Origin: Planctomycetota bacterium
GTDB taxonomy: Bacteria > Planctomycetota > GCA-002687715 > CAIWVZ01
Reading direction: 5' to 3'
DNA: 64,000 nt
Assembly: GCA_044222185.1 (NCBI GenBank)
Contig: JBGANV010000001.1
Coordinates: forward strand, 1,632,001-1,696,000
This document shows positions 1 through 64,000 of this stretch, piece by piece. The position numbers and the translations under genes are program-made. Each line of letters begins with the position of its first letter. Positions within the stretch are counted from its first letter, which is position 1. The notes beneath the pieces are model-generated. The model saw only the letters and a program-made list of their open reading frames with translations. It made no database searches and was not told the origin of the DNA.

Positions 1-586
1 CGCAAGTCTCGAGGCCGGCGCCGACGTCGTGTGCTTGAGTGGCGACAAGATGCTGGGCGGCCCGCAAGCCGGGATCATCCTCGGACGCAGTGCTCTCGTG
101 AAGGAGTGTCGATCGAGCCCCCTCGCTCGCGCGTTCCGGATCGACAAGCTGCGCGTTGCGGCACTGGAAGCGACCCTCACGTTGTTTCTCGACCCGAAGA
201 CGCTCGACCTGACGCACCCGGTCACCGACATGCTCCGGCGCAAGCCCGCCGACCTGCGCACTCGGGCCGAGGCTCTCGTGCGCGCGGTCGCGGGGTGCTG
301 CCCGCGCGATACCGTGGCGACCATCGTTCCGACGGACTCCGAGGCCGGCAGCGGTGCGCTCCCCGCCCTGCCCATTCCTTCGCTCGCCGTGGCGATCACC
401 TCCCCGCGCATGAGCCCCGATGCGCTCGCGCGCGCCTTGCGCCTCGAGCCCACGCCGTTGTTCACGAAAACCCGGGACGGCCACGTGCTTCTCGACGTCC
501 GCACGCTCGCCGACGACGAGGTGGAACTTGCAGCGACAGTCCTCGCGAGCGCCCTCCGCCGCGATTCGCGCGCGTCGGCGAATTGA
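1..586 (+). CDS. selA: L-seryl-tRNA(Sec) selenium transferase, 3' part (runs off window start)
   Basis: PLP-lysine motif SGDKMLGGPQAGII, then PLARAFRIDKL, EAGSGALP and LLDVRTL; directly followed by tRNA-Sec. Confidence 0.95.
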   Translation, partial: ASLEAGADVVCLSGDKMLGGPQAGIILGRSALVKECRSSPLARAFRIDKLRVAALEATLTLFLDPKTLDLTHPVTDMLRRKPADLRTRAEALVRAVAGCCPRDTVATIVPTDSEAGSGALPALPIPSLAVAITSPRMSPDALARALRLEPTPLFTKTRDGHVLLDVRTLADDEVELAATVLASALRRDSRASAN

Positions 587-611
587 ATCTTCGGGAGCCG
601 GCCGCGATACT
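583..611 (+). promoter_or_regulatory. putative sigma70 promoter for selC
   Basis: TTGAAT (583-588), 17 nt spacer, GATACT (606-611), 13 nt before the tRNA 5' end. Confidence 0.5.
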
Positions 612-624
612 GCGCCCTCCACCC

Positions 625-719
625 GGGAGTGGATCGGTTCCTGGTGGACCGCCCGGTCTTCAAAACCGGTGTGACCGGCAAATAACCGGTCTGGTGGGTT
701 CGATTCCCATGCACTCCCG
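625..719 (+). tRNA. selC: tRNA-Sec (anticodon UCA)
   Basis: Acceptor GGGAGTG/CACTCCC + discriminator G; 6-bp D stem CGGTTC/GGACCG; anticodon stem CCGGT/ACCGG with TCA at 660-662; long variable arm GACCGG/CCGGTC; T loop TTCGATT; CCA not encoded; adjacent to selA. Confidence 0.96.
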
Positions 720-758
720 TCCCGCCGCGGTGCCCGTGTACCGCAAGGAAGTCACGAC

Positions 759-1295
759 ATGCCGAGCGAAATGATCCTGGCGCCCTTCGACGCCATGTGG
801 CGAGAGATCGGGTGCGCCTATCGCGGACTCGAGGTCATCCGGGCGGACCTGAAGAAGCTCCTCGACGGCGTCTCGCAGACCGAGCTGGATCGCGACCCCG
901 GCCACGGCATCCCCACGATCGGCGGGACGCTCTGCCACATCGGGCTCGCCGAAGCGTGGTGGATCGTCGAGATCTGGAAGCGAGAGACGATCCCGTCGTC
1001 GTGGCGCACGCTCTACGAATGCGGTGTCCTCAAGCCGGGCGCCCTGAAGCCGCCCCAAGGCGTGCCTGCGGCGACGGTCTTCGCGTGGCTCGACGAGGTC
1101 CGGGAGTCCACGCGCCTTGCGCTGATGAAACAAACGGACAAGGACATCGACCGCCAGGTCATCGAGACGAAGAAGGGCAAGGCGTCGCTCCGCTGGGTGC
1201 TGCACCACGTCGCCGAACACGAGGCCCATCACCGCGGGCAGATCGCCCTCCTTCGCCGGCTGTTCGACAACCCCGCCGGAGGCCGCCGTGGCTGA
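759..1295 (+). CDS. DinB/YfiT family protein
   Basis: TIGGTLCHIGLAE and WVLHHVAEHEAHHRGQI His triad; AAGGAA RBS-like sequence upstream. Confidence 0.85.
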   Translation: MPSEMILAPFDAMWREIGCAYRGLEVIRADLKKLLDGVSQTELDRDPGHGIPTIGGTLCHIGLAEAWWIVEIWKRETIPSSWRTLYECGVLKPGALKPPQGVPAATVFAWLDEVRESTRLALMKQTDKDIDRQVIETKKGKASLRWVLHHVAEHEAHHRGQIALLRRLFDNPAGGRRG

Positions 1296-1611
1296 CTCCA
1301 AGGAGCGGACCGCGAAGCTCTCGGGCCACGACCTGTCCGTCTACACGGCAACGTGGTGTCCCGACTGCACCCGACTGAAGACGACTCTGCAACGCGAGGG
1401 CCTGAAGCACCGCGTCGTCGACATCGAGTCCGTGGAGGGTGCCGCGGACCGCCTCGTGAACGAGACCGGCAAGCGTGCGATCCCGTTCATCCTCGTGGAC
1501 GACAAGGAATGGGTCCGGGGCTACCACAAGGAGCTACCGCAGCGCCTCGACTACGGATTGCTGCTGACGGAGCTCGAAGCCGCCGTCGCGAAGGTGGGGC
1601 CTCGGCCCTAG
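1288..1611 (+). CDS. glutaredoxin/mycoredoxin-like protein (CPDC)
   Basis: [10 protein letters not shown] active site and GKRAIP cis-Pro loop; GGAGG RBS; overlaps the DinB stop. Confidence 0.85.
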
Positions 1612-2015
1612 GCCGCCACGCACCGCGTCGCAGATGCGTGGCTGACGATGAGCCGCCCGTTTGCATCCCTGAACCGACCCTTGCAGATCGAAATGAGGTC
1701 GACGAGCGCCCAGACGAGGAAGCCGCCGGCCGTCAGCAGCTGGATGACGCCCGTGCCGATCCTTCCGGCGTAGAAGCGGTGGAGGCCGAATGCGCCCGTC
1801 GCGAAACCCAACGCCGCCAGGACGACGGCCACCGGGTACTCCCGCCAGCTGGGGATCTCGGTGGGACCTGCGGCGGCCACCGGGTCAGGCACCGGCGGCG
1901 GGGCTGGCACTCGGGGTGGCGACGGGCGCGGATCCCCGAACGTCGCCGGAGTACCGCAGTTCGGACAGAACGACACCGCCGACGGCACGCTCACCAGACA
2001 TACCGGACATGACAT
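1608..2015 (-). CDS. zinc-ribbon + TM2 domain membrane protein
   Basis: CPVC...FCPNCG, Pro-rich linker, [18 protein letters not shown]2 motif. Confidence 0.85.
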
Positions 2016-2197
2016 AGGTCCGCTCCCGACAATGGGCTGGGATTCGACGCAACCGGGGTATTATTCTCCCCGTCGAACGAACGCAACGGAGCCCGAGCCT
2101 GCCCGAGTCGTAGACCCACCTACGCCGACTCCCGCAGGAGCGCGTGGCCGTCGATAACCTTCGTGAAGGGTTGGAAGCTTAGAATCGCGTCCGAAGC

Positions 2198-3937
2198 ATG
2201 AACCGGCGTCTATCAAGTCTCGCTCTCGTGGTCATCGCGTCCCTGGTCGCGGGCTGCGACGTGGACTCCACCACGACCTTCCAGGCCCAGAGTCTCGCGA
2301 CGTCGGTGGACGGGACGCAAGCACTCAACAGCCCCATCGAAGTCACGTTCAACGCTCCGATCGACCCGTCGTCGGTCTCCCCGGAAGCCGTACGCGTACT
2401 CGGCTCCGACGGCCGGCGGCTCGCTACGAGCCTGCGAGTGCGCCGCGAAGCGCTGCTCATCGAGGCGGGCGACGCCGACGGGTGGCCCGCGGACACGCGG
2501 CTTCGCGTGGAGATCCCGCATCCCTGGCTCGGACGTCCGATCACGTCGACGACCGGCCGGCTGAACGGCGCCCCATTCCGGAAGGACGTCACCACAGGTC
2601 ACGCATTCGCGCCCCAGTCGGGGCCGCTTCGCCTGACCGGTGGACACGAGCTCAACGGCGCGACCGAGGTCACTGCCGAGGCCGAATTCTGGTTCGAGTT
2701 CGACGGCGTGATCGACGAGGCATCGCTCGATGCGGGCGTCAAGCTCTGGGACCTCACTCACGCCGAGGACGCCGGTCCGTTCGAAGCACGCGTGCGCCCA
2801 CGTCGCGGGATCTCGGTCATCCCGTTCGGCCGCCAGATCTTCCGCGAAAACACTCAGTACAAGCTCACGCTCACGTCCGCGTTGCGCGCTCGCGACTCGA
2901 GGCGCCTCGCCGCGGACGTCGCCTTCACCTTCGCGACGACGGCGTCACCTTCGGGCCAGCACACGACGGACTTCCGCCCCGCGCACCTGCGCGACGCGTC
3001 GCTCAAGCCGGACGCCGGACCCCTGAAACCGATCATCGGTCCGCCGGTGCCGCTCACGCTGACAGCGAGCGATCGTGATGCGGTCGGCGCGCCCTTCGGC
3101 CGCGAGCCCAGCCGCGTGCAGATTCTGATCCCCGCCGACAGCCTCGGACCGGAGGATGCGCTCGTCACCGGCCTTTCGTTCCGTGTCCAGGGGTTCGATG
3201 CAACGCTCTTCGAGAGCTTGTCCATTCGTGTCGGATACGCCGCTCCCTCTCACCAGGACGGATTGAGCGAAACCTTCGACGACAACTGGAGCCTTCCCAT
3301 GCCGGCACGGGGGCGGGAGCTCCTGAACGCCCATGGCCGGCGATGTCTCGTCGATCCCGGCCGCGAAGGGCTGATCACGTTCGAATTCGCGGAACCGTTC
3401 CTGTACGAGGCGCGCGAGGCGCGATCCGTCCTCGTGGAGGTCACGAACGACGGCGGAATCGCCGCGTCCGAATCGCTCGGATTCGCCTTGCTCGGCGAAC
3501 GACGCGACGAACCTCCGTCCAAGGCGCGGTTCGTCATGTCGACACGGGACTGGGTCCGGTCCGGTGAACGAACCGGATTCGTGCCCATGATGTCGGTGGT
3601 CGTTCAGCGCGAGCAACCCATCGAGTTGAACCCGTGGTCGGCAACGTCCGTCCGCGTCCCGGAGTATTTCTTCCGTCCAGACCGCCTCGACGCGTCGGGA
3701 CGCGAGTTCGCCGACTTCCGAATCGAATTCCGGGCGATCCGGTCGCCCGTCGACCTGAACAGCGCTGACAATCAACGGCAGTGGACCTCGGACGTGCGCA
3801 CCCTGCGCGGCGAGCGCACGATCCAGGCCCGCGTCATCTTCCCGTTGCGGCCGCGCACATCCGGTCGCGAGGACCAGCATGAGGTCGAGATCCGCCGCCT
3901 GACGGTCCCGTACCGCGAAGCGCGGATCCCCCGTTGA
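2198..3937 (+). CDS. lipoprotein with two Ig-like (Big_5/SbsA-type) domains
   Basis: Lipobox LVAGC; IEVTFNAPIDPSSV and FEFDGVIDEASL...YKLTLTSALRA...FTFAT patterns. Confidence 0.7.
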   Translation: MNRRLSSLALVVIASLVAGCDVDSTTTFQAQSLATSVDGTQALNSPIEVTFNAPIDPSSVSPEAVRVLGSDGRRLATSLRVRREALLIEAGDADGWPADTRLRVEIPHPWLGRPITSTTGRLNGAPFRKDVTTGHAFAPQSGPLRLTGGHELNGATEVTAEAEFWFEFDGVIDEASLDAGVKLWDLTHAEDAGPFEARVRPRRGISVIPFGRQIFRENTQYKLTLTSALRARDSRRLAADVAFTFATTASPSGQHTTDFRPAHLRDASLKPDAGPLKPIIGPPVPLTLTASDRDAVGAPFGREPSRVQILIPADSLGPEDALVTGLSFRVQGFDATLFESLSIRVGYAAPSHQDGLSETFDDNWSLPMPARGRELLNAHGRRCLVDPGREGLITFEFAEPFLYEAREARSVLVEVTNDGGIAASESLGFALLGERRDEPPSKARFVMSTRDWVRSGERTGFVPMMSVVVQREQPIELNPWSATSVRVPEYFFRPDRLDASGREFADFRIEFRAIRSPVDLNSADNQRQWTSDVRTLRGERTIQARVIFPLRPRTSGREDQHEVEIRRLTVPYREARIPR

Positions 3938-3963
3938 TGTCGAAGAACCACGAGGAGTGTGAG

Positions 3964-5484
3964 ATGTCTACCTATCGTCGTTTGATCCTTCCGTTCGCGT
4001 TCGCCGGGCTCGCGCTCGCCGTCGCCGCCCAGAACACCGGGCAGCCGACGCTCGCGGCGAAGCCGGATCCCAACGCCAAGCCACAAGAGGCTCCGGCGTC
4101 GCGCCCCGGCCCACTGCCGCCGATCGTCTTCGCGCGTCCACTCCCGACGACGGCGGTGGCTACCATCGACGGCAAGCCCGTCAGCCAGGGCGAACTCCTG
4201 GAGTTCGTCCTGCGCGGCAACATCTCCACGGTCTCGCAAACGCTCGTGCTCGTGAACGTCCTCGCCATCGAGCTCCAGCGCGCAGGCGTCACCGTCACGG
4301 AAGAAGAGATCACGAACGAGCAGAAGAAGATCGTCGAGCGGCTCGCCCCGGGAAAAACTCCCGAAGAGGTCGCCAAGTCTGGCGCCTTCAGCGCTGCCGA
4401 GATGCGGCGTCAGGCATGGCTCGGTCGCGGCTGGGAGAAGCTCTTCCTGAAGGAGAAGAACCTCGACAGCACGCAGACGGCGAATGACCCGAACCAGATC
4501 CTGAAGCAGCTGTTCATGCGCCAGAAGCTCGAGGGGTACGAAGTCCGTCTGCGCGGGCAGAACCCGGGCCCGGAGGCGGGCCTGGTGGCAGAGATCCGAG
4601 CAAAGGCACCGGCCACGGAAGTCGCCAAGGTCACCGGCGACCAGGCGCTCGAGTTCCTCATGGGCCTCGTGAAGCCGGGCTCGCTCCGCGACGCGCTGAA
4701 CGAGGTCATCGACGCGACGCTCATCAATCGCGAACTCGCGAAGACGCAGGCGACCGTGACGGAGGAGGACGTCGAGACGTGGGCGCTCTCGCAGCAGGAG
4801 AAGTACAAGCCGCCGTTCGATTGGCGCATGATCTGCCAGTTCAAGGGCACGACGCCAGACCAGGAGCGTGAGCGGTGGCGCCGCATCCAGGCATGGAAGC
4901 GCGCAACCAGCTACAAGCCAGCGGACGCCGAAATCGAGACCTACCTCAAGGACAACGAGGACTTCTTCAGCGGCCGCAACGTCTCCGTCTCGCACATCCT
5001 CGTGAACACGATCGACCTCGTGACGGGACTCGGCGCGACCGAAGAAGCCGACAAGGCGGCTCGCGCGAAGATCGACGCAATCCGCGAGAAATGCGAAGAA
5101 GGAATCGACTTCGGATGGCTCGCCGAGCGGTACTCGGACGACACCGGAACGGCCAAGAACAAGGGCGCGCTCGCCCAGCCCGTCAAGAAGTTCGGCGGCG
5201 GTCTCGATCCCGATTTCCAACACGTCGCCTGGGAGCTGAAGCCCGGTGACATCTCGAAGCCCGTCAAGTCCCGCTTCGGATATCACATCATCAAGTGCGA
5301 CAAGGTCAGCGACGGCCGCAAGGGCATCGACTACAAGACCCCCACCTACTGGGACTGGATCGTCGACGAATTCGAGACGATGAAGATGAAGTCCTGGGCG
5401 AAGGGCCTCCACGATGCGGCGAAGATCACCACCGTGCCGGACGCCGAGCTCTTCAAGCTGAAGGACATCAAGTTCGCGCCCTGA
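3964..5484 (+). CDS. exported parvulin-type peptidyl-prolyl isomerase (SurA/PrsA-like)
   Basis: Signal peptide; VSHILV, FGWLAERYSDD, ISKPVKSRFGYHIIK rotamase motifs; GAGGAG RBS before ATG 3964. Confidence 0.88.
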   Translation: MSTYRRLILPFAFAGLALAVAAQNTGQPTLAAKPDPNAKPQEAPASRPGPLPPIVFARPLPTTAVATIDGKPVSQGELLEFVLRGNISTVSQTLVLVNVLAIELQRAGVTVTEEEITNEQKKIVERLAPGKTPEEVAKSGAFSAAEMRRQAWLGRGWEKLFLKEKNLDSTQTANDPNQILKQLFMRQKLEGYEVRLRGQNPGPEAGLVAEIRAKAPATEVAKVTGDQALEFLMGLVKPGSLRDALNEVIDATLINRELAKTQATVTEEDVETWALSQQEKYKPPFDWRMICQFKGTTPDQERERWRRIQAWKRATSYKPADAEIETYLKDNEDFFSGRNVSVSHILVNTIDLVTGLGATEEADKAARAKIDAIREKCEEGIDFGWLAERYSDDTGTAKNKGALAQPVKKFGGGLDPDFQHVAWELKPGDISKPVKSRFGYHIIKCDKVSDGRKGIDYKTPTYWDWIVDEFETMKMKSWAKGLHDAAKITTVPDAELFKLKDIKFAP

Positions 5485-5509
5485 GGAAATCAGGCAACCG
5501 AACCGATCG

Positions 5510-5553
5510 AACGACGCGCGGACGGGCCAACCGGACGCGCGTCGCGTCGTTTT
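5510..5553 (+). terminator. possible terminator hairpin
   Basis: AACGACGCG (5510-5518) / CGCGTCGTT (5543-5551) inverted repeat with a short T run; loop is large. Confidence 0.3.
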
Positions 5554-5705
5554 CGGGGTGGATCGTGGCCGGTTACCGGTTCGACAGGTACCCCACCGCG
5601 GAAAGAACGAGCGCGGAGAACGCGACATTTCGACGAAGTCCCGACGAGCACGTGGTTCGAAGCGTCACTCTTGCGGCGTCCCGGATCGATGCCCAGGAGT
5701 GCGAA

Positions 5706-6947
5706 ATGCAATCGAGTCTTCGTGTGTTCGCGGCCGCGGCCTGCGCTGCGGTCGCGGTTTGCGCCCAGTCCCCCATCTTCGCCTTCTCCGCTGCAACGGA
5801 TCAGGCCGCAACGCCGCTGCCGGTGTACGACGAGGAGATCCACGCGTTCACCGGCGCGGGGCGCGCTCCCCTTCTCACGCGCGAGATGCTTGCGGTCCTT
5901 GCGGGTGACGCCAACGGGAATGGTGTCCTCGACGATGTGCCGGCGGACATCGACGCCATCCACGCGACGGCGCTCCCCGAGCCCTCCAACTGGCTCCTGT
6001 CCATCACTGCTGACACACCACTTGCCGGGGTGAACGTGAAGGATGGAGACATCTTCCGTTTCTCGTCGACGGGCGTCGACATCGTCCATCCGGAGTCGTT
6101 GTTCGAGGCCTCCACGGGAACCACGAACGTCGACATCGACGCGTTCGCGGTGAGCCCTGCCGGCGACCTGTACTTCTCGTTCGCAGACGACGAGGCCACG
6201 ACGATCCCGGCCCTGATCACACAGAACGGGGGGGCATCGACGTTGAGCAAGCAGTGCGTGTTCCGCCTCGCGCCTGGGGCTTCGACGGCGACGATTCACC
6301 TCACCCCGCAAACCGCCGTCGCCGTCTTCAACCAGGCGTTCGCCGCGACCGCGACGACCGTCGTGAACGTCACGGACGTGGAGGTCGACCCGGCAAGCCC
6401 GGGTGACCTCCTGTTGACGTGCGCCAGCACGTCAGCGGCATTCCGAGGCAAGGTCGCGCGGACCACGGGCGGCGGCCAGCCCTTCGCCGTCGGGGGGCAG
6501 ACGATCACGCCCGCCGTTCTCGGGTTGTCGTCCACGGCCTCGCTCGATGGGCTCGCGCTCGCGCCGACCACGATCCCCCCCAGTCTCAGGTCGATGCCCA
6601 TGTCGCTGAGCGCCGCCACGCCGTCAGTTGCAAGCCTCCTGACGACAGGGTGGACGCCTGGAGAGGCGATCCAGCTCGTGGCGACCGACGCCGTGTTCCC
6701 CCGGGCTCTGATCACGCCGCTCTCGGGAACCATCGGCAGCCACGCGACTCCCCTGGACGTCGGGAGCCCGATGTTCGCGGCGTCGTTCGGCGTGCCCGCG
6801 TGGCGCGTCACGGCGGACGTTCTCGGGACAGCCAGCTACTCCTTCGATTCCACCGGAATCCCCGCTGGGATCACGGCGATCGTGCAGGCCTTCGGAGTCT
6901 CGAGCCTGGCCCTGTCGACCCCGGCGGTCGTCAGCTTCCGCCCTTGA
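5706..6947 (+). CDS. exported hypothetical protein (DIDA repeats, beta-rich C-terminal domain)
   Basis: AGGAG RBS, signal peptide ending VCA-Q; repeated DIDAI/DIDAF/SLDGL segments suggest a beta-propeller. Confidence 0.7.
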   Translation: MQSSLRVFAAAACAAVAVCAQSPIFAFSAATDQAATPLPVYDEEIHAFTGAGRAPLLTREMLAVLAGDANGNGVLDDVPADIDAIHATALPEPSNWLLSITADTPLAGVNVKDGDIFRFSSTGVDIVHPESLFEASTGTTNVDIDAFAVSPAGDLYFSFADDEATTIPALITQNGGASTLSKQCVFRLAPGASTATIHLTPQTAVAVFNQAFAATATTVVNVTDVEVDPASPGDLLLTCASTSAAFRGKVARTTGGGQPFAVGGQTITPAVLGLSSTASLDGLALAPTTIPPSLRSMPMSLSAATPSVASLLTTGWTPGEAIQLVATDAVFPRALITPLSGTIGSHATPLDVGSPMFAASFGVPAWRVTADVLGTASYSFDSTGIPAGITAIVQAFGVSSLALSTPAVVSFRP

Positions 6948-7078
6948 TCCTGGTCCGGCTCCGCGCGAAGGCCGCGCGGGGTCGGGTGGCGCATCATCGG
7001 CCGTCGCCATAGAATCCGTGGCACTCACGGCGGCGGTGTGCGTCCATGTCCCTCGGACGAAACCGGGTCACGGTACAG

Positions 7079-9943
7079 ATGCCACGAAAACTCGCGGTCC
7101 TGGTCTTGGGTTGCGCTCTCCTCTGCGGCGGAGCCTGGTTCGGACTCCGCCTGCTGGCCGACGACGGTCATGCGATCGCGGACGGCGCGGGAAGGAAGGC
7201 CCGTGCTGCCATCGGTCCTGCGTTCCTCGGACCGGATTCGCGCCCCGAATCGCGCGCCGAAAGCCGGGGCCCGACCCAGCCGCTCACGCTGACCCCGAAG
7301 GACGGCGCGATTCGCGGCCGCGTCGTCGACCACGGCGAGATCCCGGTGAACCACGCCAAGGTCAAGGTCGAACTACGCGTCGCGCCCGGTGAACGGAACT
7401 TCGCGCTGGTGTCGAAGTTCTCGGAGACGGTGAGCGTCGACGACGAAGGAAGGTTCCAGCTCGTCGTTCCCGGTGGTGGTGTCTACCGCGTCGTCGCCGA
7501 GGCCTCTGGCTTCGCCCCCGCGATCAAATCAGGCGTCAAGCCCGGCGACGAGATCGAGCTCGTCGTCGACGTCGGTGCGATGATCCGCGGCACGGTCGTC
7601 GACAAACAGAACCAGCGCGTCGTGGCGGATACGGAGATCATCCTCTTCGTCGAGGGGAGCGAGCTGCGAAAGACGAAGTCGGACGCCCAAGGGGGGTTCG
7701 AGTTGACGGAGCTGCCGAGCGGCAAGGTGATCGTCTCGGCGTTCCACCCGGAATTCGTTCCACAGCCGTCGATCGAACGAACGCTCGAGCCCGGACAGAA
7801 CCTTGCGCTCCCCATCGAGCTCGACGCCGGCAAGTCCATTCGCGGGCAGGTTCTCTCCGCCGACGAACAGCGTCCCATCGAGGGAGCGCAGATCACCGTT
7901 CGCCGCAAGAAGGTGAAGTCGGATTCCTCGGGCCGATTCCTCGTCCGTGGGCTCGAGGCGGAACAGCAGCAACTCGAGGTCGCGGCCGAGGGCTTTCAGG
8001 CCAACCAACGCGAGGTGAATCTCGCTGGCTCCCGGCAGGAGGCGCTGGCAGAAATCCTCCTTCAACGCGGCGCGACGATCCGCGGCAAGGTCACCAGCGA
8101 CTCGGGAGAGCCGCTCGCCGGCGTCGAAATCAAGCTCTACCAATCGTGGGGCGGCGATTGGCTCGAGGAAGACTGGTCGATGCGCCACCTCGACCTGAAA
8201 ACCGGCGAGGACGGCAGCTTCAAGATGACGGGCATCCCGCCCCGCGAATGGGCGCAGCTCGCCGTACGAGCCCGCAAGGAGGGCTACCCCGAGTCCTACG
8301 AGAAGGGCCTGAAGCTCCGGAAGGTCGACGACGAGGCGTTCGTCGTGATCACGATGAAGCGCGGCGCGCTCATCAGCGGTCGCGTCGTGGACCAGGAGAA
8401 CCGCCCGGTCGTCGGAGCTCGAGTCGAGCTTCGGCAGCGCAACACCTACGACTACTGGTACTGGCAGGGAAACGGCGACGACCGCACGAAGATTGCGGGC
8501 ACCAACTCCGACGGTGAGTTCCTCTTCGACACGCTCACTGCCGCCAAGTACAACATCACCGTCCAGGCGCGGGGATTCTCGACGGGCTACAAGAACGACA
8601 TCGACGTCTCGACGGGCGGACAGTCGACGGGAAACATGATCACGGTCGAGGCCGGGAAGCCGCTGAAGGGCTACGTCGTCGATGCCGACGAGAAGCCCGT
8701 CCCCGGTGCGAACGTCCAGGTCTGGACGCAGAAGGGGTCCGGACACGCCGTCGCCGATCCCGAGGGCAAGTTCTCGATCGAATGCATGCCGACCGGTCCC
8801 TATGAAGTCTGGGCCTCGGCGCCGGGATACGCGGGGACGAACCTCCAGAAGCAAGTTGCCGACCCGGAACGGGGGTTGCGCATCCTGCTCAAGAAGCAGG
8901 CGACGCTCTCGGGCACGATCGTCGACGCCGTCACGAAGAAGCCGATCCCGACGGCGCGTGTCGTCCTCAGCACCGAAGACCCACGCCGCGGCGGCCAGCA
9001 GCGCGTCGCGTTCGACAACTACCAGCAAGAGAAGGACGGCAAGTTCCGCGCGCAGGCGGAGGCCGGCGTGTACCGACTGGAAGTCTTCGCGGCCGGCTAC
9101 GTGCGATACCGGAAGGAAGGTGTCGCGCTCGAGGCAGGAAAGGACCCCGAGCCACTCGTCGTCGAAATGAAGAAGGGCGGAGCGATCGAAGGCACGGTCC
9201 GCAAATCGAATGGTCAGCCTGAATCCTGGGTGACGATCTATTCCGCCAAGGACGATGGCGTCGCTCCCTATGGCTCATCCGTACAGAGCGAGGCCGACGG
9301 CTACTTCTACGTCGGCGACCTCGACGCCGGGACGTACAAGCTCGCTTTCCAGCAGGGCGGGGCCTCGATCCTCGTCCAGTCCGGCGTGTACGTGAACGGA
9401 GACAAACCGACCTTCGTCGACGTGCAGCTCGAGACCGGGATCAACCTGTTGGTCGACATCGTCGCCGAGCGCCCGCGCGACGATCAGGAGGTCGTCGCGG
9501 GCGCGTCCACCAACGAAACGGACGGCAGCACCCCACCGCCGCCACAGCAACGCCCCTTCCGCCCCCGCATCCGCGCTTGGGTCGAGTCGGTCGACGGGGC
9601 GCTGCTCGGCTTCAACTGGGAGTGGACGGGGGTCGAAGAGACCTGCAAGCCACAGACACGGCGAGATCTCTGGGTCCCGCGGCAGCCACGCTCGACCGTC
9701 GTCGCACAGGACCTGAGCCCCGGACGCTACGTGCTGCGCGTGACGTGCCCGGGCTTCGAAGACTTCGCGCGCCCCCTCCAGCTCTCGAGCGGTGGACGTC
9801 CGCGCGTGAAAGCCGAGTTGGTACCGCTCCCGAAGGATCTCCGTCCGGCCGGCGTCTACGACAGCAATACGCGGCAGCGCATGCATCGGTGGACCGACGG
9901 AAACGGGGTTTCGCGCACCGTGTACTACGAAGACGACGGCTGA
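7079..9943 (+). CDS. membrane-anchored protein with tandem carboxypeptidase-regulatory-like (prealbumin-fold) repeats
   Basis: N-terminal hydrophobic helix; repeated [IL].G.V.D....P[IV].GA.V...DG.F....L..G.Y.V.A...G[FY] units; start could also be 7046. Confidence 0.85.
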   Translation: MPRKLAVLVLGCALLCGGAWFGLRLLADDGHAIADGAGRKARAAIGPAFLGPDSRPESRAESRGPTQPLTLTPKDGAIRGRVVDHGEIPVNHAKVKVELRVAPGERNFALVSKFSETVSVDDEGRFQLVVPGGGVYRVVAEASGFAPAIKSGVKPGDEIELVVDVGAMIRGTVVDKQNQRVVADTEIILFVEGSELRKTKSDAQGGFELTELPSGKVIVSAFHPEFVPQPSIERTLEPGQNLALPIELDAGKSIRGQVLSADEQRPIEGAQITVRRKKVKSDSSGRFLVRGLEAEQQQLEVAAEGFQANQREVNLAGSRQEALAEILLQRGATIRGKVTSDSGEPLAGVEIKLYQSWGGDWLEEDWSMRHLDLKTGEDGSFKMTGIPPREWAQLAVRARKEGYPESYEKGLKLRKVDDEAFVVITMKRGALISGRVVDQENRPVVGARVELRQRNTYDYWYWQGNGDDRTKIAGTNSDGEFLFDTLTAAKYNITVQARGFSTGYKNDIDVSTGGQSTGNMITVEAGKPLKGYVVDADEKPVPGANVQVWTQKGSGHAVADPEGKFSIECMPTGPYEVWASAPGYAGTNLQKQVADPERGLRILLKKQATLSGTIVDAVTKKPIPTARVVLSTEDPRRGGQQRVAFDNYQQEKDGKFRAQAEAGVYRLEVFAAGYVRYRKEGVALEAGKDPEPLVVEMKKGGAIEGTVRKSNGQPESWVTIYSAKDDGVAPYGSSVQSEADGYFYVGDLDAGTYKLAFQQGGASILVQSGVYVNGDKPTFVDVQLETGINLLVDIVAERPRDDQEVVAGASTNETDGSTPPPPQQRPFRPRIRAWVESVDGALLGFNWEWTGVEETCKPQTRRDLWVPRQPRSTVVAQDLSPGRYVLRVTCPGFEDFARPLQLSSGGRPRVKAELVPLPKDLRPAGVYDSNTRQRMHRWTDGNGVSRTVYYEDDG

Positions 9944-10704
9944 TGGGCCGAGCGCGGTGGATCGTCTTCATCGTCGTCATCGCAGGTGGTGTCGCGCTCG
10001 CCGTGCACTACGTCGAAGGCGTTTTCGACCGGCGATCGAAGGAGATCGAGTCGATCAGCAAGGCGGGCTCGCCGCCACCGCCGCCACAACCTCCGCGGCA
10101 GGGACCGCCTCCGCTCGACAGGTCGACGTCTCGTGCGGATGACGTCCTGATCGTCACGCGGGCCGGTGGTAACTCAGGCGGACGCCGTCTCATGGTCGCC
10201 CGAGGCAACGGCGAGTTCTCCCGCATCGCGAGCGGCCCCGCGGAGCCGGGGCCGACTGTCCGCGGAGTCCTCGATCGTGCCGGGCTCGACGACCTGATCC
10301 GCCCGCTCCTCCAGGAGACCGCTGGCGATTCCCGTCCGGACGACCCCGTCGCCGTGCGCATCCGCCTGAACGGCAAGGTCATCGATCGCCGCGTCCGAGA
10401 GGAAGACGTAGCCGCGATGCTCCGCTCTCAGGGACGCAATGCCGAGGCCAACGCCGTGCCGGCGCAGGTCGTCGTGCAGGTCGAGCCGCTCGACGGTGCG
10501 GTGCCCGCCGACGCGCCAGCGTGGCCACTCCGACGGGTTCCACCCGAGTCCCTCCTCGAGCCGAAGCGCGTTGCGCTGGATGCAGACCGGGCGAAGGCCT
10601 CGGCAACACTGCGAGACCTCGCGCCTGGATCCGTGCTGAAGGCCGGGGCGACGTCCTGGCGGGTGCGAGCGCTCGAGCTATTGACGCTCGCGTCCGACGC
10701 GTAG
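9943..10704 (+). CDS. hypothetical membrane-anchored protein
   Basis: TGATG coupling with the upstream gene; N-terminal TM helix, Pro-rich linker. Confidence 0.65.
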   Translation: MGRARWIVFIVVIAGGVALAVHYVEGVFDRRSKEIESISKAGSPPPPPQPPRQGPPPLDRSTSRADDVLIVTRAGGNSGGRRLMVARGNGEFSRIASGPAEPGPTVRGVLDRAGLDDLIRPLLQETAGDSRPDDPVAVRIRLNGKVIDRRVREEDVAAMLRSQGRNAEANAVPAQVVVQVEPLDGAVPADAPAWPLRRVPPESLLEPKRVALDADRAKASATLRDLAPGSVLKAGATSWRVRALELLTLASDA

Positions 10705-10728
10705 GCTCCGGGGGCGAACACGCACCCG

Positions 10729-11157
10729 ATGAACTGGTACGACCGTTTCCTCTGTGTCTTCTTCGGCACCGCGTCCGTCGCGATCCTCGTGACGGCGTGC
10801 AGCCTCACGCCCGACCCTCGCGGCGTGGGCACGCACGAGCAACTCGGGCTCCCCCCGTGCGCCTTCCTGCAGGACCACCGCATGCCCTGCATCTCGTGCG
10901 GAATGACGACGGCGTTCGCGGCCGCGGCGCATGGAGACCTTCCGGCGGCCTTTCGCGCGAACCCCTTCGGCATCGTGCTGTTCGTGTTGGCGGCGATTGC
11001 GCCGTTCCACTGCATCCGCTGTTGGCGCCGCGCTGACAGCCCGCTCGCGATCCTCTCGCACCGTCGTGCCGCGTTCTGGCTGCCGGTGTTCCTCGTGACC
11101 CTCCTCGTGAACTGGGGCGCGATGATTCTCGTTCATCGTCATGGCCACCCCAACTGA
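10729..11157 (+). CDS. DUF2752 family membrane protein
   Basis: GTHEQLGLPPC...PCISCGMTTAF...AFRANPFG signature. Confidence 0.85.
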   Translation: MNWYDRFLCVFFGTASVAILVTACSLTPDPRGVGTHEQLGLPPCAFLQDHRMPCISCGMTTAFAAAAHGDLPAAFRANPFGIVLFVLAAIAPFHCIRCWRRADSPLAILSHRRAAFWLPVFLVTLLVNWGAMILVHRHGHPN

Positions 11158-11171
11158 CGGCGTACCCGCGG

Positions 11172-12182
11172 TCAACCCTCGACAGGGGCCGCAGGTTCTT
11201 CGTCGTTTTCTTCTTCGTCGTCCAGATCGTCGTCGAGCGACACGCCGGTGACGATCCGCAGATACGACTCGAAGCGACGGCGATCGATCGCGCCTTCGAG
11301 CGCGGCCCGCGCGACGGCGCATTCGGGCTCGTGCGTGTGCGTGCACGAACGGAAGCGACAGCTCTCGATGAACGGCTGGAATTCCCGAAAGAAGAGCGCG
11401 ATGTCCGGCGCATCGAGGCCCGCGATGCCGAATGATTTCACGCCGGGTGTGTCCGCGAGAAATCCACCGCCGACGAAGGGGTAGAGCTCGACGCTCGTCG
11501 TCGTGTGCTGCCCTTTTCTCCACCGGTCGCTGATGGCTTGGGTCTTGAGGTTCAGCTCGGGCGCGAGCGCGGTCAGGAGCGACGACTTCCCGACGCCCGA
11601 CTGACCGCAAGCCACCGTGATCCCGCCGACGACGCGCGCGCGCAACTCGTCCACCCCTTCGCCCGTAACCGTGCTGCACGAGATGACGCCGTATCCGATG
11701 GAGCGGTAGAGGCTCGCCCATCCCTCGATCTCAGACCGGTCAGCGACCAGGTCGACTTTCGTGATGACGAGGATGGCCGGAGCGCCCGATCGCTCCGCGG
11801 CGACGAGGATCCGATCGACGAGCCGTGGACGGAACACGGGATCGACCGCCGACACGACGATGAGGATCCTGTCGGGATTGGCGACGATGATCTGCTCCCG
11901 CTGGGAAGGACCGTGGATGCGCGAGAGGTGGTTCGTTCGCTTCATCACCTCGGAGAGGACCGGTTCGCTGCGCGGCGGGAACGACACCGTCACTCGGTCG
12001 CCAGCGGCGATCATCCGCGTGAACTCGCGGTCTCGATCGCGCATCTCGATTCCGTACCGGCATCGGACGAGCCGTTCGCCGCAGAGCACGCGCGCATGAC
12101 GCACGCTGATGCCGCAGACGAGGCCCGGTTCGGTCTTGATCGCGTCGCGCCCCTTCGGTCGTCGCCCTTCGTGGTTCTTCAT
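11172..12182 (-). CDS. rsgA: ribosome small subunit-dependent GTPase A
   Basis: Circularly permuted GTPase: TKVDL, GQSGVGKSS, GQHTTT, DTPG; Zn site CRFRSCTHTHEPEC. Confidence 0.95.
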   Translation of the reverse strand: MKNHEGRRPKGRDAIKTEPGLVCGISVRHARVLCGERLVRCRYGIEMRDRDREFTRMIAAGDRVTVSFPPRSEPVLSEVMKRTNHLSRIHGPSQREQIIVANPDRILIVVSAVDPVFRPRLVDRILVAAERSGAPAILVITKVDLVADRSEIEGWASLYRSIGYGVISCSTVTGEGVDELRARVVGGITVACGQSGVGKSSLLTALAPELNLKTQAISDRWRKGQHTTTSVELYPFVGGGFLADTPGVKSFGIAGLDAPDIALFFREFQPFIESCRFRSCTHTHEPECAVARAALEGAIDRRRFESYLRIVTGVSLDDDLDDEEENDEEPAAPVEG

Positions 12183-12202
12183 CGCGCCGTCACCGCGGAC
12201 GA

Positions 12203-12919
12203 TCAGTGAGCATGCTGATGACCGAGGTGGAGCGCGAGGACGACGCCGTAGCCAGCCATGAGTACCCCCGTGATGCGCATCAACGTCCCTTCGAAGCGCG
12301 CCGAGGTGAGTTTCTCGGTGAGCCGCATGCCGTGGCGGAAGAGTACGAGGAGCGCGATGGTCGTCACCCCGGCGGTAAGACCGTAGCAGCCGAGCACGAT
12401 CGCCCCCTTCGCGGCCGATCCGGCCTCGACGGAGAAACTCACGCCCATCACGTTGCTCCAGCAGGGCAACGCCATGTTGGCGACGCCGAGCACGGCCGCG
12501 CCGAGGTCAGGCCCGAGTCGCATGAACCTCCCGGGATGGTGTCCCGCATGGCTGCAATGGGGCTCTTCCTTGCCATCCCCGCCGGGGGAGCACTCACCGT
12601 GCATGTGTCCGCCGTGCATCCACTGCGGGCGGACGAGAAGCACCAGGCCGAGCAGGGCGACGACGATTCCGATGATCGTCTCGAGGACGATCTCGAGATG
12701 TTCATCGACGACATCGCCGAGTCCGCCGAGCACGGCGCCGACGACGAGGCTCGAGCCGAGCATTCCGGCGCCGAAGAAGATCCCGGGGCGAACGCCGTTG
12801 CGGGTCCGTGCGACGATCGGCAGCAGGATCGGCCAGGAATGGGCGCACGGCGTCAGGGCGTGGACGACGCCGAAACCCAGCGCGCCGGCGACAGATTGAA
12901 TGCTCGGGATGAGGTCCAT
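12203..12919 (-). CDS. UreH/RcnA-like His-rich Ni/Co transporter-family membrane protein
   Basis: About 6 TM helices, GVVHALTPCAHSW motif, His-rich loop and C-terminal HLGHQHAH. Confidence 0.65.
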   Translation of the reverse strand: MDLIPSIQSVAGALGFGVVHALTPCAHSWPILLPIVARTRNGVRPGIFFGAGMLGSSLVVGAVLGGLGDVVDEHLEIVLETIIGIVVALLGLVLLVRPQWMHGGHMHGECSPGGDGKEEPHCSHAGHHPGRFMRLGPDLGAAVLGVANMALPCWSNVMGVSFSVEAGSAAKGAIVLGCYGLTAGVTTIALLVLFRHGMRLTEKLTSARFEGTLMRITGVLMAGYGVVLALHLGHQHAH

Positions 12920-13047
12920 GCCCAGTTGGAGGCGCGACGCGCCGAAGGACGGGAACCATATCCGCCGGGTCCGCTCGGGCCAACGGACGAGAGCCGCGAG
13001 CGCGTGGTGCTACGATCGCCGCGACCACGAGTCGGAGACATGTACCG

Positions 13048-14274
13048 ATGCCCATGAGTCCGATCACGGAGCTGCTCGACGAACTCCGCGCAGGCCGAAT
13101 GATCGTCCTCGTCGACGATGAGGATCGCGAGAACGAGGGCGACCTGGTATTCGCCGCAGAGTTCGCCACGCCCGCCCAGGTGAACTTCCTGCTGACGCAC
13201 GCCCGCGGCGAGCTCTGCCTCGCCATGGCCCCGGACCTCTGCGAGCGCCTCGACCTGCCGCTCCAGACGACGCAACCCACGAACCGCTTCGGGACGGCAT
13301 TCACGGTGACGATCGAGGCCGCCCGTGGCGTCACCACCGGAATCTCGGCGAAGGACCGTGCGACGACGATTCTTGCGGCCGTCGCGCCAGAGGCGCGGCC
13401 TGACGACCTGGCCCGCCCGGGCCACGTCCACCCGCTGCGCGCCCAGCCCGGTGGAGTCCTCGTCCGCGCCGGGCAGACCGAGGGCAGCGTGGACCTGTGT
13501 CGCCTCGCCGGCTTGCGGCCGGCCGCGGTCATCATGGAAGTGCTGAAACCGGACGGGACCCTGGCGCGAAGGCCCGAGCTGGATGCGTTCTGCACGACGC
13601 ACGGCGTCAAGATGGGTTGCGTCGCCGACATCATCGCCTACCGCCGCCAGACCGAGAGACTCGTCCAGCGCGTCTCCACGGTCCGTCTGCCGACGCGATA
13701 CGGCATCTTCGATCTGCACTGCTACCAGTCGCCACACGATCGCGAACTGCACCTGGCGATGACGCGGAACATCCGCGTTCCCGGGGTGGATTCCGCCGTG
13801 CCGCCCATCGAGCAGCCCGTGCTGGGCCGGATCCACTCCGAGTGCCTCACGGGTGATGTGTTCCATTCCGAACGCTGCGACTGCGGCGATCAGCTCGAGA
13901 ACGCCATGAAGCTCATCGCCGCCGAGCCCGGCCCGGCATTCCTTCTGTACATGCGCCAGGAGGGGCGCGGCATCGGCCTCCTGAACAAGCTCCGCAGCTA
14001 CGCGCTGCAGGACTCCAAGGGTCTGGACACGGTCGACGCCAACATCGCCCTGGGTTTCCGGCCGGACGAGCGCAACTACGGGACCGGCGCCTCGATCCTG
14101 GTCGATCTGGGCATCCGGAAGATCCGGCTCCTCACGAACAACCCGAGCAAACGCGCGGCGCTGGCGGCATTCGGCTTGGAGATCGTCTCGCGCGAGCCCA
14201 TCCTCGTTCCGGCTAATGCCAACAACGAAAAGTACTTACACACGAAGCGCGACAAGATGGGGCACATGCTTTGA
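13048..14274 (+). CDS. ribBA: bifunctional DHBP synthase / GTP cyclohydrolase II
   Basis: DDEDRENEGD, FTVTIEA, RAGQTEGSVDL, RIHSECLTGD...CDCG, QEGRGIGL, LLTNNP. Confidence 0.97.
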   Translation: MPMSPITELLDELRAGRMIVLVDDEDRENEGDLVFAAEFATPAQVNFLLTHARGELCLAMAPDLCERLDLPLQTTQPTNRFGTAFTVTIEAARGVTTGISAKDRATTILAAVAPEARPDDLARPGHVHPLRAQPGGVLVRAGQTEGSVDLCRLAGLRPAAVIMEVLKPDGTLARRPELDAFCTTHGVKMGCVADIIAYRRQTERLVQRVSTVRLPTRYGIFDLHCYQSPHDRELHLAMTRNIRVPGVDSAVPPIEQPVLGRIHSECLTGDVFHSERCDCGDQLENAMKLIAAEPGPAFLLYMRQEGRGIGLLNKLRSYALQDSKGLDTVDANIALGFRPDERNYGTGASILVDLGIRKIRLLTNNPSKRAALAAFGLEIVSREPILVPANANNEKYLHTKRDKMGHML

Positions 14275-14359
14275 ACCTTCGGATCGCGCCGTCGCGAACC
14301 GCCGCGCCCCGGGAATTCCCCATGCATGATGACCGTCCGACCGACCACAGGAGACGCAC

Positions 14360-14980
14360 GTGGTCGTCGCCGTCATGCAAGCCCCACCCGTTCGGAGAGT
14401 GACGTTGGACCGGTCGACGTCGAAGGACGAGACGCTCGAGCGCGCCCGAACCGGCGACGCCCGCGCCTTCCAGGAACTCGTCCGCCAATACCTCCCGCGG
14501 GTTCTCGCCCTCGCCAAGGGCCTCGTCGGGGGCATGCTCGACGCCGAGGACGTGGCGCAGGAGGTCTTCTTCAAGGTCCACCAGAAGCTGGCGACCTTCC
14601 GCGAGGACTCGTCCTTCTACACATGGCTCTACCGCGTGACGGTCAACACGGCGACGGACCTGCGGAAGCGGCGCCGCTCCCAGGCGCTCCAGCAGACGGA
14701 GGATTTCGAGCGGCTGCCGATCGCCGACACCCGCGACGAACCCCTCGTCGCGTTGTCGCGAACGGACCTGGCGGCCGAAGTCCGCTCGGCCATGGCGGAG
14801 ATCCCGACGAAGTTCCGGGCCGTGCTGGTCCTGCGTGAGATCGAACAACTGTCCTACGAGGAGATCGCAGCCACGATGAAGTGCTCGATCGGAACCGTGG
14901 AGAGCCGCCTGTTCCGGGCCCGCGCCCGGCTCAAGGCGATTCTCGAGCGGCGTCTCGAGGTCAAGCGAGGACACCCATGA
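14360..14980 (+). CDS. ECF RNA polymerase sigma factor (RpoE-like)
   Basis: DAEDVAQEVF, FYTWLYRV, LSYEEIA...GTVESRLFRAR; AGGAG RBS. Confidence 0.93.
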   Translation: MVVAVMQAPPVRRVTLDRSTSKDETLERARTGDARAFQELVRQYLPRVLALAKGLVGGMLDAEDVAQEVFFKVHQKLATFREDSSFYTWLYRVTVNTATDLRKRRRSQALQQTEDFERLPIADTRDEPLVALSRTDLAAEVRSAMAEIPTKFRAVLVLREIEQLSYEEIAATMKCSIGTVESRLFRARARLKAILERRLEVKRGHP

Positions 14981-15600
14981 ACTGTGATGCCTTCCGAGTC
15001 CTGATCACCCGCGAAATCGACGGCGTTCTCGACGGCACCGGCCGCGGCGCCCTCGATTCCCACGTTGCAGCCTGCCCGGCGTGTGCCCGCGAGCGCACGG
15101 CGCAGGGCCGGATCCACGAAGCCTTCAGTCAGCTTCGAGACGTCGACGTCCCCGCCGGCCTCGCCGAGCGGATTGCCGAGCGGGCGGCGGCGGCACCCGC
15201 CCCCCTCCTGCGGTTTCCCCGGTGGCAGAGCCTCGCGCCGATTGCCGCGTCCATCCTCGCCCTGTGCATGCTTTCCGGGTGGCTGGGACACCGCCTCGCA
15301 TCCGAGGGCCGCGAGGTCCTGGCCGGGCCCCGTCCGACCGCCGTGAGCGACGCCGAACTCCGCCAGCTCCTGATCGAGCGAATCGGCGTCCCGGCCGACC
15401 GAGCCGACAAGATCATCGACCTCCGCCACGGCGAGTTCGACCCCAAGCGCGAGGCGGCCAGGGCCCAGTTCGACGCGCGGATTCGCCAGCTCGTCCAGGA
15501 CGAACTCGCCGCGATCTGGAACCAATTGACGCCGGATGAACAGAGGACCTACCGGCAGGTGGACCCCTCGTTCGAACCTCCGCCCAAGCTCGGTCGGTGA
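14977..15600 (+). CDS. zf-HC2 (ZAS) transmembrane anti-sigma factor with Spy/CpxP-like helical periplasmic tail
   Basis: ATGA overlap with the sigma gene; MNC...HVAACPAC; one TM helix; tail ends LTPDEQ. Confidence 0.85.
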   Translation: MNCDAFRVLITREIDGVLDGTGRGALDSHVAACPACARERTAQGRIHEAFSQLRDVDVPAGLAERIAERAAAAPAPLLRFPRWQSLAPIAASILALCMLSGWLGHRLASEGREVLAGPRPTAVSDAELRQLLIERIGVPADRADKIIDLRHGEFDPKREAARAQFDARIRQLVQDELAAIWNQLTPDEQRTYRQVDPSFEPPPKLGR

Positions 15601-15707
15601 ACCCCTGGATCGCAGGCGTTCTGCTACCATCCCGCCCCGTCGAAACCGGCCGGAAGCGGGATGAATCGTTTCCGGTGTTCGACGTTGCGTAACTGACGAG
15701 GAGACTC

Positions 15708-17495
15708 ATGGCGAAGGGAACGGGGATCGAGATCGGCGAGACTGCCGTAACCGTCGTCGAGATCGATGGCTCTCCGAAGAAGTTCCGGATCACCGGAACG
15801 GGCCGGACTCCGATCGAAACGACCGAGCCCGGCGAGGACCGCATTCGTGCGGTCGCGCAGGCCGTCCGCGGCGCGATGAAGGGAGCCAGGGCGAGCCGCG
15901 ATCAGGTGGTCGTCAGCCTGCCCGCTCGGGACGTCATCGTCCGGGAGATCCAACTCCCGTTCACGGACGAAGAGCAGATTCGGAAGGTCATCAAGTTCGA
16001 GTCGGAGAGCCATCTCCACTCGTGCGACATCGACGACGTCGTCGTCGGGTTCCAGAAGATCGGCGACAACGGCCAGAAGAGCCGCGTCCTCATCTTCGCC
16101 GTCCGCAAGGACCAGATCCGCGATGCGCTCGACTCGCTCGATCGCATCGGCGTCGATCCGCTCCACGTCACGATCGACGCCACGGCGCTCTTCGGGCTGT
16201 GGCGCGCTCTGCCATCGGGTCAGTCCGACGGCACGTTCGTGATCCTGGATGTGGGTGAGGTCACCACCACCGCCATGGTGACGCAGGGCGACAAGATCCG
16301 GCTGGTGCGAGGCATTCGCCTCGGCACCGAGACGATCACCCGCGTCATCGCAACGGACATGGGCATCGATCGCGAGGAAGCGCGCACCAAGACGCAGCAG
16401 TTCCGAGCGACGTCCACCGACGTTTTCGCGATCGCGGGGGACGTGGACGAACAGGCACCGTCGACGGCCACGTCGGCCCAGGGACTGCAGCGCGACATCA
16501 TCCGCGACAGCCACGGCGGATTCGCCCGCCGTCTCGCGAACGAGGTCCGTCGCTCGCTGTCGTCGGTCCTCCTCGACGGCAAGGTCGAAGGCGTGTTCCT
16601 GACAGGCGTCGGCGGAATGGCTCCGGGCCTCGTCGAGGCCATGCAGGAGCAATTCCACGTCCCGATCCAGCGCCTCGACACGACCGAGGGAGTCGATCAC
16701 AAGCTCACGGGTGACACGGCGTGGCACATCGGAGTCGGCGCCGGGCTGGGTTTGATCCCGCTCGGCCATGATCCGCTGAAGCTCGACTTCCGCCAGGAAG
16801 AGTTCAAGTTCGCGCGCAAGTTCGACCGCTTGAAGTGGATGCTCCTCACGGCGTTGAGCCTCGTGCTCTTCCTCGTCGGCTTCCTCATCATCGGCGAGAT
16901 CAACGACACGCGCGCCTACCAGCGACGACTCGACGACATCGCAACCTACGCCCGAACGGACGCTCGCAGCTTCTACGTCCCGCTGCTCAAGGACCCGAAA
17001 ACGGCCGCGGTCCTCGACGATTCCGCCGGCGAGACGAAATCGAAGCCGAAATCCGCCGAGGAGGTGGACAAGCAACTCGACGCCGCGGCGCCGGGGTTCA
17101 TCCTCCAGGACATCGGCAAGCTCTTCACGAGCGCGGCATCGATCGTCGAGCGGAAGTACGGGATGTCCGTCACTCAAAAACCGGGCGAAAAGCCCAGCGA
17201 GAACATCGCAATCACGGTGTCTGCACTGTCGCGACTCTCGAAGTTCATGGGCGTCCTCAACAAGCACCCCGAGCTGCAAGGCAAGTTCGCCGTGAACAAG
17301 CTCCTCGTCTCGAGCGTGGAAATCACATGGGACATGGACCTCGAGGACGAATCCTCCTGGGACAGCATCGCGCGCGATCTGCGAGCTCTCGATGGAGTCC
17401 AGAAGGTCGAGCCCGGAACGATCAAGCCGCAAGGCCTCAACGGCTGGCGTCGCTACGAACAATGCAAGGTCACCTGGCCACGGGAGAACCAGTGA
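15708..17495 (+). CDS. pilM: type IV pilus/T2SS PilM (GspL-like) protein with C-terminal TM and PilN-like region
   Basis: Actin-like fold motifs GIEIGETAV, ILDVGEVTT, VFLTGVGG, GAGLG; LDFRQEEF followed by a TM helix. Confidence 0.8.
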   Translation: MAKGTGIEIGETAVTVVEIDGSPKKFRITGTGRTPIETTEPGEDRIRAVAQAVRGAMKGARASRDQVVVSLPARDVIVREIQLPFTDEEQIRKVIKFESESHLHSCDIDDVVVGFQKIGDNGQKSRVLIFAVRKDQIRDALDSLDRIGVDPLHVTIDATALFGLWRALPSGQSDGTFVILDVGEVTTTAMVTQGDKIRLVRGIRLGTETITRVIATDMGIDREEARTKTQQFRATSTDVFAIAGDVDEQAPSTATSAQGLQRDIIRDSHGGFARRLANEVRRSLSSVLLDGKVEGVFLTGVGGMAPGLVEAMQEQFHVPIQRLDTTEGVDHKLTGDTAWHIGVGAGLGLIPLGHDPLKLDFRQEEFKFARKFDRLKWMLLTALSLVLFLVGFLIIGEINDTRAYQRRLDDIATYARTDARSFYVPLLKDPKTAAVLDDSAGETKSKPKSAEEVDKQLDAAAPGFILQDIGKLFTSAASIVERKYGMSVTQKPGEKPSENIAITVSALSRLSKFMGVLNKHPELQGKFAVNKLLVSSVEITWDMDLEDESSWDSIARDLRALDGVQKVEPGTIKPQGLNGWRRYEQCKVTWPRENQ

Positions 17496-17496
17496 C

Positions 17497-18135
17497 ATGG
17501 CAACTTCCGTGAAAGCCCCTGTGGCCGAGAAGCCGAAGACGTCCGCGCCGACCGCCCCGCCGCTTCCGAGCGTCAACCAGCCCGCGGCACCAACCGGCGG
17601 TCGCGACTCCTTCTTCAAGGTCGTCGTGTGGCTCATGGTTCTCGCCGACCTCGCCGGAGCCGGCTTCTGGGCCTACATGCACTTCGGCAAGAACCGAGAC
17701 CTCTCGAACCGCATCGCGGGTGACAGTCGTCAGGTCGTCCAGATGAAGACCAACCTGGTCAACCTGGAATCGACCGTCCGGAAGATCGCCCAGGAGAACA
17801 TCAACGCCGTCGACGACCCCTCGACCGTCGTGGTCTCGATCTCGCGGCAGCCGCGGTTCGAAGCCATCTCCGAGTACATCCAGGTCGGGCGCCCATCCGG
17901 CGCGCCGTTCGGGAAGTCGAGTTACTACGAGACCGCGTTCCAGGTCGTCTTCCTCCTGAAGACGGGCTACAAGTTCGGCGACCTCATCGCCTTCCTCATG
18001 GAGATCGAGAAGGCGAACCCGACGATCCAGATCAAGGAGATGGATTTCGGGAAGCGCGACCTCGCCGTCGGTGCCGACAGCTGGCGCCCGACCCACGCGA
18101 CCGTGCGCGTGATGACGCTCAAGTCGAACCGATAG
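17497..18135 (+). CDS. PilO/GspM-like inner-membrane platform protein
   Basis: TM helix + coiled coil + ferredoxin-like end (LIAFLMEIE...IQIKEM); directly after pilM. Confidence 0.6.
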   Translation: MATSVKAPVAEKPKTSAPTAPPLPSVNQPAAPTGGRDSFFKVVVWLMVLADLAGAGFWAYMHFGKNRDLSNRIAGDSRQVVQMKTNLVNLESTVRKIAQENINAVDDPSTVVVSISRQPRFEAISEYIQVGRPSGAPFGKSSYYETAFQVVFLLKTGYKFGDLIAFLMEIEKANPTIQIKEMDFGKRDLAVGADSWRPTHATVRVMTLKSNR

Positions 18136-18196
18136 GTGAGCGCCCGTGCCCCTGGGATTGGCGGTTGCGCTGCGCGCCGCCGACCCGACCGCGGCG

Positions 18197-20464
18197 TCAG
18201 AGATCCATCACGTCGTCGCGGTACCGCACGAAGTACGACAACGTCTCCCCCTGGCAGACGGAGCAGTATCCGAAGTCGTTCACCAGCCGGTCGAGCAGGT
18301 GACGCGCGGCCTGCCGACGTTCGGACGGGATCTGATCGGCGACGTTCGCCTTCTCCTCCAGCGCGTCCTCCGCAAGCCGCACGAGCTTCTGGTGCTGCTC
18401 CGCGAACACCTTCTGCTTCAGCGCCACGAAGATGTTCTCGAACAGCTCCTCGTAGACGATGGGCTTCGTCGGATTGTCGATGCGGAACGCCGCAATACGA
18501 GTCATGAGGTCGCGACGGAACCGATCGACGGGCTCCTTCAGATCGAGGTGACGCTCGACGTCGCCCATGAGGCGCTCGTCGGGGGGTTCGAGCTGGCCCG
18601 TCTGGGCGTTCACGACGCGTTGCTTCGTGTCGTACGACTTGACGTGACGGAAGTACTCCGTGAAGAGCCGCCCGTACTCGGCCTCGTCGACGATGTCGGA
18701 GGCCTGCTGGATCTCCCGTGCGAGCCGACGCACGTACTCCTTGCGAACCTCCTCGATGAACTCCTCCGGATCGTGGTACGGACCGTCCTTCTCGAGTCGT
18801 AGGAACGCGTGGAGAGTCTTGTCCTTGATGAGGTCCGGGAGCGCCTCGAAGATGTCGACGGGGCTGATGCACGCCCGGTTCCGCTCGATGGCGATATCCG
18901 AGAGCAGCGACATGATCTCCCGGGGGCTCGCGCCGTCGCGCCCCTCGTAGGCCGCGTCCATGTAGCCTTCGACCTCTTCCTCCATCCCGTCGAACTCGCC
19001 GCGCAGGTTCTTGACCTCGGCACGCAGGAGTTTCTGCTCCTCGTCCCCGAGATCCGAGGGAAGCTCGAGACGATCGTAGAGACGCGCCTTCCGCAGAGGG
19101 TTCAGGCGGCGTACGGCACCCTGGACGGCCTGCGGGTATCGGGTCGCGCTGGGCCGCTTCAGCCGCGTCAGGACGGCCCAGAGCGCGATGGCGGTCGCCG
19201 TGTGCGGCGCGACGTGGCGATCGCCCTTCAGGTGCGCGAGGTGGCGCGCGTAGATCTGAGCCTCCTTCTTGTACTCGAGGAGGTACGGAACGCGGACCAG
19301 TTCGAAACGCCCTTTGAACGCCGGGAACGCCGGGTCGCGCTTGAACGCCGCGAGGTACTTCTCGTTCGTCGTCCCGAACATGACGACGTCGAGCTGGACC
19401 GTGTACCCGGGCAGGTTCAACAACCCTCGCTCGGCCGTCGTGAGGAGATACTTGGAGGCCTCGATCGGGCGTTTGAACAGCTCGCTGAATTCCACGATCC
19501 CCGTATTCGCATCGATCAGGTCGCCGAAGGCCTCGGAGAACGTCTCGTGCTGGAGCACGGGAGGCAGGCCGCCCATGTTCGAGTGTCCGAGCATGCGCAC
19601 CTGCGCGTCGATCGACGCCTGGGGTTCGATCATCACCGACGCCGTGCGGTAGCGACGCGAGACGTAGTAGCGCTCGACCCGCACGTGGCGGACGACCTTC
19701 CGCCAGTCGCCGTTGTACGCCTTCAGGAGGCAGTCGTAGATGACCTTCGACTTCGGCGAGAGGTCGCCCTCGACGACGGTTTCGTTCCACTGGAAGCGCG
19801 CGCGTTCTTCGGGGGACGTCGCCCCGAGCACGGTTTCGAGGAATCGCCGCCGGTGATCCTTCGGGATGAGGAGGTATGGCGGGTCCTTCATCTCGCACGG
19901 GATGCGCGACGAGATCAGGCGTTCGTCGACCTCGGCGAGGGATTCGAGTTCGGAGACGATGCGCTCGGGCTGGAACCCGAGGCGCTCCTGGTCTCCTGCC
20001 TCGCAGAAGATCCAGGAGAACCGGAACATCGCCCCCTGCTCGAGCTGCGAGTACCGCTCCAGCGTCCGGACCAACGACTCGACGATCGACGATTTGGCCG
20101 AGCCGTTGGGGCCGTGGAGGAGGATGAATCGGTCAGGATGCCCGCGGCGCGAGAACTCGCAGAGGATGTCGTAGATCCGCTGCTGGACCTCTTCCTGGCC
20201 GAAGACCTCGAGGCTCGCCTCCCCGGCCGCACCCGGATCGTCGAAGGCTCGCCAGCGCCGTGCCGTCCCGCCGATTCCCCGGACCTCGTAGGTGCCGAAG
20301 TGATCGAGCGCGTCGACCAGGTAGCGGGGCGAGGACCGGGTGAGGCTTGCCGGCTTGGTCCCGAGGAGCTGCAGGTACCGGTTGAAGGACATCACCGAGT
20401 TGCGGCGCGCAAACTCGTCGCGCGTCGCGGTCGCGATGTCGTGGATGATGCGGTCCAGATCCAT
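18197..20464 (-). CDS. PrkA family serine protein kinase / AAA ATPase
   Basis: Walker A LLHGPNGSAKSS, GDLIDANTGIVEFSELFK, VPYLL, HVAPH, GASPRE. Confidence 0.9.
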   Translation of the reverse strand: MDLDRIIHDIATATRDEFARRNSVMSFNRYLQLLGTKPASLTRSSPRYLVDALDHFGTYEVRGIGGTARRWRAFDDPGAAGEASLEVFGQEEVQQRIYDILCEFSRRGHPDRFILLHGPNGSAKSSIVESLVRTLERYSQLEQGAMFRFSWIFCEAGDQERLGFQPERIVSELESLAEVDERLISSRIPCEMKDPPYLLIPKDHRRRFLETVLGATSPEERARFQWNETVVEGDLSPKSKVIYDCLLKAYNGDWRKVVRHVRVERYYVSRRYRTASVMIEPQASIDAQVRMLGHSNMGGLPPVLQHETFSEAFGDLIDANTGIVEFSELFKRPIEASKYLLTTAERGLLNLPGYTVQLDVVMFGTTNEKYLAAFKRDPAFPAFKGRFELVRVPYLLEYKKEAQIYARHLAHLKGDRHVAPHTATAIALWAVLTRLKRPSATRYPQAVQGAVRRLNPLRKARLYDRLELPSDLGDEEQKLLRAEVKNLRGEFDGMEEEVEGYMDAAYEGRDGASPREIMSLLSDIAIERNRACISPVDIFEALPDLIKDKTLHAFLRLEKDGPYHDPEEFIEEVRKEYVRRLAREIQQASDIVDEAEYGRLFTEYFRHVKSYDTKQRVVNAQTGQLEPPDERLMGDVERHLDLKEPVDRFRRDLMTRIAAFRIDNPTKPIVYEELFENIFVALKQKVFAEQHQKLVRLAEDALEEKANVADQIPSERRQAARHLLDRLVNDFGYCSVCQGETLSYFVRYRDDVMDL

Positions 20465-20549
20465 GGCAGCCGTCCTTGGCTTCACATACGGCGCCTGAAC
20501 GGCGACGCGGACCACGTGGAGGCGCAAAGCTGCCGCCTCGTCCCTGCGA

Positions 20550-20624
20550 TGACCCCGACGGGATTTGAACCCGTGTTACCAGGATGAAAACCTGATGTCC
20601 TAGACCGGCCTAGACGACGGGGCC
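20550..20624 (-). tRNA. tRNA-Glu (TTC)
   Basis: Reverse complement GGCCCCGTCGTCTAG...TCAGG-TTTTCAT-CCTGG...GGTTCAAATCCCGTCGGGGTCA; CCA not encoded. Confidence 0.95.
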
Positions 20625-20668
20625 TCATGTCCCCACTCGAAGACCTTTCGGGCGCGATGGGGCCGCGG

Positions 20669-20696
20669 ATTCTGCCACACGATCTGGGCTTCGCAA
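20669..20696 (-). promoter_or_regulatory. putative sigma70 promoter of tRNA-Glu
   Basis: TTGCGA, 16 nt spacer, TG-G-CAGAAT (extended -10) on the minus strand. Confidence 0.4.
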
Positions 20697-20845
20697 AGAG
20701 GCCCGAGCGGGCTCCGACCTCGCCCCCACGCGCGCTGAAGATGACGGTGTGCAGGCGCGGCAGCGGTAAGATCCGCCCCACATCGCCGCACCCCGGGTTG
20801 TGATACGTCGCGGCATCACGCTTCGAAGTTCCAGAGGACCCCAGC

Positions 20846-21964
20846 ATGAAAGTCCTGCATCCGCTCCGCGCGGTCTTGGCGTTCGTCGTCGTCATCGCTC
20901 TCGCACCGCAGGCCAGCCTGCGCGCGCAGGAGCCCACGACCGAGAAGAAGCCCGCGGACAACCCCTTCACGATCGAGGCCGAACATCCCCGTCTCGGAGT
21001 CATCGACCAGGGGTCCACCGGGACTTGCTGGTCTTTTGCCACGTCTTCCTTCCTCGAGACGGAGGTCGAGCGGCTCCACAAGAAGAAGGTCGACCTTTCG
21101 GAGATCTACTTCGCGCGCATGGCGATCCTGGAGAAGGCTCGCCGCCTCGTCGCCCTCCAGGGGCACGCCCAGTTCGGCGAGGGCGGATTGGCCCACGACC
21201 TCCCCTACCTGATCCGCCAACACGGGGCCGTGCCGCAGAGCGTCTATTCGGGCCTCCGGAACGGGGACACCCGTCACAACCACGCCGAGATGTTCAAGTT
21301 CCTCGACGTGATTCTGAAGGAGCTCTCCAAGGAGGACGCCAAGCCGTCGGCGCACTGGGAAGACGCCATCATGGGCATCGTCGACGCCTACATCGGCACG
21401 CCTCCGGCGAGCTTCGAATACGAGGGCAAGCAATACACGCCGCGCACGTTCGCCGACGAGTTCCTGAAGCTCCCGGTCGACGACTACATCGAGGTGATGT
21501 CCTACGGTGCCACGCCGTTCCACCAACCGGCCGAGCTCCTGGTGCCGGACAACTGGCTGCGGTTCCAGGGGTACGTCAACCTGCCGATCGACGAGATGAT
21601 GGAGGCCATCGACTCCGCGGTTCGCGGCGGATACACGGTCGCGCTCGACGCCGACGTCAGCGAGCCGGGGTTCCGCATGGATCGCGGGATCGCCAAGCTC
21701 CCCAAGGAGCTGGAGAAGGAAGGCGCCGTCACCCAGGAGATCCGCGACGCGATGTTCAAGAAGCGCGAAACGACCGACGACCACCTCATGCACGTCGTTG
21801 GCGTCGCGAAGCACAAGGACGGCGGCACCTACTACTTGACGAAGAACTCCTGGGGCCCGAAGACCGGGCCTTTCGAGGGTTACGTCTACATCTCGGCGAA
21901 CTACCTGCGCGCCAAGGCCCTGTCCGTGATGGTCCACAAGGACGCGCTGAAGCGGAAGTCGTGA
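20846..21964 (+). CDS. exported cysteine aminopeptidase (peptidase C1, PepC/bleomycin hydrolase-like)
   Basis: Signal peptide; QGSTGTCWSF catalytic Cys, TDDHLMHVVG His, KNSWG Asn. Confidence 0.92.
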   Translation: MKVLHPLRAVLAFVVVIALAPQASLRAQEPTTEKKPADNPFTIEAEHPRLGVIDQGSTGTCWSFATSSFLETEVERLHKKKVDLSEIYFARMAILEKARRLVALQGHAQFGEGGLAHDLPYLIRQHGAVPQSVYSGLRNGDTRHNHAEMFKFLDVILKELSKEDAKPSAHWEDAIMGIVDAYIGTPPASFEYEGKQYTPRTFADEFLKLPVDDYIEVMSYGATPFHQPAELLVPDNWLRFQGYVNLPIDEMMEAIDSAVRGGYTVALDADVSEPGFRMDRGIAKLPKELEKEGAVTQEIRDAMFKKRETTDDHLMHVVGVAKHKDGGTYYLTKNSWGPKTGPFEGYVYISANYLRAKALSVMVHKDALKRKS

Positions 21965-21994
21965 TCGCGCCGGCGCCGCCCGGGGCGCCACCCG

Positions 21995-22771
21995 CTACTT
22001 TTCGAGGAGGATCCGCTCGCCGACGAGCGCATCCAGCGCCGACCCGAGTTCGCTCTCGTTGGCGGCCGGGAAAACCGACCACCCGTTCGCCTTCACGTCG
22101 TTGAACACGGCGGCATTCACATCGAACGCGACGATGTAGACGGCGGACCGTTGATCCTCGCGCAGCACTGCCATGGCGCGCGCCACCTCTCCTGGGGCCG
22201 CGCCGGTGGTGTTTTCACCGTCAGTGACGACGAGGACGTGGCGCCGATTCAGCCCGGACCTCGCCAGGTCGCGGTGGGCCTTCGCGACGGCATCACCGAT
22301 GGGCGTTCCCCCATCGGGTTTCAACGTCCGCAGGAGACGCTCGGCCGCTGCCGCATTGGGCGGACCGAGTGGGCTGAGGAGCGCCGCATCGTTCCCGCTG
22401 AAGGCGTAGAGACTGAGTTCGAACACCCGCTTGGGATCCTCGGCGGCGTACCCTTCCATGCGCTCCACGATCTTCGCGAGGCACGACCGGGCGATCTCGA
22501 TCTTCGGCCGCCGCTCACTCCCCGCACCGGCGACGCGTTCCTTCATGCTGCCCGAGGTGTCGACGAGCACGGCCACCGCGATGCCATCGCGGCTCGCCTT
22601 CGGATCGGGAACGGTCAGAGTGACTTCCGATCCGGATTCCCCCGCCGCCGTCGACGATCCATTGCCGGAGAACCCGGTCCGGACCCACGATCCGAGCCTA
22701 AACACGGCGAACACGATCAGCAGCGCGATGATCGGCTTGATCGAGGCGCGGCCGCGAACGCGATCTGACAT
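21995..22771 (-). CDS. membrane-anchored von Willebrand factor A domain protein
   Basis: MIDAS DTSGSM, GGTPIG, VVTDGE; N-terminal TM helix. Confidence 0.9.
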   Translation of the reverse strand: MSDRVRGRASIKPIIALLIVFAVFRLGSWVRTGFSGNGSSTAAGESGSEVTLTVPDPKASRDGIAVAVLVDTSGSMKERVAGAGSERRPKIEIARSCLAKIVERMEGYAAEDPKRVFELSLYAFSGNDAALLSPLGPPNAAAAERLLRTLKPDGGTPIGDAVAKAHRDLARSGLNRRHVLVVTDGENTTGAAPGEVARAMAVLREDQRSAVYIVAFDVNAAVFNDVKANGWSVFPAANESELGSALDALVGERILLEK

Positions 22772-22871
22772 CCAACGTCTCCCATGTCGCGCTCACCTCG
22801 GCGCGATGAGACGAAATACGTCGTTTCGCAGAAAACTCCCGTCCTCGGGGGCGGTGAGCGCCTTCGTCGTC

Positions 22872-24314
22872 TCACTCGCCGTGCCACCAGACGGACGGGC
22901 CCAGCTCGCGATCTTCGTCCGCGCGCTTCACTTTCAGGGTGATGCCAGCGAACCGCACGCGCTCGAAGAACTCCACCCGCACGCGGTGCAACCCCTTCAA
23001 CAGCCGCAGGGATTGCTGGAATACGGCGCCCTCGTTCTCCTTCCAGTCGTCCACGAGCCGCACGTCGTCGACCCACAGGCGGATCCCATCGTTGACGACG
23101 CCGAGGAACGACCACGCGCCGTCGGACGGAAGGTCCACGTATCCCTCCCACCTCGCGCTGAAATCGTCCGCGGGAATTCCTGCAATGGGCGAGTCCCAAC
23201 GCCACTCGAAGTCGACGGCGCGATCGATGCGGCGGCGCGGCTCGCCCGACAGGTCGGGGCGCGGGAAATACGTGGCGGCGAGGCCGCGCGCCAGCCGTCT
23301 GGTCTGGCGCAACGCCTCACCATCGCGCTGAACCTGCAGTTGATAGCGGCGCCAGGTCTCCGGGCGGAGAACCGTGGCCATCACCATCTCCCGTTGCGCT
23401 GCGGCCAGTGCCCCGGACGCGCGATTCAGCCCGTCCAGCTCGACCAGGGCGTCTCGGAATCGTTCGTCCTTGATCGCGACGAGGGAGCGGTTGATCCGCG
23501 TCGGCAGGTCGTCCGGCATGAACTTCAGGACGGCTCGAAAGCGCGCGTCGGCGCCGGCGCGGTCGCCGCGCTCGGCTGCGACGATGCCCGCGTTGATCGC
23601 CGCCTCGAGCAGGTCCGGGTGCAGCGCCAGGGCTTCATCGAATCGTCGCGACGCCAGTTCGCCTCGACCCGCGGTCCAGTTCACGTACCCATCGTTGTTG
23701 AGGAGCCATGCGACGACTTCCGCGTCCGTGAGGTTGCGCAGGTAGGCGCCGCCCTTCTCCGCATCCGGGCTGATGCCACGTGCACGGTAGAACTCGTCCG
23801 GCCGTTGACGTCCGTCCTCCGTCGTCTCGATGTTCAGCCGCGTCGTCCCGTCGTCCCACCGCACGAAGAAGTGACGGGGCGCGGCCACGCCGTGAAGCGG
23901 CAGCCCGAGTCGGCGGCCGACCGTGAGGATCACCGCGGAGAGTGAGAGGCAGTACCCCTGGCGCCCGGGCAGGACCTTGTGGAGGTAGAAGTTCCCAGGG
24001 TCGGCCAGGTCCGCGCTCGCGGTGAACTTCTGCTCCCGGAAGAAGTAGTCCGAGAGCACGCGCACGCGGTCGTGCGCGCTCCAACGCGCCGCGAGCCGCT
24101 CCCTCAGGTCGAGTTCGAACACGTCCAGCTGCGCCCGCACGGGCCCACGCGCGAACGATGGATCCGCTCGGCGCGCCAGCTCGATCATCGCGCCGAGGAT
24201 GTCGCGAGGGACGGGGTCCTCGGCGGGCCTCGACTCCTGCCCAAATGAAGCGGCTCCCGCCAGTCCGATGACGAGGACCAGCAGGAGCCGCGAGTCAGAG
24301 ATCCGGGCGATCAA
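22872..24314 (-). CDS. exported SirB1/transglutaminase-like + TPR + PA14 domain protein
   Basis: TTG start overlapping the upstream stop (TTGA); signal peptide; GYCLSLS/PRHFFVR/NIET; TPR helices; PA14 RIDRAVDFEW...DDFSARWEG...NDGIRLWVDD. Confidence 0.82.
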   Translation of the reverse strand: MIARISDSRLLLVLVIGLAGAASFGQESRPAEDPVPRDILGAMIELARRADPSFARGPVRAQLDVFELDLRERLAARWSAHDRVRVLSDYFFREQKFTASADLADPGNFYLHKVLPGRQGYCLSLSAVILTVGRRLGLPLHGVAAPRHFFVRWDDGTTRLNIETTEDGRQRPDEFYRARGISPDAEKGGAYLRNLTDAEVVAWLLNNDGYVNWTAGRGELASRRFDEALALHPDLLEAAINAGIVAAERGDRAGADARFRAVLKFMPDDLPTRINRSLVAIKDERFRDALVELDGLNRASGALAAAQREMVMATVLRPETWRRYQLQVQRDGEALRQTRRLARGLAATYFPRPDLSGEPRRRIDRAVDFEWRWDSPIAGIPADDFSARWEGYVDLPSDGAWSFLGVVNDGIRLWVDDVRLVDDWKENEGAVFQQSLRLLKGLHRVRVEFFERVRFAGITLKVKRADEDRELGPSVWWHGE

Positions 24315-24700
24315 AGCGACCGGGCGAGTTTGAGGACGTTGTCGATGTACTGGGCGTTGGTCCAGATGTCGTATCCGACCTCTTCGCTTCGATTGCGTTG
24401 ACGTCCGCGGAACTTCTGGAACTGCTCCGAGTTGAGCACGCCGGCTGCGGCGGCGATGAACTCGTTCGCGTGATCCTCGTGATGCGAGCATCCGAGCGTG
24501 CGGTGCGTCTCGCTCCACTTCTTGTGGAACTCGTCGTCGAACGTCCGGATCGCATCTTGTTGAGCCTTCGTCAGGAGCATGCGGTCGAGTTGCTGCCGCG
24601 CCTGTTGGTACTGCCACGAGTGGCAGCGCCGCTCGGCCGGCATGAATGCCGTGCAGAGCAGGCAGGCGGGAATCACCAAGAGCAGAAGCGCGTTTTTCAT
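24311..24700 (-). CDS. small exported helical protein (Spy/CpxP-like, Cys/His motifs)
   Basis: GGGAGG RBS; signal peptide; LTKAQQ and LNSEQF repeats; GCSHHEDH. Confidence 0.7.
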   Translation of the reverse strand: MKNALLLLVIPACLLCTAFMPAERRCHSWQYQQARQQLDRMLLTKAQQDAIRTFDDEFHKKWSETHRTLGCSHHEDHANEFIAAAAGVLNSEQFQKFRGRQRNRSEEVGYDIWTNAQYIDNVLKLARSL

Positions 24701-24730
24701 GCGATCACCTCCCTTCGGTCATCCGTCACA

Positions 24731-25159
24731 TCAGTTGCGTAACTTGTCGAGCATGTCCTGGAGCTGCGCCGTCTTCGCGGCGAGTTCCTTGTTCTTCTGA
24801 GCGAGCCGTTCGATCGTCGCCGCATCGCCGGCCTTCACGCCGTTGGCCGTGGCCTTCTTCCATGCGGCCGTCACGTCCGCCATGTCCTTCTTCACGGACT
24901 CGAGCGCGGCGATCAACGTCGCCTTGTCCTTCGCCTTGTCGCCAGTGAGCCTGGGCACGTCGGCGGCCGGTGCCGCCGGTTGCGACTGCGCAGGCTGCTG
25001 CTGCCGCGTCTCCGGCTTGCGCGCCGGCGCTTCCTGCGGCTCCGAGCCGAGCTGATCGAACGACGCCGACGCCGCACGGTTCTGCGCGATGCCGGCTTCG
25101 GGCCGGCCGCAGGCCATGGCAAGGAACGTGACGAGAGCCGTGAAGGTGGCGAGCTTCAT
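24731..25159 (-). CDS. hypothetical lipoprotein (coiled coil)
   Basis: Lipobox LAMAC, low-complexity linker, Lys/Ala-rich helices. Confidence 0.7.
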   Translation of the reverse strand: MKLATFTALVTFLAMACGRPEAGIAQNRAASASFDQLGSEPQEAPARKPETRQQQPAQSQPAAPAADVPRLTGDKAKDKATLIAALESVKKDMADVTAAWKKATANGVKAGDAATIERLAQKNKELAAKTAQLQDMLDKLRN

Positions 25160-25256
25160 GCGCGGATGAGACGAATGGCATTCGCGAATGTTCCGGGGAG
25201 CTTTTTTCACGGCGCACTATCATGGCCCCACCATGGGGTTTTTGGGAAGGCCGATC

Positions 25257-27965
25257 ATGCACCGATGTTCCTCTGCCGCGCTCGCCCTCCTCGTCATCCT
25301 GCCGCTGGGCCTGCCCGCGCAGGACAGCCGCCCGACCGTCGTTCGCGGTCGGGTCGTGGCCGCAGGGTCCGATTCGCCCCCGCCCAACGTCACTCTCCAA
25401 CTCCGCGAAGGCCGCCGGTCCCGCGAGGGCCGCGCCATCGCCGTCGGTGCAGACGGGACCTTCGAAGCCCCGACCTCCCGGCCGGGCAACTACGTGCTCG
25501 TAGCCCGCGCCTCGGGATTCGTGTCGCTCACAAAGCCCGTGGTCGTTCCGACTTCCGGCCCCGTCGACATGCTGCTCGAACGCGGTGCCACGGTCCGGGG
25601 GATCGTCCTCGATCGACGCGATCGCAAGCCGGTTCCGGGCGCCCAGATCACCCAGGGGATCGGGAGCGAGCCGGTCGGAACGGGCCCCGATGGGTCCTTC
25701 ACCCTCGACGGTCTGCCGCCGGGCGACGAGACCGTGTCGTTCGGGGTCCGTGCCAAGGGGTATGCGTTCCTCGAAGCGACCGCCCGCCCCGACGGCTCGG
25801 AGCCGATGACGCTTCTCCTGGAACCGGGCTGGGTGGCGGCCGTCCGCGTCGTCGACGAGCACCTGTCGCCGATGTCGGATGCGGAGGTGCACGCCCGACT
25901 CCCCTTCGCCATCGCCTACTCGAGCCTCGATCGCCAGGACTTCCCCGCGAAGACCGATGCTGCCGGAATCGCCCGCGTGGAGGGGCTGCCGCCCGGGCAG
26001 CCGGTCGTGTTCGAAGTGACGACGGATGGCGTGTCGACCCAGTCGGCCGTCGTGCTTCCCGAGCGCCCCGAGCGCGACGGACCGCCAGTCGGACCGGCCG
26101 CGCAGATCGTCGCCGGCCTGGGGACCTGGACGACGTTCCGGATCGAGTCGCCAGACGACGAACCCGTGCCGGGCGCCGAGATCCACGTTCGCCCGGCGGT
26201 TGCGGGGCGACTGGACGTCCGCGGCCTGGTCACGGAGAGCCCGGAGCGTGGCTCCGTGCGCGACGCGAGTTCGGGCGCCGACGGCACTCTGACCTTGAAT
26301 CAGCTCCCGCGGCAGGTCCTGACGGCGGAGATCCGCGCCAAGGGGTTCCTCACGCAGGTCGTCACCTTCGAACCGGGCACGGGGGTCACGGGGTCGGGCG
26401 CGGATGCCGATTCGCACGTCGTCCACGTCGAGCTGGCCCACGACTCCGATCCCCCTCCCGCATCCGTTCCCTGGCAGCCGTCGGCGGATGCCGCGTTCCG
26501 CCTCGCGCGCGAGGCGCAACGGCCGATCCTGTTCGCGCTCGCGATGGACGGCGAGACGGCGAACGACGCCATGGCCGAGCACCACTTCCGCGATCCGGCA
26601 GTCGTGCAGACGCTCCGCGCCATGCCCTGCGTCATCTCGAACGTGTTCGGCCCCGGGGGTCGAATCGCACCGGGCGTCGCGCACATGGAGGTCGATGGCG
26701 TCTGCTCGCGTTACGGGAGGATCCCCTGCCGCGCTCATCAGGAAGTCGAGCCGTGGATCCGCTCGACGTTGATCGGGAAGGCGCCGTTCCAGGTCCCCAA
26801 GCACATCTTCGTCTCGCCCGAGGGAGAGGTCCTGATCGATCGCGGCTACTACCTCGGCGAGCGCGACCTCATGAACCTCGCCATGCGCGCCATGCGTCGA
26901 TGCAATCCCGAGATCGCCATGGCGATGGCGGCCGAGCGGCTGGCACCGCTGCGTGCACGACTGAATGACGACGATCCGGACGTCCGCCAATCCGCGGCAC
27001 GCCACCTCACGACGCTCGTGAACGCGGGAGACGAATGGGCGACGGCTCTGCTCCTGGAACTCGGACAGCTCGGCCTGCGAGCGGACGAGCGCGTTTCGGT
27101 GCTCGACGCGTTGATCCTCGATGCCATCGCGATGCCGGCGTCCGCCCTCGGAGGCTTTGCCCACGATGCGGATCCGGCCGTGCGTCGCCGAGTCTTCGAA
27201 CGGCTCGCCGACCGTGCCGGAGATCCCCCCGTTCTGGAACTCCTCACGGACTGTCTGATCGACGACGATCCGGAGGCCGGTGCCACGCTGCTGCGTGCCC
27301 TGCGCGTTCGCCAGGTGGAGGAACGGTGGGTCGTGGACGACCCGCTCGCGGCGGAGCGCTGGCGCATCGTCGTGAAGCTGATGACCGCGGTCGACCCGGA
27401 GGCGATCGGTGGCGCCACCGAGGTTCTCGGCGATCCCCGATGCCCGGGCCGAAATGCCGCACTGCGCGTCCTCGCCGCGCATCCTGACGTCGGTGCGGCC
27501 GTGCGCCGTCTGATCCCGCTCGCCGGCCAAGACGACTCCTCCGCCGTAGCCGCGCTTCGAGCCCTCGATCCGCTCCTCGCACTGGTCGACGAATCGGCGC
27601 CGGCCCTGAAGACCGTGTTCGCACAGAGTCGAAACGCATCCGCACTCGTACGCCAGGAGGCCGCGCGGCTGATCGGCCGCCACGCCCGCTCGCGTGACGG
27701 CCGCGCGCGTCTCGAGGAGATGCTCACCGACTCGGAGGTAGTCGTCCGCTGGACGGCCGCCATCGCGCTCTTCCGCGACGGTGGCGACGCCGGATCGAAC
27801 CTCGTGATCGCCGCGTTGAACGACCCCGAACTGGGAGATCAGGCCCGCGACGGACTCCTGGAGCGCTACGTCAACGCCCACCCGACGACCGCCGCCGAGT
27901 GGAGCGCGTGGCTCGCATCGCACCCGGGCGCCAGCCACCGCGGACCGGAGTCGAAAGAGAAGTGA
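25257..27965 (+). CDS. exported protein: carboxypeptidase-regulatory-like repeats + thioredoxin-like domain + HEAT repeats
   Basis: Signal peptide LPA-Q; prealbumin-like repeats; WQPSADAAFRLAREAQRPILF (thioredoxin_7-like); DDDPDVRQSAA HEAT units. Confidence 0.8.
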   Translation: MHRCSSAALALLVILPLGLPAQDSRPTVVRGRVVAAGSDSPPPNVTLQLREGRRSREGRAIAVGADGTFEAPTSRPGNYVLVARASGFVSLTKPVVVPTSGPVDMLLERGATVRGIVLDRRDRKPVPGAQITQGIGSEPVGTGPDGSFTLDGLPPGDETVSFGVRAKGYAFLEATARPDGSEPMTLLLEPGWVAAVRVVDEHLSPMSDAEVHARLPFAIAYSSLDRQDFPAKTDAAGIARVEGLPPGQPVVFEVTTDGVSTQSAVVLPERPERDGPPVGPAAQIVAGLGTWTTFRIESPDDEPVPGAEIHVRPAVAGRLDVRGLVTESPERGSVRDASSGADGTLTLNQLPRQVLTAEIRAKGFLTQVVTFEPGTGVTGSGADADSHVVHVELAHDSDPPPASVPWQPSADAAFRLAREAQRPILFALAMDGETANDAMAEHHFRDPAVVQTLRAMPCVISNVFGPGGRIAPGVAHMEVDGVCSRYGRIPCRAHQEVEPWIRSTLIGKAPFQVPKHIFVSPEGEVLIDRGYYLGERDLMNLAMRAMRRCNPEIAMAMAAERLAPLRARLNDDDPDVRQSAARHLTTLVNAGDEWATALLLELGQLGLRADERVSVLDALILDAIAMPASALGGFAHDADPAVRRRVFERLADRAGDPPVLELLTDCLIDDDPEAGATLLRALRVRQVEERWVVDDPLAAERWRIVVKLMTAVDPEAIGGATEVLGDPRCPGRNAALRVLAAHPDVGAAVRRLIPLAGQDDSSAVAALRALDPLLALVDESAPALKTVFAQSRNASALVRQEAARLIGRHARSRDGRARLEEMLTDSEVVVRWTAAIALFRDGGDAGSNLVIAALNDPELGDQARDGLLERYVNAHPTTAAEWSAWLASHPGASHRGPESKEK

Positions 27966-29722
27966 GGCGCGGCAGTCCGCCAGCCGCCGAGTCACCATTG
28001 GGCGCCACGCCGACGGCAGAGGTTCCCCCGCGCCGTATTCCGTGGGAGGCCGCCGGCCTCGCGCTGGTCGCGATCCTCTCGATCACCCCGGTCGTCTCGG
28101 ACGACGTGTGGATCTACCTCAAGACGGGCGAGCTCACGCTCGCGAGCGGACGCATCCTGTCGACCGACGACTTCTCGTTCACGCTCACCGGCGCACGCTG
28201 GGTGAATCACGAGTGGCTCGCGAACCTCGTCTTCTTCGGCGCGCACCAGGTCGGAGGTCCCTGGGGCCTGATCGCGCTGCGCTGCGCGCTGCTCCTCGCC
28301 ATGGCAGGCTTGCTCCTGCGCATGGCCCGCCGGGCGGGCACGCCGGCCCCGATCGCTGCGCTGCTTCTCGCGGCGACGGCGTTCGCCATGAGCGATCGCT
28401 TCATCGACCGCGCGCACCTCTTCAACTTCGTCGCCGTCGCGGCGTACGTCGATGCGCTACTCGGCATTCGGGACGGCGTCCGCACGCCGCGATGGCGGCT
28501 TCCGCTGATCCAGCTCGTCTGGGTGAACCTCCACTCGGGGGCCGTACTCGGACCGATCCTCGTCGGGCTCGCCCTGGCGGCGGCGGCCATGCGTGCGCTC
28601 GTCGGACGACGTCCGGTCCGCGCGGACCCGCAGGTGCGGCGGCTGGTCGTGGAACTCGCAGCCGTCGTCCTCGCATCGCTCGCGAACCCCTATTTCGCGG
28701 ATTCGCTCCTCTATCCGCTCCAGCAGGCCGGGTTCGATCTCTACCGCAAGCACGTTTACGAGTGGATGCCGATCTCGGCGCCCGCCTACGCCGGGTCCTG
28801 GATGCAGATCCTCTTCTGGACGTGCGTCGTCGCCGTCGCGTTCGTGATCGCGCTCCCCAGGCGGTTCCGCGCGGAGGAGGTCCTCTTCGCCGGCCTGTTC
28901 TTCACCATGGCGCTGTCGGCCGCGCGCTTCACGGCGAAGTTCGAGCTCGTCGCATTCCCGCTCATCGCCGCGCGATTGCGCGACGCGGTCGTGAGTCGAC
29001 TCGCGCGCATCGCGATCGGCGGCGTGATGCTTGCGGGAGCCTTCGGGTTGATCTTCGCCGGAAACCCGATCCGCGGCCCCATCCGTACGTTCGGCGGAGG
29101 CGTCGACATGCACGTCTACCCCGAGGGCGCGTGCAGGATCCTCGAAAACTCGCCCGCTCCGGTGCGCCTGTTCAACCAGTACGACATGGGGTCGTACCTC
29201 ATCTGGCGGCTCCATCCCCGAGTGCGCGTGTTCATCGACGGAAGGAATCAGGTCTATCCGGAAGCGTTCTATGCACGCTATCTCGCCTCCAACGACGCGC
29301 CGCAGAACTTCGCGGCGCTCGAACGGGAGTTCGGCCTCGATGCCGTGCTCCTCTACAACGAGCCCGGCGCGAACATCCCCGCGTTCCTCACGGCCCGCCC
29401 GGACTGGAAGCTCGTGTGGTTCGACGACTCCTCGGTCCTGTTCTTGAAGGATCGGCCCGACCGCGAGGAGGTACTGGCGTCACATACCTACCGGTTGTAT
29501 TCGCCCATCGTGGGCGCGCCGGGCAACAACGTCGCGAACGCCCTCGGTGCGGACCCGGCGCTGTTCATCCGCGAGCTCGAGCGCGCCGCGAGCGAAGCGC
29601 CCTTCGCCATCCGCCCGCGAAAGATCCTCGCCCACGCGTTGCGAGCCCGCGGCCGGGCCGAGGACGCGGCGCGAGTGGAAAACGAGATCCACGTGCTCGA
29701 AACCCGATTCCGCACGGGATGA
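27962..29722 (+). CDS. polytopic membrane protein, putative GT-C fold glycosyltransferase
   Basis: GTGA overlap; DDVWIYLKTG, WVNHEWL, WVNLHSG, NPY, EW.P, GSYLIW, FIDGR; about 10 TM helices. Confidence 0.65.
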   Translation: MRRGSPPAAESPLGATPTAEVPPRRIPWEAAGLALVAILSITPVVSDDVWIYLKTGELTLASGRILSTDDFSFTLTGARWVNHEWLANLVFFGAHQVGGPWGLIALRCALLLAMAGLLLRMARRAGTPAPIAALLLAATAFAMSDRFIDRAHLFNFVAVAAYVDALLGIRDGVRTPRWRLPLIQLVWVNLHSGAVLGPILVGLALAAAAMRALVGRRPVRADPQVRRLVVELAAVVLASLANPYFADSLLYPLQQAGFDLYRKHVYEWMPISAPAYAGSWMQILFWTCVVAVAFVIALPRRFRAEEVLFAGLFFTMALSAARFTAKFELVAFPLIAARLRDAVVSRLARIAIGGVMLAGAFGLIFAGNPIRGPIRTFGGGVDMHVYPEGACRILENSPAPVRLFNQYDMGSYLIWRLHPRVRVFIDGRNQVYPEAFYARYLASNDAPQNFAALEREFGLDAVLLYNEPGANIPAFLTARPDWKLVWFDDSSVLFLKDRPDREEVLASHTYRLYSPIVGAPGNNVANALGADPALFIRELERAASEAPFAIRPRKILAHALRARGRAEDAARVENEIHVLETRFRTG

Positions 29723-29729
29723 CGCCGAC

Positions 29730-30068
29730 ATGAAGTTCAAACACCAGGAGGACGGAGACACGACGAGCGTCAGCCTCGTGGGACTCATCGACGTCGAGGG
29801 CTGCACCTGCCTCGCGAACTTCTTCGAGGCTCGGGTCGCGGGAGCCACCCGGCTCGACCTCGATCTGGGACGCGCCGATCTCTCTGCACCCGGCGCCGTC
29901 GACGTCCTGGCGGACCTGCTCGCGCGGGCCGTCCACGAGGGGACGCGGGTCATCGTCAGGAACTCGCCACCAACCCTCACGCGCGAGCTCGGGCGCCGCG
30001 AAGTCGACCGGACCGGGTACCTCGCGTTCGGTGAAACGGCGCCGGACGGTTCGTCACGGGACGTGTGA
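29730..30068 (+). CDS. STAS domain protein
   Basis: VSLVGLID, LDLDLGRADLSAPGAVDVL pattern. Confidence 0.65.
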   Translation: MKFKHQEDGDTTSVSLVGLIDVEGCTCLANFFEARVAGATRLDLDLGRADLSAPGAVDVLADLLARAVHEGTRVIVRNSPPTLTRELGRREVDRTGYLAFGETAPDGSSRDV

Positions 30069-30102
30069 CCCGGCGACACGCCGAACGTCCGGTCGCCGAC
30101 GC

Positions 30103-31326
30103 ATGAAGCCCAAAGCACCGAGGTCGCACTCCATCCACTGGATCCGTTCCGTGGCCGCCTTCGCGGTGACGCTCGCCGTGTCGGCCCACCCGATTCCCGC
30201 TCAAACCGTGATCTTCTCCGACGCGTTCACGACGGGTGCGACCGGCTGGGCCATGCTCAACCAGAACAACGGACTTTGGCACTATGCGCCGACCGGGTCC
30301 TGCGGTGCCCTCACTCCACTCGTCGCCTACAACGCAGGAACGACGAGCTGCAACTACTCGACGGGCGCGGGGATCTCGAACTCCGGCGATCTCGTCTCGC
30401 CGTTCATCCCGCTCATCGGGACGCCCCCGTACACGCTCACCTACCTCTCGAAGCGCATGCTCGACTCGGCAGGCGGCGACTCGACGGTCGTCGCCGTGCG
30501 GCCCGCAGGCAGCACGGTCTGGACGAACGTCGGCACGCCAGCCGGCAACGTCGGTGCGACGCAACTGGAAACACACACGATTCCGCCGGGCTTCCAGGGC
30601 CAATCGATTCAGCTCGGATTCCGGTTCTCTGCCAACGGCACCGACAACTCCACGCTCGGATGGATGGTCGACTCGGTGAGCCTGACGAGCGCCGGGGCTC
30701 CGCCCCCGCCCACCGTCGCGACCATCGCACCCAATCACGGGCCGACGACGGGGCTCGGCGGCGTGACCATCTCAGGGACGAACTTCCTGGGGACCACATC
30801 GGTGGTCTTCGGGAGTGTCCCGGCGACCACGTTCACGGTCGTCAGCCAGACGTCCCTCGTCGTTACGGCTCCGCCCCAATCCGCGGGGTGGGTGAACGTG
30901 ACCGTCAACTCCGTCGGCGGAACCGGTGCGCTCGCGCAGGCTTTCGATTACTTCGTCAGCCCCACGACCTTCGGAGCCTCGTGCAACGGCGCGAACCTCG
31001 TGGCGTTTGGATCACCGACGCTCGGATCGAGCCTGACGATCCAGATCCAGAGCGGGGCGAACTCCGGACACGCCCTTTGCGTGGGGTTCTCCAACACCGC
31101 GTACGGCGCGACGCCGCTGCCCTGGTCGCTCACGCCGTTCGGATTCGTCGGGTGCTTTCTCCGCGTGTCCCCGGACCTCCTCCTCGATCTGGGGCCGAAC
31201 GCCTCCGTCCAATTCACCGTGCCGAACCTGCCGTCCCTCGTCGGGCTTCACCAGTACGTGCAGGGCGTGGCCCTCACCGCGATCACGAGCTTCACTCCCG
31301 GACTGGACGTTCTGATCGGCCCCTGA
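30103..31326 (+). CDS. exported IPT/TIG domain protein with beta-rich C-terminal domain
   Basis: Signal peptide IPA-Q; jelly-roll-like region ending GWMVDSV; IPT PTVATIAPNHGPTTG...VTISGTNF...VVFG. Confidence 0.8.
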   Translation: MKPKAPRSHSIHWIRSVAAFAVTLAVSAHPIPAQTVIFSDAFTTGATGWAMLNQNNGLWHYAPTGSCGALTPLVAYNAGTTSCNYSTGAGISNSGDLVSPFIPLIGTPPYTLTYLSKRMLDSAGGDSTVVAVRPAGSTVWTNVGTPAGNVGATQLETHTIPPGFQGQSIQLGFRFSANGTDNSTLGWMVDSVSLTSAGAPPPPTVATIAPNHGPTTGLGGVTISGTNFLGTTSVVFGSVPATTFTVVSQTSLVVTAPPQSAGWVNVTVNSVGGTGALAQAFDYFVSPTTFGASCNGANLVAFGSPTLGSSLTIQIQSGANSGHALCVGFSNTAYGATPLPWSLTPFGFVGCFLRVSPDLLLDLGPNASVQFTVPNLPSLVGLHQYVQGVALTAITSFTPGLDVLIGP

Positions 31327-31340
31327 ATCGCGCGCCGACC

Positions 31341-32777
31341 TCAGAACCAGAACGACAACGTGAGGAAGACGGAGTCGACGGCGAACGATTGGTGCGATCC
31401 GTCCAGATCGCTGGAGACGAGGCTCTGATCCACGTGGATCGATCGCTCGAACGTGTGCTGCCACGCCAGGTCGACGGACCAATCCTGCTCGCGATACCCG
31501 ATGCCGGCAGCAGCCTGGAAACGTGAGTAGGCCGGAGCGTTCGGGTTGGCGCTCGCGTCGGTGACCGCGGCGGTCTGTGCGAGTCCCCCGATCCGCGCCG
31601 TCCAGCCGGGCTGGAACTCCCACTCCGCGCCCAGCGACACCGTCACCTGATCGCGCCAATCGAAGGCCTCGACCACGCGCAGGTGATCGGCACCGACGAA
31701 CGCGTTGAAACCCGGGTTGTCGCCGTTGCGCAGGTCGAGGACGAAGGCGTCATGGGTCGCCGACCAGTTCGTCCATCGGACTTCGGCCGACAAGCGCACG
31801 TCCTCCGCAGGACGCCACGCGGCCCCGAAGGCGACGGATTGCGGGTAGCCAAAGCCCTGGACGTGACCGTCGTAATGGATGAGATACCCGTCGGGGAACG
31901 TGATGGGGTCCGGCTCTCCGAAGATCCGCGTGATGTCGACCGTGACTTCGCCCCGGTAGTCCTGCCTGAACGCGGGCGATCGCCAGGCGAGGCCGAAGCT
32001 CCAATCCGCGCTTGGCCGGTACATCCATCCGAGCGTGGTGCCCAATCCCAGTGCCGTTCCCGATTCGAAGTGCCCTTCGATCCGCACGTCGTCGATGCCG
32101 AACTGCTGGTGGAGCAACACGCCCCAGGGGGTTCCGAGCGGACTCGCGCCCTGGAATGTCAGGACGGGAATCTCCAGTGGCTCGAGATCGTCGAGCGTGG
32201 ACTCGGTCACCGAGATCGTCGCCCCGAACGACATCTCACGCGACACCTGCCACGCCGCGCCAAAATGGACGCCAGTGTAGAGGTAGTCGACCATGCGATG
32301 CGTGGAGATGGGCTCCACGAAGTCCTGAGTGTGGAGTTCGAGGTCGCTGCGGAAGCCCGCGATGTGTTGCAGCCCCAGCCCGAAACGGATGTCGTCGGGT
32401 TCGCCGGCGTCGCCGGGTGACGGGTCCCACGCGAGGCTCACGTAGGGCGCGGCGACGAAGCGCTCGTCCTCAACCCCCTGGGGATTGAAGTCGTCTTCGT
32501 AGCCGGAGCGCAACCAGAAGCCGCGCCCAGTGATGTCGAAGCGCCACGCATTCGCGATGCGCGTGAGCCCGGCGGGGTTGCTCAACAGCGCCGAGAGGTC
32601 CTCCGCGATCGCGACGTCGACGCCCCCGCGACCGGCCGCGCGCGCATCGGTTGCAACGAAGTCAGCGGCGCGCTGGCCGTGGCAGGCGACGGCGACGAAG
32701 GCGAGCACGACCACGACATCGAGGGTTCGCCTCCCGCGCTCGGGCGCGCGTGCGCCGCCCACGGACGAGCGCGTCAC
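31341..32777 (-). CDS. FadL/OmpP1/TodX family outer-membrane channel
   Basis: DARAAGRGG...EDLSALLSNPAGL hatch motif, beta-barrel strands, C-terminal Phe; GTGA coupled to the kelch gene. Confidence 0.88.
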   Translation of the reverse strand: MTRSSVGGARAPERGRRTLDVVVVLAFVAVACHGQRAADFVATDARAAGRGGVDVAIAEDLSALLSNPAGLTRIANAWRFDITGRGFWLRSGYEDDFNPQGVEDERFVAAPYVSLAWDPSPGDAGEPDDIRFGLGLQHIAGFRSDLELHTQDFVEPISTHRMVDYLYTGVHFGAAWQVSREMSFGATISVTESTLDDLEPLEIPVLTFQGASPLGTPWGVLLHQQFGIDDVRIEGHFESGTALGLGTTLGWMYRPSADWSFGLAWRSPAFRQDYRGEVTVDITRIFGEPDPITFPDGYLIHYDGHVQGFGYPQSVAFGAAWRPAEDVRLSAEVRWTNWSATHDAFVLDLRNGDNPGFNAFVGADHLRVVEAFDWRDQVTVSLGAEWEFQPGWTARIGGLAQTAAVTDASANPNAPAYSRFQAAAGIGYREQDWSVDLAWQHTFERSIHVDQSLVSSDLDGSHQSFAVDSVFLTLSFWF

Positions 32778-34342
32778 GGCGTCGGGGTCCAGATCTCCGC
32801 ATTCGTGAGCGCGGCACCCTGGTTCGCGGTCCCGCCGCCACCGATCAGGATCACACCCTCCGGCGTGTAGTCGGCCGTGTGCGCCTGTCGCGCCAACGGC
32901 ATGGGGTTCAGAAGCGTGAATCCGGTGGCAGCCGTGTACCGGTATGCGTTGGCGACGGCAGTGAAATTCCCCACGGCACCCACGGCACCGCCGCTGATGT
33001 AGATCGAGCCGTCCGGCATCGTGACGGATGCCTGCAGGGCGAGCGTCACGCCCCCCGGCAACGCGGGGCCGGCCGTCCAGGTGTTGGACACCTCGTTGTA
33101 GATCTCCGTCGAGCCGGTGGTCGCAACCAGCGTCCCGCCCGCGCCGCCGACCGCCAAAACCGTGCCATCTGGCCGGAGGTTAAGGGTGTGGGCAATGCGC
33201 GAGACGGCCATGTTCGGGATCGAGATGAACGCGTTCGTGGCCGGGTCGTAGAGGTCGCACGTCGTCGCGTACTGCGGGATTCCGACTCCAAAGAGGCTGG
33301 TGCCGCCGCGGACGCCGCCGCACAAGAGGACGCGACCGCTGTTGAGCTTGATCGCCGCATGGCCGAAGCGCTTCGACGACATGATGTTCGCGACGTTCGT
33401 GAACGTGTTCGTCGCGGGGTCGAAGACCTGCGCCGTGTCCTGCGCGGCCTGGAAGATCGGAAGGTAGTTCGTCGATCCCGGCGGGTTCACGGTGAACGAG
33501 CTGGCACCGCCAGCGATCAGGATGCGGCCGTTGTTGAGCATCGTCGCCGTGTGACCGATGCGGGTCGTGTTCATCGTCGGGCCGGGATTCCACGTGCTCG
33601 TCGCCGCATCGTAGAGCTCGGTCGTCGCGAGGCCCGGCCCACCGGTGAGTGATCCGCCGGTCGTCAGCACACGCCCGTCCTGGAGCGTGGTGACCGTGTG
33701 GAGCGTTCGCGGGGTCGACATGGCCGTGTCGGGCGTGAACGTGCGCAGATAGGGGTTGTACCGCTCGCAGTTTGCCGAGGAGATCGGCCCGAGCAGAGCG
33801 CCGGAGCCGCCGCCCACGATGAGGTAGCCACCGTTGGGGAGTATGGCGGTCTTTTGGAAGGCTCGTGCCTCGGTCATCGCTCCGAACGCCCCGTGGTAGG
33901 AGTCCAGGGTGCCCAGTTGGATCGAGCGGGCGTTGCTCAGTGCGAAGCCTGCGCCGGCGGTGGCGACGACCTGCGAGTAGACGGTCAGCCCGTCCAGCCC
34001 AGGCACGCCGGGAATCGCCAGCGGAAACGAAGCCTGGCCACTGCCCGGCATCGGCGGAATTCCGGCCGCGAAGCCGTCGAGGAGGAAGAAGAGCCCGGGC
34101 GTGAGCCCGAGCCAAACCGTGCCGACGCCTGGCACGGGGACCTGCCCCGGCAGACCGTCGACGGCGACGGCATAGAGTGCGCCAGGGGTCGCGCCGATGG
34201 TCAACGTGAGCGTTCCACCGAGCTTCGCGGGTGTCGTAAGGAGTGTGGCCGGGCCCTGCGAACCGAGGCCCGCTTGAGCGAGAGCCGCCCCGCAGAGGAC
34301 GACGAACGCGACCAGGTTGCGGATGCGTGAGTGGCAGATCAT
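32774..34342 (-). CDS. exported kelch-repeat protein
   Basis: Signal peptide ALA-Q; about 7 repeats of M...R..HT...L.DG.VL..GG......E.Y. Confidence 0.9.
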   Translation of the reverse strand: MICHSRIRNLVAFVVLCGAALAQAGLGSQGPATLLTTPAKLGGTLTLTIGATPGALYAVAVDGLPGQVPVPGVGTVWLGLTPGLFFLLDGFAAGIPPMPGSGQASFPLAIPGVPGLDGLTVYSQVVATAGAGFALSNARSIQLGTLDSYHGAFGAMTEARAFQKTAILPNGGYLIVGGGSGALLGPISSANCERYNPYLRTFTPDTAMSTPRTLHTVTTLQDGRVLTTGGSLTGGPGLATTELYDAATSTWNPGPTMNTTRIGHTATMLNNGRILIAGGASSFTVNPPGSTNYLPIFQAAQDTAQVFDPATNTFTNVANIMSSKRFGHAAIKLNSGRVLLCGGVRGGTSLFGVGIPQYATTCDLYDPATNAFISIPNMAVSRIAHTLNLRPDGTVLAVGGAGGTLVATTGSTEIYNEVSNTWTAGPALPGGVTLALQASVTMPDGSIYISGGAVGAVGNFTAVANAYRYTAATGFTLLNPMPLARQAHTADYTPEGVILIGGGGTANQGAALTNAEIWTPTP

Positions 34343-34385
34343 GGAATCACCTCAGGAAGGGCGCCGGTGCGGCGCGAAGGCGGCA

Positions 34386-34437
34386 GTATACAAGCGCCAC
34401 CCCACGACGTCGCGTCGCGGACGATCGCAGCTACGAT
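34386..34437. promoter_or_regulatory. divergent -10 hexamers for the kelch-FadL operon and the nucleotidase gene
   Basis: TATACT on minus strand (34391-34386); TACGAT on plus strand (34432-34437), 7 nt before ATG 34445. Confidence 0.4.
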
Positions 34438-34444
34438 CCTCGCC

Positions 34445-36946
34445 ATGTCAGCCAACGCACTCGCCCCGGTTTTTGCCCGCACGGTCGCGGTCGCCATCGT
34501 CTCGTTGGCGGCGATCGGACTCACCAGTTGTGGTCGGAATGACGTCCGCCAGACGCACTCTCTGCCGACGATCGATCTGGGCGGGCCGCCCGCCGGTGCG
34601 CACTACGACCTCACGCTCCTCTTCACCAACGACATCCATGCGCAGGTGGTGCCATTCGGCAACCCGTCGAAGGGCGGCCTCGCGCGTCACGCCAGATTGA
34701 TGAGCTGGATCCGCGACGAGGCGGCCGCGCGGAACACGGGCATCCTCGCGCTGAACGCGGGGGACAATTTCGAAGGGTCATTGTTCTACGACGCGGACGG
34801 TGGTGCGTTCGTCTTCCGACTGCTGGATCGGCTGGGATACGACGTGTGCCAGGTGGGAAACCACGACCACCAGTTCGGCTCGCAGCGGTTGTACGACGTG
34901 CTCGCGACGGCGTTCCCCGGGTTCGATCAGCACATGCGAATCACCTTCGGCAACGTGAATCCGTCCACGCTCGACACGACCGGCACGCTGCCGCAGGTTC
35001 CGGTCGCACCGGAGGTGGTCGGGGCGTTCGAGAACGGATTCGCCGACGTCACGCCCGGCAACCTCGATCGCACCCGGATGGACGCACCATTCGCAAACGG
35101 CTTCGTCTTCAATCAGAGCCTGTTCTTCGAGCGCAACGGGATCCGCATCGGAGTCTTCGGCGTCGATACGGACGAGGTCCTCTACACCGGCGTCCCCGGG
35201 CCGGGGACGCTCTTCCCCGACCCGAGTCAGACCAGCGAGTTCCTCACGTTCTATGACGCACTCGCGGCTCCCTACGCGTCCCAGATGATCGCCTACCTCG
35301 ACGACCCGGACGGCGATCCCCAGACCGACGACGGCGCGGACGTCATCGTCTGCGTCTCGCACCTGGGGACCGACGTCGAACTGCAACTTGCCGCGCAGGC
35401 GGTCGCACCCAACGGGCGGACGATCGACGTCGTCGTGGGCGGACACTCGCACACACGCCTGAACACCGCGGTTCCGGTGACGCACTCGAACGGCAAGACG
35501 ACCTTCGTCGTCCAGTCCGGGTCGCGCGGCGAATACCTCGGTCGCATCGACCTCGCCGTGGATCCCCCGACGAACGGCGTCACGCTCGTGAATTGCAAGC
35601 TCATCGAAGTCGACGATCGGATCCCCGAGGATCAAGCCCTGAGCGACGCCATCGCCGCCGAGGCCGCACGTCCGGGCGGACTGAACGCGCAATTCGCGGA
35701 TCCGCTCCACGCGACGCTGTGTGACTGCGACGTGCACCTCCCAGGCGACATCAGCGCGCCGAACGCGCTCGGCAACCTGGCGGCAGACGCGGCCCTCGCC
35801 GCCGCTCAACCGCAGGGCGCCGACATGGCGCTGATCGGGAGTTTCGTGTTCCGCGCCGACGTCGCCGCCGGCCCGGTCACCCGTGCCGCTGCGGCGGAGG
35901 TGTTCCCGCTGCACACGCTGGACCGGAGCGGCCTCAACCGCGACAGCCTTCACCTCGTCGACTTCGCGGGAGGGTTCGTCGTCGCACCGAATCTCGCGGC
36001 GCTCTTCGATCCCAACCAGACGCCTGCGACCTTCACGAACATCACGCGAATCGAGTACTTCCTCGAGATCGTCTACTCGCTCCAGGGGTTCCTCAACGTG
36101 CTCGCACCGGTGTTCGGCCCGAACATCGGGACGATCGAGCCGTTCATCAGCGGGCTCCAATGGAGCGGAATCGAGTTCGTCGTCGATCAGGAAGCACCGC
36201 TCTTCCAGCGCATCGACACGGCGTCCATCCGCATCGCTGGCGTTCCCCTCGTCGGGCACGAGACGCTTCCCCACCGCATCGCGATGAACTCCGTCCTTGC
36301 AGAGATCGCCATGCCATTCATCGGGTTCGCCGCGACCGTGGAGAGTCCTCCGGGGTCGGGACTCTCCGAGCCCCTGCTCGACTACGACCCCAACTCGGCC
36401 GAGACGGGGATCAGCCTGGCGAACGCCCTATCCACGCGACTCTCGGCCCTCGGACGGATCACCGCAGCGAACTCGGCGATCGGCGGCGATCGCGTTCGCC
36501 CCCGCGGACCGGACCTCTTCTTCGATCCGGGCGCCGCCGTTCTGACGCCGCCGTCGGTGCCGGCCGGTTACGCCGTTTCGGTGACGCTGCCGGTCCGCAA
36601 CGCGGGAGACACCGGGGTCGCCGGGGCGACGCTGGAGCTTCTGCTCGACCTCACGCCCAACTCGGGTACCGACGATCCCGACGGTTACACCGATGGCATC
36701 ACCGGCGTCAGCGAAAACGTCGTCGCATCGGTTCCGGTCGGTAGCGTTGCACCGTTCGCCGGTGGAATGGCGGGCACGACTCTCGTCACTGCCCGCATCG
36801 TCATCCCGTCGCTGATCCCCCCGGGCAGCTACCGGATCCGCCCACGGATCCGGGATGTGGTGTCGAGCGACGCCGCCCACCCGGAACGTGTCACGGCGAA
36901 CAACTTTTCAAACAGCCTCTTCGTGACGCTCTGGGTCTCGCCGTAG
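34445..36946 (+). CDS. 5'-nucleotidase-like metallophosphoesterase lipoprotein with C-terminal CARDB/Ig domain
   Basis: Lipobox LTSC; NDIH, AGDNF, GNHD, VSHLG, GGHSH; NALGNLAADA C-domain; VRNAGDTG...ERVTANN CARDB. Confidence 0.88.
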   Translation: MSANALAPVFARTVAVAIVSLAAIGLTSCGRNDVRQTHSLPTIDLGGPPAGAHYDLTLLFTNDIHAQVVPFGNPSKGGLARHARLMSWIRDEAAARNTGILALNAGDNFEGSLFYDADGGAFVFRLLDRLGYDVCQVGNHDHQFGSQRLYDVLATAFPGFDQHMRITFGNVNPSTLDTTGTLPQVPVAPEVVGAFENGFADVTPGNLDRTRMDAPFANGFVFNQSLFFERNGIRIGVFGVDTDEVLYTGVPGPGTLFPDPSQTSEFLTFYDALAAPYASQMIAYLDDPDGDPQTDDGADVIVCVSHLGTDVELQLAAQAVAPNGRTIDVVVGGHSHTRLNTAVPVTHSNGKTTFVVQSGSRGEYLGRIDLAVDPPTNGVTLVNCKLIEVDDRIPEDQALSDAIAAEAARPGGLNAQFADPLHATLCDCDVHLPGDISAPNALGNLAADAALAAAQPQGADMALIGSFVFRADVAAGPVTRAAAAEVFPLHTLDRSGLNRDSLHLVDFAGGFVVAPNLAALFDPNQTPATFTNITRIEYFLEIVYSLQGFLNVLAPVFGPNIGTIEPFISGLQWSGIEFVVDQEAPLFQRIDTASIRIAGVPLVGHETLPHRIAMNSVLAEIAMPFIGFAATVESPPGSGLSEPLLDYDPNSAETGISLANALSTRLSALGRITAANSAIGGDRVRPRGPDLFFDPGAAVLTPPSVPAGYAVSVTLPVRNAGDTGVAGATLELLLDLTPNSGTDDPDGYTDGITGVSENVVASVPVGSVAPFAGGMAGTTLVTARIVIPSLIPPGSYRIRPRIRDVVSSDAAHPERVTANNFSNSLFVTLWVSP

Positions 36947-37287
36947 CGCGCCACGGCGCAGGAGAACGACCAGCGCTGGAGACTCAGCCTCGTGCGCCGA
37001 CGAGCGACCCACCCTCGGCGGGCGCGGTGGGACCAGCCGCCAGCCACGGATACGCCGACCGCCCGGAGCGCCACGCGACCTGTCCGTGCCGCCTGAGCGA
37101 AGTCGTCCGCAAGTCACGACGTCGCATTGCGAAGCTGCAGGCCACCATGGAAAAGGCGCGCTCGCGGACGCGCACCTCTCGCATGCGGAATGGTAGATTC
37201 CCGCCGCTCTCCGGGATGAGGTCCTACGACCCCGGGTTTGCCATTCGTGACCCTCGCGCCCCGAGAGCACTCAACACGGAGTCCTGA

Positions 37288-38505
37288 ATGTCCATCCGAT
37301 CATTGTTGATTCTCGCCGTCGCGTCGGTCTCGCTGGTCGCCCAGCAGGCCGGCACCGTCAACCGCAACTACACGGTCAACGCCAACGGTGCTCTGGCGAT
37401 CGACACGACGACCTGCACGCAGACGGTCGCCTATGACTCGGTTGCTGCGCCCGGCACGATGGCGAACGTCTATTCGACCCAGGACGCGAACACGCCAGTC
37501 GCCTGGCTTGCGAGCCCGAACTTCAGCCTTCCGGGGCTGCCCTTCGGACCGAACGAGGTGAACCTCGGCACGCCGGGCCTCGGCTTCGCCGACGTCTCGA
37601 TCCTCGCGGACGGCAGCGCGCCCGGGTTCATCAACTCGCTCTTCCGCACGGACAACCTCAGCGGCACGACGCACTCGTTCTCGATCTCGGTCCCGACGAA
37701 CATCACGCTCGTCGGCCAGATCCAGAATTTCTGCATGCTGCACTTCGCGGCTTCGTCACCCGTGGGCGTCTGGGTCTCGCAAGTTCACAACGTGGGCTTC
37801 GGGATCCCGAACGCGGCGCCCCAGAACCCGAACCCGAATGCGATCGATCCATTCCTCCAGGCTGGAACCGCGACGCCGAACGGAGCCTCGACGGCGCTCG
37901 TCGGCCCGGGCGACGACACCTCGACGCTGCAGGCCCTCGGAATGAGCTTCACGTTCTACGGAACGACGTACACCCAGCTGTGGGCCGGGTCCAACGGCTA
38001 CCTGACGGCGACGTCCTTCACGACGCTCACCGAATCGGCGGCCACGCTGGTCACCGCACCCGCCAAGATCGTCGCCTGGTGGGATGACCTGAACTTCAAC
38101 GCGACCGGCGCGGCCGGCAACGCCTCCCTGCGCTTCTACACGGACGGCGTGTCGACGTGCGAGTTCTCCTGGGTGTCCGTGCCCGAGTTCGCCACGACCT
38201 GGTCCGCCACGAACCAGAACAACTTCAAGATCACGCTCACGCAGGGCGCCGGCGGCGGCACGATCACGATGGACTACGGCCTCATGGCTTCCGTCGACGG
38301 CCTGGCCGGTCTCAGCGCTGGTACGGCGGCGTACTCGGGTCTCGCGGTCAACCTCACGCGGGGTGTCCCAGCATCCGCGAACCCGGTGTGCGCCAACCGC
38401 GACCCGTACGAGCTGTTCACGTCCGGTGCGGCTGGCAACGACCTCGGCGGGAAGCAGATCACCTGGATCCTCGACGGAACGGGCACTCCGATCGCCTGGT
38501 TCTGA
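37288..38505 (+). CDS. exported protein with NIDO-like domain (paralog 1)
   Basis: Signal peptide LVA-Q; GDD...LGMSFTFYG...GSNGYLT...WWDDL. Confidence 0.8.
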   Translation: MSIRSLLILAVASVSLVAQQAGTVNRNYTVNANGALAIDTTTCTQTVAYDSVAAPGTMANVYSTQDANTPVAWLASPNFSLPGLPFGPNEVNLGTPGLGFADVSILADGSAPGFINSLFRTDNLSGTTHSFSISVPTNITLVGQIQNFCMLHFAASSPVGVWVSQVHNVGFGIPNAAPQNPNPNAIDPFLQAGTATPNGASTALVGPGDDTSTLQALGMSFTFYGTTYTQLWAGSNGYLTATSFTTLTESAATLVTAPAKIVAWWDDLNFNATGAAGNASLRFYTDGVSTCEFSWVSVPEFATTWSATNQNNFKITLTQGAGGGTITMDYGLMASVDGLAGLSAGTAAYSGLAVNLTRGVPASANPVCANRDPYELFTSGAAGNDLGGKQITWILDGTGTPIAWF

Positions 38506-38542
38506 TCCGTGATCGCGCGCTCTGCGCGCAACGGACGACCGC

Positions 38543-38579
38543 GCACGGGCACGGCAAGAGGCCGTGCCCGTGTTCGTTT
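38543..38579 (+). terminator. intrinsic terminator after paralog 1
   Basis: 12-bp perfect stem CACGGGCACGGC/GCCGTGCCCGTG, loop AAGAG, followed by TTCGTTT. Confidence 0.75.
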
Positions 38580-38906
38580 GGGGCCGACGCCATCGATGAG
38601 AGCTGGCGAGCGCCACGATCGGCCGCGGGCTGCAGGCCGAATCAGCCGCAGCCAACGCCCCACGCAATCCCCTGCGTGACAGCGACTTGGGCCGACGAAC
38701 CCCGCCGGTCCATCGACGCCGCGGACACGAGATCGTCCAAAAACTCCCCCGCCAGATTCCGCAGTGGCATCCCGCGCCGCGCAACTCCTGAGCTGGTAAG
38801 CTCCGCGCCCAATCGCGGCGATCGCCTGCAATTCACGGCGCCCGCGTCTCCATTCAACCGACGCGTGAGCGCGCGTCGATGCCCCCATTACTGGAGTGCC
38901 TGAACC

Positions 38907-40130
38907 ATGTCCACGCGGCCCATCGTCCTCGCGGGCCTTCTTGCTGCGGTGCTCAACGCCCAGCAAGCCGGCGACGCCAACCGGAACTACACGATCAACG
39001 GCAATGGTGCGCTCGCGATCTCAGCGTGTCTTCCGACGATTGCCTACGACTCCGTCCCTATTCCCGGCTCGATGACGAACGTCTACACGACGTCAGATGC
39101 GGCCGCGCCGGTGATCTGGGCGACGAGTCCGACGTTCACCGTCCCAGGCCTCGGCTTCGGCCCGAACGAGGCGAACCTCGGTACGCCGCCGAGCTTCGCG
39201 AACGTGACCTTCATCGGCGACGGAACGCAACCCGGCTTCCTCAACTCCGTGTTTCGAACGGATTCGAACACCGGGCCGACGCACGCATTCACGCTCGCGG
39301 TGCCGACGAACCCGCTCATGCTGAACCTGGTGGAACGGTTCTGCATGATCCACTTCTCGCCGACCTCGTCGGTTGGAGCGTGGGTCTCGCAGACGCACAG
39401 CGTCGGATTCGGGTTCACTCACAACCCGCCACCCCCGCCAGGTTCGGTGGATCCGTTTCTCGCCATCGGCAACGCCGCTCCGGCGCCGAATGCCGCGCCG
39501 ATTGCCGGCGCGGGTGACGACTCTTCGACTCCCGTCGCGCTGGGCTTCAGCTTCACGTTCTTCGGCGTGAACTACAGCACGCTCTACGTCGGGTCGAACG
39601 GCTACCTGACGTCGACGCCATTCCAGGCATTCACCGAATCGGTCGCGGCATTCACCGGTGGACCCGCGCCCAACAACGCGGCGAAGATCTGTGCGTTCTG
39701 GGACGACTTCAACCTGCTTGCTGCCGGCGCCGCGGGGAACGCGAGCCTGAAGTTCGCGACGGATGGAGCGTCGCAATGCGAGTTCAGTTGGGTGGCGGTT
39801 CCCGAGTTCGGCAGCATCTGGTCCGCGACGAACCAGAACAACTTCAAGGTCACGCTGACGCAGGGTGCCGGCGCGGGCACCGTGACGATCGACTTCGGCC
39901 TCATGGCCGCGCTGGACGGACTCGTCGGTCTGAGTCCCGGCGGGAACCCCGGCCTCGCGACCGCGCAATCCGTGAACTTCAGCTTCGGTCCGGCCGGATC
40001 GAACAACCCCATCTGCACGGGCCGCGCCGTGTACGAGATGTTCGTCGGCGGGTCGGCCCCGAACGACCTGGCCGGTCGCTCGATCACGTTCCTCTTGGAC
40101 TCCACGGGAACGCCCATCTATTGGCAGTGA
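38907..40130 (+). CDS. exported protein with NIDO-like domain (paralog 2)
   Basis: Colinear with paralog 1 over its whole length; GDD...LGFSFTFFG...GSNGYLT...FWDDF. Confidence 0.8.
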   Translation: MSTRPIVLAGLLAAVLNAQQAGDANRNYTINGNGALAISACLPTIAYDSVPIPGSMTNVYTTSDAAAPVIWATSPTFTVPGLGFGPNEANLGTPPSFANVTFIGDGTQPGFLNSVFRTDSNTGPTHAFTLAVPTNPLMLNLVERFCMIHFSPTSSVGAWVSQTHSVGFGFTHNPPPPPGSVDPFLAIGNAAPAPNAAPIAGAGDDSSTPVALGFSFTFFGVNYSTLYVGSNGYLTSTPFQAFTESVAAFTGGPAPNNAAKICAFWDDFNLLAAGAAGNASLKFATDGASQCEFSWVAVPEFGSIWSATNQNNFKVTLTQGAGAGTVTIDFGLMAALDGLVGLSPGGNPGLATAQSVNFSFGPAGSNNPICTGRAVYEMFVGGSAPNDLAGRSITFLLDSTGTPIYWQ

Positions 40131-40154
40131 CCCCGTCGACCGGTCCCAACCCGC

Positions 40155-41102
40155 TCAATATCCGAGGGCTGGATCCACGTTCAGGCGCGGCGTCCGTCCG
40201 GCGCGGATGTCCGCGAGGGAATCGAGGAAGCTCCCCGCCGCCTCGCTCACCTCGGTGAGCGCGGAGCAGTGCGGTGACACGATGATGCGAGGGTCGCGCC
40301 ACAGTGGCGAGTCGGCGGGCAACGGCTCCGTCTCGAACACGTCCAGTGCTGCCCCGGTCAGGCAACCCGCGTCCAACGCCGCAACCATCGCGTCGTGGTC
40401 GACCACCGCGCCGCGAGCGACGTTGATCAGGAACGCGCCGCGACAGCCGCCGAGAACACGGGCATCGAACGACCGCCAGGTCTGCTCCGTCAGGGGCAGC
40501 GTGAGGATCACCCATCGCGCGGTCGAGAGCACGGCTGCCACATCGGTGAACGGGACGACCGTCTCGAATGCACCGGAAGCTCGGCCGGTGCGCGAAACCC
40601 CAACCGCGCGCGCCCCGGCGCCGCGGAACAGGCGCCCGACCGCGGCCCCGATGTCACCGGTCCCGACGACGACCGCCGTAGTTCCCTCGAAGTCGATGGG
40701 ATCGAGCTTCTGCCACCGTGCGCCAGCCTGCTGCATGAGCAGTTCAGGCATGCGCTGCGAGACGAACAGCGCGCGCGCGAGGCAGTACTCGGCGATGCGC
40801 ACGCCGAACCGGCCGCGTGTCCGGGTGAGGATGCGTCCCGTCGCCCATGGCTTGCGGAACAGGAATGCATCGACGCCCGCCCCGGTGGATTGAACCCAGC
40901 GAATCGATCCGAGCCCGCAGGACGGAGGCCGAAATCCGACGAACGTATCCGCCCAGCTCACGTCCTCGGGAGTGACGCTCTCGAGTGCACGCGCCCGGAA
41001 GGACAGCTCGGGGACGCGCGCCGCGACGAAGCGCGCCAGTTCCTCGCCGAGACGGTCCGCGACGAGGATCCGGTCCGGAGAGAACGCCGCAGGACCGGTC
41101 AC
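40155..41102 (-). CDS. D-2-hydroxyacid dehydrogenase family protein
   Basis: GTGA overlap with the preA stop; GAGVD, VVGTGDIG, INVARG, DVFETEP, SPH. Confidence 0.88.
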   Translation of the reverse strand: MTGPAAFSPDRILVADRLGEELARFVAARVPELSFRARALESVTPEDVSWADTFVGFRPPSCGLGSIRWVQSTGAGVDAFLFRKPWATGRILTRTRGRFGVRIAEYCLARALFVSQRMPELLMQQAGARWQKLDPIDFEGTTAVVVGTGDIGAAVGRLFRGAGARAVGVSRTGRASGAFETVVPFTDVAAVLSTARWVILTLPLTEQTWRSFDARVLGGCRGAFLINVARGAVVDHDAMVAALDAGCLTGAALDVFETEPLPADSPLWRDPRIIVSPHCSALTEVSEAAGSFLDSLADIRAGRTPRLNVDPALGY

Positions 41103-42508
41103 GAGCCCCGGCCCTCCGCCGCCGGCGGCGAAGCGTCGTGCCTCCGGCGAGTCTCTTCGAGCCCGCCCGGCACGAAATCCCCGGAGCGTCGGACGCGATC
41201 GTCCCACGTCTCGGGGATCCTCGTCACCCGGTCCTCCACCATCGTGATGCATCCCGCCACCGGGCACACGAGCGCACACAGGTTGCAACCGATGCACTCG
41301 GATTCGTCGACGTGGGGAACGAAGCGTTCCGGAAACCCGGCAGGCGCGACGACAGGCCGCGCGGGCACGTCCTTTGGAACCCTCGTGTGACCGGCGGCAC
41401 GTGCCTCCGCCTCCGTGCGACCCGGAAGATGGATGCACTGGTGCGCTCCGTCGAGGCACGACACGTAGCAGAGCTGGCACCCGATGCAGGTCTGTGCATC
41501 GATGCGGGCCACGACGCGGTAGTTCAGGTCGAGTGCGCCCCAATCGACGAACGCGCCGACGGCGCGGCCGCGCAGGGAAGCGACGGACGGAATCCCGTGA
41601 TCGTCGAGGTAATCGCCGAGGCCGTCGATCATCTCGGAAACGATGCGGAAGCCATGGTGCATGACGGCCGTGCACACCTGCACGCAGCCAGCTCCCAGCG
41701 CGATGAATTCCGCAGCGTCGCGCCAGTTGGAGATTCCACCGATCCCCGACAACGGGACGCGCGTGTTCGGATTCCGCGCGAGCTGTCCCACCATGTGAAG
41801 GGCGATCGGCTTGATCGCAGGGCCGCAGTAGCCACCGTTCGTCGACGCCCGATCCACCCGCGGAAGCGGAACGAGTCGATCGAGATCGACTCCCATCAGG
41901 GATTTCACCGTGTTGACGAGGGCGATCGCGTGGGCACCGCCTTCGACTGCGGCCTCCCCCGGCTCGTTGATGTCCGCGACGTTCGGGCTCAGTTTCACGA
42001 TGACGGGAAGCGAAGAGTGCTCCACGACCCAGTGCGTGATCTCGGCGAGGAGACGCGGATCCTGCCCGACGACCGACCCCATTCCGCGCTCGCACATGCC
42101 GTGGGGACAGCCGAAATTCAACTCCAACCCGTCGGCTCCCGTGTCGACGGCGCGTGCCACGAGCTCACGCCACTCGGCCTTCGTCTCCGTCATGAGGGAC
42201 GCGACGACCGCGTGCTTCGGGAACCGCCGTTTGACCTCGGCGATCTCCCGCAGGTTGTCGGCCAGCGGGCGATCGGTGATGAGCTCGATGTTGTTGAGTC
42301 CCGCGACGCGCGCACCGCCGAAGTCGACGCTCGCCAGGCGACTCGACACGTTCACGATCGGGTTCCCGATGGTCTTCCAGACCGCGCCCCCCCAACCGGC
42401 GTCGAAGGCCCGCATCACCTGCCCAGCCGTGTTCGTCGGTGGCCCACTGGCGAGCCAGAACGGGTTCGGCGCCTTGATTCCGGCGAAGTCGACGCTGAGA
42501 TCAGCCAT
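41099..42508 (-). CDS. preA: NAD-dependent dihydropyrimidine dehydrogenase subunit PreA
   Basis: NPFWLASGPPT, GLNNIELI, LELNFGCPHG, GGYCGPAIKPIAL; two CxxCxxC Fe-S motifs. Confidence 0.95.
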   Translation of the reverse strand: MADLSVDFAGIKAPNPFWLASGPPTNTAGQVMRAFDAGWGGAVWKTIGNPIVNVSSRLASVDFGGARVAGLNNIELITDRPLADNLREIAEVKRRFPKHAVVASLMTETKAEWRELVARAVDTGADGLELNFGCPHGMCERGMGSVVGQDPRLLAEITHWVVEHSSLPVIVKLSPNVADINEPGEAAVEGGAHAIALVNTVKSLMGVDLDRLVPLPRVDRASTNGGYCGPAIKPIALHMVGQLARNPNTRVPLSGIGGISNWRDAAEFIALGAGCVQVCTAVMHHGFRIVSEMIDGLGDYLDDHGIPSVASLRGRAVGAFVDWGALDLNYRVVARIDAQTCIGCQLCYVSCLDGAHQCIHLPGRTEAEARAAGHTRVPKDVPARPVVAPAGFPERFVPHVDESECIGCNLCALVCPVAGCITMVEDRVTRIPETWDDRVRRSGDFVPGGLEETRRRHDASPPAAEGRGS

Positions 42509-43862
42509 GGGACACGCCTCCGAGAGTGCGCGAGATGTCTCGGGCAGCGACCTTCGCCTCCGCTACGGCGTTCACGACCTCACGCCCGCCGTTCACGCAA
42601 TCGCCGGCGGCCCAGACGCGTGGGTTGCCCGTGCGATGCGTCGCCGGGTCGACGACGATTCGGCCGCGCGGGTCCAGAGCCACGCCGGAGAACGCCAGCG
42701 CGAGCGCCGCCGCCGAGCGGTCCTGCCCGACGGCGACGACGGCGAGATCGCAGGGAATCCGCTGAGGGACGGGAGCGCCGGGGCCGAATCCATCGGAGGG
42801 AAGCACGTCCACGCTGGTGATGGGCGACGACTCGGACGCGCCGTGTCGATTGAACGCCGACACGCGCCGGCGATCGAGGATGACCACGCCCGCGTGGCGT
42901 GCCGCGTCCACTTCGTGGCGGAAGGCGGGAAGCTCGGACTCCGATCGCCTGCAGATGAGCGACACGTCGGGGACCCCTACGCCTCGAAGCTGGCGGACGA
43001 CGTCGACGGCCGTGTTGCCCCCTCCGATGACGACGGCTCTGCGCAGCCCGACGAATGCCGACCGCTCCGGTCCGCTCGTCTTCAACCGCTCGATGAACGC
43101 CGTCGCTCCGATCACGCCTGGCAGGTCCTCGCCCGGGACGCCGAGTCGGCCGTCGCCGCCGAGGCCGACTCCGAGGAACACGGCATCGAACTCTCGGACG
43201 AGGTCAGCCGCTCCAAGGCTCGGTTCCCCCGCCCGCATGGCCCCGACTTCCACGCCAAGCCGGAATTCCACACCCAGCGAGCGCACCCACTCGGCTTCGA
43301 TGCGCGCATCCTCGGCAGGAAGCTTGTAGACGGCGATCCCGTGGGTGTTGAGTCCGCCCGGTTGCGCGCGCTTCTCGAAGATCACCACCTCGTGGCCATC
43401 GAAGCGGAGTTGCGCTGCGATCGCGAGTGACGCAGGTCCCGCGCCCACGCAGGCCACGCGGCGGCCGGTCGCGGGGCCAGGCGCCTTCGCGTGCCATCCG
43501 GCGCGGACGAAGGGCTCGGTCGCCCAGCGCTGGAGCCGACCGATCTCGATCGGTGGCTTCTCCCATGCCTGGTAGACGCACGCGCCCGCGCACAGGACTT
43601 CGACGGGACACGTCCGCCCGCACGACCATCCCAGCGGGTTCGCATCCAGGATCAGGCGTGCCGCACCCTTCCGATTGCCCGTGGCGATGCGTCGAATGAA
43701 ACCGGGGACGTCGATCTCCGTCGGACAGGCCTTCACACATGGCGCATCGGCGCAGTAGAGACAGCGCAGGGCTTCGGCGACGGCGTGGCCATCGCCAAGC
43801 AGCGGTGCGTGGTCCGGAATCGGCGGCTCGGAGCGCGCGTCGGGCGTGCTGGCAGTCGTCAT
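42501..43862 (-). CDS. preT: dihydropyrimidine dehydrogenase subunit PreT (GltD-like)
   Basis: EALRCLYCADAPCVKACP, VGAGPAS, IGGGNTAVD, AAGDCVNGG; adjacent to preA. Confidence 0.92.
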   Translation of the reverse strand: MTTASTPDARSEPPIPDHAPLLGDGHAVAEALRCLYCADAPCVKACPTEIDVPGFIRRIATGNRKGAARLILDANPLGWSCGRTCPVEVLCAGACVYQAWEKPPIEIGRLQRWATEPFVRAGWHAKAPGPATGRRVACVGAGPASLAIAAQLRFDGHEVVIFEKRAQPGGLNTHGIAVYKLPAEDARIEAEWVRSLGVEFRLGVEVGAMRAGEPSLGAADLVREFDAVFLGVGLGGDGRLGVPGEDLPGVIGATAFIERLKTSGPERSAFVGLRRAVVIGGGNTAVDVVRQLRGVGVPDVSLICRRSESELPAFRHEVDAARHAGVVILDRRRVSAFNRHGASESSPITSVDVLPSDGFGPGAPVPQRIPCDLAVVAVGQDRSAAALALAFSGVALDPRGRIVVDPATHRTGNPRVWAAGDCVNGGREVVNAVAEAKVAARDISRTLGGVSHG

Positions 43863-43921
43863 CGGCGGCGGATTCTACGCGTCGGCCGACGGAGCCCCGA
43901 GACCCGGAATGACGGCCGGAA

Positions 43922-45298
43922 CTACCGCGTCGACCGTTTCACGAACGCTCCACGACCCGGCCGACCGATGAACCGGCCGCCCTCGACGATCACCTCGCCG
44001 CGCGAGAGCACCACGTCGGGCGACCCTTTGAGTTCGCGGCCTTCATAGGGGTTGTAGTCGACCCGCATGTGGTGCGTCCTCGCGCTGACGACCTGCTTGC
44101 GCTCCGGGTCGAACACGACGACGTCGGCATCGCTCCCCGGCGCCAGCGTGCCCTTTCTCGGGAACAGGCCGAAGATCTTCGCGGGCGACGTGGAAGTCAG
44201 CTCGACGAATCGGTTCAGCGAGATGTTCCCCCCGAGGACGCCGCCGTCGTGCATGAGCGCGAGGCGGGTCTCGATCCCGGGTGCACCGTTCGGGATCTTG
44301 CTGAAGTCGTCCTTCCCGAGGGTCTTCTGGTCCGCCATGCAGAAGGGGCAGTGGTCCGTCGCCACGACCTGCAGGTCGTTCAGCCGCAGGCCGCGCCACA
44401 GGTCCTTCTGCTTCGCGCGGTCGCGCAACGGCGGGCTCATGACGTACTTCGCTCCGTCGAAACCGGGCTCGTCGTAGTTCTCAGTCGACAGGAAGAGGTA
44501 CTGCGGACAGGTCTCTGCGAAGGCCTCGATCCCGCGATCGCGAGCTTCCGCGACCTTCTCCAGCGCCTCGGCCGCCGAGAGGTGGACGATGTAGACCGGC
44601 GTTCCGGCGACCTCGGCGAGGCACAGAGCGCGGTGTGTCGCTTCCGCCTCCAGTCGTGGGGGACGCGTCAGCGCGTGCCACTTCGGCGCCCGGTGGCCTC
44701 TCCGCAGCGCCTGCTCGACGAGCACGTCGATCACGGGACCATTCTCCGCGTGCATGCAGATCATCGCGCCGAGTTCGCCCGCCCGCTGGAGCGTGCGGAA
44801 GATGGACGCGTCGTCCATGAGGAACACGCCGGGATAGGCCATGAACAGTTTGAACGACGTGATCCCCTCGCGAACCATGGCGCCCATCTCGGCGCGGAGC
44901 GCGTCCGTGGATTCGCGCATGATCATGTGGAAGCCGTAATCGATCACGGCCTTCCCCTCGGCCTTGCGCATCCACGTTTCGAACGCCTGGCGCAGACTTT
45001 GCCCGAACTCGGGAATGGCGAAGTCGACGATCGTCGTCGTTCCACCGAATGCAGCCGCCACGGTCCCCGTGTGGAAGTCGTCCGCCGAGTTCGTGCCCCC
45101 GAACGGCATGTCGAGGTGCGTGTGGACGTCGATGCCGCCGGGAAGCACGTAGCGCCCCGTCGCGTCGATGGTGCGGTCCACGGTGACGGTGTCGAACGAA
45201 CGACCGATGGCCTCGATCGTCTCGCCGTCGATGAGCACGTCGGCCCGACACCGGTCGACGGCCGTGACGACCGTCCCGCCCTTGATCAGTGTGCGCAT
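43922..45298 (-). CDS. hydA: dihydropyrimidinase
   Basis: GGIDVHTH, GITSFKLFMAY, HAENG, YIVHLS, ETCPQYL, TDHCPF. Confidence 0.96.
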   Translation of the reverse strand: MRTLIKGGTVVTAVDRCRADVLIDGETIEAIGRSFDTVTVDRTIDATGRYVLPGGIDVHTHLDMPFGGTNSADDFHTGTVAAAFGGTTTIVDFAIPEFGQSLRQAFETWMRKAEGKAVIDYGFHMIMRESTDALRAEMGAMVREGITSFKLFMAYPGVFLMDDASIFRTLQRAGELGAMICMHAENGPVIDVLVEQALRRGHRAPKWHALTRPPRLEAEATHRALCLAEVAGTPVYIVHLSAAEALEKVAEARDRGIEAFAETCPQYLFLSTENYDEPGFDGAKYVMSPPLRDRAKQKDLWRGLRLNDLQVVATDHCPFCMADQKTLGKDDFSKIPNGAPGIETRLALMHDGGVLGGNISLNRFVELTSTSPAKIFGLFPRKGTLAPGSDADVVVFDPERKQVVSARTHHMRVDYNPYEGRELKGSPDVVLSRGEVIVEGGRFIGRPGRGAFVKRSTR

Positions 45299-45311
45299 GT
45301 CGTCCCCTCGC

Positions 45312-46184
45312 TCATGGCAGTTGTTGGGTCAGCGGACCGTACGACTCCGGCCTCCGATCGCGGAAGAACTGCCACGTGCGGCGGACTTCCTCGATCATGC
45401 CCATGTCCATCTCGGCGACGACGAGTTCGTCGCGGTCCTCGGACCCCGTGGCGAGGAACTGGCCCCGTGGATCGCAGAAGTACGACGTGCCGTAGAACTT
45501 CCCGATGTTCCACGGTGGCTCCGTGCCGACGCGATTGAGTGCGCCGACGAAATATCCGTTGGCGACCGCGTGCGCCGGCTGCTCGAGTTTCCAGAGGTAC
45601 TGCGACAGGCCCGCCACCGTCGCCGACGGGTTGAAGACGATCTCGGCGCCGTTCAGCCCGAGGATGCGCGCCCCTTCCGGGAAGTGGCGGTCGTAGCAGA
45701 TGTAGACGCCGATCTTCGCGTACTTCGTCTGGAAGGTCGGGTAGCCCAGATTGCCCGGCTTGAAGAAGAACTTCTCCCAGAAGCCCGACGTGTGTGGAAT
45801 GTGGCTCTTGCGGTACTTGCCCAGGTACGTGCCGTCGGCGTCGATCACCGCGGCGCAGTTGTAGTAGAGGCCGGCCATCTCGCGCTCGTAGACGGGCACG
45901 ATCAGCACCATGCGGTGCTTGCGCGCCAGCTCGGCCATGCGCGCCGTCGTCGGGCCCGGGACCTCCTCCGCGAGGTCGCACCAGCGCGAGTCCTGGCTCG
46001 GGCAGAAGTACGGCGCATTGAAGACCTCCTGCAGGCAGAGGATCTGGACGCCTCGCTTCGCCGCCTCGTCGATGAAGGGCAACGTCTTCGCGACCATGGC
46101 GTCGCGAATCGCGTCGACGGCCCCCGTCGGATCGAACGACGGGACGCTGCACTGCACGAGACCACCAACGACCTTTCGCGGCAT
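45312..46184 (-). CDS. beta-ureidopropionase (nitrilase family)
   Basis: CLQEVFN, YRKSHIP, FWEKFFFKPG, YICYDRHFPEG triad; first gene of the pyrimidine cluster. Confidence 0.92.
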   Translation of the reverse strand: MPRKVVGGLVQCSVPSFDPTGAVDAIRDAMVAKTLPFIDEAAKRGVQILCLQEVFNAPYFCPSQDSRWCDLAEEVPGPTTARMAELARKHRMVLIVPVYEREMAGLYYNCAAVIDADGTYLGKYRKSHIPHTSGFWEKFFFKPGNLGYPTFQTKYAKIGVYICYDRHFPEGARILGLNGAEIVFNPSATVAGLSQYLWKLEQPAHAVANGYFVGALNRVGTEPPWNIGKFYGTSYFCDPRGQFLATGSEDRDELVVAEMDMGMIEEVRRTWQFFRDRRPESYGPLTQQLP

Positions 46185-46286
46185 GAGAGACTCCGGATGA
46201 GCGGCGAGTCTAACGCCGCCCCGGTGAGCCTCCGACACGGGCGTGCCACGGGAGCCGCACGCCCGCGCAGGGCTCGCGGCCGCCGC

Positions 46287-49200
46287 TCACTTGGGCCGCG
46301 ACGTGGGACGTGTGTCCGTCGTGTTCGCGAGCTGCCAACGCTGCGTGGGCCAGCGATCGCACACGAAAACCAGTGCGACGCCCTGTTCCGCGGCGTCGGC
46401 CGGCACCTCGATGCTCACGACGGGAGAGGTCTCCCCGGGCGCGATCGAGGCCACCGTGTGCACGACCTCGTACGCGGGCTCCGATTCCCCGAGCGCAAGC
46501 CCCGCCAGGATCCGCCCAGGACCCGTCGGTTGATCGCCGTCGTTCTGCAACGCGAACTGGATACGCGCATGGTGCGTTGCATCGGGCGGCAGAGCGACGA
46601 ATCCGATCGGTGTGATCCGAGGCCGACGCGTCCGAACCCGGACCGACTTCAGCGTGACGCCCGCGTTCCTGGACTCGACGCGGATCTCCACCCTCTCGTC
46701 CGCAGGGCGCGACTCCGTCGACGGGGCGAGGATGCGCGTGATGCGGAGCCTCCGCTCGACGACTCCATCGATCACACCGATGGTGGGCACAGGCTCCACG
46801 AGTACACCAGGCGCCCCGTTCGTGACGGCGCTGACGTGGACCTCCAATGCAGGGTTGGCCGTCGTGTCGTGGATGAAGAGAGAAATCTCCGCACCATCCC
46901 GGTCGCAGTCGTCCAGTTCCACGTCCGTGGCGTCCACCGTGAGCGTCGTCGACCCGCCTGCCGGCGGCGCGGCGTACGTCACGGCACCCTCGGCGCCAGG
47001 CTGCGACGTCACGATGCGACTCCAGCCCGAGTGCGTCGCCTGGTCGCCACTCCGCAGCATCCAATGGCCGTCCCGCGTCACCGCGCCCGAGAGCGTCCTG
47101 GACGTGGCCTCGCGCGGCAGCACCCATTGCAACGTCCCGTCCTCGTGACCGCTGACGAACATGGCCAAGCCGCGCGAGCAGGCCGTCGTGGAGCCATGCC
47201 CGAGGAATGCCCGGCGTCGCGACGCGTCGTCCACCCACACGCTGCCATCGGCGGACACCGAGTCGAGGGCAGTCGCGCCAGCGAGGGCGACGTGGACGAC
47301 GGCCGACGTGTGTCGCCGCTCCTGGAACGTCGTTCGGCGCATGGCCAGATCGCAGACGGCGACCGTACCGTCGACGCATCCGACCGCGAGACGCGCGCCG
47401 TCAGCGGAGAACGAGAGCGAGGAGACGGCGTCGCGCAGCGTGTCCGTCTGGAAGAGCAGCGCGCCGGTCGCGACCTCGATCACGACGGCGCTCCCCTCGC
47501 CACCCACGGCGAGCCGCGTGCCGTCGTCCGAACACGCGAGGACGTGCACGGCGCCGACGGGAACGGGCAGGTCCAGGAGACGAACGGCTGCGGAATCCAC
47601 GTCGACGATTGCAACGCGGCCGCGCGAAAGGCCCACGGCCACGCCCGCCTTCGCGCCGACGCGTGCCAGCGCCGTGAGGCGATCCTGGATGACGAGCGAC
47701 TTCCGCGGCATACCCGTCCTGGCGGCGAACGTTGCGAGCGTCCCGTCCGCCGTCGCGGCGACGACACGATCGTCAGCTTCGAGGTGAGCCAATCCGACGA
47801 TCTCCGCGTCGTGGTCCATCGTGTGGATCCAGGCCAGCCGCTGGTGGGGCGGCCCGTCCCGCTGCTCGGTGAACCAGAAACACGAGAGCACTCCGTCCCC
47901 GCTCCCTGCGACGACGCTTCCCTGGTGACTGAGGACCTCGACGGCGGTGATCGGGCGGATGACCTCGGGCAGCGTGCGCAGGACTCGCCCCGTGAGGTTG
48001 TCCAACAGTTTGATGGTGCGATCCGACGAGCAGGTCGCGATGACGCGGCCGTCCGGGCGCGGAGACGCCGCGTAGGCGGTCAACAGATGCGGCCGCACGG
48101 TCCAAAGCGGCGTGCCGTCCTCGGAAGACCACGCGCGAATCGTGCGGTCGGCGGAGGCGGACGTGATGACGCGGCCGTCGGGGGAGATGCCAATTCCCTC
48201 CACGCTTCCCTCGTGCCCTTGCAGCGTGCGGACCAGTTCCCCGCCCGGCAGCGCCCAGACCTGGATGAGTCCGCTCAGCGACCCTCCGGCGATCCAGGAA
48301 GCATGGGGACCGAACGCGATCGTGTGCACGTGATCGAGGGCGGGCCCACGGTGGATCGTTCGCACGAGACGGCCGTCGTTGGGATCCCACAGGCGCACCG
48401 TGTTGTCGGCTGCGGCGCTGGCGAGCGTGGTGCCATCACGCGAGAAGACGAGTGCCTTCAGGTCGGAGCGATGGCCCTCGAGCGTGCGCAGGAGTTCGTG
48501 GCTTTCGACGTCCCAGATGCGAACGGTCCGGTCTGCCGACCCGGACACGATCCACCGACCGGTCGGATCGAACGCCACGGCGGAGACGGGAGCCTGGTGG
48601 CCAACGAGCGTCGCCACGCGGCGGCCGTCGTCGACGCGCCACAGGCCCACCGTGCCATCCGCCGAGCCCGTCGCGATGAACGTCGACCGGGGATGGAACG
48701 CCACCGACGTCACCGTCTGCGTGTGCCCGACACAGACGACCTTCACCAGGCCCGACTCGGCGTCCCAGATTCGCGCCGTCTGGTCGCCCGAAGCCGATGC
48801 GAGAAGGCGGCCGTCGGGACTCCAGCACACGGCGAATACGTCCGCCTGATGACCTCGATCGAGGTCGTAGGCTGGTGCGGGCTCCGACTCCCAGAGGCAC
48901 GCCGTTCCGTCGACGCCGCAACTCACGAAGTGCTTGCCGGTCGGCGAAGCCGCGAGCGCCGTGACGCCGCCGTTGTGCGCGCGCCAGGCTGCGGTTCGCG
49001 TCCACGCCTCCCCGCTCGCGCCGTCGGACCGCATCCACGTCGCAACGAGGCCGTCGGCCGTGCCCGTCGCGGCATGGCGGCCATCGTCCCAGCCTGCCGC
49101 AGCACTCACCCAGCTCGTATGCCCGCCGAGCGGAGCGCCGCCCACGCCGTTTCGCCACGGGATCGCGCGCTTGTCCGAACCGCCCGTGAGATAGCCGGCG

Positions 49201-49859
49201 CCGCTGAGCGGCGCGATCGCGTTCACGGGCCCCTCGTGCGCCTTGCGTCGCACGGGCGCGGAAGCTCCGTCGAGCGCATGCTCGATCACGCTTCCATCCT
49301 CGCATCCAGCGACGAGACCCGCAGACGCGGAGCCGCTGCCGACGAACGCCAACGCCGTGCCGACGACCGGTGCCTTCGCCACGACCGTCTTCGCGGCCCC
49401 GGACGCGGCGTCCCACAACGCGATGCCCGAGGTCTCCGACGCCGTCGCCAGCCACGCTCCCGTCGAATCCACGGCAAGCTTCACCGGACCGTCCGTCGCA
49501 ACCTGTATGACGACGGGATCGGCCTTCGCCGCCACGTCGATGATGCGCACGACGCCGTTCGAGAGCCCGACCGCAACGCGACCGGACGGCAACCGCGCGA
49601 GTGACGTCACGGCCCACTCGAATCGCACCTGCGGCTCCGCCTGCGATTCGGTCACCGTCCACACGACGATCCGCCGATCGACCGCGAGCGCGACGTGATC
49701 CGAATCCAGCCACACGGCGTCAACCACGGGCGCTTCGAAGGGCCCCACGGCCCTGATCCGCGCCATCTGCGGTGCCCGCTCCTCCACTGCGACCGCGACT
49801 GCGGGGAACTGCCCGACGACCGCGCACGTCAGCGAGAGGAATGCAGCGGCGACCTTCAG
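46287..49859 (-). CDS. large WD40-repeat protein with C-terminal Ig-like domains; probable CTG start giving a signal peptide (alternative starts GTG 49787, ATG 49766)
   Basis: Many GH...V..VAF.PDG..LAS.S.D.T.R.WD repeats; the reading frame stays open upstream to CTG 49859, encoding MKVAAAFLSLTCAVVGQ. Confidence 0.85.
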   Translation of the reverse strand: MKVAAAFLSLTCAVVGQFPAVAVAVEERAPQMARIRAVGPFEAPVVDAVWLDSDHVALAVDRRIVVWTVTESQAEPQVRFEWAVTSLARLPSGRVAVGLSNGVVRIIDVAAKADPVVIQVATDGPVKLAVDSTGAWLATASETSGIALWDAASGAAKTVVAKAPVVGTALAFVGSGSASAGLVAGCEDGSVIEHALDGASAPVRRKAHEGPVNAIAPLSGAGYLTGGSDKRAIPWRNGVGGAPLGGHTSWVSAAAGWDDGRHAATGTADGLVATWMRSDGASGEAWTRTAAWRAHNGGVTALAASPTGKHFVSCGVDGTACLWESEPAPAYDLDRGHQADVFAVCWSPDGRLLASASGDQTARIWDAESGLVKVVCVGHTQTVTSVAFHPRSTFIATGSADGTVGLWRVDDGRRVATLVGHQAPVSAVAFDPTGRWIVSGSADRTVRIWDVESHELLRTLEGHRSDLKALVFSRDGTTLASAAADNTVRLWDPNDGRLVRTIHRGPALDHVHTIAFGPHASWIAGGSLSGLIQVWALPGGELVRTLQGHEGSVEGIGISPDGRVITSASADRTIRAWSSEDGTPLWTVRPHLLTAYAASPRPDGRVIATCSSDRTIKLLDNLTGRVLRTLPEVIRPITAVEVLSHQGSVVAGSGDGVLSCFWFTEQRDGPPHQRLAWIHTMDHDAEIVGLAHLEADDRVVAATADGTLATFAARTGMPRKSLVIQDRLTALARVGAKAGVAVGLSRGRVAIVDVDSAAVRLLDLPVPVGAVHVLACSDDGTRLAVGGEGSAVVIEVATGALLFQTDTLRDAVSSLSFSADGARLAVGCVDGTVAVCDLAMRRTTFQERRHTSAVVHVALAGATALDSVSADGSVWVDDASRRRAFLGHGSTTACSRGLAMFVSGHEDGTLQWVLPREATSRTLSGAVTRDGHWMLRSGDQATHSGWSRIVTSQPGAEGAVTYAAPPAGGSTTLTVDATDVELDDCDRDGAEISLFIHDTTANPALEVHVSAVTNGAPGVLVEPVPTIGVIDGVVERRLRITRILAPSTESRPADERVEIRVESRNAGVTLKSVRVRTRRPRITPIGFVALPPDATHHARIQFALQNDGDQPTGPGRILAGLALGESEPAYEVVHTVASIAPGETSPVVSIEVPADAAEQGVALVFVCDRWPTQRWQLANTTDTRPTSRPK

Positions 49860-50908
49860 CGCAAGCCCTCCAGGCAGCGCTTGAGGAACCCGAGCCGCGC
49901 GTCCACCTCCCGGCTCACGATCGTGTCCGGGTGCGCCTTCTTCAGAGCTTCCAGGTCTTCGATCACGTGTTCCCCGTCGTGAAGCGTCTGGAATCCACGA
50001 GTGGCCACGGACCGGACGTCCTTCTGCGCCTGGATGAGCCGGCGCGTCGTTTCGCTCCCCGCCATGGCTTCCTGAACGTTCTTCACGCGCTCCGCGAGAG
50101 GACCGCCTGCGACGACACGGACGATGGACTCGCAGCGCTCCGTCGCACCGAGCCAGTCACCCGCACGATAGGTTGCCTCGGCCGCACGAACCCGATTCTC
50201 GATCAACTGCTCGACCCAGCGGGTCACGTCCTGCATCGAGACCGTGGACGACGTCGCGTCCGTCGTGCGCGACTCGGCTGGCCCGGACTCGGCCGTCGAC
50301 GAACCCGCAGCGCGCGACTCGGCGCCTCGGCCTGCCAGCGTGCGTGCCGCCAGGAGATCGTCGGCCAGGATCGCCGTGCGAATCTCCTGTGTCTCCGCGG
50401 GCCAGTCGAACATCGGGACGGGCACCGCCCCCGGCAACGCCGCGCGGATCATCTCCTCGTTCAACCCCGATGGATGGCCCGCGTAGGCCACGTTGCCCGT
50501 CGCGTCCACCAGGACGGCGAACGGCAGGTCGAACACGTTGAATGGTCCCGCCAGTTCGAAGTCCGCGTCATAGGCGTAGGCGTAGCGCACCTTGCGCAGT
50601 TTCACCCACTGCTCCGTGTTCTCCTTGTAGCCGCCGGTCACGCCGACGATCGAGAGGCCCCGCCTGCCGTACTTGTCCTGCAAGGCGTTCAGCTTGGGAA
50701 CCTCTTCACCGCAAGGCGGTCACCAATACATGAAGAACTCGAGGAGCAGGGTCCGGCCCCGGAACTCCGCGAGTGTCTTCGCGCGCGTGTTGGCCCAGTC
50801 GTGCAGCCGTGCCGGGGGCAATGGGCTGCCGACGAGTTGCGCGGGCATGGCACAGGTCACCGCGATCACCGCGGCGCAAACGGCCGCTCCCTTCCGAAAA
50901 CCGATCAT
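49856..50908 (-). CDS. exported TlpA/redoxin-family selenoprotein (U63, UxxC) with helical C-terminal domain
   Basis: ORFs 50720-51073 and 49856-50683 share a frame and are separated only by TGA 50722-50720, giving GRTLLLEFFMYW-U-PPCGEEVPKLNALQDKY; cis-Pro DLPFAVLVDATG; selA/selC present. Confidence 0.9.
50682..50719 (-). promoter_or_regulatory. candidate bacterial SECIS element
   Basis: GG(U)GAA-GAGG-UUCCC hairpin at +10..+24 after UGA, with bulged U and G-rich loop; alternative fold AAGAGGUUC/GAACGCCUU; folded by eye. Confidence 0.5.
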
Positions 50909-51024
50909 GCCGACGTCCTTCCGTGGTTCGAGCGCGACCGTGGAGGCAGTCCGGGTGCCGAGTCGACCCACAGGCGGGGATTGTAGGGAGGCAGCCGCGC
51001 TCCGATCAACGTAAGCTTGCCGCC

Positions 51025-51963
51025 ATGCCGGAACTTCCGGACGTCGTCGTCTACGTCGAAGCGATCGAAGCACGGCTCGCCGGGCGCGTCATCGAACGCG
51101 TGCGCGTCCTGAGCCCGTTCGTCGTGCGGACGGTCGAACCGCCGATCCTCGCGCTGGAGTCGCGCCGGGTCCTCGGGGTGCGACGACTCGGGAAACGCAT
51201 CGTGATCGCAGTGGAAGGGGACCTGTTCCTCGTCGTTCACCTGATGATCTCCGGGCGCTTCCGGTGGGAGCGACCCGACGCCAAGGTCAACCGCCGGCTA
51301 TGGCTCGCGACGTTCACCTGCGAAACGGGGATGCTGGTGCTGACCGAGGCGAGCACGAAGCGACGCGCCTCGATCCACGTGGTCGACGGGGCGGCAGCAC
51401 TCGCGCTGCACGACCCGGGCGGCCAGGATGTCCTCATCGCGACGCAGGATTCGTTCCGCGCGGCCCTCCGGCGCGAGAACCGGACACTCAAGCGAGCGCT
51501 CACCGATCCGCGCCTCTTCGACGGCATCGGGAACGCGTACTCCGACGAGATCCTCCACGCGGCGCGCCTTTCGCCACTCGCGCTCACGCGTTCGCTCGAC
51601 GACGAAGAAGCCGAGCGGCTGCGCGTCGCGGCGACCGCGACGCTCACGCGCTGGACCCAGCGCCTGCGAACCGAAACCGGAGCCGACTTCCCGACGAAGG
51701 TCACGGCCTTCCGCCCGGACATGGCCGTCCACGGCCGGTACGGAAAGGCGTGCCCGGTCTGCGACACGCTCGTCCAGCGCATCGTCTACGCCGAGAACGA
51801 GGCGAACTACTGCCCCCGTTGTCAGACTCGAGGGAAGCTCCTCGCCGATCGTTCGCTCTCGCGGCTGCTCCACGAGGATTGGCCGAAGACGATCGACGAA
51901 CTCGAATCGCAGATGCCGGCCGCGACGCCCCAGATGCGAAATCGGCCTACGGGCGACCGCTGA
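51025..51963 (+). CDS. Fpg/Nei family DNA glycosylase/AP lyase
   Basis: N-terminal MPELPDV, RRLGK, H2TH GIGNAYSDEILH, zinc finger CPVC...CPRCQ. Confidence 0.93.
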   Translation: MPELPDVVVYVEAIEARLAGRVIERVRVLSPFVVRTVEPPILALESRRVLGVRRLGKRIVIAVEGDLFLVVHLMISGRFRWERPDAKVNRRLWLATFTCETGMLVLTEASTKRRASIHVVDGAAALALHDPGGQDVLIATQDSFRAALRRENRTLKRALTDPRLFDGIGNAYSDEILHAARLSPLALTRSLDDEEAERLRVAATATLTRWTQRLRTETGADFPTKVTAFRPDMAVHGRYGKACPVCDTLVQRIVYAENEANYCPRCQTRGKLLADRSLSRLLHEDWPKTIDELESQMPAATPQMRNRPTGDR

Positions 51964-52033
51964 CCTCGGCCGGATGCGCGCGCTCTCGGGCACGGCTATA
52001 CTCGCGCCTTCACGTTTGCCGAGGCAGAACCCG

Positions 52034-53977
52034 ATGCTCACGTCCGCTGCACGCCGCCACGCCGTCAGATTCGTACTTTCCTCGATCCTCGCGGTCGCCG
52101 CGGCGGCTCAGGCCCCCGAACTCCTCCCCCGCGCAGCGCTCCTGGCGACGACGGGCGGCGCCACACCCCGCCTCTCTCCCGACGGCCGCATGCTCGCGTA
52201 CGTCACGCCGCAGGCCAACGCAGCGAGCCTGTTCATCCGCAAGATCAACGACCGCGAGCCGAAGATGATCGCCACCGATCGCCGGGGACACCTCGAGCTG
52301 ATCGGATGGCAACACGATTCGCAGGCGGTCCTGTTCCGGCAGGATCGCGAAGGCGACGACGTGTGGCACATCTATCAATACCAGCTCGGCGCCCAGGTCG
52401 TGCGCGACCTCACGCCACTCGTCGGCATCACGGCGTCGCTTGCCGTGGCTCACTCGGTCACGCCGCACCAGCTCTTGGTGCAAATGGTCGTACCCGCACA
52501 CGGGGTCCTCGACGTGTTCCGAGTGAGCCTCGTGACGGGAGAGCTGCTCCCCGACACGCTGAACCCTGGCGCTGCTACGGGCTTCGCCGTGGACAACGAG
52601 ATGCAGATCCGCGGAATGATCGCGGCGTCAGCCACCGGCGGGGGCGAGATTCACGGCCGCGTCAACGCCCAATCGCCGTGGAAGCCGATGCTCGCCTGGA
52701 CCGCGGCGGATGCAATCCCACGCATCGTCGGCTTCAACGCGATGAACACGTCCATGCGGATCCTGACGGACGTGAAAGCCCGCGCCGTGCGACTCCTCGA
52801 GGTCGACCTCGCGACGGGTGAGTCGCGAACGCTCGCCGAGGATCCGACCTACGACGTGAGCGATGTACTGATCCACCAGAAGACGCAAGCCGTTCAAGCC
52901 GTCCGCTTCCTGAAGGACCGGAGCGAGTGGAGCATCCTCGATCCCGAGGTGAAGGCCGACTTCGCCGCCCTGAAGCAGATACGTGATGGTGACTGGCGCA
53001 TCGTCGCACGCGATGCGGCAGATGCCACGTGGGTCGCGGGCTGCGACGTGGACGACGGGCCGACGCAGTTCAGCGTCCTCGAGCGCCCCTCGCGCAAATC
53101 GCACCGTCTGATGTCCGACCGGCCATCGATCGAGCGATACAGGTTCGCGAAGACCTCCTCAGTCTCCTTCAAGGCTCGCGACGGGCTTTCGATCCCGGGT
53201 TACCTCACCATTCCCGCCGGGGTCGAAGCCAAGGCTCTGCCGACGGTGGTGAAAGTCCACGAGGGGCCATGGATCAGGGACACCTGGGGGTTCGATCCGG
53301 AGGTGCAATGGCTCGCGAACCGCGGATATGCAGTGCTCCAGGTGAACTTCCGCGGGTCCGCAGGACTGGGCCGTGACTTCCTCGACGCGGGCAACCGTGA
53401 GTGGGGCGGCAAGATGAACACGGACCTGGTCGACGCGAAGAACTGGGTCGTCGCGCAGGGGGTCGCCGATCCCAAGCGGATCGGAATCATGGGCGAGAAC
53501 TACGGCGGTTACGCGTCGCTCGTGGCGATGACCGCCACCCCCGAAGAATTCACCTGCGCCGTCGCCGCGTTCGCGCCGACGAACCTCGTGGCTCTCGTTC
53601 GCAGCGTTCCGCCGACGATGACGGGTGTGCTCGATCTGTTCTCGCGACGCATCGGCAGCGCCGAGCGCGAGGAGCCGTTCCTCCGTTCGCGCTCCCCACT
53701 CTTCAGCGCACAGGCCACGAAACGACCGGTGCTCGTCGTCGCAGGTGCAAAAGACCCCCGCGCACTTGTCTCCGAGACAACTCAATTCGTCGACTCCGTA
53801 CGCAAGGCCGGCAAGAGCGCCGACTTCCTCGTGTTCGAAGACGAATCGAGCGGGCTCACTCGAACGAGCAACCGCCTGAAGTACTACGCCGCGGTAGAAG
53901 CCTTCCTCGCGAAACACCTGGGAGGCCGCGCCGAGCCGCCGACCCAGCGCGAAGGCCTCGACGACCTTCGGAAGTGA
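52034..53977 (+). CDS. exported S9 (acylaminoacyl-peptidase-like) homologue, catalytic Ser and His absent
   Basis: Beta-propeller + alpha/beta hydrolase (WLANRGYAVLQVNFRGS); GENYGG in place of GxSYGG and DESSG in place of DEGHG. Confidence 0.85.
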   Translation: MLTSAARRHAVRFVLSSILAVAAAAQAPELLPRAALLATTGGATPRLSPDGRMLAYVTPQANAASLFIRKINDREPKMIATDRRGHLELIGWQHDSQAVLFRQDREGDDVWHIYQYQLGAQVVRDLTPLVGITASLAVAHSVTPHQLLVQMVVPAHGVLDVFRVSLVTGELLPDTLNPGAATGFAVDNEMQIRGMIAASATGGGEIHGRVNAQSPWKPMLAWTAADAIPRIVGFNAMNTSMRILTDVKARAVRLLEVDLATGESRTLAEDPTYDVSDVLIHQKTQAVQAVRFLKDRSEWSILDPEVKADFAALKQIRDGDWRIVARDAADATWVAGCDVDDGPTQFSVLERPSRKSHRLMSDRPSIERYRFAKTSSVSFKARDGLSIPGYLTIPAGVEAKALPTVVKVHEGPWIRDTWGFDPEVQWLANRGYAVLQVNFRGSAGLGRDFLDAGNREWGGKMNTDLVDAKNWVVAQGVADPKRIGIMGENYGGYASLVAMTATPEEFTCAVAAFAPTNLVALVRSVPPTMTGVLDLFSRRIGSAEREEPFLRSRSPLFSAQATKRPVLVVAGAKDPRALVSETTQFVDSVRKAGKSADFLVFEDESSGLTRTSNRLKYYAAVEAFLAKHLGGRAEPPTQREGLDDLRK

Positions 53978-54050
53978 GGCGACCACGGAGTCATCCTCAC
54001 GGCCGGCCGTAACTCCGATCGCCACCCGCGCCCGGCGCGACGAGGATTCC

Positions 54051-55163
54051 ATGACGCATTCACGACGCCGCTTCTTGAAGACATCGTTCGCCGCGCTCGC
54101 TGCCGCAAGCGCCGGCAGACTGGCATTCGGACAGGAGGCGCCGGCATCCAGGCCCTCGGCGCCGCGCGGACTGAAGATCCTCGTTCTCGGCGGCACTGGC
54201 TTTCTCGGGCCGCACGTGGTCGAGCGCGCCGTCGCGCGCGGACACACGATGACTCTCTTCAATCGCGGCAAGACCCACCCGGGACTCTTCCCCGATCTCG
54301 AGAAGCTCACGGGCGATCGCAACGGCAAACTCGATGCGTTGAAGGGCCGCGTGTTCGACGCGGTCGTCGACACGTCGGGCTACGTTCCGCGGCACGTGAA
54401 GCTCTCCGCGGAGCTGCTCCGCGAGTCCGGTCATTACGTCTTCGTGTCCACCTGCTCGGTCTATCCGAAGATGGACGAGGAAGACACGGACGAATCGACC
54501 CCCGTCGGGACCATCGAGGACGAGACGACGGAGAAAGTGACGAACGCGTCCTACGGACCGCTGAAGGCCCTCTGCGAAAAGGCCGCCGAAGCGGCGATGC
54601 CCGGAAAGGTCACCGCGCTTCGCCCAGGCCTGATCGTCGGCCCGGGCGACGAGACCGATCGCTTCACCTATTGGCCCGTTCGGGTCGCCGGTGGCGGCGA
54701 GGTTCTCGCGCCGGGTTCGCCGGACTTCACGACCCAGTTCGTCGACGTGCGCGATCTCGCCGAGCTCATTATCGGCGTGATCGAGCGGAAGACCTTCGGC
54801 ACGATGAACGTGGTCTGCCCGCCCGTGAAGATGGGCGACGTTCTCGCTGCGTGCAAGAAGGCCTCCAAGAGCGACGCCACGTTCACCTGGTGCGACACCG
54901 AGTTCCTGGCAGCCCAGCGCGTGGCGCCGTGGTCGGACATGCCCGCGTGGTTCCCGCCCCCGAAGGGCAAGGACCGCGTCCCCGCACTCAGCCAGGCCCG
55001 TGCCGCCAAGGCCGGCCTGACCATCCGCTCCCTGGAAGAGACCTGCGCGGCCACTCTGAGCTGGTTCAACAAGCTCGAACCGAAGCGCGGCCTGAAGTCG
55101 GGCATCAAAGCCTCACGCGAGAAGGAAGTCCTCTCAGCGTGGCACGCGGCCAAGGGCAAGTAG
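54051..55163 (+). CDS. Tat-exported NAD-dependent epimerase/dehydratase family protein
   Basis: SRRRFLK twin-arginine signal; ILVLGGTGFLG; YGPLK; RPGLIVGPGD. Confidence 0.9.
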   Translation: MTHSRRRFLKTSFAALAAASAGRLAFGQEAPASRPSAPRGLKILVLGGTGFLGPHVVERAVARGHTMTLFNRGKTHPGLFPDLEKLTGDRNGKLDALKGRVFDAVVDTSGYVPRHVKLSAELLRESGHYVFVSTCSVYPKMDEEDTDESTPVGTIEDETTEKVTNASYGPLKALCEKAAEAAMPGKVTALRPGLIVGPGDETDRFTYWPVRVAGGGEVLAPGSPDFTTQFVDVRDLAELIIGVIERKTFGTMNVVCPPVKMGDVLAACKKASKSDATFTWCDTEFLAAQRVAPWSDMPAWFPPPKGKDRVPALSQARAAKAGLTIRSLEETCAATLSWFNKLEPKRGLKSGIKASREKEVLSAWHAAKGK

Positions 55164-55172
55164 GCCGCTCCC

Positions 55173-56519
55173 GTGACGCCAGTGGTCCAGCCGGGAGGCG
55201 CGACGACGCCGTCGCCGTCCCGGATGCGGCGCATCTTCCGTTGGGTCGTCGACGTCCGCGACGGCGAAGAAGGCGCGGCTCTGTGGGCCTTTGCGTTCTT
55301 CTTCTGCCTCATGGCGGGGTACTACGTCCTCCGTCCTCTCCGTGAGGAGATGGGAACGCGGGGTGGCACGAAGAACCTGCCTTGGCTGTTCCTCGGGACG
55401 TTCCTGACGTCGTTGGCACTCGTCCCGATCTACAGCGCCATCGTGGCCCGGTTCCCGCGGCGGGTGATGATCCCCATCGTCTACCGGTTCCTCGCTGCGA
55501 ACCTGCTCCTGTTCTGGTGCCTGTTCCGGTTCGCGGGACCGGACCACCAGGTGGGAATCGCCAGAGCGTTCTTCATCTGGACGACGGTCTACGTCGTGTT
55601 CGTCGTCGCCGTGCTGTGGAGCTTCATGGCGGACATCTTCTCGCAGGAGCGGGGGAAGCGGCTGTTCGCCTTCATCGGCGCTGGCGGGACGGTGGGCGCG
55701 GTCGTCGGTTCGTCCGCGACGCGCATCCTCTCGGCGCACGTTCCGGTGGAAGCTCTCCTCTTCGTTCCGCTCGTGCTCCTGGAGGTCGGTGTGTTCTGCA
55801 CCCGCCGCCTCCAGGTCGCGGCGTTGACGTTGTCGTCCGACGCGAAGACGTCCGCTGCGCGTACCGGCGAGCCCGTGGGCGGCACGATGCTGGACGGCTT
55901 TCTGACGATGATCGGCTCGCCCTACCTCGTGGGCATAGGGGCCTACATCCTCCTCACGACGATGATGGGGACCTACGGATACACGTTCCAGAACGCCCTC
56001 GTCAAAGCGGCTCACGGGACGAGCGAAGCGCGGGTCGCCGCATTCGCGGACATCAATCTCTACTCCAACTCGCTCTCGCTCATCCTGCAACTCATGACGA
56101 CGTCGCGGCTCATCGCTCGCTTCGGCGTCGGCAGGATTCTGGCGATCCTCCCCGCGCTGAACGTCGTCGGGTTCACCGTGCTCGGCGTCCAGCCGACGCT
56201 CGACGTCCTGTTCTGGTTCGAGGTGCTGCGCCGCGCATTCGCGTTCGCGTTCACCTCTCCCTCGCGCGAAGTCCTGTTCACGATCACGTCGCGTGACGTG
56301 AAGTACAAATCGAAGAGCTTCATCGACGTCGTCATCTACCGAGGCGGCGATTACGTCAGCTCCCAGTGGACGGGCCTTCTGTTCGGCTTCGGCCTCGACA
56401 TCGCGGCCATCTCCTGGACGGGCGTTCCATTGTCGATCGCGTGGATGTGGCTCGCGGGCTGGCTCGGCCGAAAGAAGGACCAGCTCGCGCCCGCGGCCGC
56501 ACCGTCACGCGCCACATAG
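55173..56519 (+). CDS. MFS transporter, NTP/NDP exchange (TLC/Npt)-like family
   Basis: YYVLRPLREE, LWSFMADIF...GKRLF, PSREVLFT...KYKSKSFIDVVIYRGGD; about 12 TM helices. Confidence 0.85.
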   Translation: MTPVVQPGGATTPSPSRMRRIFRWVVDVRDGEEGAALWAFAFFFCLMAGYYVLRPLREEMGTRGGTKNLPWLFLGTFLTSLALVPIYSAIVARFPRRVMIPIVYRFLAANLLLFWCLFRFAGPDHQVGIARAFFIWTTVYVVFVVAVLWSFMADIFSQERGKRLFAFIGAGGTVGAVVGSSATRILSAHVPVEALLFVPLVLLEVGVFCTRRLQVAALTLSSDAKTSAARTGEPVGGTMLDGFLTMIGSPYLVGIGAYILLTTMMGTYGYTFQNALVKAAHGTSEARVAAFADINLYSNSLSLILQLMTTSRLIARFGVGRILAILPALNVVGFTVLGVQPTLDVLFWFEVLRRAFAFAFTSPSREVLFTITSRDVKYKSKSFIDVVIYRGGDYVSSQWTGLLFGFGLDIAAISWTGVPLSIAWMWLAGWLGRKKDQLAPAAAPSRAT

Positions 56520-56537
56520 GCCCCGCAGATCGCCGAC

Positions 56538-57479
56538 TCAGCGCTTCCTTCGTCCGAAGTCGGGCTCGCGAACGCAGAACGTCGTCGTCCGCGCCGCCAG
56601 GTTCAGCTTGAAGTAGAGGCCCTGCGTCGCGCGGATGTCGATCGTCGGCATGGCGACCAACGGCGTCCGGTCCTTCTCCTTCAGGTCCGACCAGTTCGTG
56701 ACGGCGTATTGATCGACGCTCACGGGCGTCGCCGCCGAACCGTCGGGGCCGGGGCCGTCGGACGCCGTGCAGCAGCCGATCTGGTCGCCCTGCACGAGGA
56801 CGTTGAAGACGCGCATGCGCGTCGAGTCCACTCCGTCCGCGTGTCGCAACGTGAGAAGCGGGGCGGGCACGCCAGCCGCGCCGAGACTCGTGACGAGGTC
56901 CGCGGGCAGGGGCCAGGCCGTCGCGGTCCAGCCGGCGGACGACCGGTCGGTGCCGGTCCACGTGGTGCCGCGCAGAGTGAAGGCATCACCGCCCAGTCGC
57001 AATTCGAGCGACACGGGGATGCCGCCGTCCTTCTGCGCCTTGCCCTGACTCCAGCGCGCGTCGAGCCGTGCGGCCCGAGTCGCCAGCGGTGCGCGGACGA
57101 GAGGAACCTGCACCTCGCTGCCCGGGAGGCTGCCACCGTCCAGATGCCGAGGAACGTTCGCGAGCTTCAGCGTCCAGGTGTTCGCATCGGCATGATCGAG
57201 GCTCGCGCCGTAGCGTCCCGGGGCGAGCATCCCGTCTTCGGTGCGCAGCGGAGCCTCGACCACCAGGACCGTGCTCGGGGATCCGAAGTTCCACGCGGAG
57301 CCCGTCGCGACGACGACCCCATCCGCGGGTTCAGGCACGGCCACGTACTCGAACCGCGAGCGCGCGCCCTCGATCTTCAGTTCTGCCGACTGTCGCTGGG
57401 GAGCCTTCGCGGACTGGCCGGACCCGACGCAGCACACGAGTGAGACGACGACCGGAGACCACCGGAACCAGTGCTTCAT
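56538..57479 (-). CDS. exported DUF2911-like protein
   Basis: Signal peptide GSG-Q; FEY..P...GSAWNFG...LAPGRYG resembles the gene at 60440. Confidence 0.6.
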   Translation of the reverse strand: MKHWFRWSPVVVSLVCCVGSGQSAKAPQRQSAELKIEGARSRFEYVAVPEPADGVVVATGSAWNFGSPSTVLVVEAPLRTEDGMLAPGRYGASLDHADANTWTLKLANVPRHLDGGSLPGSEVQVPLVRAPLATRAARLDARWSQGKAQKDGGIPVSLELRLGGDAFTLRGTTWTGTDRSSAGWTATAWPLPADLVTSLGAAGVPAPLLTLRHADGVDSTRMRVFNVLVQGDQIGCCTASDGPGPDGSAATPVSVDQYAVTNWSDLKEKDRTPLVAMPTIDIRATQGLYFKLNLAARTTTFCVREPDFGRRKR

Positions 57480-57494
57480 GACGATTCCCTTTCA

Positions 57495-59903
57495 TCAGCG
57501 CGGGCCGTCGATGACGGCCTCACGCAAGCCCTTCGGTGACGCCGAAAGACCGACTGCCAGCCGGGTCTGAGCACCGGCCGTGGACTCGAACCGGAGCCAT
57601 CGCGCGGGATGTCCTGCGACGGTGACGATGAGCGTGTGCTCGCCTTCCGCGACGTTGCGGATTCGTGCCGCGCCGTTCGTGATCGCGAAAGGCTCGCCAT
57701 CGAGAATCGCGAGTCCCCGACCGCACGCCCGTCCCTCGCCGTCGGTGACATCCACACGGATCTCGCCATCGGGGAGGCACGCGTGATCGGGCGGCGTCGA
57801 CGAGGTCCACAGGACGAGAGGCAAGCCCTCGCCATCCCGGATCGCCATCGGAGTCCCGGGCGGAACCCGTGTCGGCGCGATGCTCGCCACGCCCTCGGCG
57901 TCGGTACGCCGACTGACGACACCGCGCTCGGTTCCGAACTCGACGGAGGCGTCCGCGACCGGTGCGCCCCTCGAGTCGACGACGACGATCGCCCGCATGG
58001 GCGCCTCGCGGTGCGCCGGAACGGCAGGCCAACGCGCTGCGACGTCCAGGCATTCGCCAGGCCGCCGGAGGCCGCGCACGGCGTGGGTCACACGCTCGCT
58101 TCCGCAGCCGAGCGCGATCAGCGGCTCGCCGTCGAGAGGCAACGGGATCGGACGTTCGTGCAGGACGTCCTCCGTCACGTCGCGCTCCCGCGCGCCGACG
58201 ACGAGACTGGCCCAGGCACCGTCCGGCGCGTCGTTCCCGCATCGCACCGTCACGCGAGGCCGCTCGAAGAGCTCCAGGGATACCATCCTCGGTCGAAGCC
58301 CTGGCTCCACGGAGAGTGCGTCAGGCGCGATCGCGAACGGCGTCTCCGCGACGTCGTCGTTTCGGATCTCGTAGGTTCCGACCGGCAGCCACGCGACCGC
58401 CGTGGCGTCGTCCTCCACCTGCGTTCGGACGACCGCGCCGTCCGGACACGCGATGAGAACGGTGAGCCCCCGGGTCAGCGGTGCGCCGGCGGACTTCGAG
58501 CGGAACTCGACCCGGGCCGAAGCGCCGTCGTTGGTCCCAGGTGAGCGCTCGCCCGCCTCCGCGGCCGGACGCCGCAGAACGACCTGGATGATCCCATCGT
58601 CGCCCATCGCGCCAGCGAAGCGCGTGACGCCGGGTGCGAACCCGGCGCCGCGGACGATCGCGGAGTCGGCCTCCGCATCCACGCCGGAGAGCCCGGCCAG
58701 CCCGTCGGAATTCGTCACGGCGGTCACGGATGTGAGGACCTCCATGGCGCCCGTGACGGCGTCGACTCGAACGTCCTGGACCGGACGTCCCAACGTGTCG
58801 GTGACGCGCAGGTGCACGAGTCCGGCCCGACGCATCCGGACCGGGAACGGAGCGATGGACCCCGAGCTGACCACGGTGGCGTACCCCGAAGCCTGGGCCA
58901 TGCATGCGAGGGGGCCGGCCGGGACATCCGCGATCGACATCCGCAGCCACCCGTCGGCGCCCGAAACGGCCGTGCGCAGGACGTGTGGCGCATGCGCCCG
59001 CTCCGCCGGCTCCTCGATCACACTCAGCGCGGCGCCCGGAATCGCCACGCCGGTGACCGCGTCGACGACACGCGTGACGAGCGAGCGATGGCGACCGAGC
59101 TCATCCATGGGCCCGCTGCACGGGAACACGTCGTCGACGTCGCGCGCCTCGAGCACGCGCACCTCCGCCGCCCCGATGGGCTGGACGGAGATTGGAGGCT
59201 CGTCCTGCGTCGGCGTGGATCTCACGGGCTCGCCGGGTGAAACGACGCCTCGGCCGCTGGGCGAAGGTGTCCGATCCGTGCGTGCCGCGAGAATGGCACC
59301 ACCAATCCCGAGGATGGCGAAGGTCATCAGCGCGACCCGAACGAGCCCCACTGCCGCCACACCGACGGGCAGCGGCCTCAGGAGCAGGAACGCCCCGCGA
59401 CGCCGTCCCGGACCGAGCGTCGCGTCGAGTCGCGACCGCATGAGCGCCAATCCCCGCTTCAGGCGTGTGCGAACGGTTTCCGTGGGGATCCCCAGCGCCG
59501 CGGCGATTCGCCGCGGCGGAAGGTCGCGCTCGAACCGCAACAGGAGGACGTCTCGGTAGTGCGGGTCGAGTTGGAGCAGGGCCTCCACGACCTGACGGCG
59601 CACGGACTCACGCTCGGCGAGGTCCAGTGCCGATGGCACGCACTCGGGCCGTGCCGCGCTGCGCTCGACCTCCGCGCCGCGGCGGTGCCGGGCCGCCGCT
59701 CGCAGTGCAAAACGACCGGCCACGCGGGCAAGCCAGGCCTTCGCCGTCGCCGCGCGCAACGAGCCCTGGCGGATCAGGGCCAGCCAGGTGTCCTGCACGG
59801 CGTCGTCGCCGTCGCGATCCACCGCCATCCGCGCGGCGATGCGGCGCAGGAGTGCGTCGTGCGCGAGAAGCCCGTGGAGGTCGAGAAGCGGTTCGGTGGA
59901 CAT
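57495..59903 (-). CDS. ECF sigma factor with TM helix and long extracytoplasmic carboxypeptidase-regulatory-like extension
   Basis: DDAVQDTWL, AWLARVA, IAAALGIPTETVRTRLKRG; TM segment; VVDAVTGVAIPGA and VTDTLGRPV repeats. Confidence 0.88.
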   Translation of the reverse strand: MSTEPLLDLHGLLAHDALLRRIAARMAVDRDGDDAVQDTWLALIRQGSLRAATAKAWLARVAGRFALRAAARHRRGAEVERSAARPECVPSALDLAERESVRRQVVEALLQLDPHYRDVLLLRFERDLPPRRIAAALGIPTETVRTRLKRGLALMRSRLDATLGPGRRRGAFLLLRPLPVGVAAVGLVRVALMTFAILGIGGAILAARTDRTPSPSGRGVVSPGEPVRSTPTQDEPPISVQPIGAAEVRVLEARDVDDVFPCSGPMDELGRHRSLVTRVVDAVTGVAIPGAALSVIEEPAERAHAPHVLRTAVSGADGWLRMSIADVPAGPLACMAQASGYATVVSSGSIAPFPVRMRRAGLVHLRVTDTLGRPVQDVRVDAVTGAMEVLTSVTAVTNSDGLAGLSGVDAEADSAIVRGAGFAPGVTRFAGAMGDDGIIQVVLRRPAAEAGERSPGTNDGASARVEFRSKSAGAPLTRGLTVLIACPDGAVVRTQVEDDATAVAWLPVGTYEIRNDDVAETPFAIAPDALSVEPGLRPRMVSLELFERPRVTVRCGNDAPDGAWASLVVGARERDVTEDVLHERPIPLPLDGEPLIALGCGSERVTHAVRGLRRPGECLDVAARWPAVPAHREAPMRAIVVVDSRGAPVADASVEFGTERGVVSRRTDAEGVASIAPTRVPPGTPMAIRDGEGLPLVLWTSSTPPDHACLPDGEIRVDVTDGEGRACGRGLAILDGEPFAITNGAARIRNVAEGEHTLIVTVAGHPARWLRFESTAGAQTRLAVGLSASPKGLREAVIDGPR

Positions 59904-59933
59904 GAGGCGGAGAGCCCTGGCTCCCGCCTCGAA

Positions 59934-59959
59934 TAGACTTGGCGTCGCGGATCCGGTTC
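59934..59959 (-). promoter_or_regulatory. putative ECF-type autoregulatory promoter
   Basis: GAACC (59959-59955), 16 nt spacer, GTCTA (59938-59934), 30 nt upstream of the sigma ATG. Confidence 0.5.
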
Positions 59960-59992
59960 AACGAAATCCGGACCCCTTCGCGTCTTTGGGAT

Positions 59993-60139
59993 TCAGGCCG
60001 ACGCGGCCGTGCTCCCGATCACGCAGATCGCCGCGACGACGAACAGGATGACGAACGCGGAGAGGATCGTCTCCGTCCGGTTCGGGCTGGTGGCAAAACG
60101 TGAGGCTGCGGCGCGAGGAAGGGATGACGGGCGGTTCAT
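59993..60139 (-). CDS. possible 48-aa membrane peptide
   Basis: MNRPSS...TILSAFVILFVVAAICVIGSTAASA, one strong hydrophobic helix; weak RBS. Confidence 0.35.
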   Translation of the reverse strand: MNRPSSLPRAAASRFATSPNRTETILSAFVILFVVAAICVIGSTAASA

Positions 60140-60439
60140 GGATCGGCTCGGTGGGAGTTCGTGGGCTGCGCCCGCGCTCGGCCGGCTTCGGTCGAGCTGC
60201 AGAGCGTGGAAATGCGTTCCGATTGAGATCGGACGTATCGCCGCGAATCCGTAGGCGAGCCGGAAAGAGATGCGCGAAACCCTGCGTGGGCGCCGAGGAT
60301 TTGGTCCTGGCCCTTCCCTCTCCCGGAAATTGCGCAAACGTGTGGCCGTTTCGGATTCGGGCCGGCGGCTCCGACTTGGAGCGTCGCCCTCACGCGAGCA
60401 AGAGACGACCGACCCGATCCGCACGGAGGAAAAAGCAGC

Positions 60440-61477
60440 ATGAAGCGCGCACTCTCATTGATCGCACTCGTCCTATTCACGCCCGTTCTTGCGCAGGACA
60501 CGCGTCCCGCGGAGACCCGCAAGACGACGCAAGCGATGAGCGACGACGGCACGCTGATCATCCAGTACGGCAGCCCCGCGTGGAAGGACGCCTACACGGC
60601 CATGATCAAGCCGGGAGCCACGTGGCGTCTGGGGAACAACGACCCGACGTCGATCACGCTCGACTGCGGGATCATGACGGCGTCCGGGCCCGTCGTCCCC
60701 GGCTCGTACAAACTCGCCCTCGAATGCACCGACACGGACCAGATGAACCTGCTCGTCTACGAAGGCAATGGGCAGTTCCAGAAAGGTGTCCCCGCTCAGG
60801 CGATCAAGGCGACGGCGGTCAAACACGACCTGAACCCGGTCGCGCCCGCACTCGCGCTGAACGCCGACGGCAAGGCGAAGGCGCTCGTCGTCAACTTCGG
60901 GAACCACTCGGTGACGTTCCCCCTCCAGACGATCAAGCCGAACAAGGCGATCACGACCGAGTTCGCCATGATCGAGTGCACGATCGCGACGCTTGCGCTT
61001 CCGGTCACGGATGCGCCCATGAAGGACGTGCCGGTCGGCCGCGTGACGATCGTCCGCGACGGCCTCACGACGTCGTGGGTCATGAAGCTGACGACGGAAG
61101 GCGACAAGGGAACGCTGACCTTCGTCAACGGGCGCATGGAAGGGATCAAGAACGAGAAGGCCCAGGCCGAACAGCTCATCACGCGCATCAAGGGCATGCT
61201 CGAGAAGAGCCCGGACATGAAGGAACGGTTGACGTCCGTTCTCACCAAGACGGAGGAGAAGAAGAAGGAGCTGGATGAGGAGGCCGCGCAGGTCGGTCGC
61301 CTCCAGCCGTCGAAGAGCTTCGACGCAACCGCCACGGCCCGGAAGGCGCCGGCCGCGACCCTCGATTTCTCCATGGAACGCCCCGCCGGATCCGTCACGT
61401 TCAAGTTCGGCGTGGCTGGCAAGGACTACGCGTTCAGCGTCGTTCCGCGCCAGTTCATGAAGCCGCGGGAAGAGTGA
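60440..61477 (+). CDS. exported DUF2911 domain protein with coiled-coil insert
   Basis: GGAGG RBS, signal peptide VLA-Q; IQYGSP...GATWRLGNNDPTSI...PGSYKL. Confidence 0.78.
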   Translation: MKRALSLIALVLFTPVLAQDTRPAETRKTTQAMSDDGTLIIQYGSPAWKDAYTAMIKPGATWRLGNNDPTSITLDCGIMTASGPVVPGSYKLALECTDTDQMNLLVYEGNGQFQKGVPAQAIKATAVKHDLNPVAPALALNADGKAKALVVNFGNHSVTFPLQTIKPNKAITTEFAMIECTIATLALPVTDAPMKDVPVGRVTIVRDGLTTSWVMKLTTEGDKGTLTFVNGRMEGIKNEKAQAEQLITRIKGMLEKSPDMKERLTSVLTKTEEKKKELDEEAAQVGRLQPSKSFDATATARKAPAATLDFSMERPAGSVTFKFGVAGKDYAFSVVPRQFMKPREE

Positions 61478-61548
61478 GGAGCGCGCTCGGAGGGCGTCCC
61501 CCCTTTGACTTCCCGGGCGGGACGCACTAGCATCTGGGCGCCGTTTCG

Positions 61549-62037
61549 ATGCAGCCCAGCCGCAAAGCTCCCGTCGCACTGATCATCGTCCTCGCTGTGT
61601 TCACCGTCTGGTGGTCGCAGCGAGACGCCGCGAACGCCACGCAGCCGTCCGCGGCCCCGCCGACGAGCCCGCACGTCGCACCGGCTCCCCCGACGACTCC
61701 GTCGACGACGGAGGACCAGGTCGGGATCGCGTTCCGCAAGAAGCAGTCCGACGTCCCCGTCGAGACCTCCGGCCTGGTCGAGCGCACGCTCGCCGACGAC
61801 AGCGAGGGCGACCGCCATCAGCGGTTCATCGTCCGCCTCGCCAGCGGGCAGACCGTCCTGGTCGCGCACAACATCGACCTCGCCAAGCGAGTCCCCGTCC
61901 GCAATGGTTCACCCGTCACGCTTCGCGGCGAGTACGTGTGGAACGAGAGCGGGGGCGTGATTCACTGGACGCACCGCGACCCGCAGGCGCGGCATGCGGA
62001 CGGCTGGATCGACTTCAACGGCATCCGCTACCAGTAG
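61549..62037 (+). CDS. DUF3465 domain protein
   Basis: LADDSEGDRHQRFI, VAHNIDLA, GEYVWN..GGVIHWTHRDP...GWI. Confidence 0.9.
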   Translation: MQPSRKAPVALIIVLAVFTVWWSQRDAANATQPSAAPPTSPHVAPAPPTTPSTTEDQVGIAFRKKQSDVPVETSGLVERTLADDSEGDRHQRFIVRLASGQTVLVAHNIDLAKRVPVRNGSPVTLRGEYVWNESGGVIHWTHRDPQARHADGWIDFNGIRYQ

Positions 62038-62063
62038 TCGCCCGCCGTCCGGGAACTCGCACC

Positions 62064-64000
62064 ATGCAAGACTTCGAGAAGCTCGGCTCGTTCTATCTGG
62101 GCAAACGCCGTGACCTCGCGACGGATTCGACGACCGAAGACCTGATCCTCTACGACTCGCGTGACCTCGTGACCCACGCCGTGTGCGTCGGCATGACCGG
62201 CAGCGGCAAGACCGGCCTGTGCGTCACGCTGATCGAGGAGGCAGCGATCGACGGAATCCCGTCCATCGTCATCGATCCCAAGGGAGACCTGACGAACCTC
62301 GCACTCCAGTTTCCTGGGCTCGAGCCCAAGGACTTCCTCCCGTGGATCAACGAGGACGACGCACGCCGCAAGGGAATGACGCCGGATCAATTCGCCGAGG
62401 CGCAAGCGGATCTCTGGCAGAAGGGCCTCGCGCGGTGGGAACAGGACGGCGCCCGGATCGAGCGGCTCGTCGCATCCGCGGACGTGGCGATCTACACGCC
62501 CGGAAGCACCGCAGGCATCGGCGTCTCGATCCTGAAGTCGCTCTCCGCGCCCTCGGAGGCCGAGCAGGAGGACACGGAGCTCCTCCGTGAACGCATCGCG
62601 ACGACTGCGAGCAGCATCCTCGCACTCATCGGCGTGGACGCCGACCCCGTCCGCAGCCGAGAGCACATGCTCCTCTCCGCGTTGATCGGCAAGTGCTGGG
62701 CCGACGGCCGCGACCTGGACCTCGCCGCGCTCATCCAGCAGATCCAGGCACCGCCCATCACGCGCATCGGCGTCCTCGAACTCGAGAGCTTCTACCCCGC
62801 CAAGGAGCGCTTCGAACTCGCCATGCGCATGAACGGGCTGCTCGCCGCGCCGGGATTCGCCAGTTGGATGGAAGGTGAGGCTCTCGACATCCAGTCGGTC
62901 CTCTACACGAAGTCCGGCAAACCTCGCGTCGCGATCTTCTCGATCGCCCACCTCGGCGACGCCGAGCGCATGTTCTTCGTTTCGCTGCTGTTCAACCAGA
63001 TCCTCGGATGGGTCCGGCGACAGCCGGGCACTACGAGCCTCCGTGCCCTCGTCTACATGGACGAGATCGCCGGATACTTCCCGCCGGTTGCAAACCCGCC
63101 GTCGAAAGCCCCGATGCTCACGCTGATGAAACAGGCGCGGGCGTTCGGCGTCGGCATGGTCCTCGCGACGCAGAACCCGGTGGACTTGGATTACAAGGGC
63201 CTCGCCAACGCAGGGACGTGGTTCATCGGTCGACTCCAGACCGAGCGGGACAAGGCACGCGTGCTCGACGGCCTCGAAGGGGCTTCGGCGCAAGCCGGGG
63301 GTGGCTTCGATCGCGCGGGGTTTGACGCCACGCTCTCGAGACTCGGGAGTCGCGTGTTCCTCATGAACGACGTTCACGAGGACGCGCCGGTGGTGTTCGA
63401 AACGCGTTGGGCCCTCTCCTACCTGCGCGGTCCCCTCACGCGAAACCAGATCCGCAAGCTCGCGGAGGCGCGCGTGGCCAGCGCGCGGGATCCCATCGGC
63501 GTCGCAGCACCCGCGACGCCCGTCGCGCCGACGCCGGCAACAGGAAGCCGTTCCGCGTCCCCCGCCGCGCGGCCCGTCCTTCCCCCGGAAGTGCCGCAGT
63601 ACTTCGTGCCCTACCGCGGGACGCGTCAGCCCGGTGTCGAGCTCCTCTATCGACCCGCCCTCATCGGATTCGCAAAGGTCGTTTTCGCCGACGCGAAGCT
63701 CGGCGTCGACCAGGAGCAGGTCGTGGCCCGAATGGCCACGTTGGGTTCGGGCCCGGTGCCGGTCGATTGGGACGCGTCAACGACGATCGAGATTGCCGAA
63801 GGAGATCTGGAAGGCGAGCCCCCCGAGGGCTCGGGCTTCGCGGCCCTCCCGCCGGACGCGGGCAAGCCCAAGTCCTACGACGCCTGGAAGAAGGCGTTCG
63901 CGGATGCAGTGTTCCGCGCCAGCGAGCTGACGCTCTGGCGCCAGGCAGCGCTGAAGGTCAGCTCCACGCCCGGCGAGTCGGAACGCGACTTCAAGGCGCG
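62064..64000 (+). CDS. HerA/FtsK-like (DUF87/DUF853) ATP-binding protein, runs off window end
   Basis: Not in the ORF track because it has no stop in the window; MQDFEKLGSFYLG, Walker A GMTGSGKT, Walker B LVYMDE, ATQNPVDLDYKGL. Confidence 0.9.
   Translation, partial: MQDFEKLGSFYLGKRRDLATDSTTEDLILYDSRDLVTHAVCVGMTGSGKTGLCVTLIEEAAIDGIPSIVIDPKGDLTNLALQFPGLEPKDFLPWINEDDARRKGMTPDQFAEAQADLWQKGLARWEQDGARIERLVASADVAIYTPGSTAGIGVSILKSLSAPSEAEQEDTELLRERIATTASSILALIGVDADPVRSREHMLLSALIGKCWADGRDLDLAALIQQIQAPPITRIGVLELESFYPAKERFELAMRMNGLLAAPGFASWMEGEALDIQSVLYTKSGKPRVAIFSIAHLGDAERMFFVSLLFNQILGWVRRQPGTTSLRALVYMDEIAGYFPPVANPPSKAPMLTLMKQARAFGVGMVLATQNPVDLDYKGLANAGTWFIGRLQTERDKARVLDGLEGASAQAGGGFDRAGFDATLSRLGSRVFLMNDVHEDAPVVFETRWALSYLRGPLTRNQIRKLAEARVASARDPIGVAAPATPVAPTPATGSRSASPAARPVLPPEVPQYFVPYRGTRQPGVELLYRPALIGFAKVVFADAKLGVDQEQVVARMATLGSGPVPVDWDASTTIEIAEGDLEGEPPEGSGFAALPPDAGKPKSYDAWKKAFADAVFRASELTLWRQAALKVSSTPGESERDFKA

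Follow-up and report, generated by a model that had tools for sequence, protein, structure and literature searches.

Termination-reinitiation has been described for gene pairs that share a four-nucleotide ATGA stop/start overlap, with a Shine-Dalgarno (SD) motif inside the upstream gene and a closed start region, and 13 of 14 overlapping gene pairs tested were coupled (PMC6728339). In Treponema primitia, failed decoding of the selenocysteine (Sec) UGA of fdhF(Sec) lowers downstream expression, as shown for transcription inside the selenoprotein gene (PMC3892789). Here we analyzed a 64,000-nucleotide stretch of a Planctomycetota bacterium genome (the window), in which the gene for a Sec-containing redoxin is followed by a WD40 gene. 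The junction shares with the ATGA pairs its four-nucleotide overlap, intragenic SD and closed start region; however, the probable start codon is CTG, and ribosomes on the upstream gene arrive at the overlap only if the UGA is recoded. The polarity that we propose by analogy with T. primitia would act on translation of a separate, non-selenoprotein gene. We lean, with modest confidence, towards a two-gene operon with reinitiation at the CTG, in which the selenium effect is passive and the two proteins are partners outside the cytoplasmic membrane.

The upstream gene and the Sec-related elements of the window are as follows:

50980..51009, minus strand: sigma-70-like promoter match TTGATC-18-TACAAT, 5′ of the selenoprotein gene (consensus match only)
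49856..50908, minus strand: exported redoxin/TlpA-like selenoprotein, 350 aa (profile matches, homologue alignment)
50720..50722, minus strand: in-frame UGA, selenocysteine 63 (in Cys homologues, the first Cys of WCxPC aligns here)
50692..50712, minus strand: candidate SECIS hairpin, apical loop GAGG (MFE not improved over shuffles)
2..719, plus strand: 3′ part of selA and tRNA-Sec(TCA) (SelA, 7.4e-40)

The upstream gene encodes a genuine redoxin with a U-P-P-C motif and belongs to a family that is widespread in Planctomycetota. From its ATG at 50908 (AAGGA at 7 nt) it encodes a predicted signal peptide (~aa 1-23, M-P-A before Gln), a thioredoxin-fold domain and a helical C-terminal domain, and the W-U-P-P-C motif occupies aa 62-66. 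Domain matches include AhpC-TSA (1.8e-15) and Redoxin (3.9e-13), with PF00578, PF08534 and PF13905 exceeding cut-off, and structure comparison returned ResA/TlpA structures. Like the Redoxin-family (PF08534) and thiol-disulfide isomerase-like (cd02966) UxxC selenoproteins (PMC13188914), the protein combines a thioredoxin fold, shared with TlpA/ResA/CcmG, with UxxC, Cys homologues and an export signal. It differs in its helical C-terminal domain and falls below cut-off for every NCBIfam model hit, including the curated selenoprotein families NF041054 (41 vs 300 bits) and NF040769 (24 vs 120); NF041382 was not hit, and a plasmid search gave distant TlpA matches only. The database splits the selenoprotein at the UGA.

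Family loci were collected by a DNA motif scan of genome contigs that detects only TGA forms carrying the motif, with Cys-form loci outside the sample. TGA stands at the Sec63 position in these listed loci, which include 61 full-length TGA-bearing family genes. Across 91 family rows there was no consensus SECIS fold or covariation; the invariant G22-U23 doubles as a Val codon. The selA fragment and tRNA-Sec imply that Sec machinery is present in the genome; selB and selD were not seen within the window, and a scan for further Sec-like in-frame TGAs there gave no convincing second case. The sigma-70-like match is the sole one in 45900-51200 (shuffles, 0.1 +/- 0.3), and no promoter or terminator match lies between the selenoprotein and WD40 genes, which meet at the following features:

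49866..49871, minus strand: Shine-Dalgarno GGAGGG within the final selenoprotein codons; a local hairpin partly pairs with the motif
49856..49859, minus strand: CTGA overlap of the CTG start (49859-49857) and the selenoprotein TGA stop (49858-49856)
49812..49859, minus strand: predicted signal peptide MKVAAAFLSLTCAVVG, then Gln17 (rule-based test)
49764..49787, minus strand: rival starts GTG 49787 (without SD) and ATG 49766 (GGAGGAG ends 12 nt 5′)
46287..49859, minus strand: WD40 gene, 1190 aa counted from CTG

The initial annotation proposed an apparent WD40 start at CTG 49859, and the coordinates bear out the arrangement it described: the CTG is in frame with the WD40 ORF, overlaps the selenoprotein stop as CTGA and lies 6 nt downstream of GGAGGG. 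The C of CTGA occupies the wobble position of CGC, the final Arg codon of the selenoprotein gene. The frame is indeed open upstream of the called start, running stop-free for 123 codons 5′ of GTG 49787 as far as TGA 50159, with no in-frame ATG, GTG or TTG between the two. The length of about 1190 aa likewise agrees, and overlaps of the kind it had noted occur at other curated window starts (ATGA at 14977; TTGA at 24314; GTGA at 32777 and 41102). If CTG is the start, the pair has a -4 overlap and an intragenic SD and lacks a canonical start codon. The CTGA overlap alone is uninformative: this is how 30 of the 61 listed family genes end, and at window position 12206 an in-frame CTGA occurs by chance with no SD.

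The 24-codon extension from the CTG, (M)KVAAAFLSLTCAVVG-QFPAVAVAV, shows a basic n-region, a hydrophobic h-region, small residues at -3 and -1 and Gln at +1 by our own rule, consistent with the signal peptide and +1 Gln proposed in the initial annotation. Cleavage is alternatively predicted after A-V-A (aa 23 or 25), and the structure model places an isolated helix at aa 2-14 with low confidence. The signal-peptide-plus-Gln rule, which we set up after the CTG 49859 case was known, recovers 11 of 40 other curated starts in the window. It is passed by 3 of the 1796 CTG triplets on both window strands, an SD 5-mer accompanies 50, and CTG 49859 alone combines the two. The extension has a coding score of 5.5 (vs a WD40 body median of 3.2), and the 24 codons preceding the CTG score -5.0. 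Opening the start region requires 21.5 kcal/mol (vs a median of 11.65), a value exceeded by one of 40 other window starts, itself a GTGA overlap; the rival starts GTG 49787 and ATG 49766 are likewise high (26.1 and 22.0). Gln at +1 after predicted cleavage in many exported proteins recalls the Q-rule substrates of Bacteroidetes signal peptidase I (PMC5837995); however, the host phylum here is Planctomycetota, which the main text of that report does not mention. We strongly infer that the WD40 gene starts at CTG 49859 within the CTGA overlap. This start and the predicted export are well supported by the internal statistics together with an ATG-initiated predicted signal peptide, also with +1 Gln, in a probable orthologue.

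Beyond its signal peptide and a linker, the WD40 protein consists of beta-propeller blades (~aa 64-925), which would amount to ~20 blades in about three propellers, and beta-rich C-terminal domains (~aa 990-1167). It resembles bacterial NACHT-, kinase- and caspase-linked multi-WD40 proteins in its repeats (25-40% identity) but has no N-terminal enzyme or NTPase domain; in its place are a predicted signal peptide and C-terminal domains rich in beta structure. The C-terminal part has no Pfam match and only CARDB-like leads (score <=0.80); an Atlas search gave generic WD40 or CARDB-like leads, all <0.9. Folding the last 287 aa from the single sequence gave a poor model (pLDDT 49.7), which retrieved nothing from the PDB at E<=0.001, and a search with residues 860-1190 found, among 8000 candidates, its own protein only. 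A two-sequence profile listed 120 matches: the window protein, P0157 and 118 generic WD40 proteins. P0157 is near-identical to the WD40 protein of family locus L015 (NZBC01000001.1) and was excluded from the comparators. The initial annotation had credited the WD40 protein with many Cys and suggested that it is possibly the redox client of the selenoprotein. Cys make up 14 of 1190 residues (1.18%, vs a median of 0.56% in the 118 other WD40 proteins, 16 of which are higher), and the protein contains no CxxC/CxxCH motif. The client idea is therefore unsupported: its premise on Cys content is wrong, and the L015 counterpart retains 0 of the 14 Cys.

L015 holds the best-scoring full-length selenoprotein homologue among the listed loci (214 bits), and L081 (DASPNK010000502.1) the closest (55-56%). 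In a quick tree of 125 columns, L015 shares a 10-row subclade with the window selenoprotein (SH-aLRT 86). Among the 117 loci listed (79 with long flanks), L015 alone has a WD40 gene, and the neighbours at the others are unrelated. The L015 WD40 protein (1051 aa) starts at ATG with a predicted signal peptide MIRRFMSCVLLLAAWAGA, ending A-G-A before Gln. It aligns collinearly with the window protein (29-30% identity), except in the C-terminal domains, which fail to align. Of the 8 settings of a repeat-idiosyncrasy test, 7 ranked it 1-4 of 119, and one chain setting ranked it 10; raw BLAST placed it at ranks 56 and 81 of 119, a register test at rank 11 of 119, and a rare-word test was null. Four motifs unique to the two proteins were chosen from their own alignment and are excluded as evidence. 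From these comparisons, L015 WD40 is a probable orthologue, with moderate support. Its occurrence at this related locus, with an ATG start and an A-G-A/Gln signal peptide, supports WD40 export and the selenoprotein-WD40 link, and the divergent orientation of the two L015 genes means that coupling is not conserved.

Other relatives were compared across the listed loci, with the DNA downstream of L081 left out. Within that set, no homologue has a tandem selenoprotein-WD40 start at the same position, nor is the tandem coupled arrangement kept. L051 and L070 join the selenoprotein gene by a plain ATGA overlap to an unrelated YdjC gene, and L057 may have a CTG/ATC start at the family selenoprotein stop. 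The possible selenium-coupled two-gene system of the initial annotation, read as a design, is contradicted by L015, the sole listed relative with both genes, in which the pair is divergent, and by the unrelated neighbours elsewhere.

In the operon that we favor, the first gene would encode an exported U-x-x-C redoxin and the second an exported WD40 protein with several propellers. By analogy with known pairs, ribosomes would terminate at the selenoprotein stop and reinitiate at the CTG with help from GGAGGG, and initiation would be mostly of this kind, given the weakness of CTG as a start and the closed structure of the site. Because the selenoprotein stop can be reached only once UGA63 has been decoded as Sec, a shortage of selenium would be expected to lower WD40 output, both by loss of coupling and by polarity. 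Such an effect would be passive and common to all genes coupled to a selenoprotein gene upstream; coupling would have been acquired in this lineage once the two neighbours came into tandem, and the CTG, at a silent wobble position (CGN-TGA), would merely set a low level. The neighbourhood in two genomes suggests that the redoxin and WD40 protein probably work together outside the cytoplasmic membrane, with the propeller as scaffold or substrate-binding partner rather than disulfide client. Translational coupling is plausible by analogy, and selenium dependence would be a plausible by-product of ordinary termination-reinitiation. The arrangement as a whole resembles an incidental outcome of normal operon coupling in a single genome, not a conserved selenium switch.

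The CTG may be real and yet used largely de novo from GGAGGG, or UGA63 may be read as Cys or Trp, leaving WD40 independent of selenium. A strong, well-spaced SD and a hairpin ordinary for its GC content (z 0.63) agree with this, as do bioBF, which is uncoupled, menDH, with ~40% de novo initiation (PMC6728339), and E. coli fdhF, which lacks transcriptional polarity: limiting selenium left the downstream transcript unlowered, and Cys misincorporation is possible (PMC3892789). Against it, CUG initiation reaches only 1-2% of AUG in E. coli (10.1101/063800) and the CTG site is among the most closed of the window, and we consider it unlikely. We give the same low weight to a reading in which C 49859 was miscalled, or arose recently by a silent change (CGG, CGA or CGT to CGC), and spoiled a GTGA, ATGA or TTGA start in a canonical or decaying gene. 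Any of the four bases leaves the upstream Arg unaffected, the preferred Arg codon is CGC (125 of 257 in six genes), also the last codon in 21 of 61 listed family genes, the gene sequence is known from one contig only, and the other -4 overlaps of the window, like the L015 start, use canonical codons. However, all 1190 codons form an intact frame with ordinary codon use, annotated CTG starts exist in bacteria (10.1101/063800), and L057 may likewise need a CTG/ATC start.

A cytoplasmic protein initiated at ATG 49766 (or GTG 49787), with the hydrophobic leader a chance or vestigial stretch, is very unlikely. These codons are canonical, the 1159-aa database protein begins at ATG 49766, and most long WD40 matches are, judged by their names, cytoplasmic NACHT/kinase-type proteins; but the spacing from GGAGGAG is long, this motif is simply V-E-E codons, the codons between CTG and ATG are coding-like and signal-like, and both the predicted L015 signal peptide and the CARDB-like leads count against this reading. 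Least probable is a selected switch, in which selection would retain the weak CTG to confine synthesis of the propeller, as redox client, to times when the Sec enzyme is made. A weak codon, SD and occlusion are what strict coupling needs, and the genes are adjacent in two genomes with both proteins predicted to be exported. Nonetheless, L015 is divergent, an SD at the -4 position occurs in 0 of 61 other listed family genes, an opposite-strand gene follows 31 of 61, and the WD40 protein lacks CxxC, with 0 of its 14 Cys retained in L015. A broader version, also improbable, would be a Sec-redoxin subclade with a dedicated exported triple-propeller partner gated by Sec read-through through an obligately reinitiated CTG, with L057 perhaps another example of reinitiation at a non-canonical start in this family; if true, a non-selenoprotein gene would be under a natural translational selenium switch that needs no protein.

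For the preferred operon reading, the regulatory principle itself is already expected from known coupling and polarity. If the coupling holds, the locus would be a clean natural test case of selenium controlling a non-selenoprotein gene purely by translation. Exported proteins with CTG starts in stop/start overlaps are missed by gene callers, and the database WD40 entry lacks the predicted signal peptide. The repeated adjacency of this redoxin subclade and an exported WD40 protein gives an initial clue to function for a Planctomycetota selenoprotein family that is widespread but uncharacterised.

Two adjacent genes of the window concern us here:
49856..50908, minus strand: selenoprotein gene, exported-type and redoxin/TlpA-like, with UGA63 as Sec
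46287..49859, minus strand: WD40 gene directly downstream, counted from a CTG

The first of these two genes encodes a selenoprotein. With its in-frame TGA translated as Sec, the product has 350 aa, including a signal-like N-terminus, a W-U-P-P-C motif at 62–66 and a redoxin domain, and its nearest structures are ResA/TlpA. selA and tRNA-Sec are present in the window, and a HMMER search returned Cys-form homologues of 317–338 aa together with many fragments starting just after the UGA. No NCBIfam model hit by the protein reaches its cut-off; a SECIS-like hairpin can form, with neither a consensus fold nor covariation across 91 aligned rows. Scanning species genomes with a motif yielded at least 118 matches in at least 117 loci, mostly titled Planctomycetota and including Engelhardtia and Rohdeia (long flanks for L001–L079; 38 of the 117 loci are 630 nt or less), and at least 61 genes in at least 60 loci are full-length family members among the matches listed. 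The closest homologue among these matches (L081, DASPNK010000502.1, 1–630, minus strand; 55–56% over the redoxin domain) has the same M-Y-W-U-P-P-C-G-E-E, most homologues have no counterpart of a ~23-residue low-complexity Ser/Thr/Ala-rich insert in the window protein (50240–50330, minus strand), and one locus (L012, 1500–2750, minus strand) carries two tandem family genes 19 nt apart. A second, shorter redoxin group, F-F-G-F-W-U-x-P-C without the helical C-terminal domain, occurs in Planctomycetota among the matches listed (L003, L004, L007, L068, L072, L075, L084, L086, L094, L095, L108, L113, L115); motifs resembling it are present in Obscuribacterales (L045, L069).

Read along the minus strand, the last codons of the selenoprotein gene are CTG GAG GGC TTG CGC TGA, and the WD40 frame from 49859 reads CTG AAG GTC GCC. 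The open frame, the CTGA overlap with the selenoprotein stop and a GGAGGG ending 6 nt upstream of the CTG, all reported by the initial annotation, are seen in the sequence, as are the overlaps it noted in other operons of the window, at curated starts 14977 (ATGA), 24314 (TTGA), 32777 and 41102 (both GTGA). Upstream of the called GTG at 49787, the frame stays open over 123 codons, with no ATG, GTG or TTG among them. Translated from the CTG, the protein is 1190 residues long and has the N-terminus (M)KVAAAFLSLTCAVVG-QFPAVAVAV. Gln directly follows the signal peptide in most predicted exported window proteins (3964, 5706, 20846, 24314, 25257, 30103, 34342, 37288, 38907, 50908, 52034, 54051, 57479, 60440), much like the Q-rule that the accessible text of PMC5837995 describes as Bacteroidetes-specific; such a rule may be undescribed in this Planctomycetota lineage. 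Elsewhere in the window, a tandem pair of exported paralogues at 37288–40130 (plus strand) shares near-identical N-terminal motifs following A-Q-Q-A-G, and 57495–59903 (minus strand) encodes a fusion of an ECF-type sigma factor and a long C-terminal region that contains carboxypeptidase-regulatory-like domains.

By itself, the overlap does not go beyond chance, because CTGA ends 30 of the 61 related selenoprotein genes (CGC is the last codon in 21, among the matches listed) and a chance in-frame CTGA occurs at 12206, with an ATG 24 nt further on. The combination of Shine-Dalgarno (SD) sequence and signal peptide at 49859 is more than chance. Among the 1796 CTG triplets on both strands of the window, 50 have an SD 5-mer at 4–10 nt and three pass our signal-peptide-plus-+1-Gln rule (two in the WD40 frame, one inside a genuine signal peptide); 49859 alone has both. 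This rule was devised after the case was seen; applied to the 40 other curated starts, it picks up 11 and misses at least three whose products appear exported on visual inspection. Under a codon model built from the window, the 24 added codons score 5.5 (WD40 body median 3.2), the other two frames across them −12.7 and −4.8, and the 24 codons preceding the CTG −5.0. The rival starts are weaker than the CTG: GTG 49787 lacks an SD, and ATG 49766, the database entry's start, has a GGAGGAG ending 12 nt upstream that is made by V-E-E codons. We infer initiation at CTG 49859, co-transcription of the pair and export of the WD40 protein; the reassigned start and export, taken as one claim, are likely. 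The full-length model has a mean pLDDT of 64.8: an isolated helix of low confidence spans 2–14, then come a linker, the propeller blades (~64 to 925) and, past 990, beta domains that are also of low confidence; Atlas leads for the C-terminal tail are CARDB-like and under the tool's threshold. In another family locus (L057, JAJRTL010000263.1), the gene after the selenoprotein (4051–4632, minus strand) encodes an AAA_28 domain; counted from the CTG of a CTGA overlap, position 1 of the domain profile falls on residue 9, one codon before the first GTG. There is no SD, and a CTG or ATC start at the selenoprotein stop may be needed.

The single promoter-like match lies upstream of the selenoprotein gene, and no promoter or terminator match was found between the two genes. 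About 100 nt past the WD40 stop, on the same strand, lie a carbon-nitrogen hydrolase gene and three more (41099–46184, minus strand), presumably dihydropyrimidinase and PreT/PreA; no terminator match intervenes, and these genes could share the WD40 transcript and any polarity. Opening the CTG region costs 21.5 kcal/mol (median 11.65 over 40 other starts, exceeded by one, the GTGA overlap at 41102). This cost indicates that the site is not cleared for de novo initiation, but it is no sign of a special lock, because the rival starts cost 26.1 and 22.0 kcal/mol. In E. coli, CUG initiation is 1–2% of AUG (10.1101/063800), and coupling was seen in 13 of 14 overlapping pairs tested; that study also describes exceptions and partial cases (PMC6728339). 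Because CUG is weak and overlapping pairs are usually coupled, most WD40 synthesis would probably be carried out by ribosomes that have first completed the selenoprotein, a step for which UGA63 must be decoded. Selenium dependence of WD40 output would then be a reasonable expectation, and one that holds for every gene coupled to a selenoprotein gene upstream. In T. primitia, fdhF transcript beyond the UGA falls when selenium is limiting, which is not the case in E. coli (PMC3892789). We regard coupling-dependent, hence selenium-sensitive, WD40 expression as moderately likely. The CTG takes its C from the wobble position of an Arg codon (across six genes, CGC accounts for 125 of 257 Arg codons), so the CTG can arise by silent drift or base-call error.

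Relatives do not support a conserved selenium switch. After family selenoprotein genes, 26 next genes are on the same strand and 31 on the opposite one (57 next genes for 61 family genes), the 56 separate neighbours scanned belong to many unrelated families, and none of the 61 has an SD before the −4 position, all among the matches listed; two close relatives (L051, L070) have an ATGA overlap with a YdjC gene. By tblastn of all 117 loci listed (38 of them 630 nt or less), a WD40 gene occurs only in L015 (NZBC01000001.1), whose selenoprotein is the best-scoring full-length homologue among the matches listed (214 bits, U-P-P-C). A quick tree (125 columns) groups it and the window gene in one subclade of 10 rows (SH-aLRT 86), of which it is the only other member with flanks to compare; by our own arithmetic, the probability that the sole WD40-bearing locus is by chance the one subclade locus is about 1 in 60. 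The L015 WD40 gene (2376–5531, plus strand; 1051 aa, N-terminus MIRRFMSCVLLLAAWAGA-QE) starts with ATG and is divergent from the selenoprotein gene, an orientation showing that the two genes can do without coupling. On its other side, a deiodinase-like gene (5544–6540, minus strand) converges on the L015 WD40 gene; it contains an in-frame TGA (G-S-F-T-U-P-P-F) and encodes an N-terminus of exported type, so the WD40 gene sits between two probable selenoprotein genes.

The two WD40 proteins are collinear, with 29–30% identity over ~940 residues, and are probable orthologues by sequence. They are not mutual best in raw BLAST (ranks 56 and 81 of 119), a rare-word test was null, the best-register ratio ranks the partner 11 of 119, and their C-terminal domains do not align. 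A repeat-by-repeat, in-order consensus-departure test with gap cost 2 places the partner first in both directions (17.6 vs 8.5 ± 2.3), and at rank 1–4 in seven of eight settings (10 in the other). A Cys content of about 1% is common among bacterial proteins. The window protein, described initially as having many Cys and as a possible redox client of the selenoprotein, has 14 in 1190 residues (1.18%; median 0.56% in 118 other long WD40 proteins, 16 of which have a higher content than the window protein), no CxxC, and none of the 14 kept in L015; the first description fails and the client role is not supported.

Coupling at −4 overlaps, CTG starts, selenium-dependent polarity and UxxC redoxin selenoproteins (the last listed in the accessible text of PMC13188914) are known elements. 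The string 'planctomyc' does not occur in the main text of that paper, nor the word selenocysteine in the accessible text of a 2025 review of coupling (PMC12548453). In the full-text literature covered, mostly open-access papers without supplements, neither a CTG start coupled to Sec read-through nor this redoxin/WD40 pairing is reported; selenoproteome supplements could list the redoxin family. The new lead is that a redoxin subclade appears to neighbour an exported multi-propeller protein in two genomes.

Follow-up and report, generated by a model that had tools for sequence, protein, structure and literature searches.

A predicted exported selenoprotein of the TlpA/ResA redoxin type, encoded across an in-frame TGA and carrying a conserved C-terminal domain

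Our analysis indicates that a locus on the reverse strand of the window (the whole 64,000-nucleotide stretch of Planctomycetota bacterium DNA analysed here) is very probably one gene for a 350-residue exported selenoprotein, a redoxin of the TlpA/ResA/DsbE type whose export and catalysis are predicted from its sequence. An in-frame TGA occupies the codon for the nucleophilic residue of the redox motif, U-P-P-C; relatives carry either TGA or Cys at this site; the genome has the complete machinery for selenocysteine (Sec); and the family is widespread in its phylum. The features on which this reading draws are as follows.

2..586 (+): selA (selenocysteine synthase), its 3' portion, the rest lying beyond the window edge; PF03841 over profile positions 200-366 of 367, E 7.4e-40
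625..719 (+): tRNA-Sec (selC), anticodon UCA; ARAGORN, and Rfam RF01852 at 74.7 bits against a gathering score of 47
49856..50908 (-): whole gene by translation, 350 codons plus a TGA stop at 49858-49856; one internal TGA, in frame, is read as Sec
49859..50410 (-): C-terminal domain (residues 167-350), conserved among family members; alignments A1 and A4
50243..50332 (-): Ser/Thr/Ala/Gly-rich low-complexity insert, about residues 193-222, only in this orthologue
50471..50833 (-): TlpA/ResA-like redoxin (thioredoxin-fold) domain, residues 26-146; Pfam and PDB sequence matches
50522..50524 (-): Pro129, aligned with the thioredoxin-fold cis-proline loop; invariant in A1, aligns with LP of ResA 4nmu
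50661..50687 (-): candidate SECIS hairpin, from 33 to 59 nt past the UGA; RNAfold
50711..50713 (-): Cys66, resolving Cys of U-x-x-C; invariant column in A1
50720..50722 (-): Sec63 UGA codon, for the nucleophile that opens the U-P-P-C redox motif; translation and alignment to solved ResA-like proteins
50837..50908 (-): predicted signal peptide, residues 1-24, MIGFRKG...CAMPA followed by Q; pattern only
50916..50922 (-): GGAAGGA, resembling a Shine-Dalgarno site, 7 nt ahead of the ATG at 50908; read from the sequence
50980..51009 (-): sigma-70-like promoter match, TTGATC-18-TACAAT; consensus match only

The original prediction had described two same-frame open reading frames split only by TGA, and translation of 49856-50908 (-) bears this out: the sole internal stop is the TGA, in the context ...EFFMYW-U-PPCGEEVPKL, the frame is free of any other defect, and the terminal stop (49856-49858) is also TGA. 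Under table 11 the frame falls into an open reading frame at 50720..51073 (-) and a 275-aa, TTG-start open reading frame at 49856..50683 (-). Because long open frames are frequent on all strands of this 67% G+C stretch, the open frame by itself is little evidence; more weight falls on a redoxin match that lies on both sides of the TGA. In alignment A1, which holds 19 family members of 321-350 aa, the proteins start 57-64 codons before Sec or the equivalent site; the columns of the low-complexity insert are filled by the window's row alone, and the insert is not a tandem DNA repeat. The promoter consensus scan returned one site against 0.1 expected.

As predicted from these alignments, the protein has three parts, namely a signal peptide, a redoxin domain and a C-terminal domain of ~180 residues. 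The redoxin domain is matched by Pfam AhpC-TSA PF00578 (E 1.8e-15, 57.4 bits against a gathering score of 26), Redoxin PF08534 (E 3.9e-13, 49.9 bits against 26.6) and Thioredoxin_8 PF13905 (E 5.4e-8, 33.5 bits against 27), and the redoxin match, residues 26-146, extends across the TGA on both sides. The best PDB sequence match is ResA 4nmu (profile E 2.9e-26), with DsbE and TlpA also matched. The TGA was said to stand where the first Cys of a thioredoxin CxxC belongs, and U63 is indeed in register with the leading Cys of the WCKPC or WCPPC motif in ResA-like proteins of solved structure (4nmu, with WCKPC, and 3or5); the downstream TlpA cis-Pro strand was likewise recovered, with P129 (in DLPFAV) aligned with the LP of the ResA 4nmu cis-Pro loop. 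The columns of C66 and P129 are invariant in A1 (n=19). The N-terminus, earlier called a signal peptide, combines K/R residues with a 10-residue hydrophobic core, of mean Kyte-Doolittle value 2.86, and ends in a small-x-small site before Q (A-x-A), for a predicted mature N-terminus of QLVGSPL; this pattern recurs in 20 of 20 family members examined and suggests export.

No NCBIfam model captures the two-domain family, as judged from the window protein and the 19 members compared. The window protein scores 54 bits against a cut-off of 170 with the ResA model NF002854 (best E among the 19 members 3.4e-22), 45 bits against 230 with the TlpA model NF047696, and 28 bits against 359 with the DsbE model NF011941, DsbE being given also as 32 against 123; the NCBIfam matches listed for all 19 members are generic-domain matches.

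Among the 27 loci first matched, the column of the TGA codon has TGA in 18, Cys in six and another residue in three, so the expectation that homologues would have Cys or TGA at this codon held for most of them. Of 30 loci fetched from a phylum-wide profile search, a set in which some places were fetched over again, 28 have U in this position and two have Asp; by manual count, 128 of the 150 matches listed from that search carry an in-frame TGA.

The genome, whose organism occurs in sludge and bioreactor communities, is equipped to decode such a codon. The window itself holds selA and tRNA-Sec(UCA), as the original prediction had stated, and the check it proposed for selB and selD elsewhere in the genome found both above their cut-offs: selB with TIGR00475 at 330 bits against 242, together with a SelB wing domain, and selD at 370 bits against 125. 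SelD is itself a selenoprotein form, with U in GGG-U-ACK. Sixteen TlpA-like genes divide evenly into eight U-x-P-C and eight C-x-P-C forms, the window gene being one of the former, and a DsbD_TM protein is present (G000:C7:834867-835496). SelA occurs in 111 of the 113 genomes with a listed TGA form, against 290 of 401 sampled genomes overall; the two TGA-form genomes that lack it are drafts in 340-350 contigs. Taken with the alternation of TGA and Cys in relatives, these observations strongly support the predicted decoding of the in-frame TGA as selenocysteine. The points on which the original prediction could have failed (the codon in independent sequence, given below, the residue in homologues, and selB and selD) were each examined, and none of them refuted it.

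The SECIS element of the window gene is the weakest point of this reading, and the one non-canonical candidate is unconvincing. The candidate hairpin at 50661..50687 (CGCCU-u-GC / GC-AGGCG) has seven pairs (C35-G61 to C42-G55, numbered from the U of the UGA), one bulge and a 12-nt loop with GU that begins ~41 nt after the UGA, at -12.1 kcal/mol in RNAfold; the window gene folds more stably than its synonymous recodings, with z values of -1.97, -2.06 and -1.61 in three tests. Structure is clearer among relatives, which have hairpins ~27-63 nt after the UGA with compensatory changes, and the window's hairpin matches their register in part only. Over 27-63 nt after the UGA, the TGA forms have a mean z of -1.56 against synonymous recodings (16 of 31 below -1.64), compared with -0.10 (6 of 55 below -1.64) in the same test for Cys-form redoxins, controls that were taken from a contig scan with a back-translated pattern carrying Cys (or Asp) at the site, never TGA; the relatives are not independent, so that these statistics overstate the support. 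In five of the seven other U-x-P-C genes of the genome, a fully paired 7-bp stem capped by a GGUC or AGUU tetraloop lies nearer the UGA; one such paralogue hairpin is CACGAGC-GGUC-GCUCGUG. RNAalifold gave no consensus structure for 18 TGA forms, no SECIS-type Rfam match was found at E <= 10, and dinucleotide shuffling of 81 nt spanning the UGA gave nothing notable (z -0.28). Where an E. coli-like SECIS would sit, 3-36 nt past the UGA, no surplus of structure was seen (mean z of -0.09 for TGA forms and -0.34 for Cys forms), and hairpins drawn there by hand were dropped.

Could the TGA instead be an accident, either a TGC/TGT-to-TGA nonsense mutation in a pseudogene or an assembly error? A single-base change is enough to turn a Cys codon into TGA, yet this reading is the least probable of all and is already effectively refuted. 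The assembly-error check turned up a 613-nt contig from another study that covers 50360-50972 with zero differences and the same TGA; runs X6 and X8 cover parts of the stretch, not the TGA, and one 151-nt contig (50548-50698) from metatranscriptome run X19 indicates presence in an RNA library, not expression. The same codon is TGA in most fetched loci and listed matches, the genome has a further seven U-x-P-C redoxin genes, and the frame is otherwise intact, with both halves under purifying selection: in the two closest pairs, pN/pS is 0.06 and 0.10 for the 36 codons before the TGA, against 0.06 and 0.16 for the 36 after it. The two segments are under the same purifying selection, and as the upstream part also begins like a signal peptide in all 20 members, we conclude that it is coding. 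This selection speaks equally against a UGA that terminates, giving a 62-residue N-terminal peptide and a separate 275-residue protein from the TTG at 50683. Such a split is what table 11 gives and what the public protein collection holds, and the weak SECIS of the window gene fits it; nevertheless we regard it as very unlikely, since the 275-aa product would have neither signal peptide, nor strand beta-1, nor either redox residue, since the truncated calls among relatives begin anywhere from 2 to 28 residues past the Sec column, a scatter typical of gene-caller artefacts, and since Cys forms of this architecture are known at full length (35 of the best 150 representatives).

A read-through that inserts something other than Sec, by near-cognate decoding as Cys or Trp or through a reassigned TGA, is slightly less probable still. 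The inserted residue is not distinguishable from sequence alone, which leaves this reading some room; however, TGA serves as the terminal stop at the expected length in 13 of 20 family genes, including the window's, and long neighbouring genes contain no TGA. The complete selABCD set, the near confinement of TGA forms to SelA-positive genomes and the position of the codon, a site at which known UxxC selenoproteins have Sec instead of Cys, all argue for Sec. We thus retain the reading of the locus as a single selenoprotein gene.

The original prediction of a 350-aa protein with an extra helical (TPR-like) domain of ~150 residues stood in part: there are 350 codons and there is an extra domain, of ~180 residues, and its likeness to TPR proteins is unsupported. 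With a threshold as loose as E <= 10, TPR models gave no match in the protein of the window; faint TPR_16 matches appeared in two of 16 relatives (best E 0.018), and a 34-residue repeat signal is absent. No convincing internal repeats were found in the domain, with hhalign probabilities between its thirds of 22%, 14% and 0.4%, and searches of Pfam and PDB gave no sequence match of note. Its composition (51% helix-favouring residues, 9% Pro+Gly) is consistent with a helical nature, on composition alone.

Of the 401 genomes sampled from the phylum (probably Planctomycetota), 202 have a family member at E <= 1e-30, in most cases a TGA form. A word-indexed protein search gave three matches, and the family is described here from an exhaustive profile search instead, which returned 1,129 cluster representatives at E <= 1e-30, the best 150 of which are described. 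Among these best 150 of 1,129, the full-length two-domain CxxC forms number 35, and another 73 are gene calls beginning 2-28 residues past the Sec column; two sets of such shortened database entries match confirmed TGA forms exactly. Standard annotation does, as had been anticipated, split the gene: for the window, the public protein collection holds the 275-aa downstream open reading frame only, and NCBI lists one truncated relative under the name "redoxin domain-containing protein". Genomic context adds little, as no conserved neighbourhood was found in 14 loci and no cytochrome c maturation or copper-chaperone genes adjoin the gene. A WD40-repeat neighbour was considered as a functional partner and rejected; it is adjacent in the window and in orthologue L013, but the orientations differ.

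We propose that SelB, with Sec-tRNA(Sec), would recode the UGA at 50720-50722 as Sec, probably guided by an mRNA hairpin ~30-60 nt downstream. The predicted product would comprise a cleavable signal peptide, a thioredoxin-fold domain with W-U63-P-P-C66, and a family-specific domain of ~180 residues. By analogy with TlpA and ResA, it may act as an extracytoplasmic thiol-disulfide reductase or isomerase, in which Sec63 would attack a substrate disulfide and Cys66 would resolve the mixed selenenylsulfide; a membrane protein of the CcdA/DsbD type could then re-reduce the enzyme, and the C-terminal domain would probably select or hold the substrate.

Selenoproteins of the UxxC redoxin kind have been known since 2005, and the window gene adds a member; the finding reveals no new mechanism. 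A broader proposal, which we put forward only tentatively and consider rather unlikely, is that the members form an unrecognised exported selenoprotein family of two domains, with a TlpA-like U-x-x-C redoxin joined to a new C-terminal domain that would serve as a substrate-holding module (a periplasmic, selenium-dependent "chaperedoxin") and with SECIS loops ~33-50 nt downstream, farther than in the classical E. coli model. Roughly half of the genomes sampled from the phylum, probably Planctomycetota, carry members, with Sec as the prevailing active site; we found no paper on such a two-domain family. The truncated public entries ("redoxin domain-containing" or "hypothetical protein"), which apparently make up most of the family, lose the signal peptide and both catalytic residues, and calls in about half of the sampled genomes would be put right by a family model that includes a Sec column. 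SelA in 290 of 401 genomes, together with U forms in eight of the 16 TlpA-like redoxins of one genome, suggests that this phylum relies heavily on selenium for thiol-disulfide chemistry outside the cytoplasm, a use for exported proteins that to our knowledge is rarely discussed.

The replacement of Cys by Sec in UxxC thioredoxin-fold proteins is textbook knowledge in the field. Zhang, Gladyshev and co-workers list two such predicted prokaryotic selenoprotein families, the UxxC "Prx-like thiol:disulfide oxidoreductase" (PF00578) and the UxxC "thiol-disulfide isomerase-like protein" (PF13905/cd02966) (PMC1088965, 2005; PMC9312934, 2022; PMC13188914, 2026). As these families are described there, the window protein shares with them the Pfam domains, the UxxC motif with Sec first, and the existence of Cys homologues. 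The comparison is one of descriptions: the families are defined by domain and motif, and the passages that define them leave a C-terminal domain, a signal peptide and Planctomycetota unmentioned; the string "Planctomycet" occurs 0 times in the accessible text of the 2026 review (PMC13188914).

The ResA-like WAxxUGC selenoprotein model NF041054 is of similar length (354 profile positions), and 13 of 19 members match it weakly. The window protein differs in scoring 41.4 bits against a cut-off of 300, in having U-P-P-C in place of U-G-C, and in aligning over residues 25-206 only. In CnoX/YbbN a thioredoxin domain is fused to a helical TPR domain, and the C-terminal domain of CnoX holds client proteins; CnoX is cytoplasmic and without Sec. 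The likeness of the window protein to CnoX lies in the order of a thioredoxin-fold domain and then a C-terminal domain, with no sequence link in the PDB and Pfam searches. Within the PDB, the closest likeness in sequence is to TlpA, ResA and CcmG(DsbE) (4nmu, 1st9, 1jfu, 3gl3 and 2b1k), with which the window protein aligns at the position of W-C-x-x-C and at the cis-Pro loop. Those proteins have an N-terminal export or anchor signal, for which the window protein has a predicted counterpart by pattern, and a DsbD_TM protein is encoded in its genome; the window protein departs from them in having Sec, as predicted, in place of the first Cys, and in carrying an extra domain of ~180 residues that has no counterpart among them.

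The window locus is a genuine selenoprotein gene that standard annotation mis-calls: our analysis demonstrates a single gene with a Sec/Cys active site, the presence of the Sec machinery and family-wide conservation. Translation of 49856-50908 (minus strand) gives one 350-residue frame, in which the TGA at 50720-50722 is the sole internal stop (...LLLEFFMYW-U-PPCGEEVPKLNAL...); the terminal stop is a TGA too (49856-49858). As the original prediction anticipated, annotation splits the gene: the bacterial code (table 11) yields two ORFs, and the public protein collection holds the 275-aa one as its entry. The gene and its surroundings comprise:

50720-51073, minus strand: ORF ending at the TGA (table 11 reading)
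49856-50683, minus strand: 275-aa TTG-start ORF (table 11 reading)
50908, minus strand: ATG start, with GGAAGGA 7 nt upstream
51009-50980, minus strand: promoter-like TTGATC-18-TACAAT (sequence match)
50243-50332, minus strand: Ser/Thr/Ala/Gly-rich insert of ~30 residues (GRGAESRAAGSSTAESGPAESRTTDATSST) within the C-terminal domain
46287-49787, minus strand: WD40/beta-propeller repeat protein of 1,166 residues, beginning 69 nt beyond the redoxin gene in the same orientation
51025-51963, plus strand: Fpg/Nei-type DNA glycosylase gene, divergent from the redoxin gene

No terminator-like site was found between the redoxin and WD40 genes, and comparison of 14 family loci showed no conserved gene neighbourhood. 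A WD40 gene also adjoins the orthologue at locus L013, where the orientation is divergent.

As open frames are cheap in DNA of 67% G+C, the weight rests on the single redoxin match across the TGA. This Pfam match extends from residue 26 to residue 146, with the TGA inside it, and has PF00578 (E 1.8e-15), PF08534 (E 3.9e-13) and PF13905 (E 5.4e-8) all above their gathering scores. Against solved structures, U63 aligns with the first Cys of WCKPC (ResA, 4nmu) and of WCPPC (3or5), and P129 with the LP of the cis-proline loop; the predicted positions of the in-frame TGA, at the first Cys of a thioredoxin motif, and of the TlpA cis-Pro strand after it are thus borne out. Residues 1-24 (MIGFRKG, a hydrophobic core and AMPA|Q) resemble a Sec-type signal peptide, as had been proposed, and 20/20 family members show the pattern.

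The C-terminal domain (residues 167-350) is conserved throughout the family (alignments A1, of 19 full-length members, and A4). Its composition, 51-69% A/E/L/K/R/Q/M and 5-12% P+G, suggests that it is helical. The further description “TPR-like” found no support: the domain matches no Pfam family (best E for the window protein 0.05, an unrelated holin), no internal repeat was found in it, and its relatives give weak matches to TPR_16 (2/16), Com_YlbF (2/16) and EAD11 (3/16). Searches against PDB sequences returned nothing meaningful (best E 0.0024, a small helical protein). The GRGAESRAAGSSTAESGPAESRTTDATSST insert belongs to the window copy alone, being missing from all 18 aligned relatives in A1, and is not a tandem DNA repeat.

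An assembly error, a pseudogene and a general change in the meaning of TGA would each offer another account of the interrupted frame. The TGA was independently assembled, since another study (sequencing run X2) yielded a 613-nt contig that spans 50360-50972 with zero differences. In the two closest pairs, pN/pS is 0.06 and 0.10 for the 36 codons preceding the TGA and 0.06 and 0.16 for the 36 that follow it; the low upstream values indicate that the N-terminal part is maintained as protein. TGA is otherwise an ordinary stop in the family and neighbourhood: it is the terminal stop at the expected length in 13 of 20 family genes, and no in-frame TGA was found in the long genes neighbouring the window gene. 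A full set of Sec machinery genes is present, with selA and tRNA-Sec in the window and both selB and selD elsewhere in the genome (G000), scoring over their cut-offs:

2-586: 3' part of selA, immediately upstream of tRNA-Sec
625-719: tRNA-Sec (UCA) (ARAGORN; Rfam RF01852, 74.7 bits)
759-1295, plus strand: DinB/mycothiol-S-transferase-like gene, directly after tRNA-Sec
G000:C1:529551-531440: selB (TIGR00475, 330 bits vs. cut-off 242), with wing domain
G000:C14:427704-428624: selD (370 bits vs. cut-off 125)

The selD gene (L010:1501-2421) is itself a selenoprotein gene, with an in-frame TGA in its glycine-rich loop (...SPGGG-U-ACKIGP...).

Homologues carry either TGA or Cys at this codon, as expected of a selenoprotein. 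A search of G000 and 40 relatives gave a match at E <= 0.001 in 38 of the 41 genomes, and the site residue in 27 matching loci is TGA in 18, Cys in six and another residue in three. The 20 reconstructed family genes have 188-350 codons; all 18 TGA forms among them contain exactly one U, at residue 58-64, and in every relative the start lies 57-64 codons upstream of the redox site (68 in L023). The A1 profile, searched against 1.84 billion cluster representatives, matched 1,129 at E <= 1e-30. The best 150 of these comprise 73 gene calls that start 2-28 residues after the Sec column and retain the C-terminal domain, 35 full-length two-domain CxxC proteins, 11 full-length proteins with a degenerate site (SxxC 3, DxxC 2, CxxS 2; GxxS, YxxC, ExxS and SxxS 1 each), 27 redoxin-only or other architectures with CxxC, two longer proteins and two unclassified. 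Two sets of N-terminally shortened database entries match exactly TGA forms that were verified from DNA, and one relative is filed in such a form as NCBI MCA9319362.1.

We also surveyed 401 genomes sampled from the window's phylum, which we infer to be Planctomycetota from the named records with family members, which are Planctomycetota metagenome-assembled genomes. With the A1 profile at E <= 1e-30, the family was matched in 202/401 genomes (high-quality, 123/243; by genus, 152/288). The 150 matches listed, beside which 183 more exist, show an in-frame TGA in 128, no stop in 19 and only TAG/TAA in three; the site residue in 30 fetched loci is U in 28 and Asp in two. SelA is present in 290/401 genomes (173/243 high-quality ones), a proportion well above what is usual for the Sec trait. 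Among the matches listed, SelA occurs in 111 of 113 genomes with a TGA form, the other two being G080 (80% complete, 350 contigs) and G164 (92% complete, 340 contigs), and in nine of 13 genomes in which no listed form has TGA, the other four lacking SelA.

A FastTree phylogeny of 149 two-domain members, labelled with 31 verified Sec and 35 Cys forms, requires at least nine changes of state, compared with a mean of 22.4 and a minimum of 16 for shuffled labels, which implies repeated interchange of Sec and Cys. The window protein clusters (support 97) with the remaining W-U-P-P-C forms, those of L012 and L013. An Asp form (...YEYFTTG-D-QQC...; L022:1498-2472, L023:417-1403, also L101, L102, L034 and L035) occurs in one genus of the taxonomic family to which the window organism belongs; here Asp replaces Sec/Cys and the second Cys and C-terminal domain are kept. 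Its cluster of 20 sequences bears the IMG name “peroxiredoxin”, and the protein may have become a single-Cys enzyme or lost its redox role.

Within G000, two further full-length paralogues have their TGA at the Sec column (C1:395509, 36% identity; C4:240587, 31%). A motif scan found eight U-x-P-C TlpA-like genes, the window gene included (the others at C1:395665, C1:644579, C4:240737, C5:71310, C7:47321, C12:29508 and C14:22143; two within L002 and L003), and eight C-x-P-C genes, so that half of the organism's TlpA-like redoxins appear to be selenoproteins. The C12 and C14 paralogues have the reverse order, the redoxin coming last, after a signal peptide and a helical N-terminal domain (220-260 residues).

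The SECIS is the least secure part of the case. For the stretch 27-63 nt past the UGA, the structure of native sequences was compared with that of synonymously recoded versions: 18 TGA forms gave a mean z of -1.67 (nine below -1.64) vs. -0.10 for the same stretch of 55 Cys-form redoxins (six below -1.64), with a Mann-Whitney p of 5e-4 that exaggerates the support, as related sequences are not independent data points; 31 distinct TGA forms gave -1.56 (median -1.79; 16 below -1.64). The 36 nt directly following the UGA showed no excess structure, and no single consensus fold emerges among TGA forms. The relatives' main-group hairpin, CGAGCU(UC)-loop-(GA)AGUUCG from Asn-Glu-Leu...Lys-Phe codons, is paired in 78.6% of cells vs. 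31-45% with slid partners; it has double changes in three pairs, not beyond shuffles. In the C4-paralogue sub-family, CUCAAUC-AGUU-GAUUGAG is 100% paired with two compensatory pairs. The window gene fits the main-group register only partly; its best candidate (50661-50687, minus strand; CGCCU-u-GC/GC-AGGCG, 12-nt loop) has z of -1.97, -2.06 and -1.61 in three runs, and its SECIS region has no match in Rfam. A much clearer candidate is the perfect hairpin CACGAGC-GGUC-GCUCGUG, from His-Glu-Arg-Ser-Leu-Val codons ~27-44 nt from the U of UGA, common to the U-x-P-C genes at C5:71310, C7:47321, C12:29508 and C14:22143. Bacterial SECIS elements usually place the loop ~16-37 nt from the UGA, which puts the loops here at or past the upper end.

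By analogy with the TlpA/ResA family, the window protein would be exported, Sec63 would attack substrate disulfides or form a selenenylsulfide with Cys66, a CcdA/DsbD-type membrane protein would keep it reduced, and the C-terminal domain would confer substrate specificity. G000 has one DsbD_TM gene.

The window protein reaches the cut-off of no NCBIfam model, no dedicated model appears for any of the 19 family members, and full-text literature searches found no paper on the two-domain family. The original prediction stands as to a selenoprotein, and neither as to a TPR-like domain nor as to its level of novelty, UXXC redoxin selenoproteins having been reported in 2005. That Sargasso Sea study describes Prx-like (22 sequences) and thiol-disulfide isomerase-like (four sequences) UXXC selenoproteins (PMC1088965), and selenoproteins of Planctomycetes are noted in a further report (PMC4807772). 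Judged by domain-plus-motif definitions, the window protein is of a known kind.
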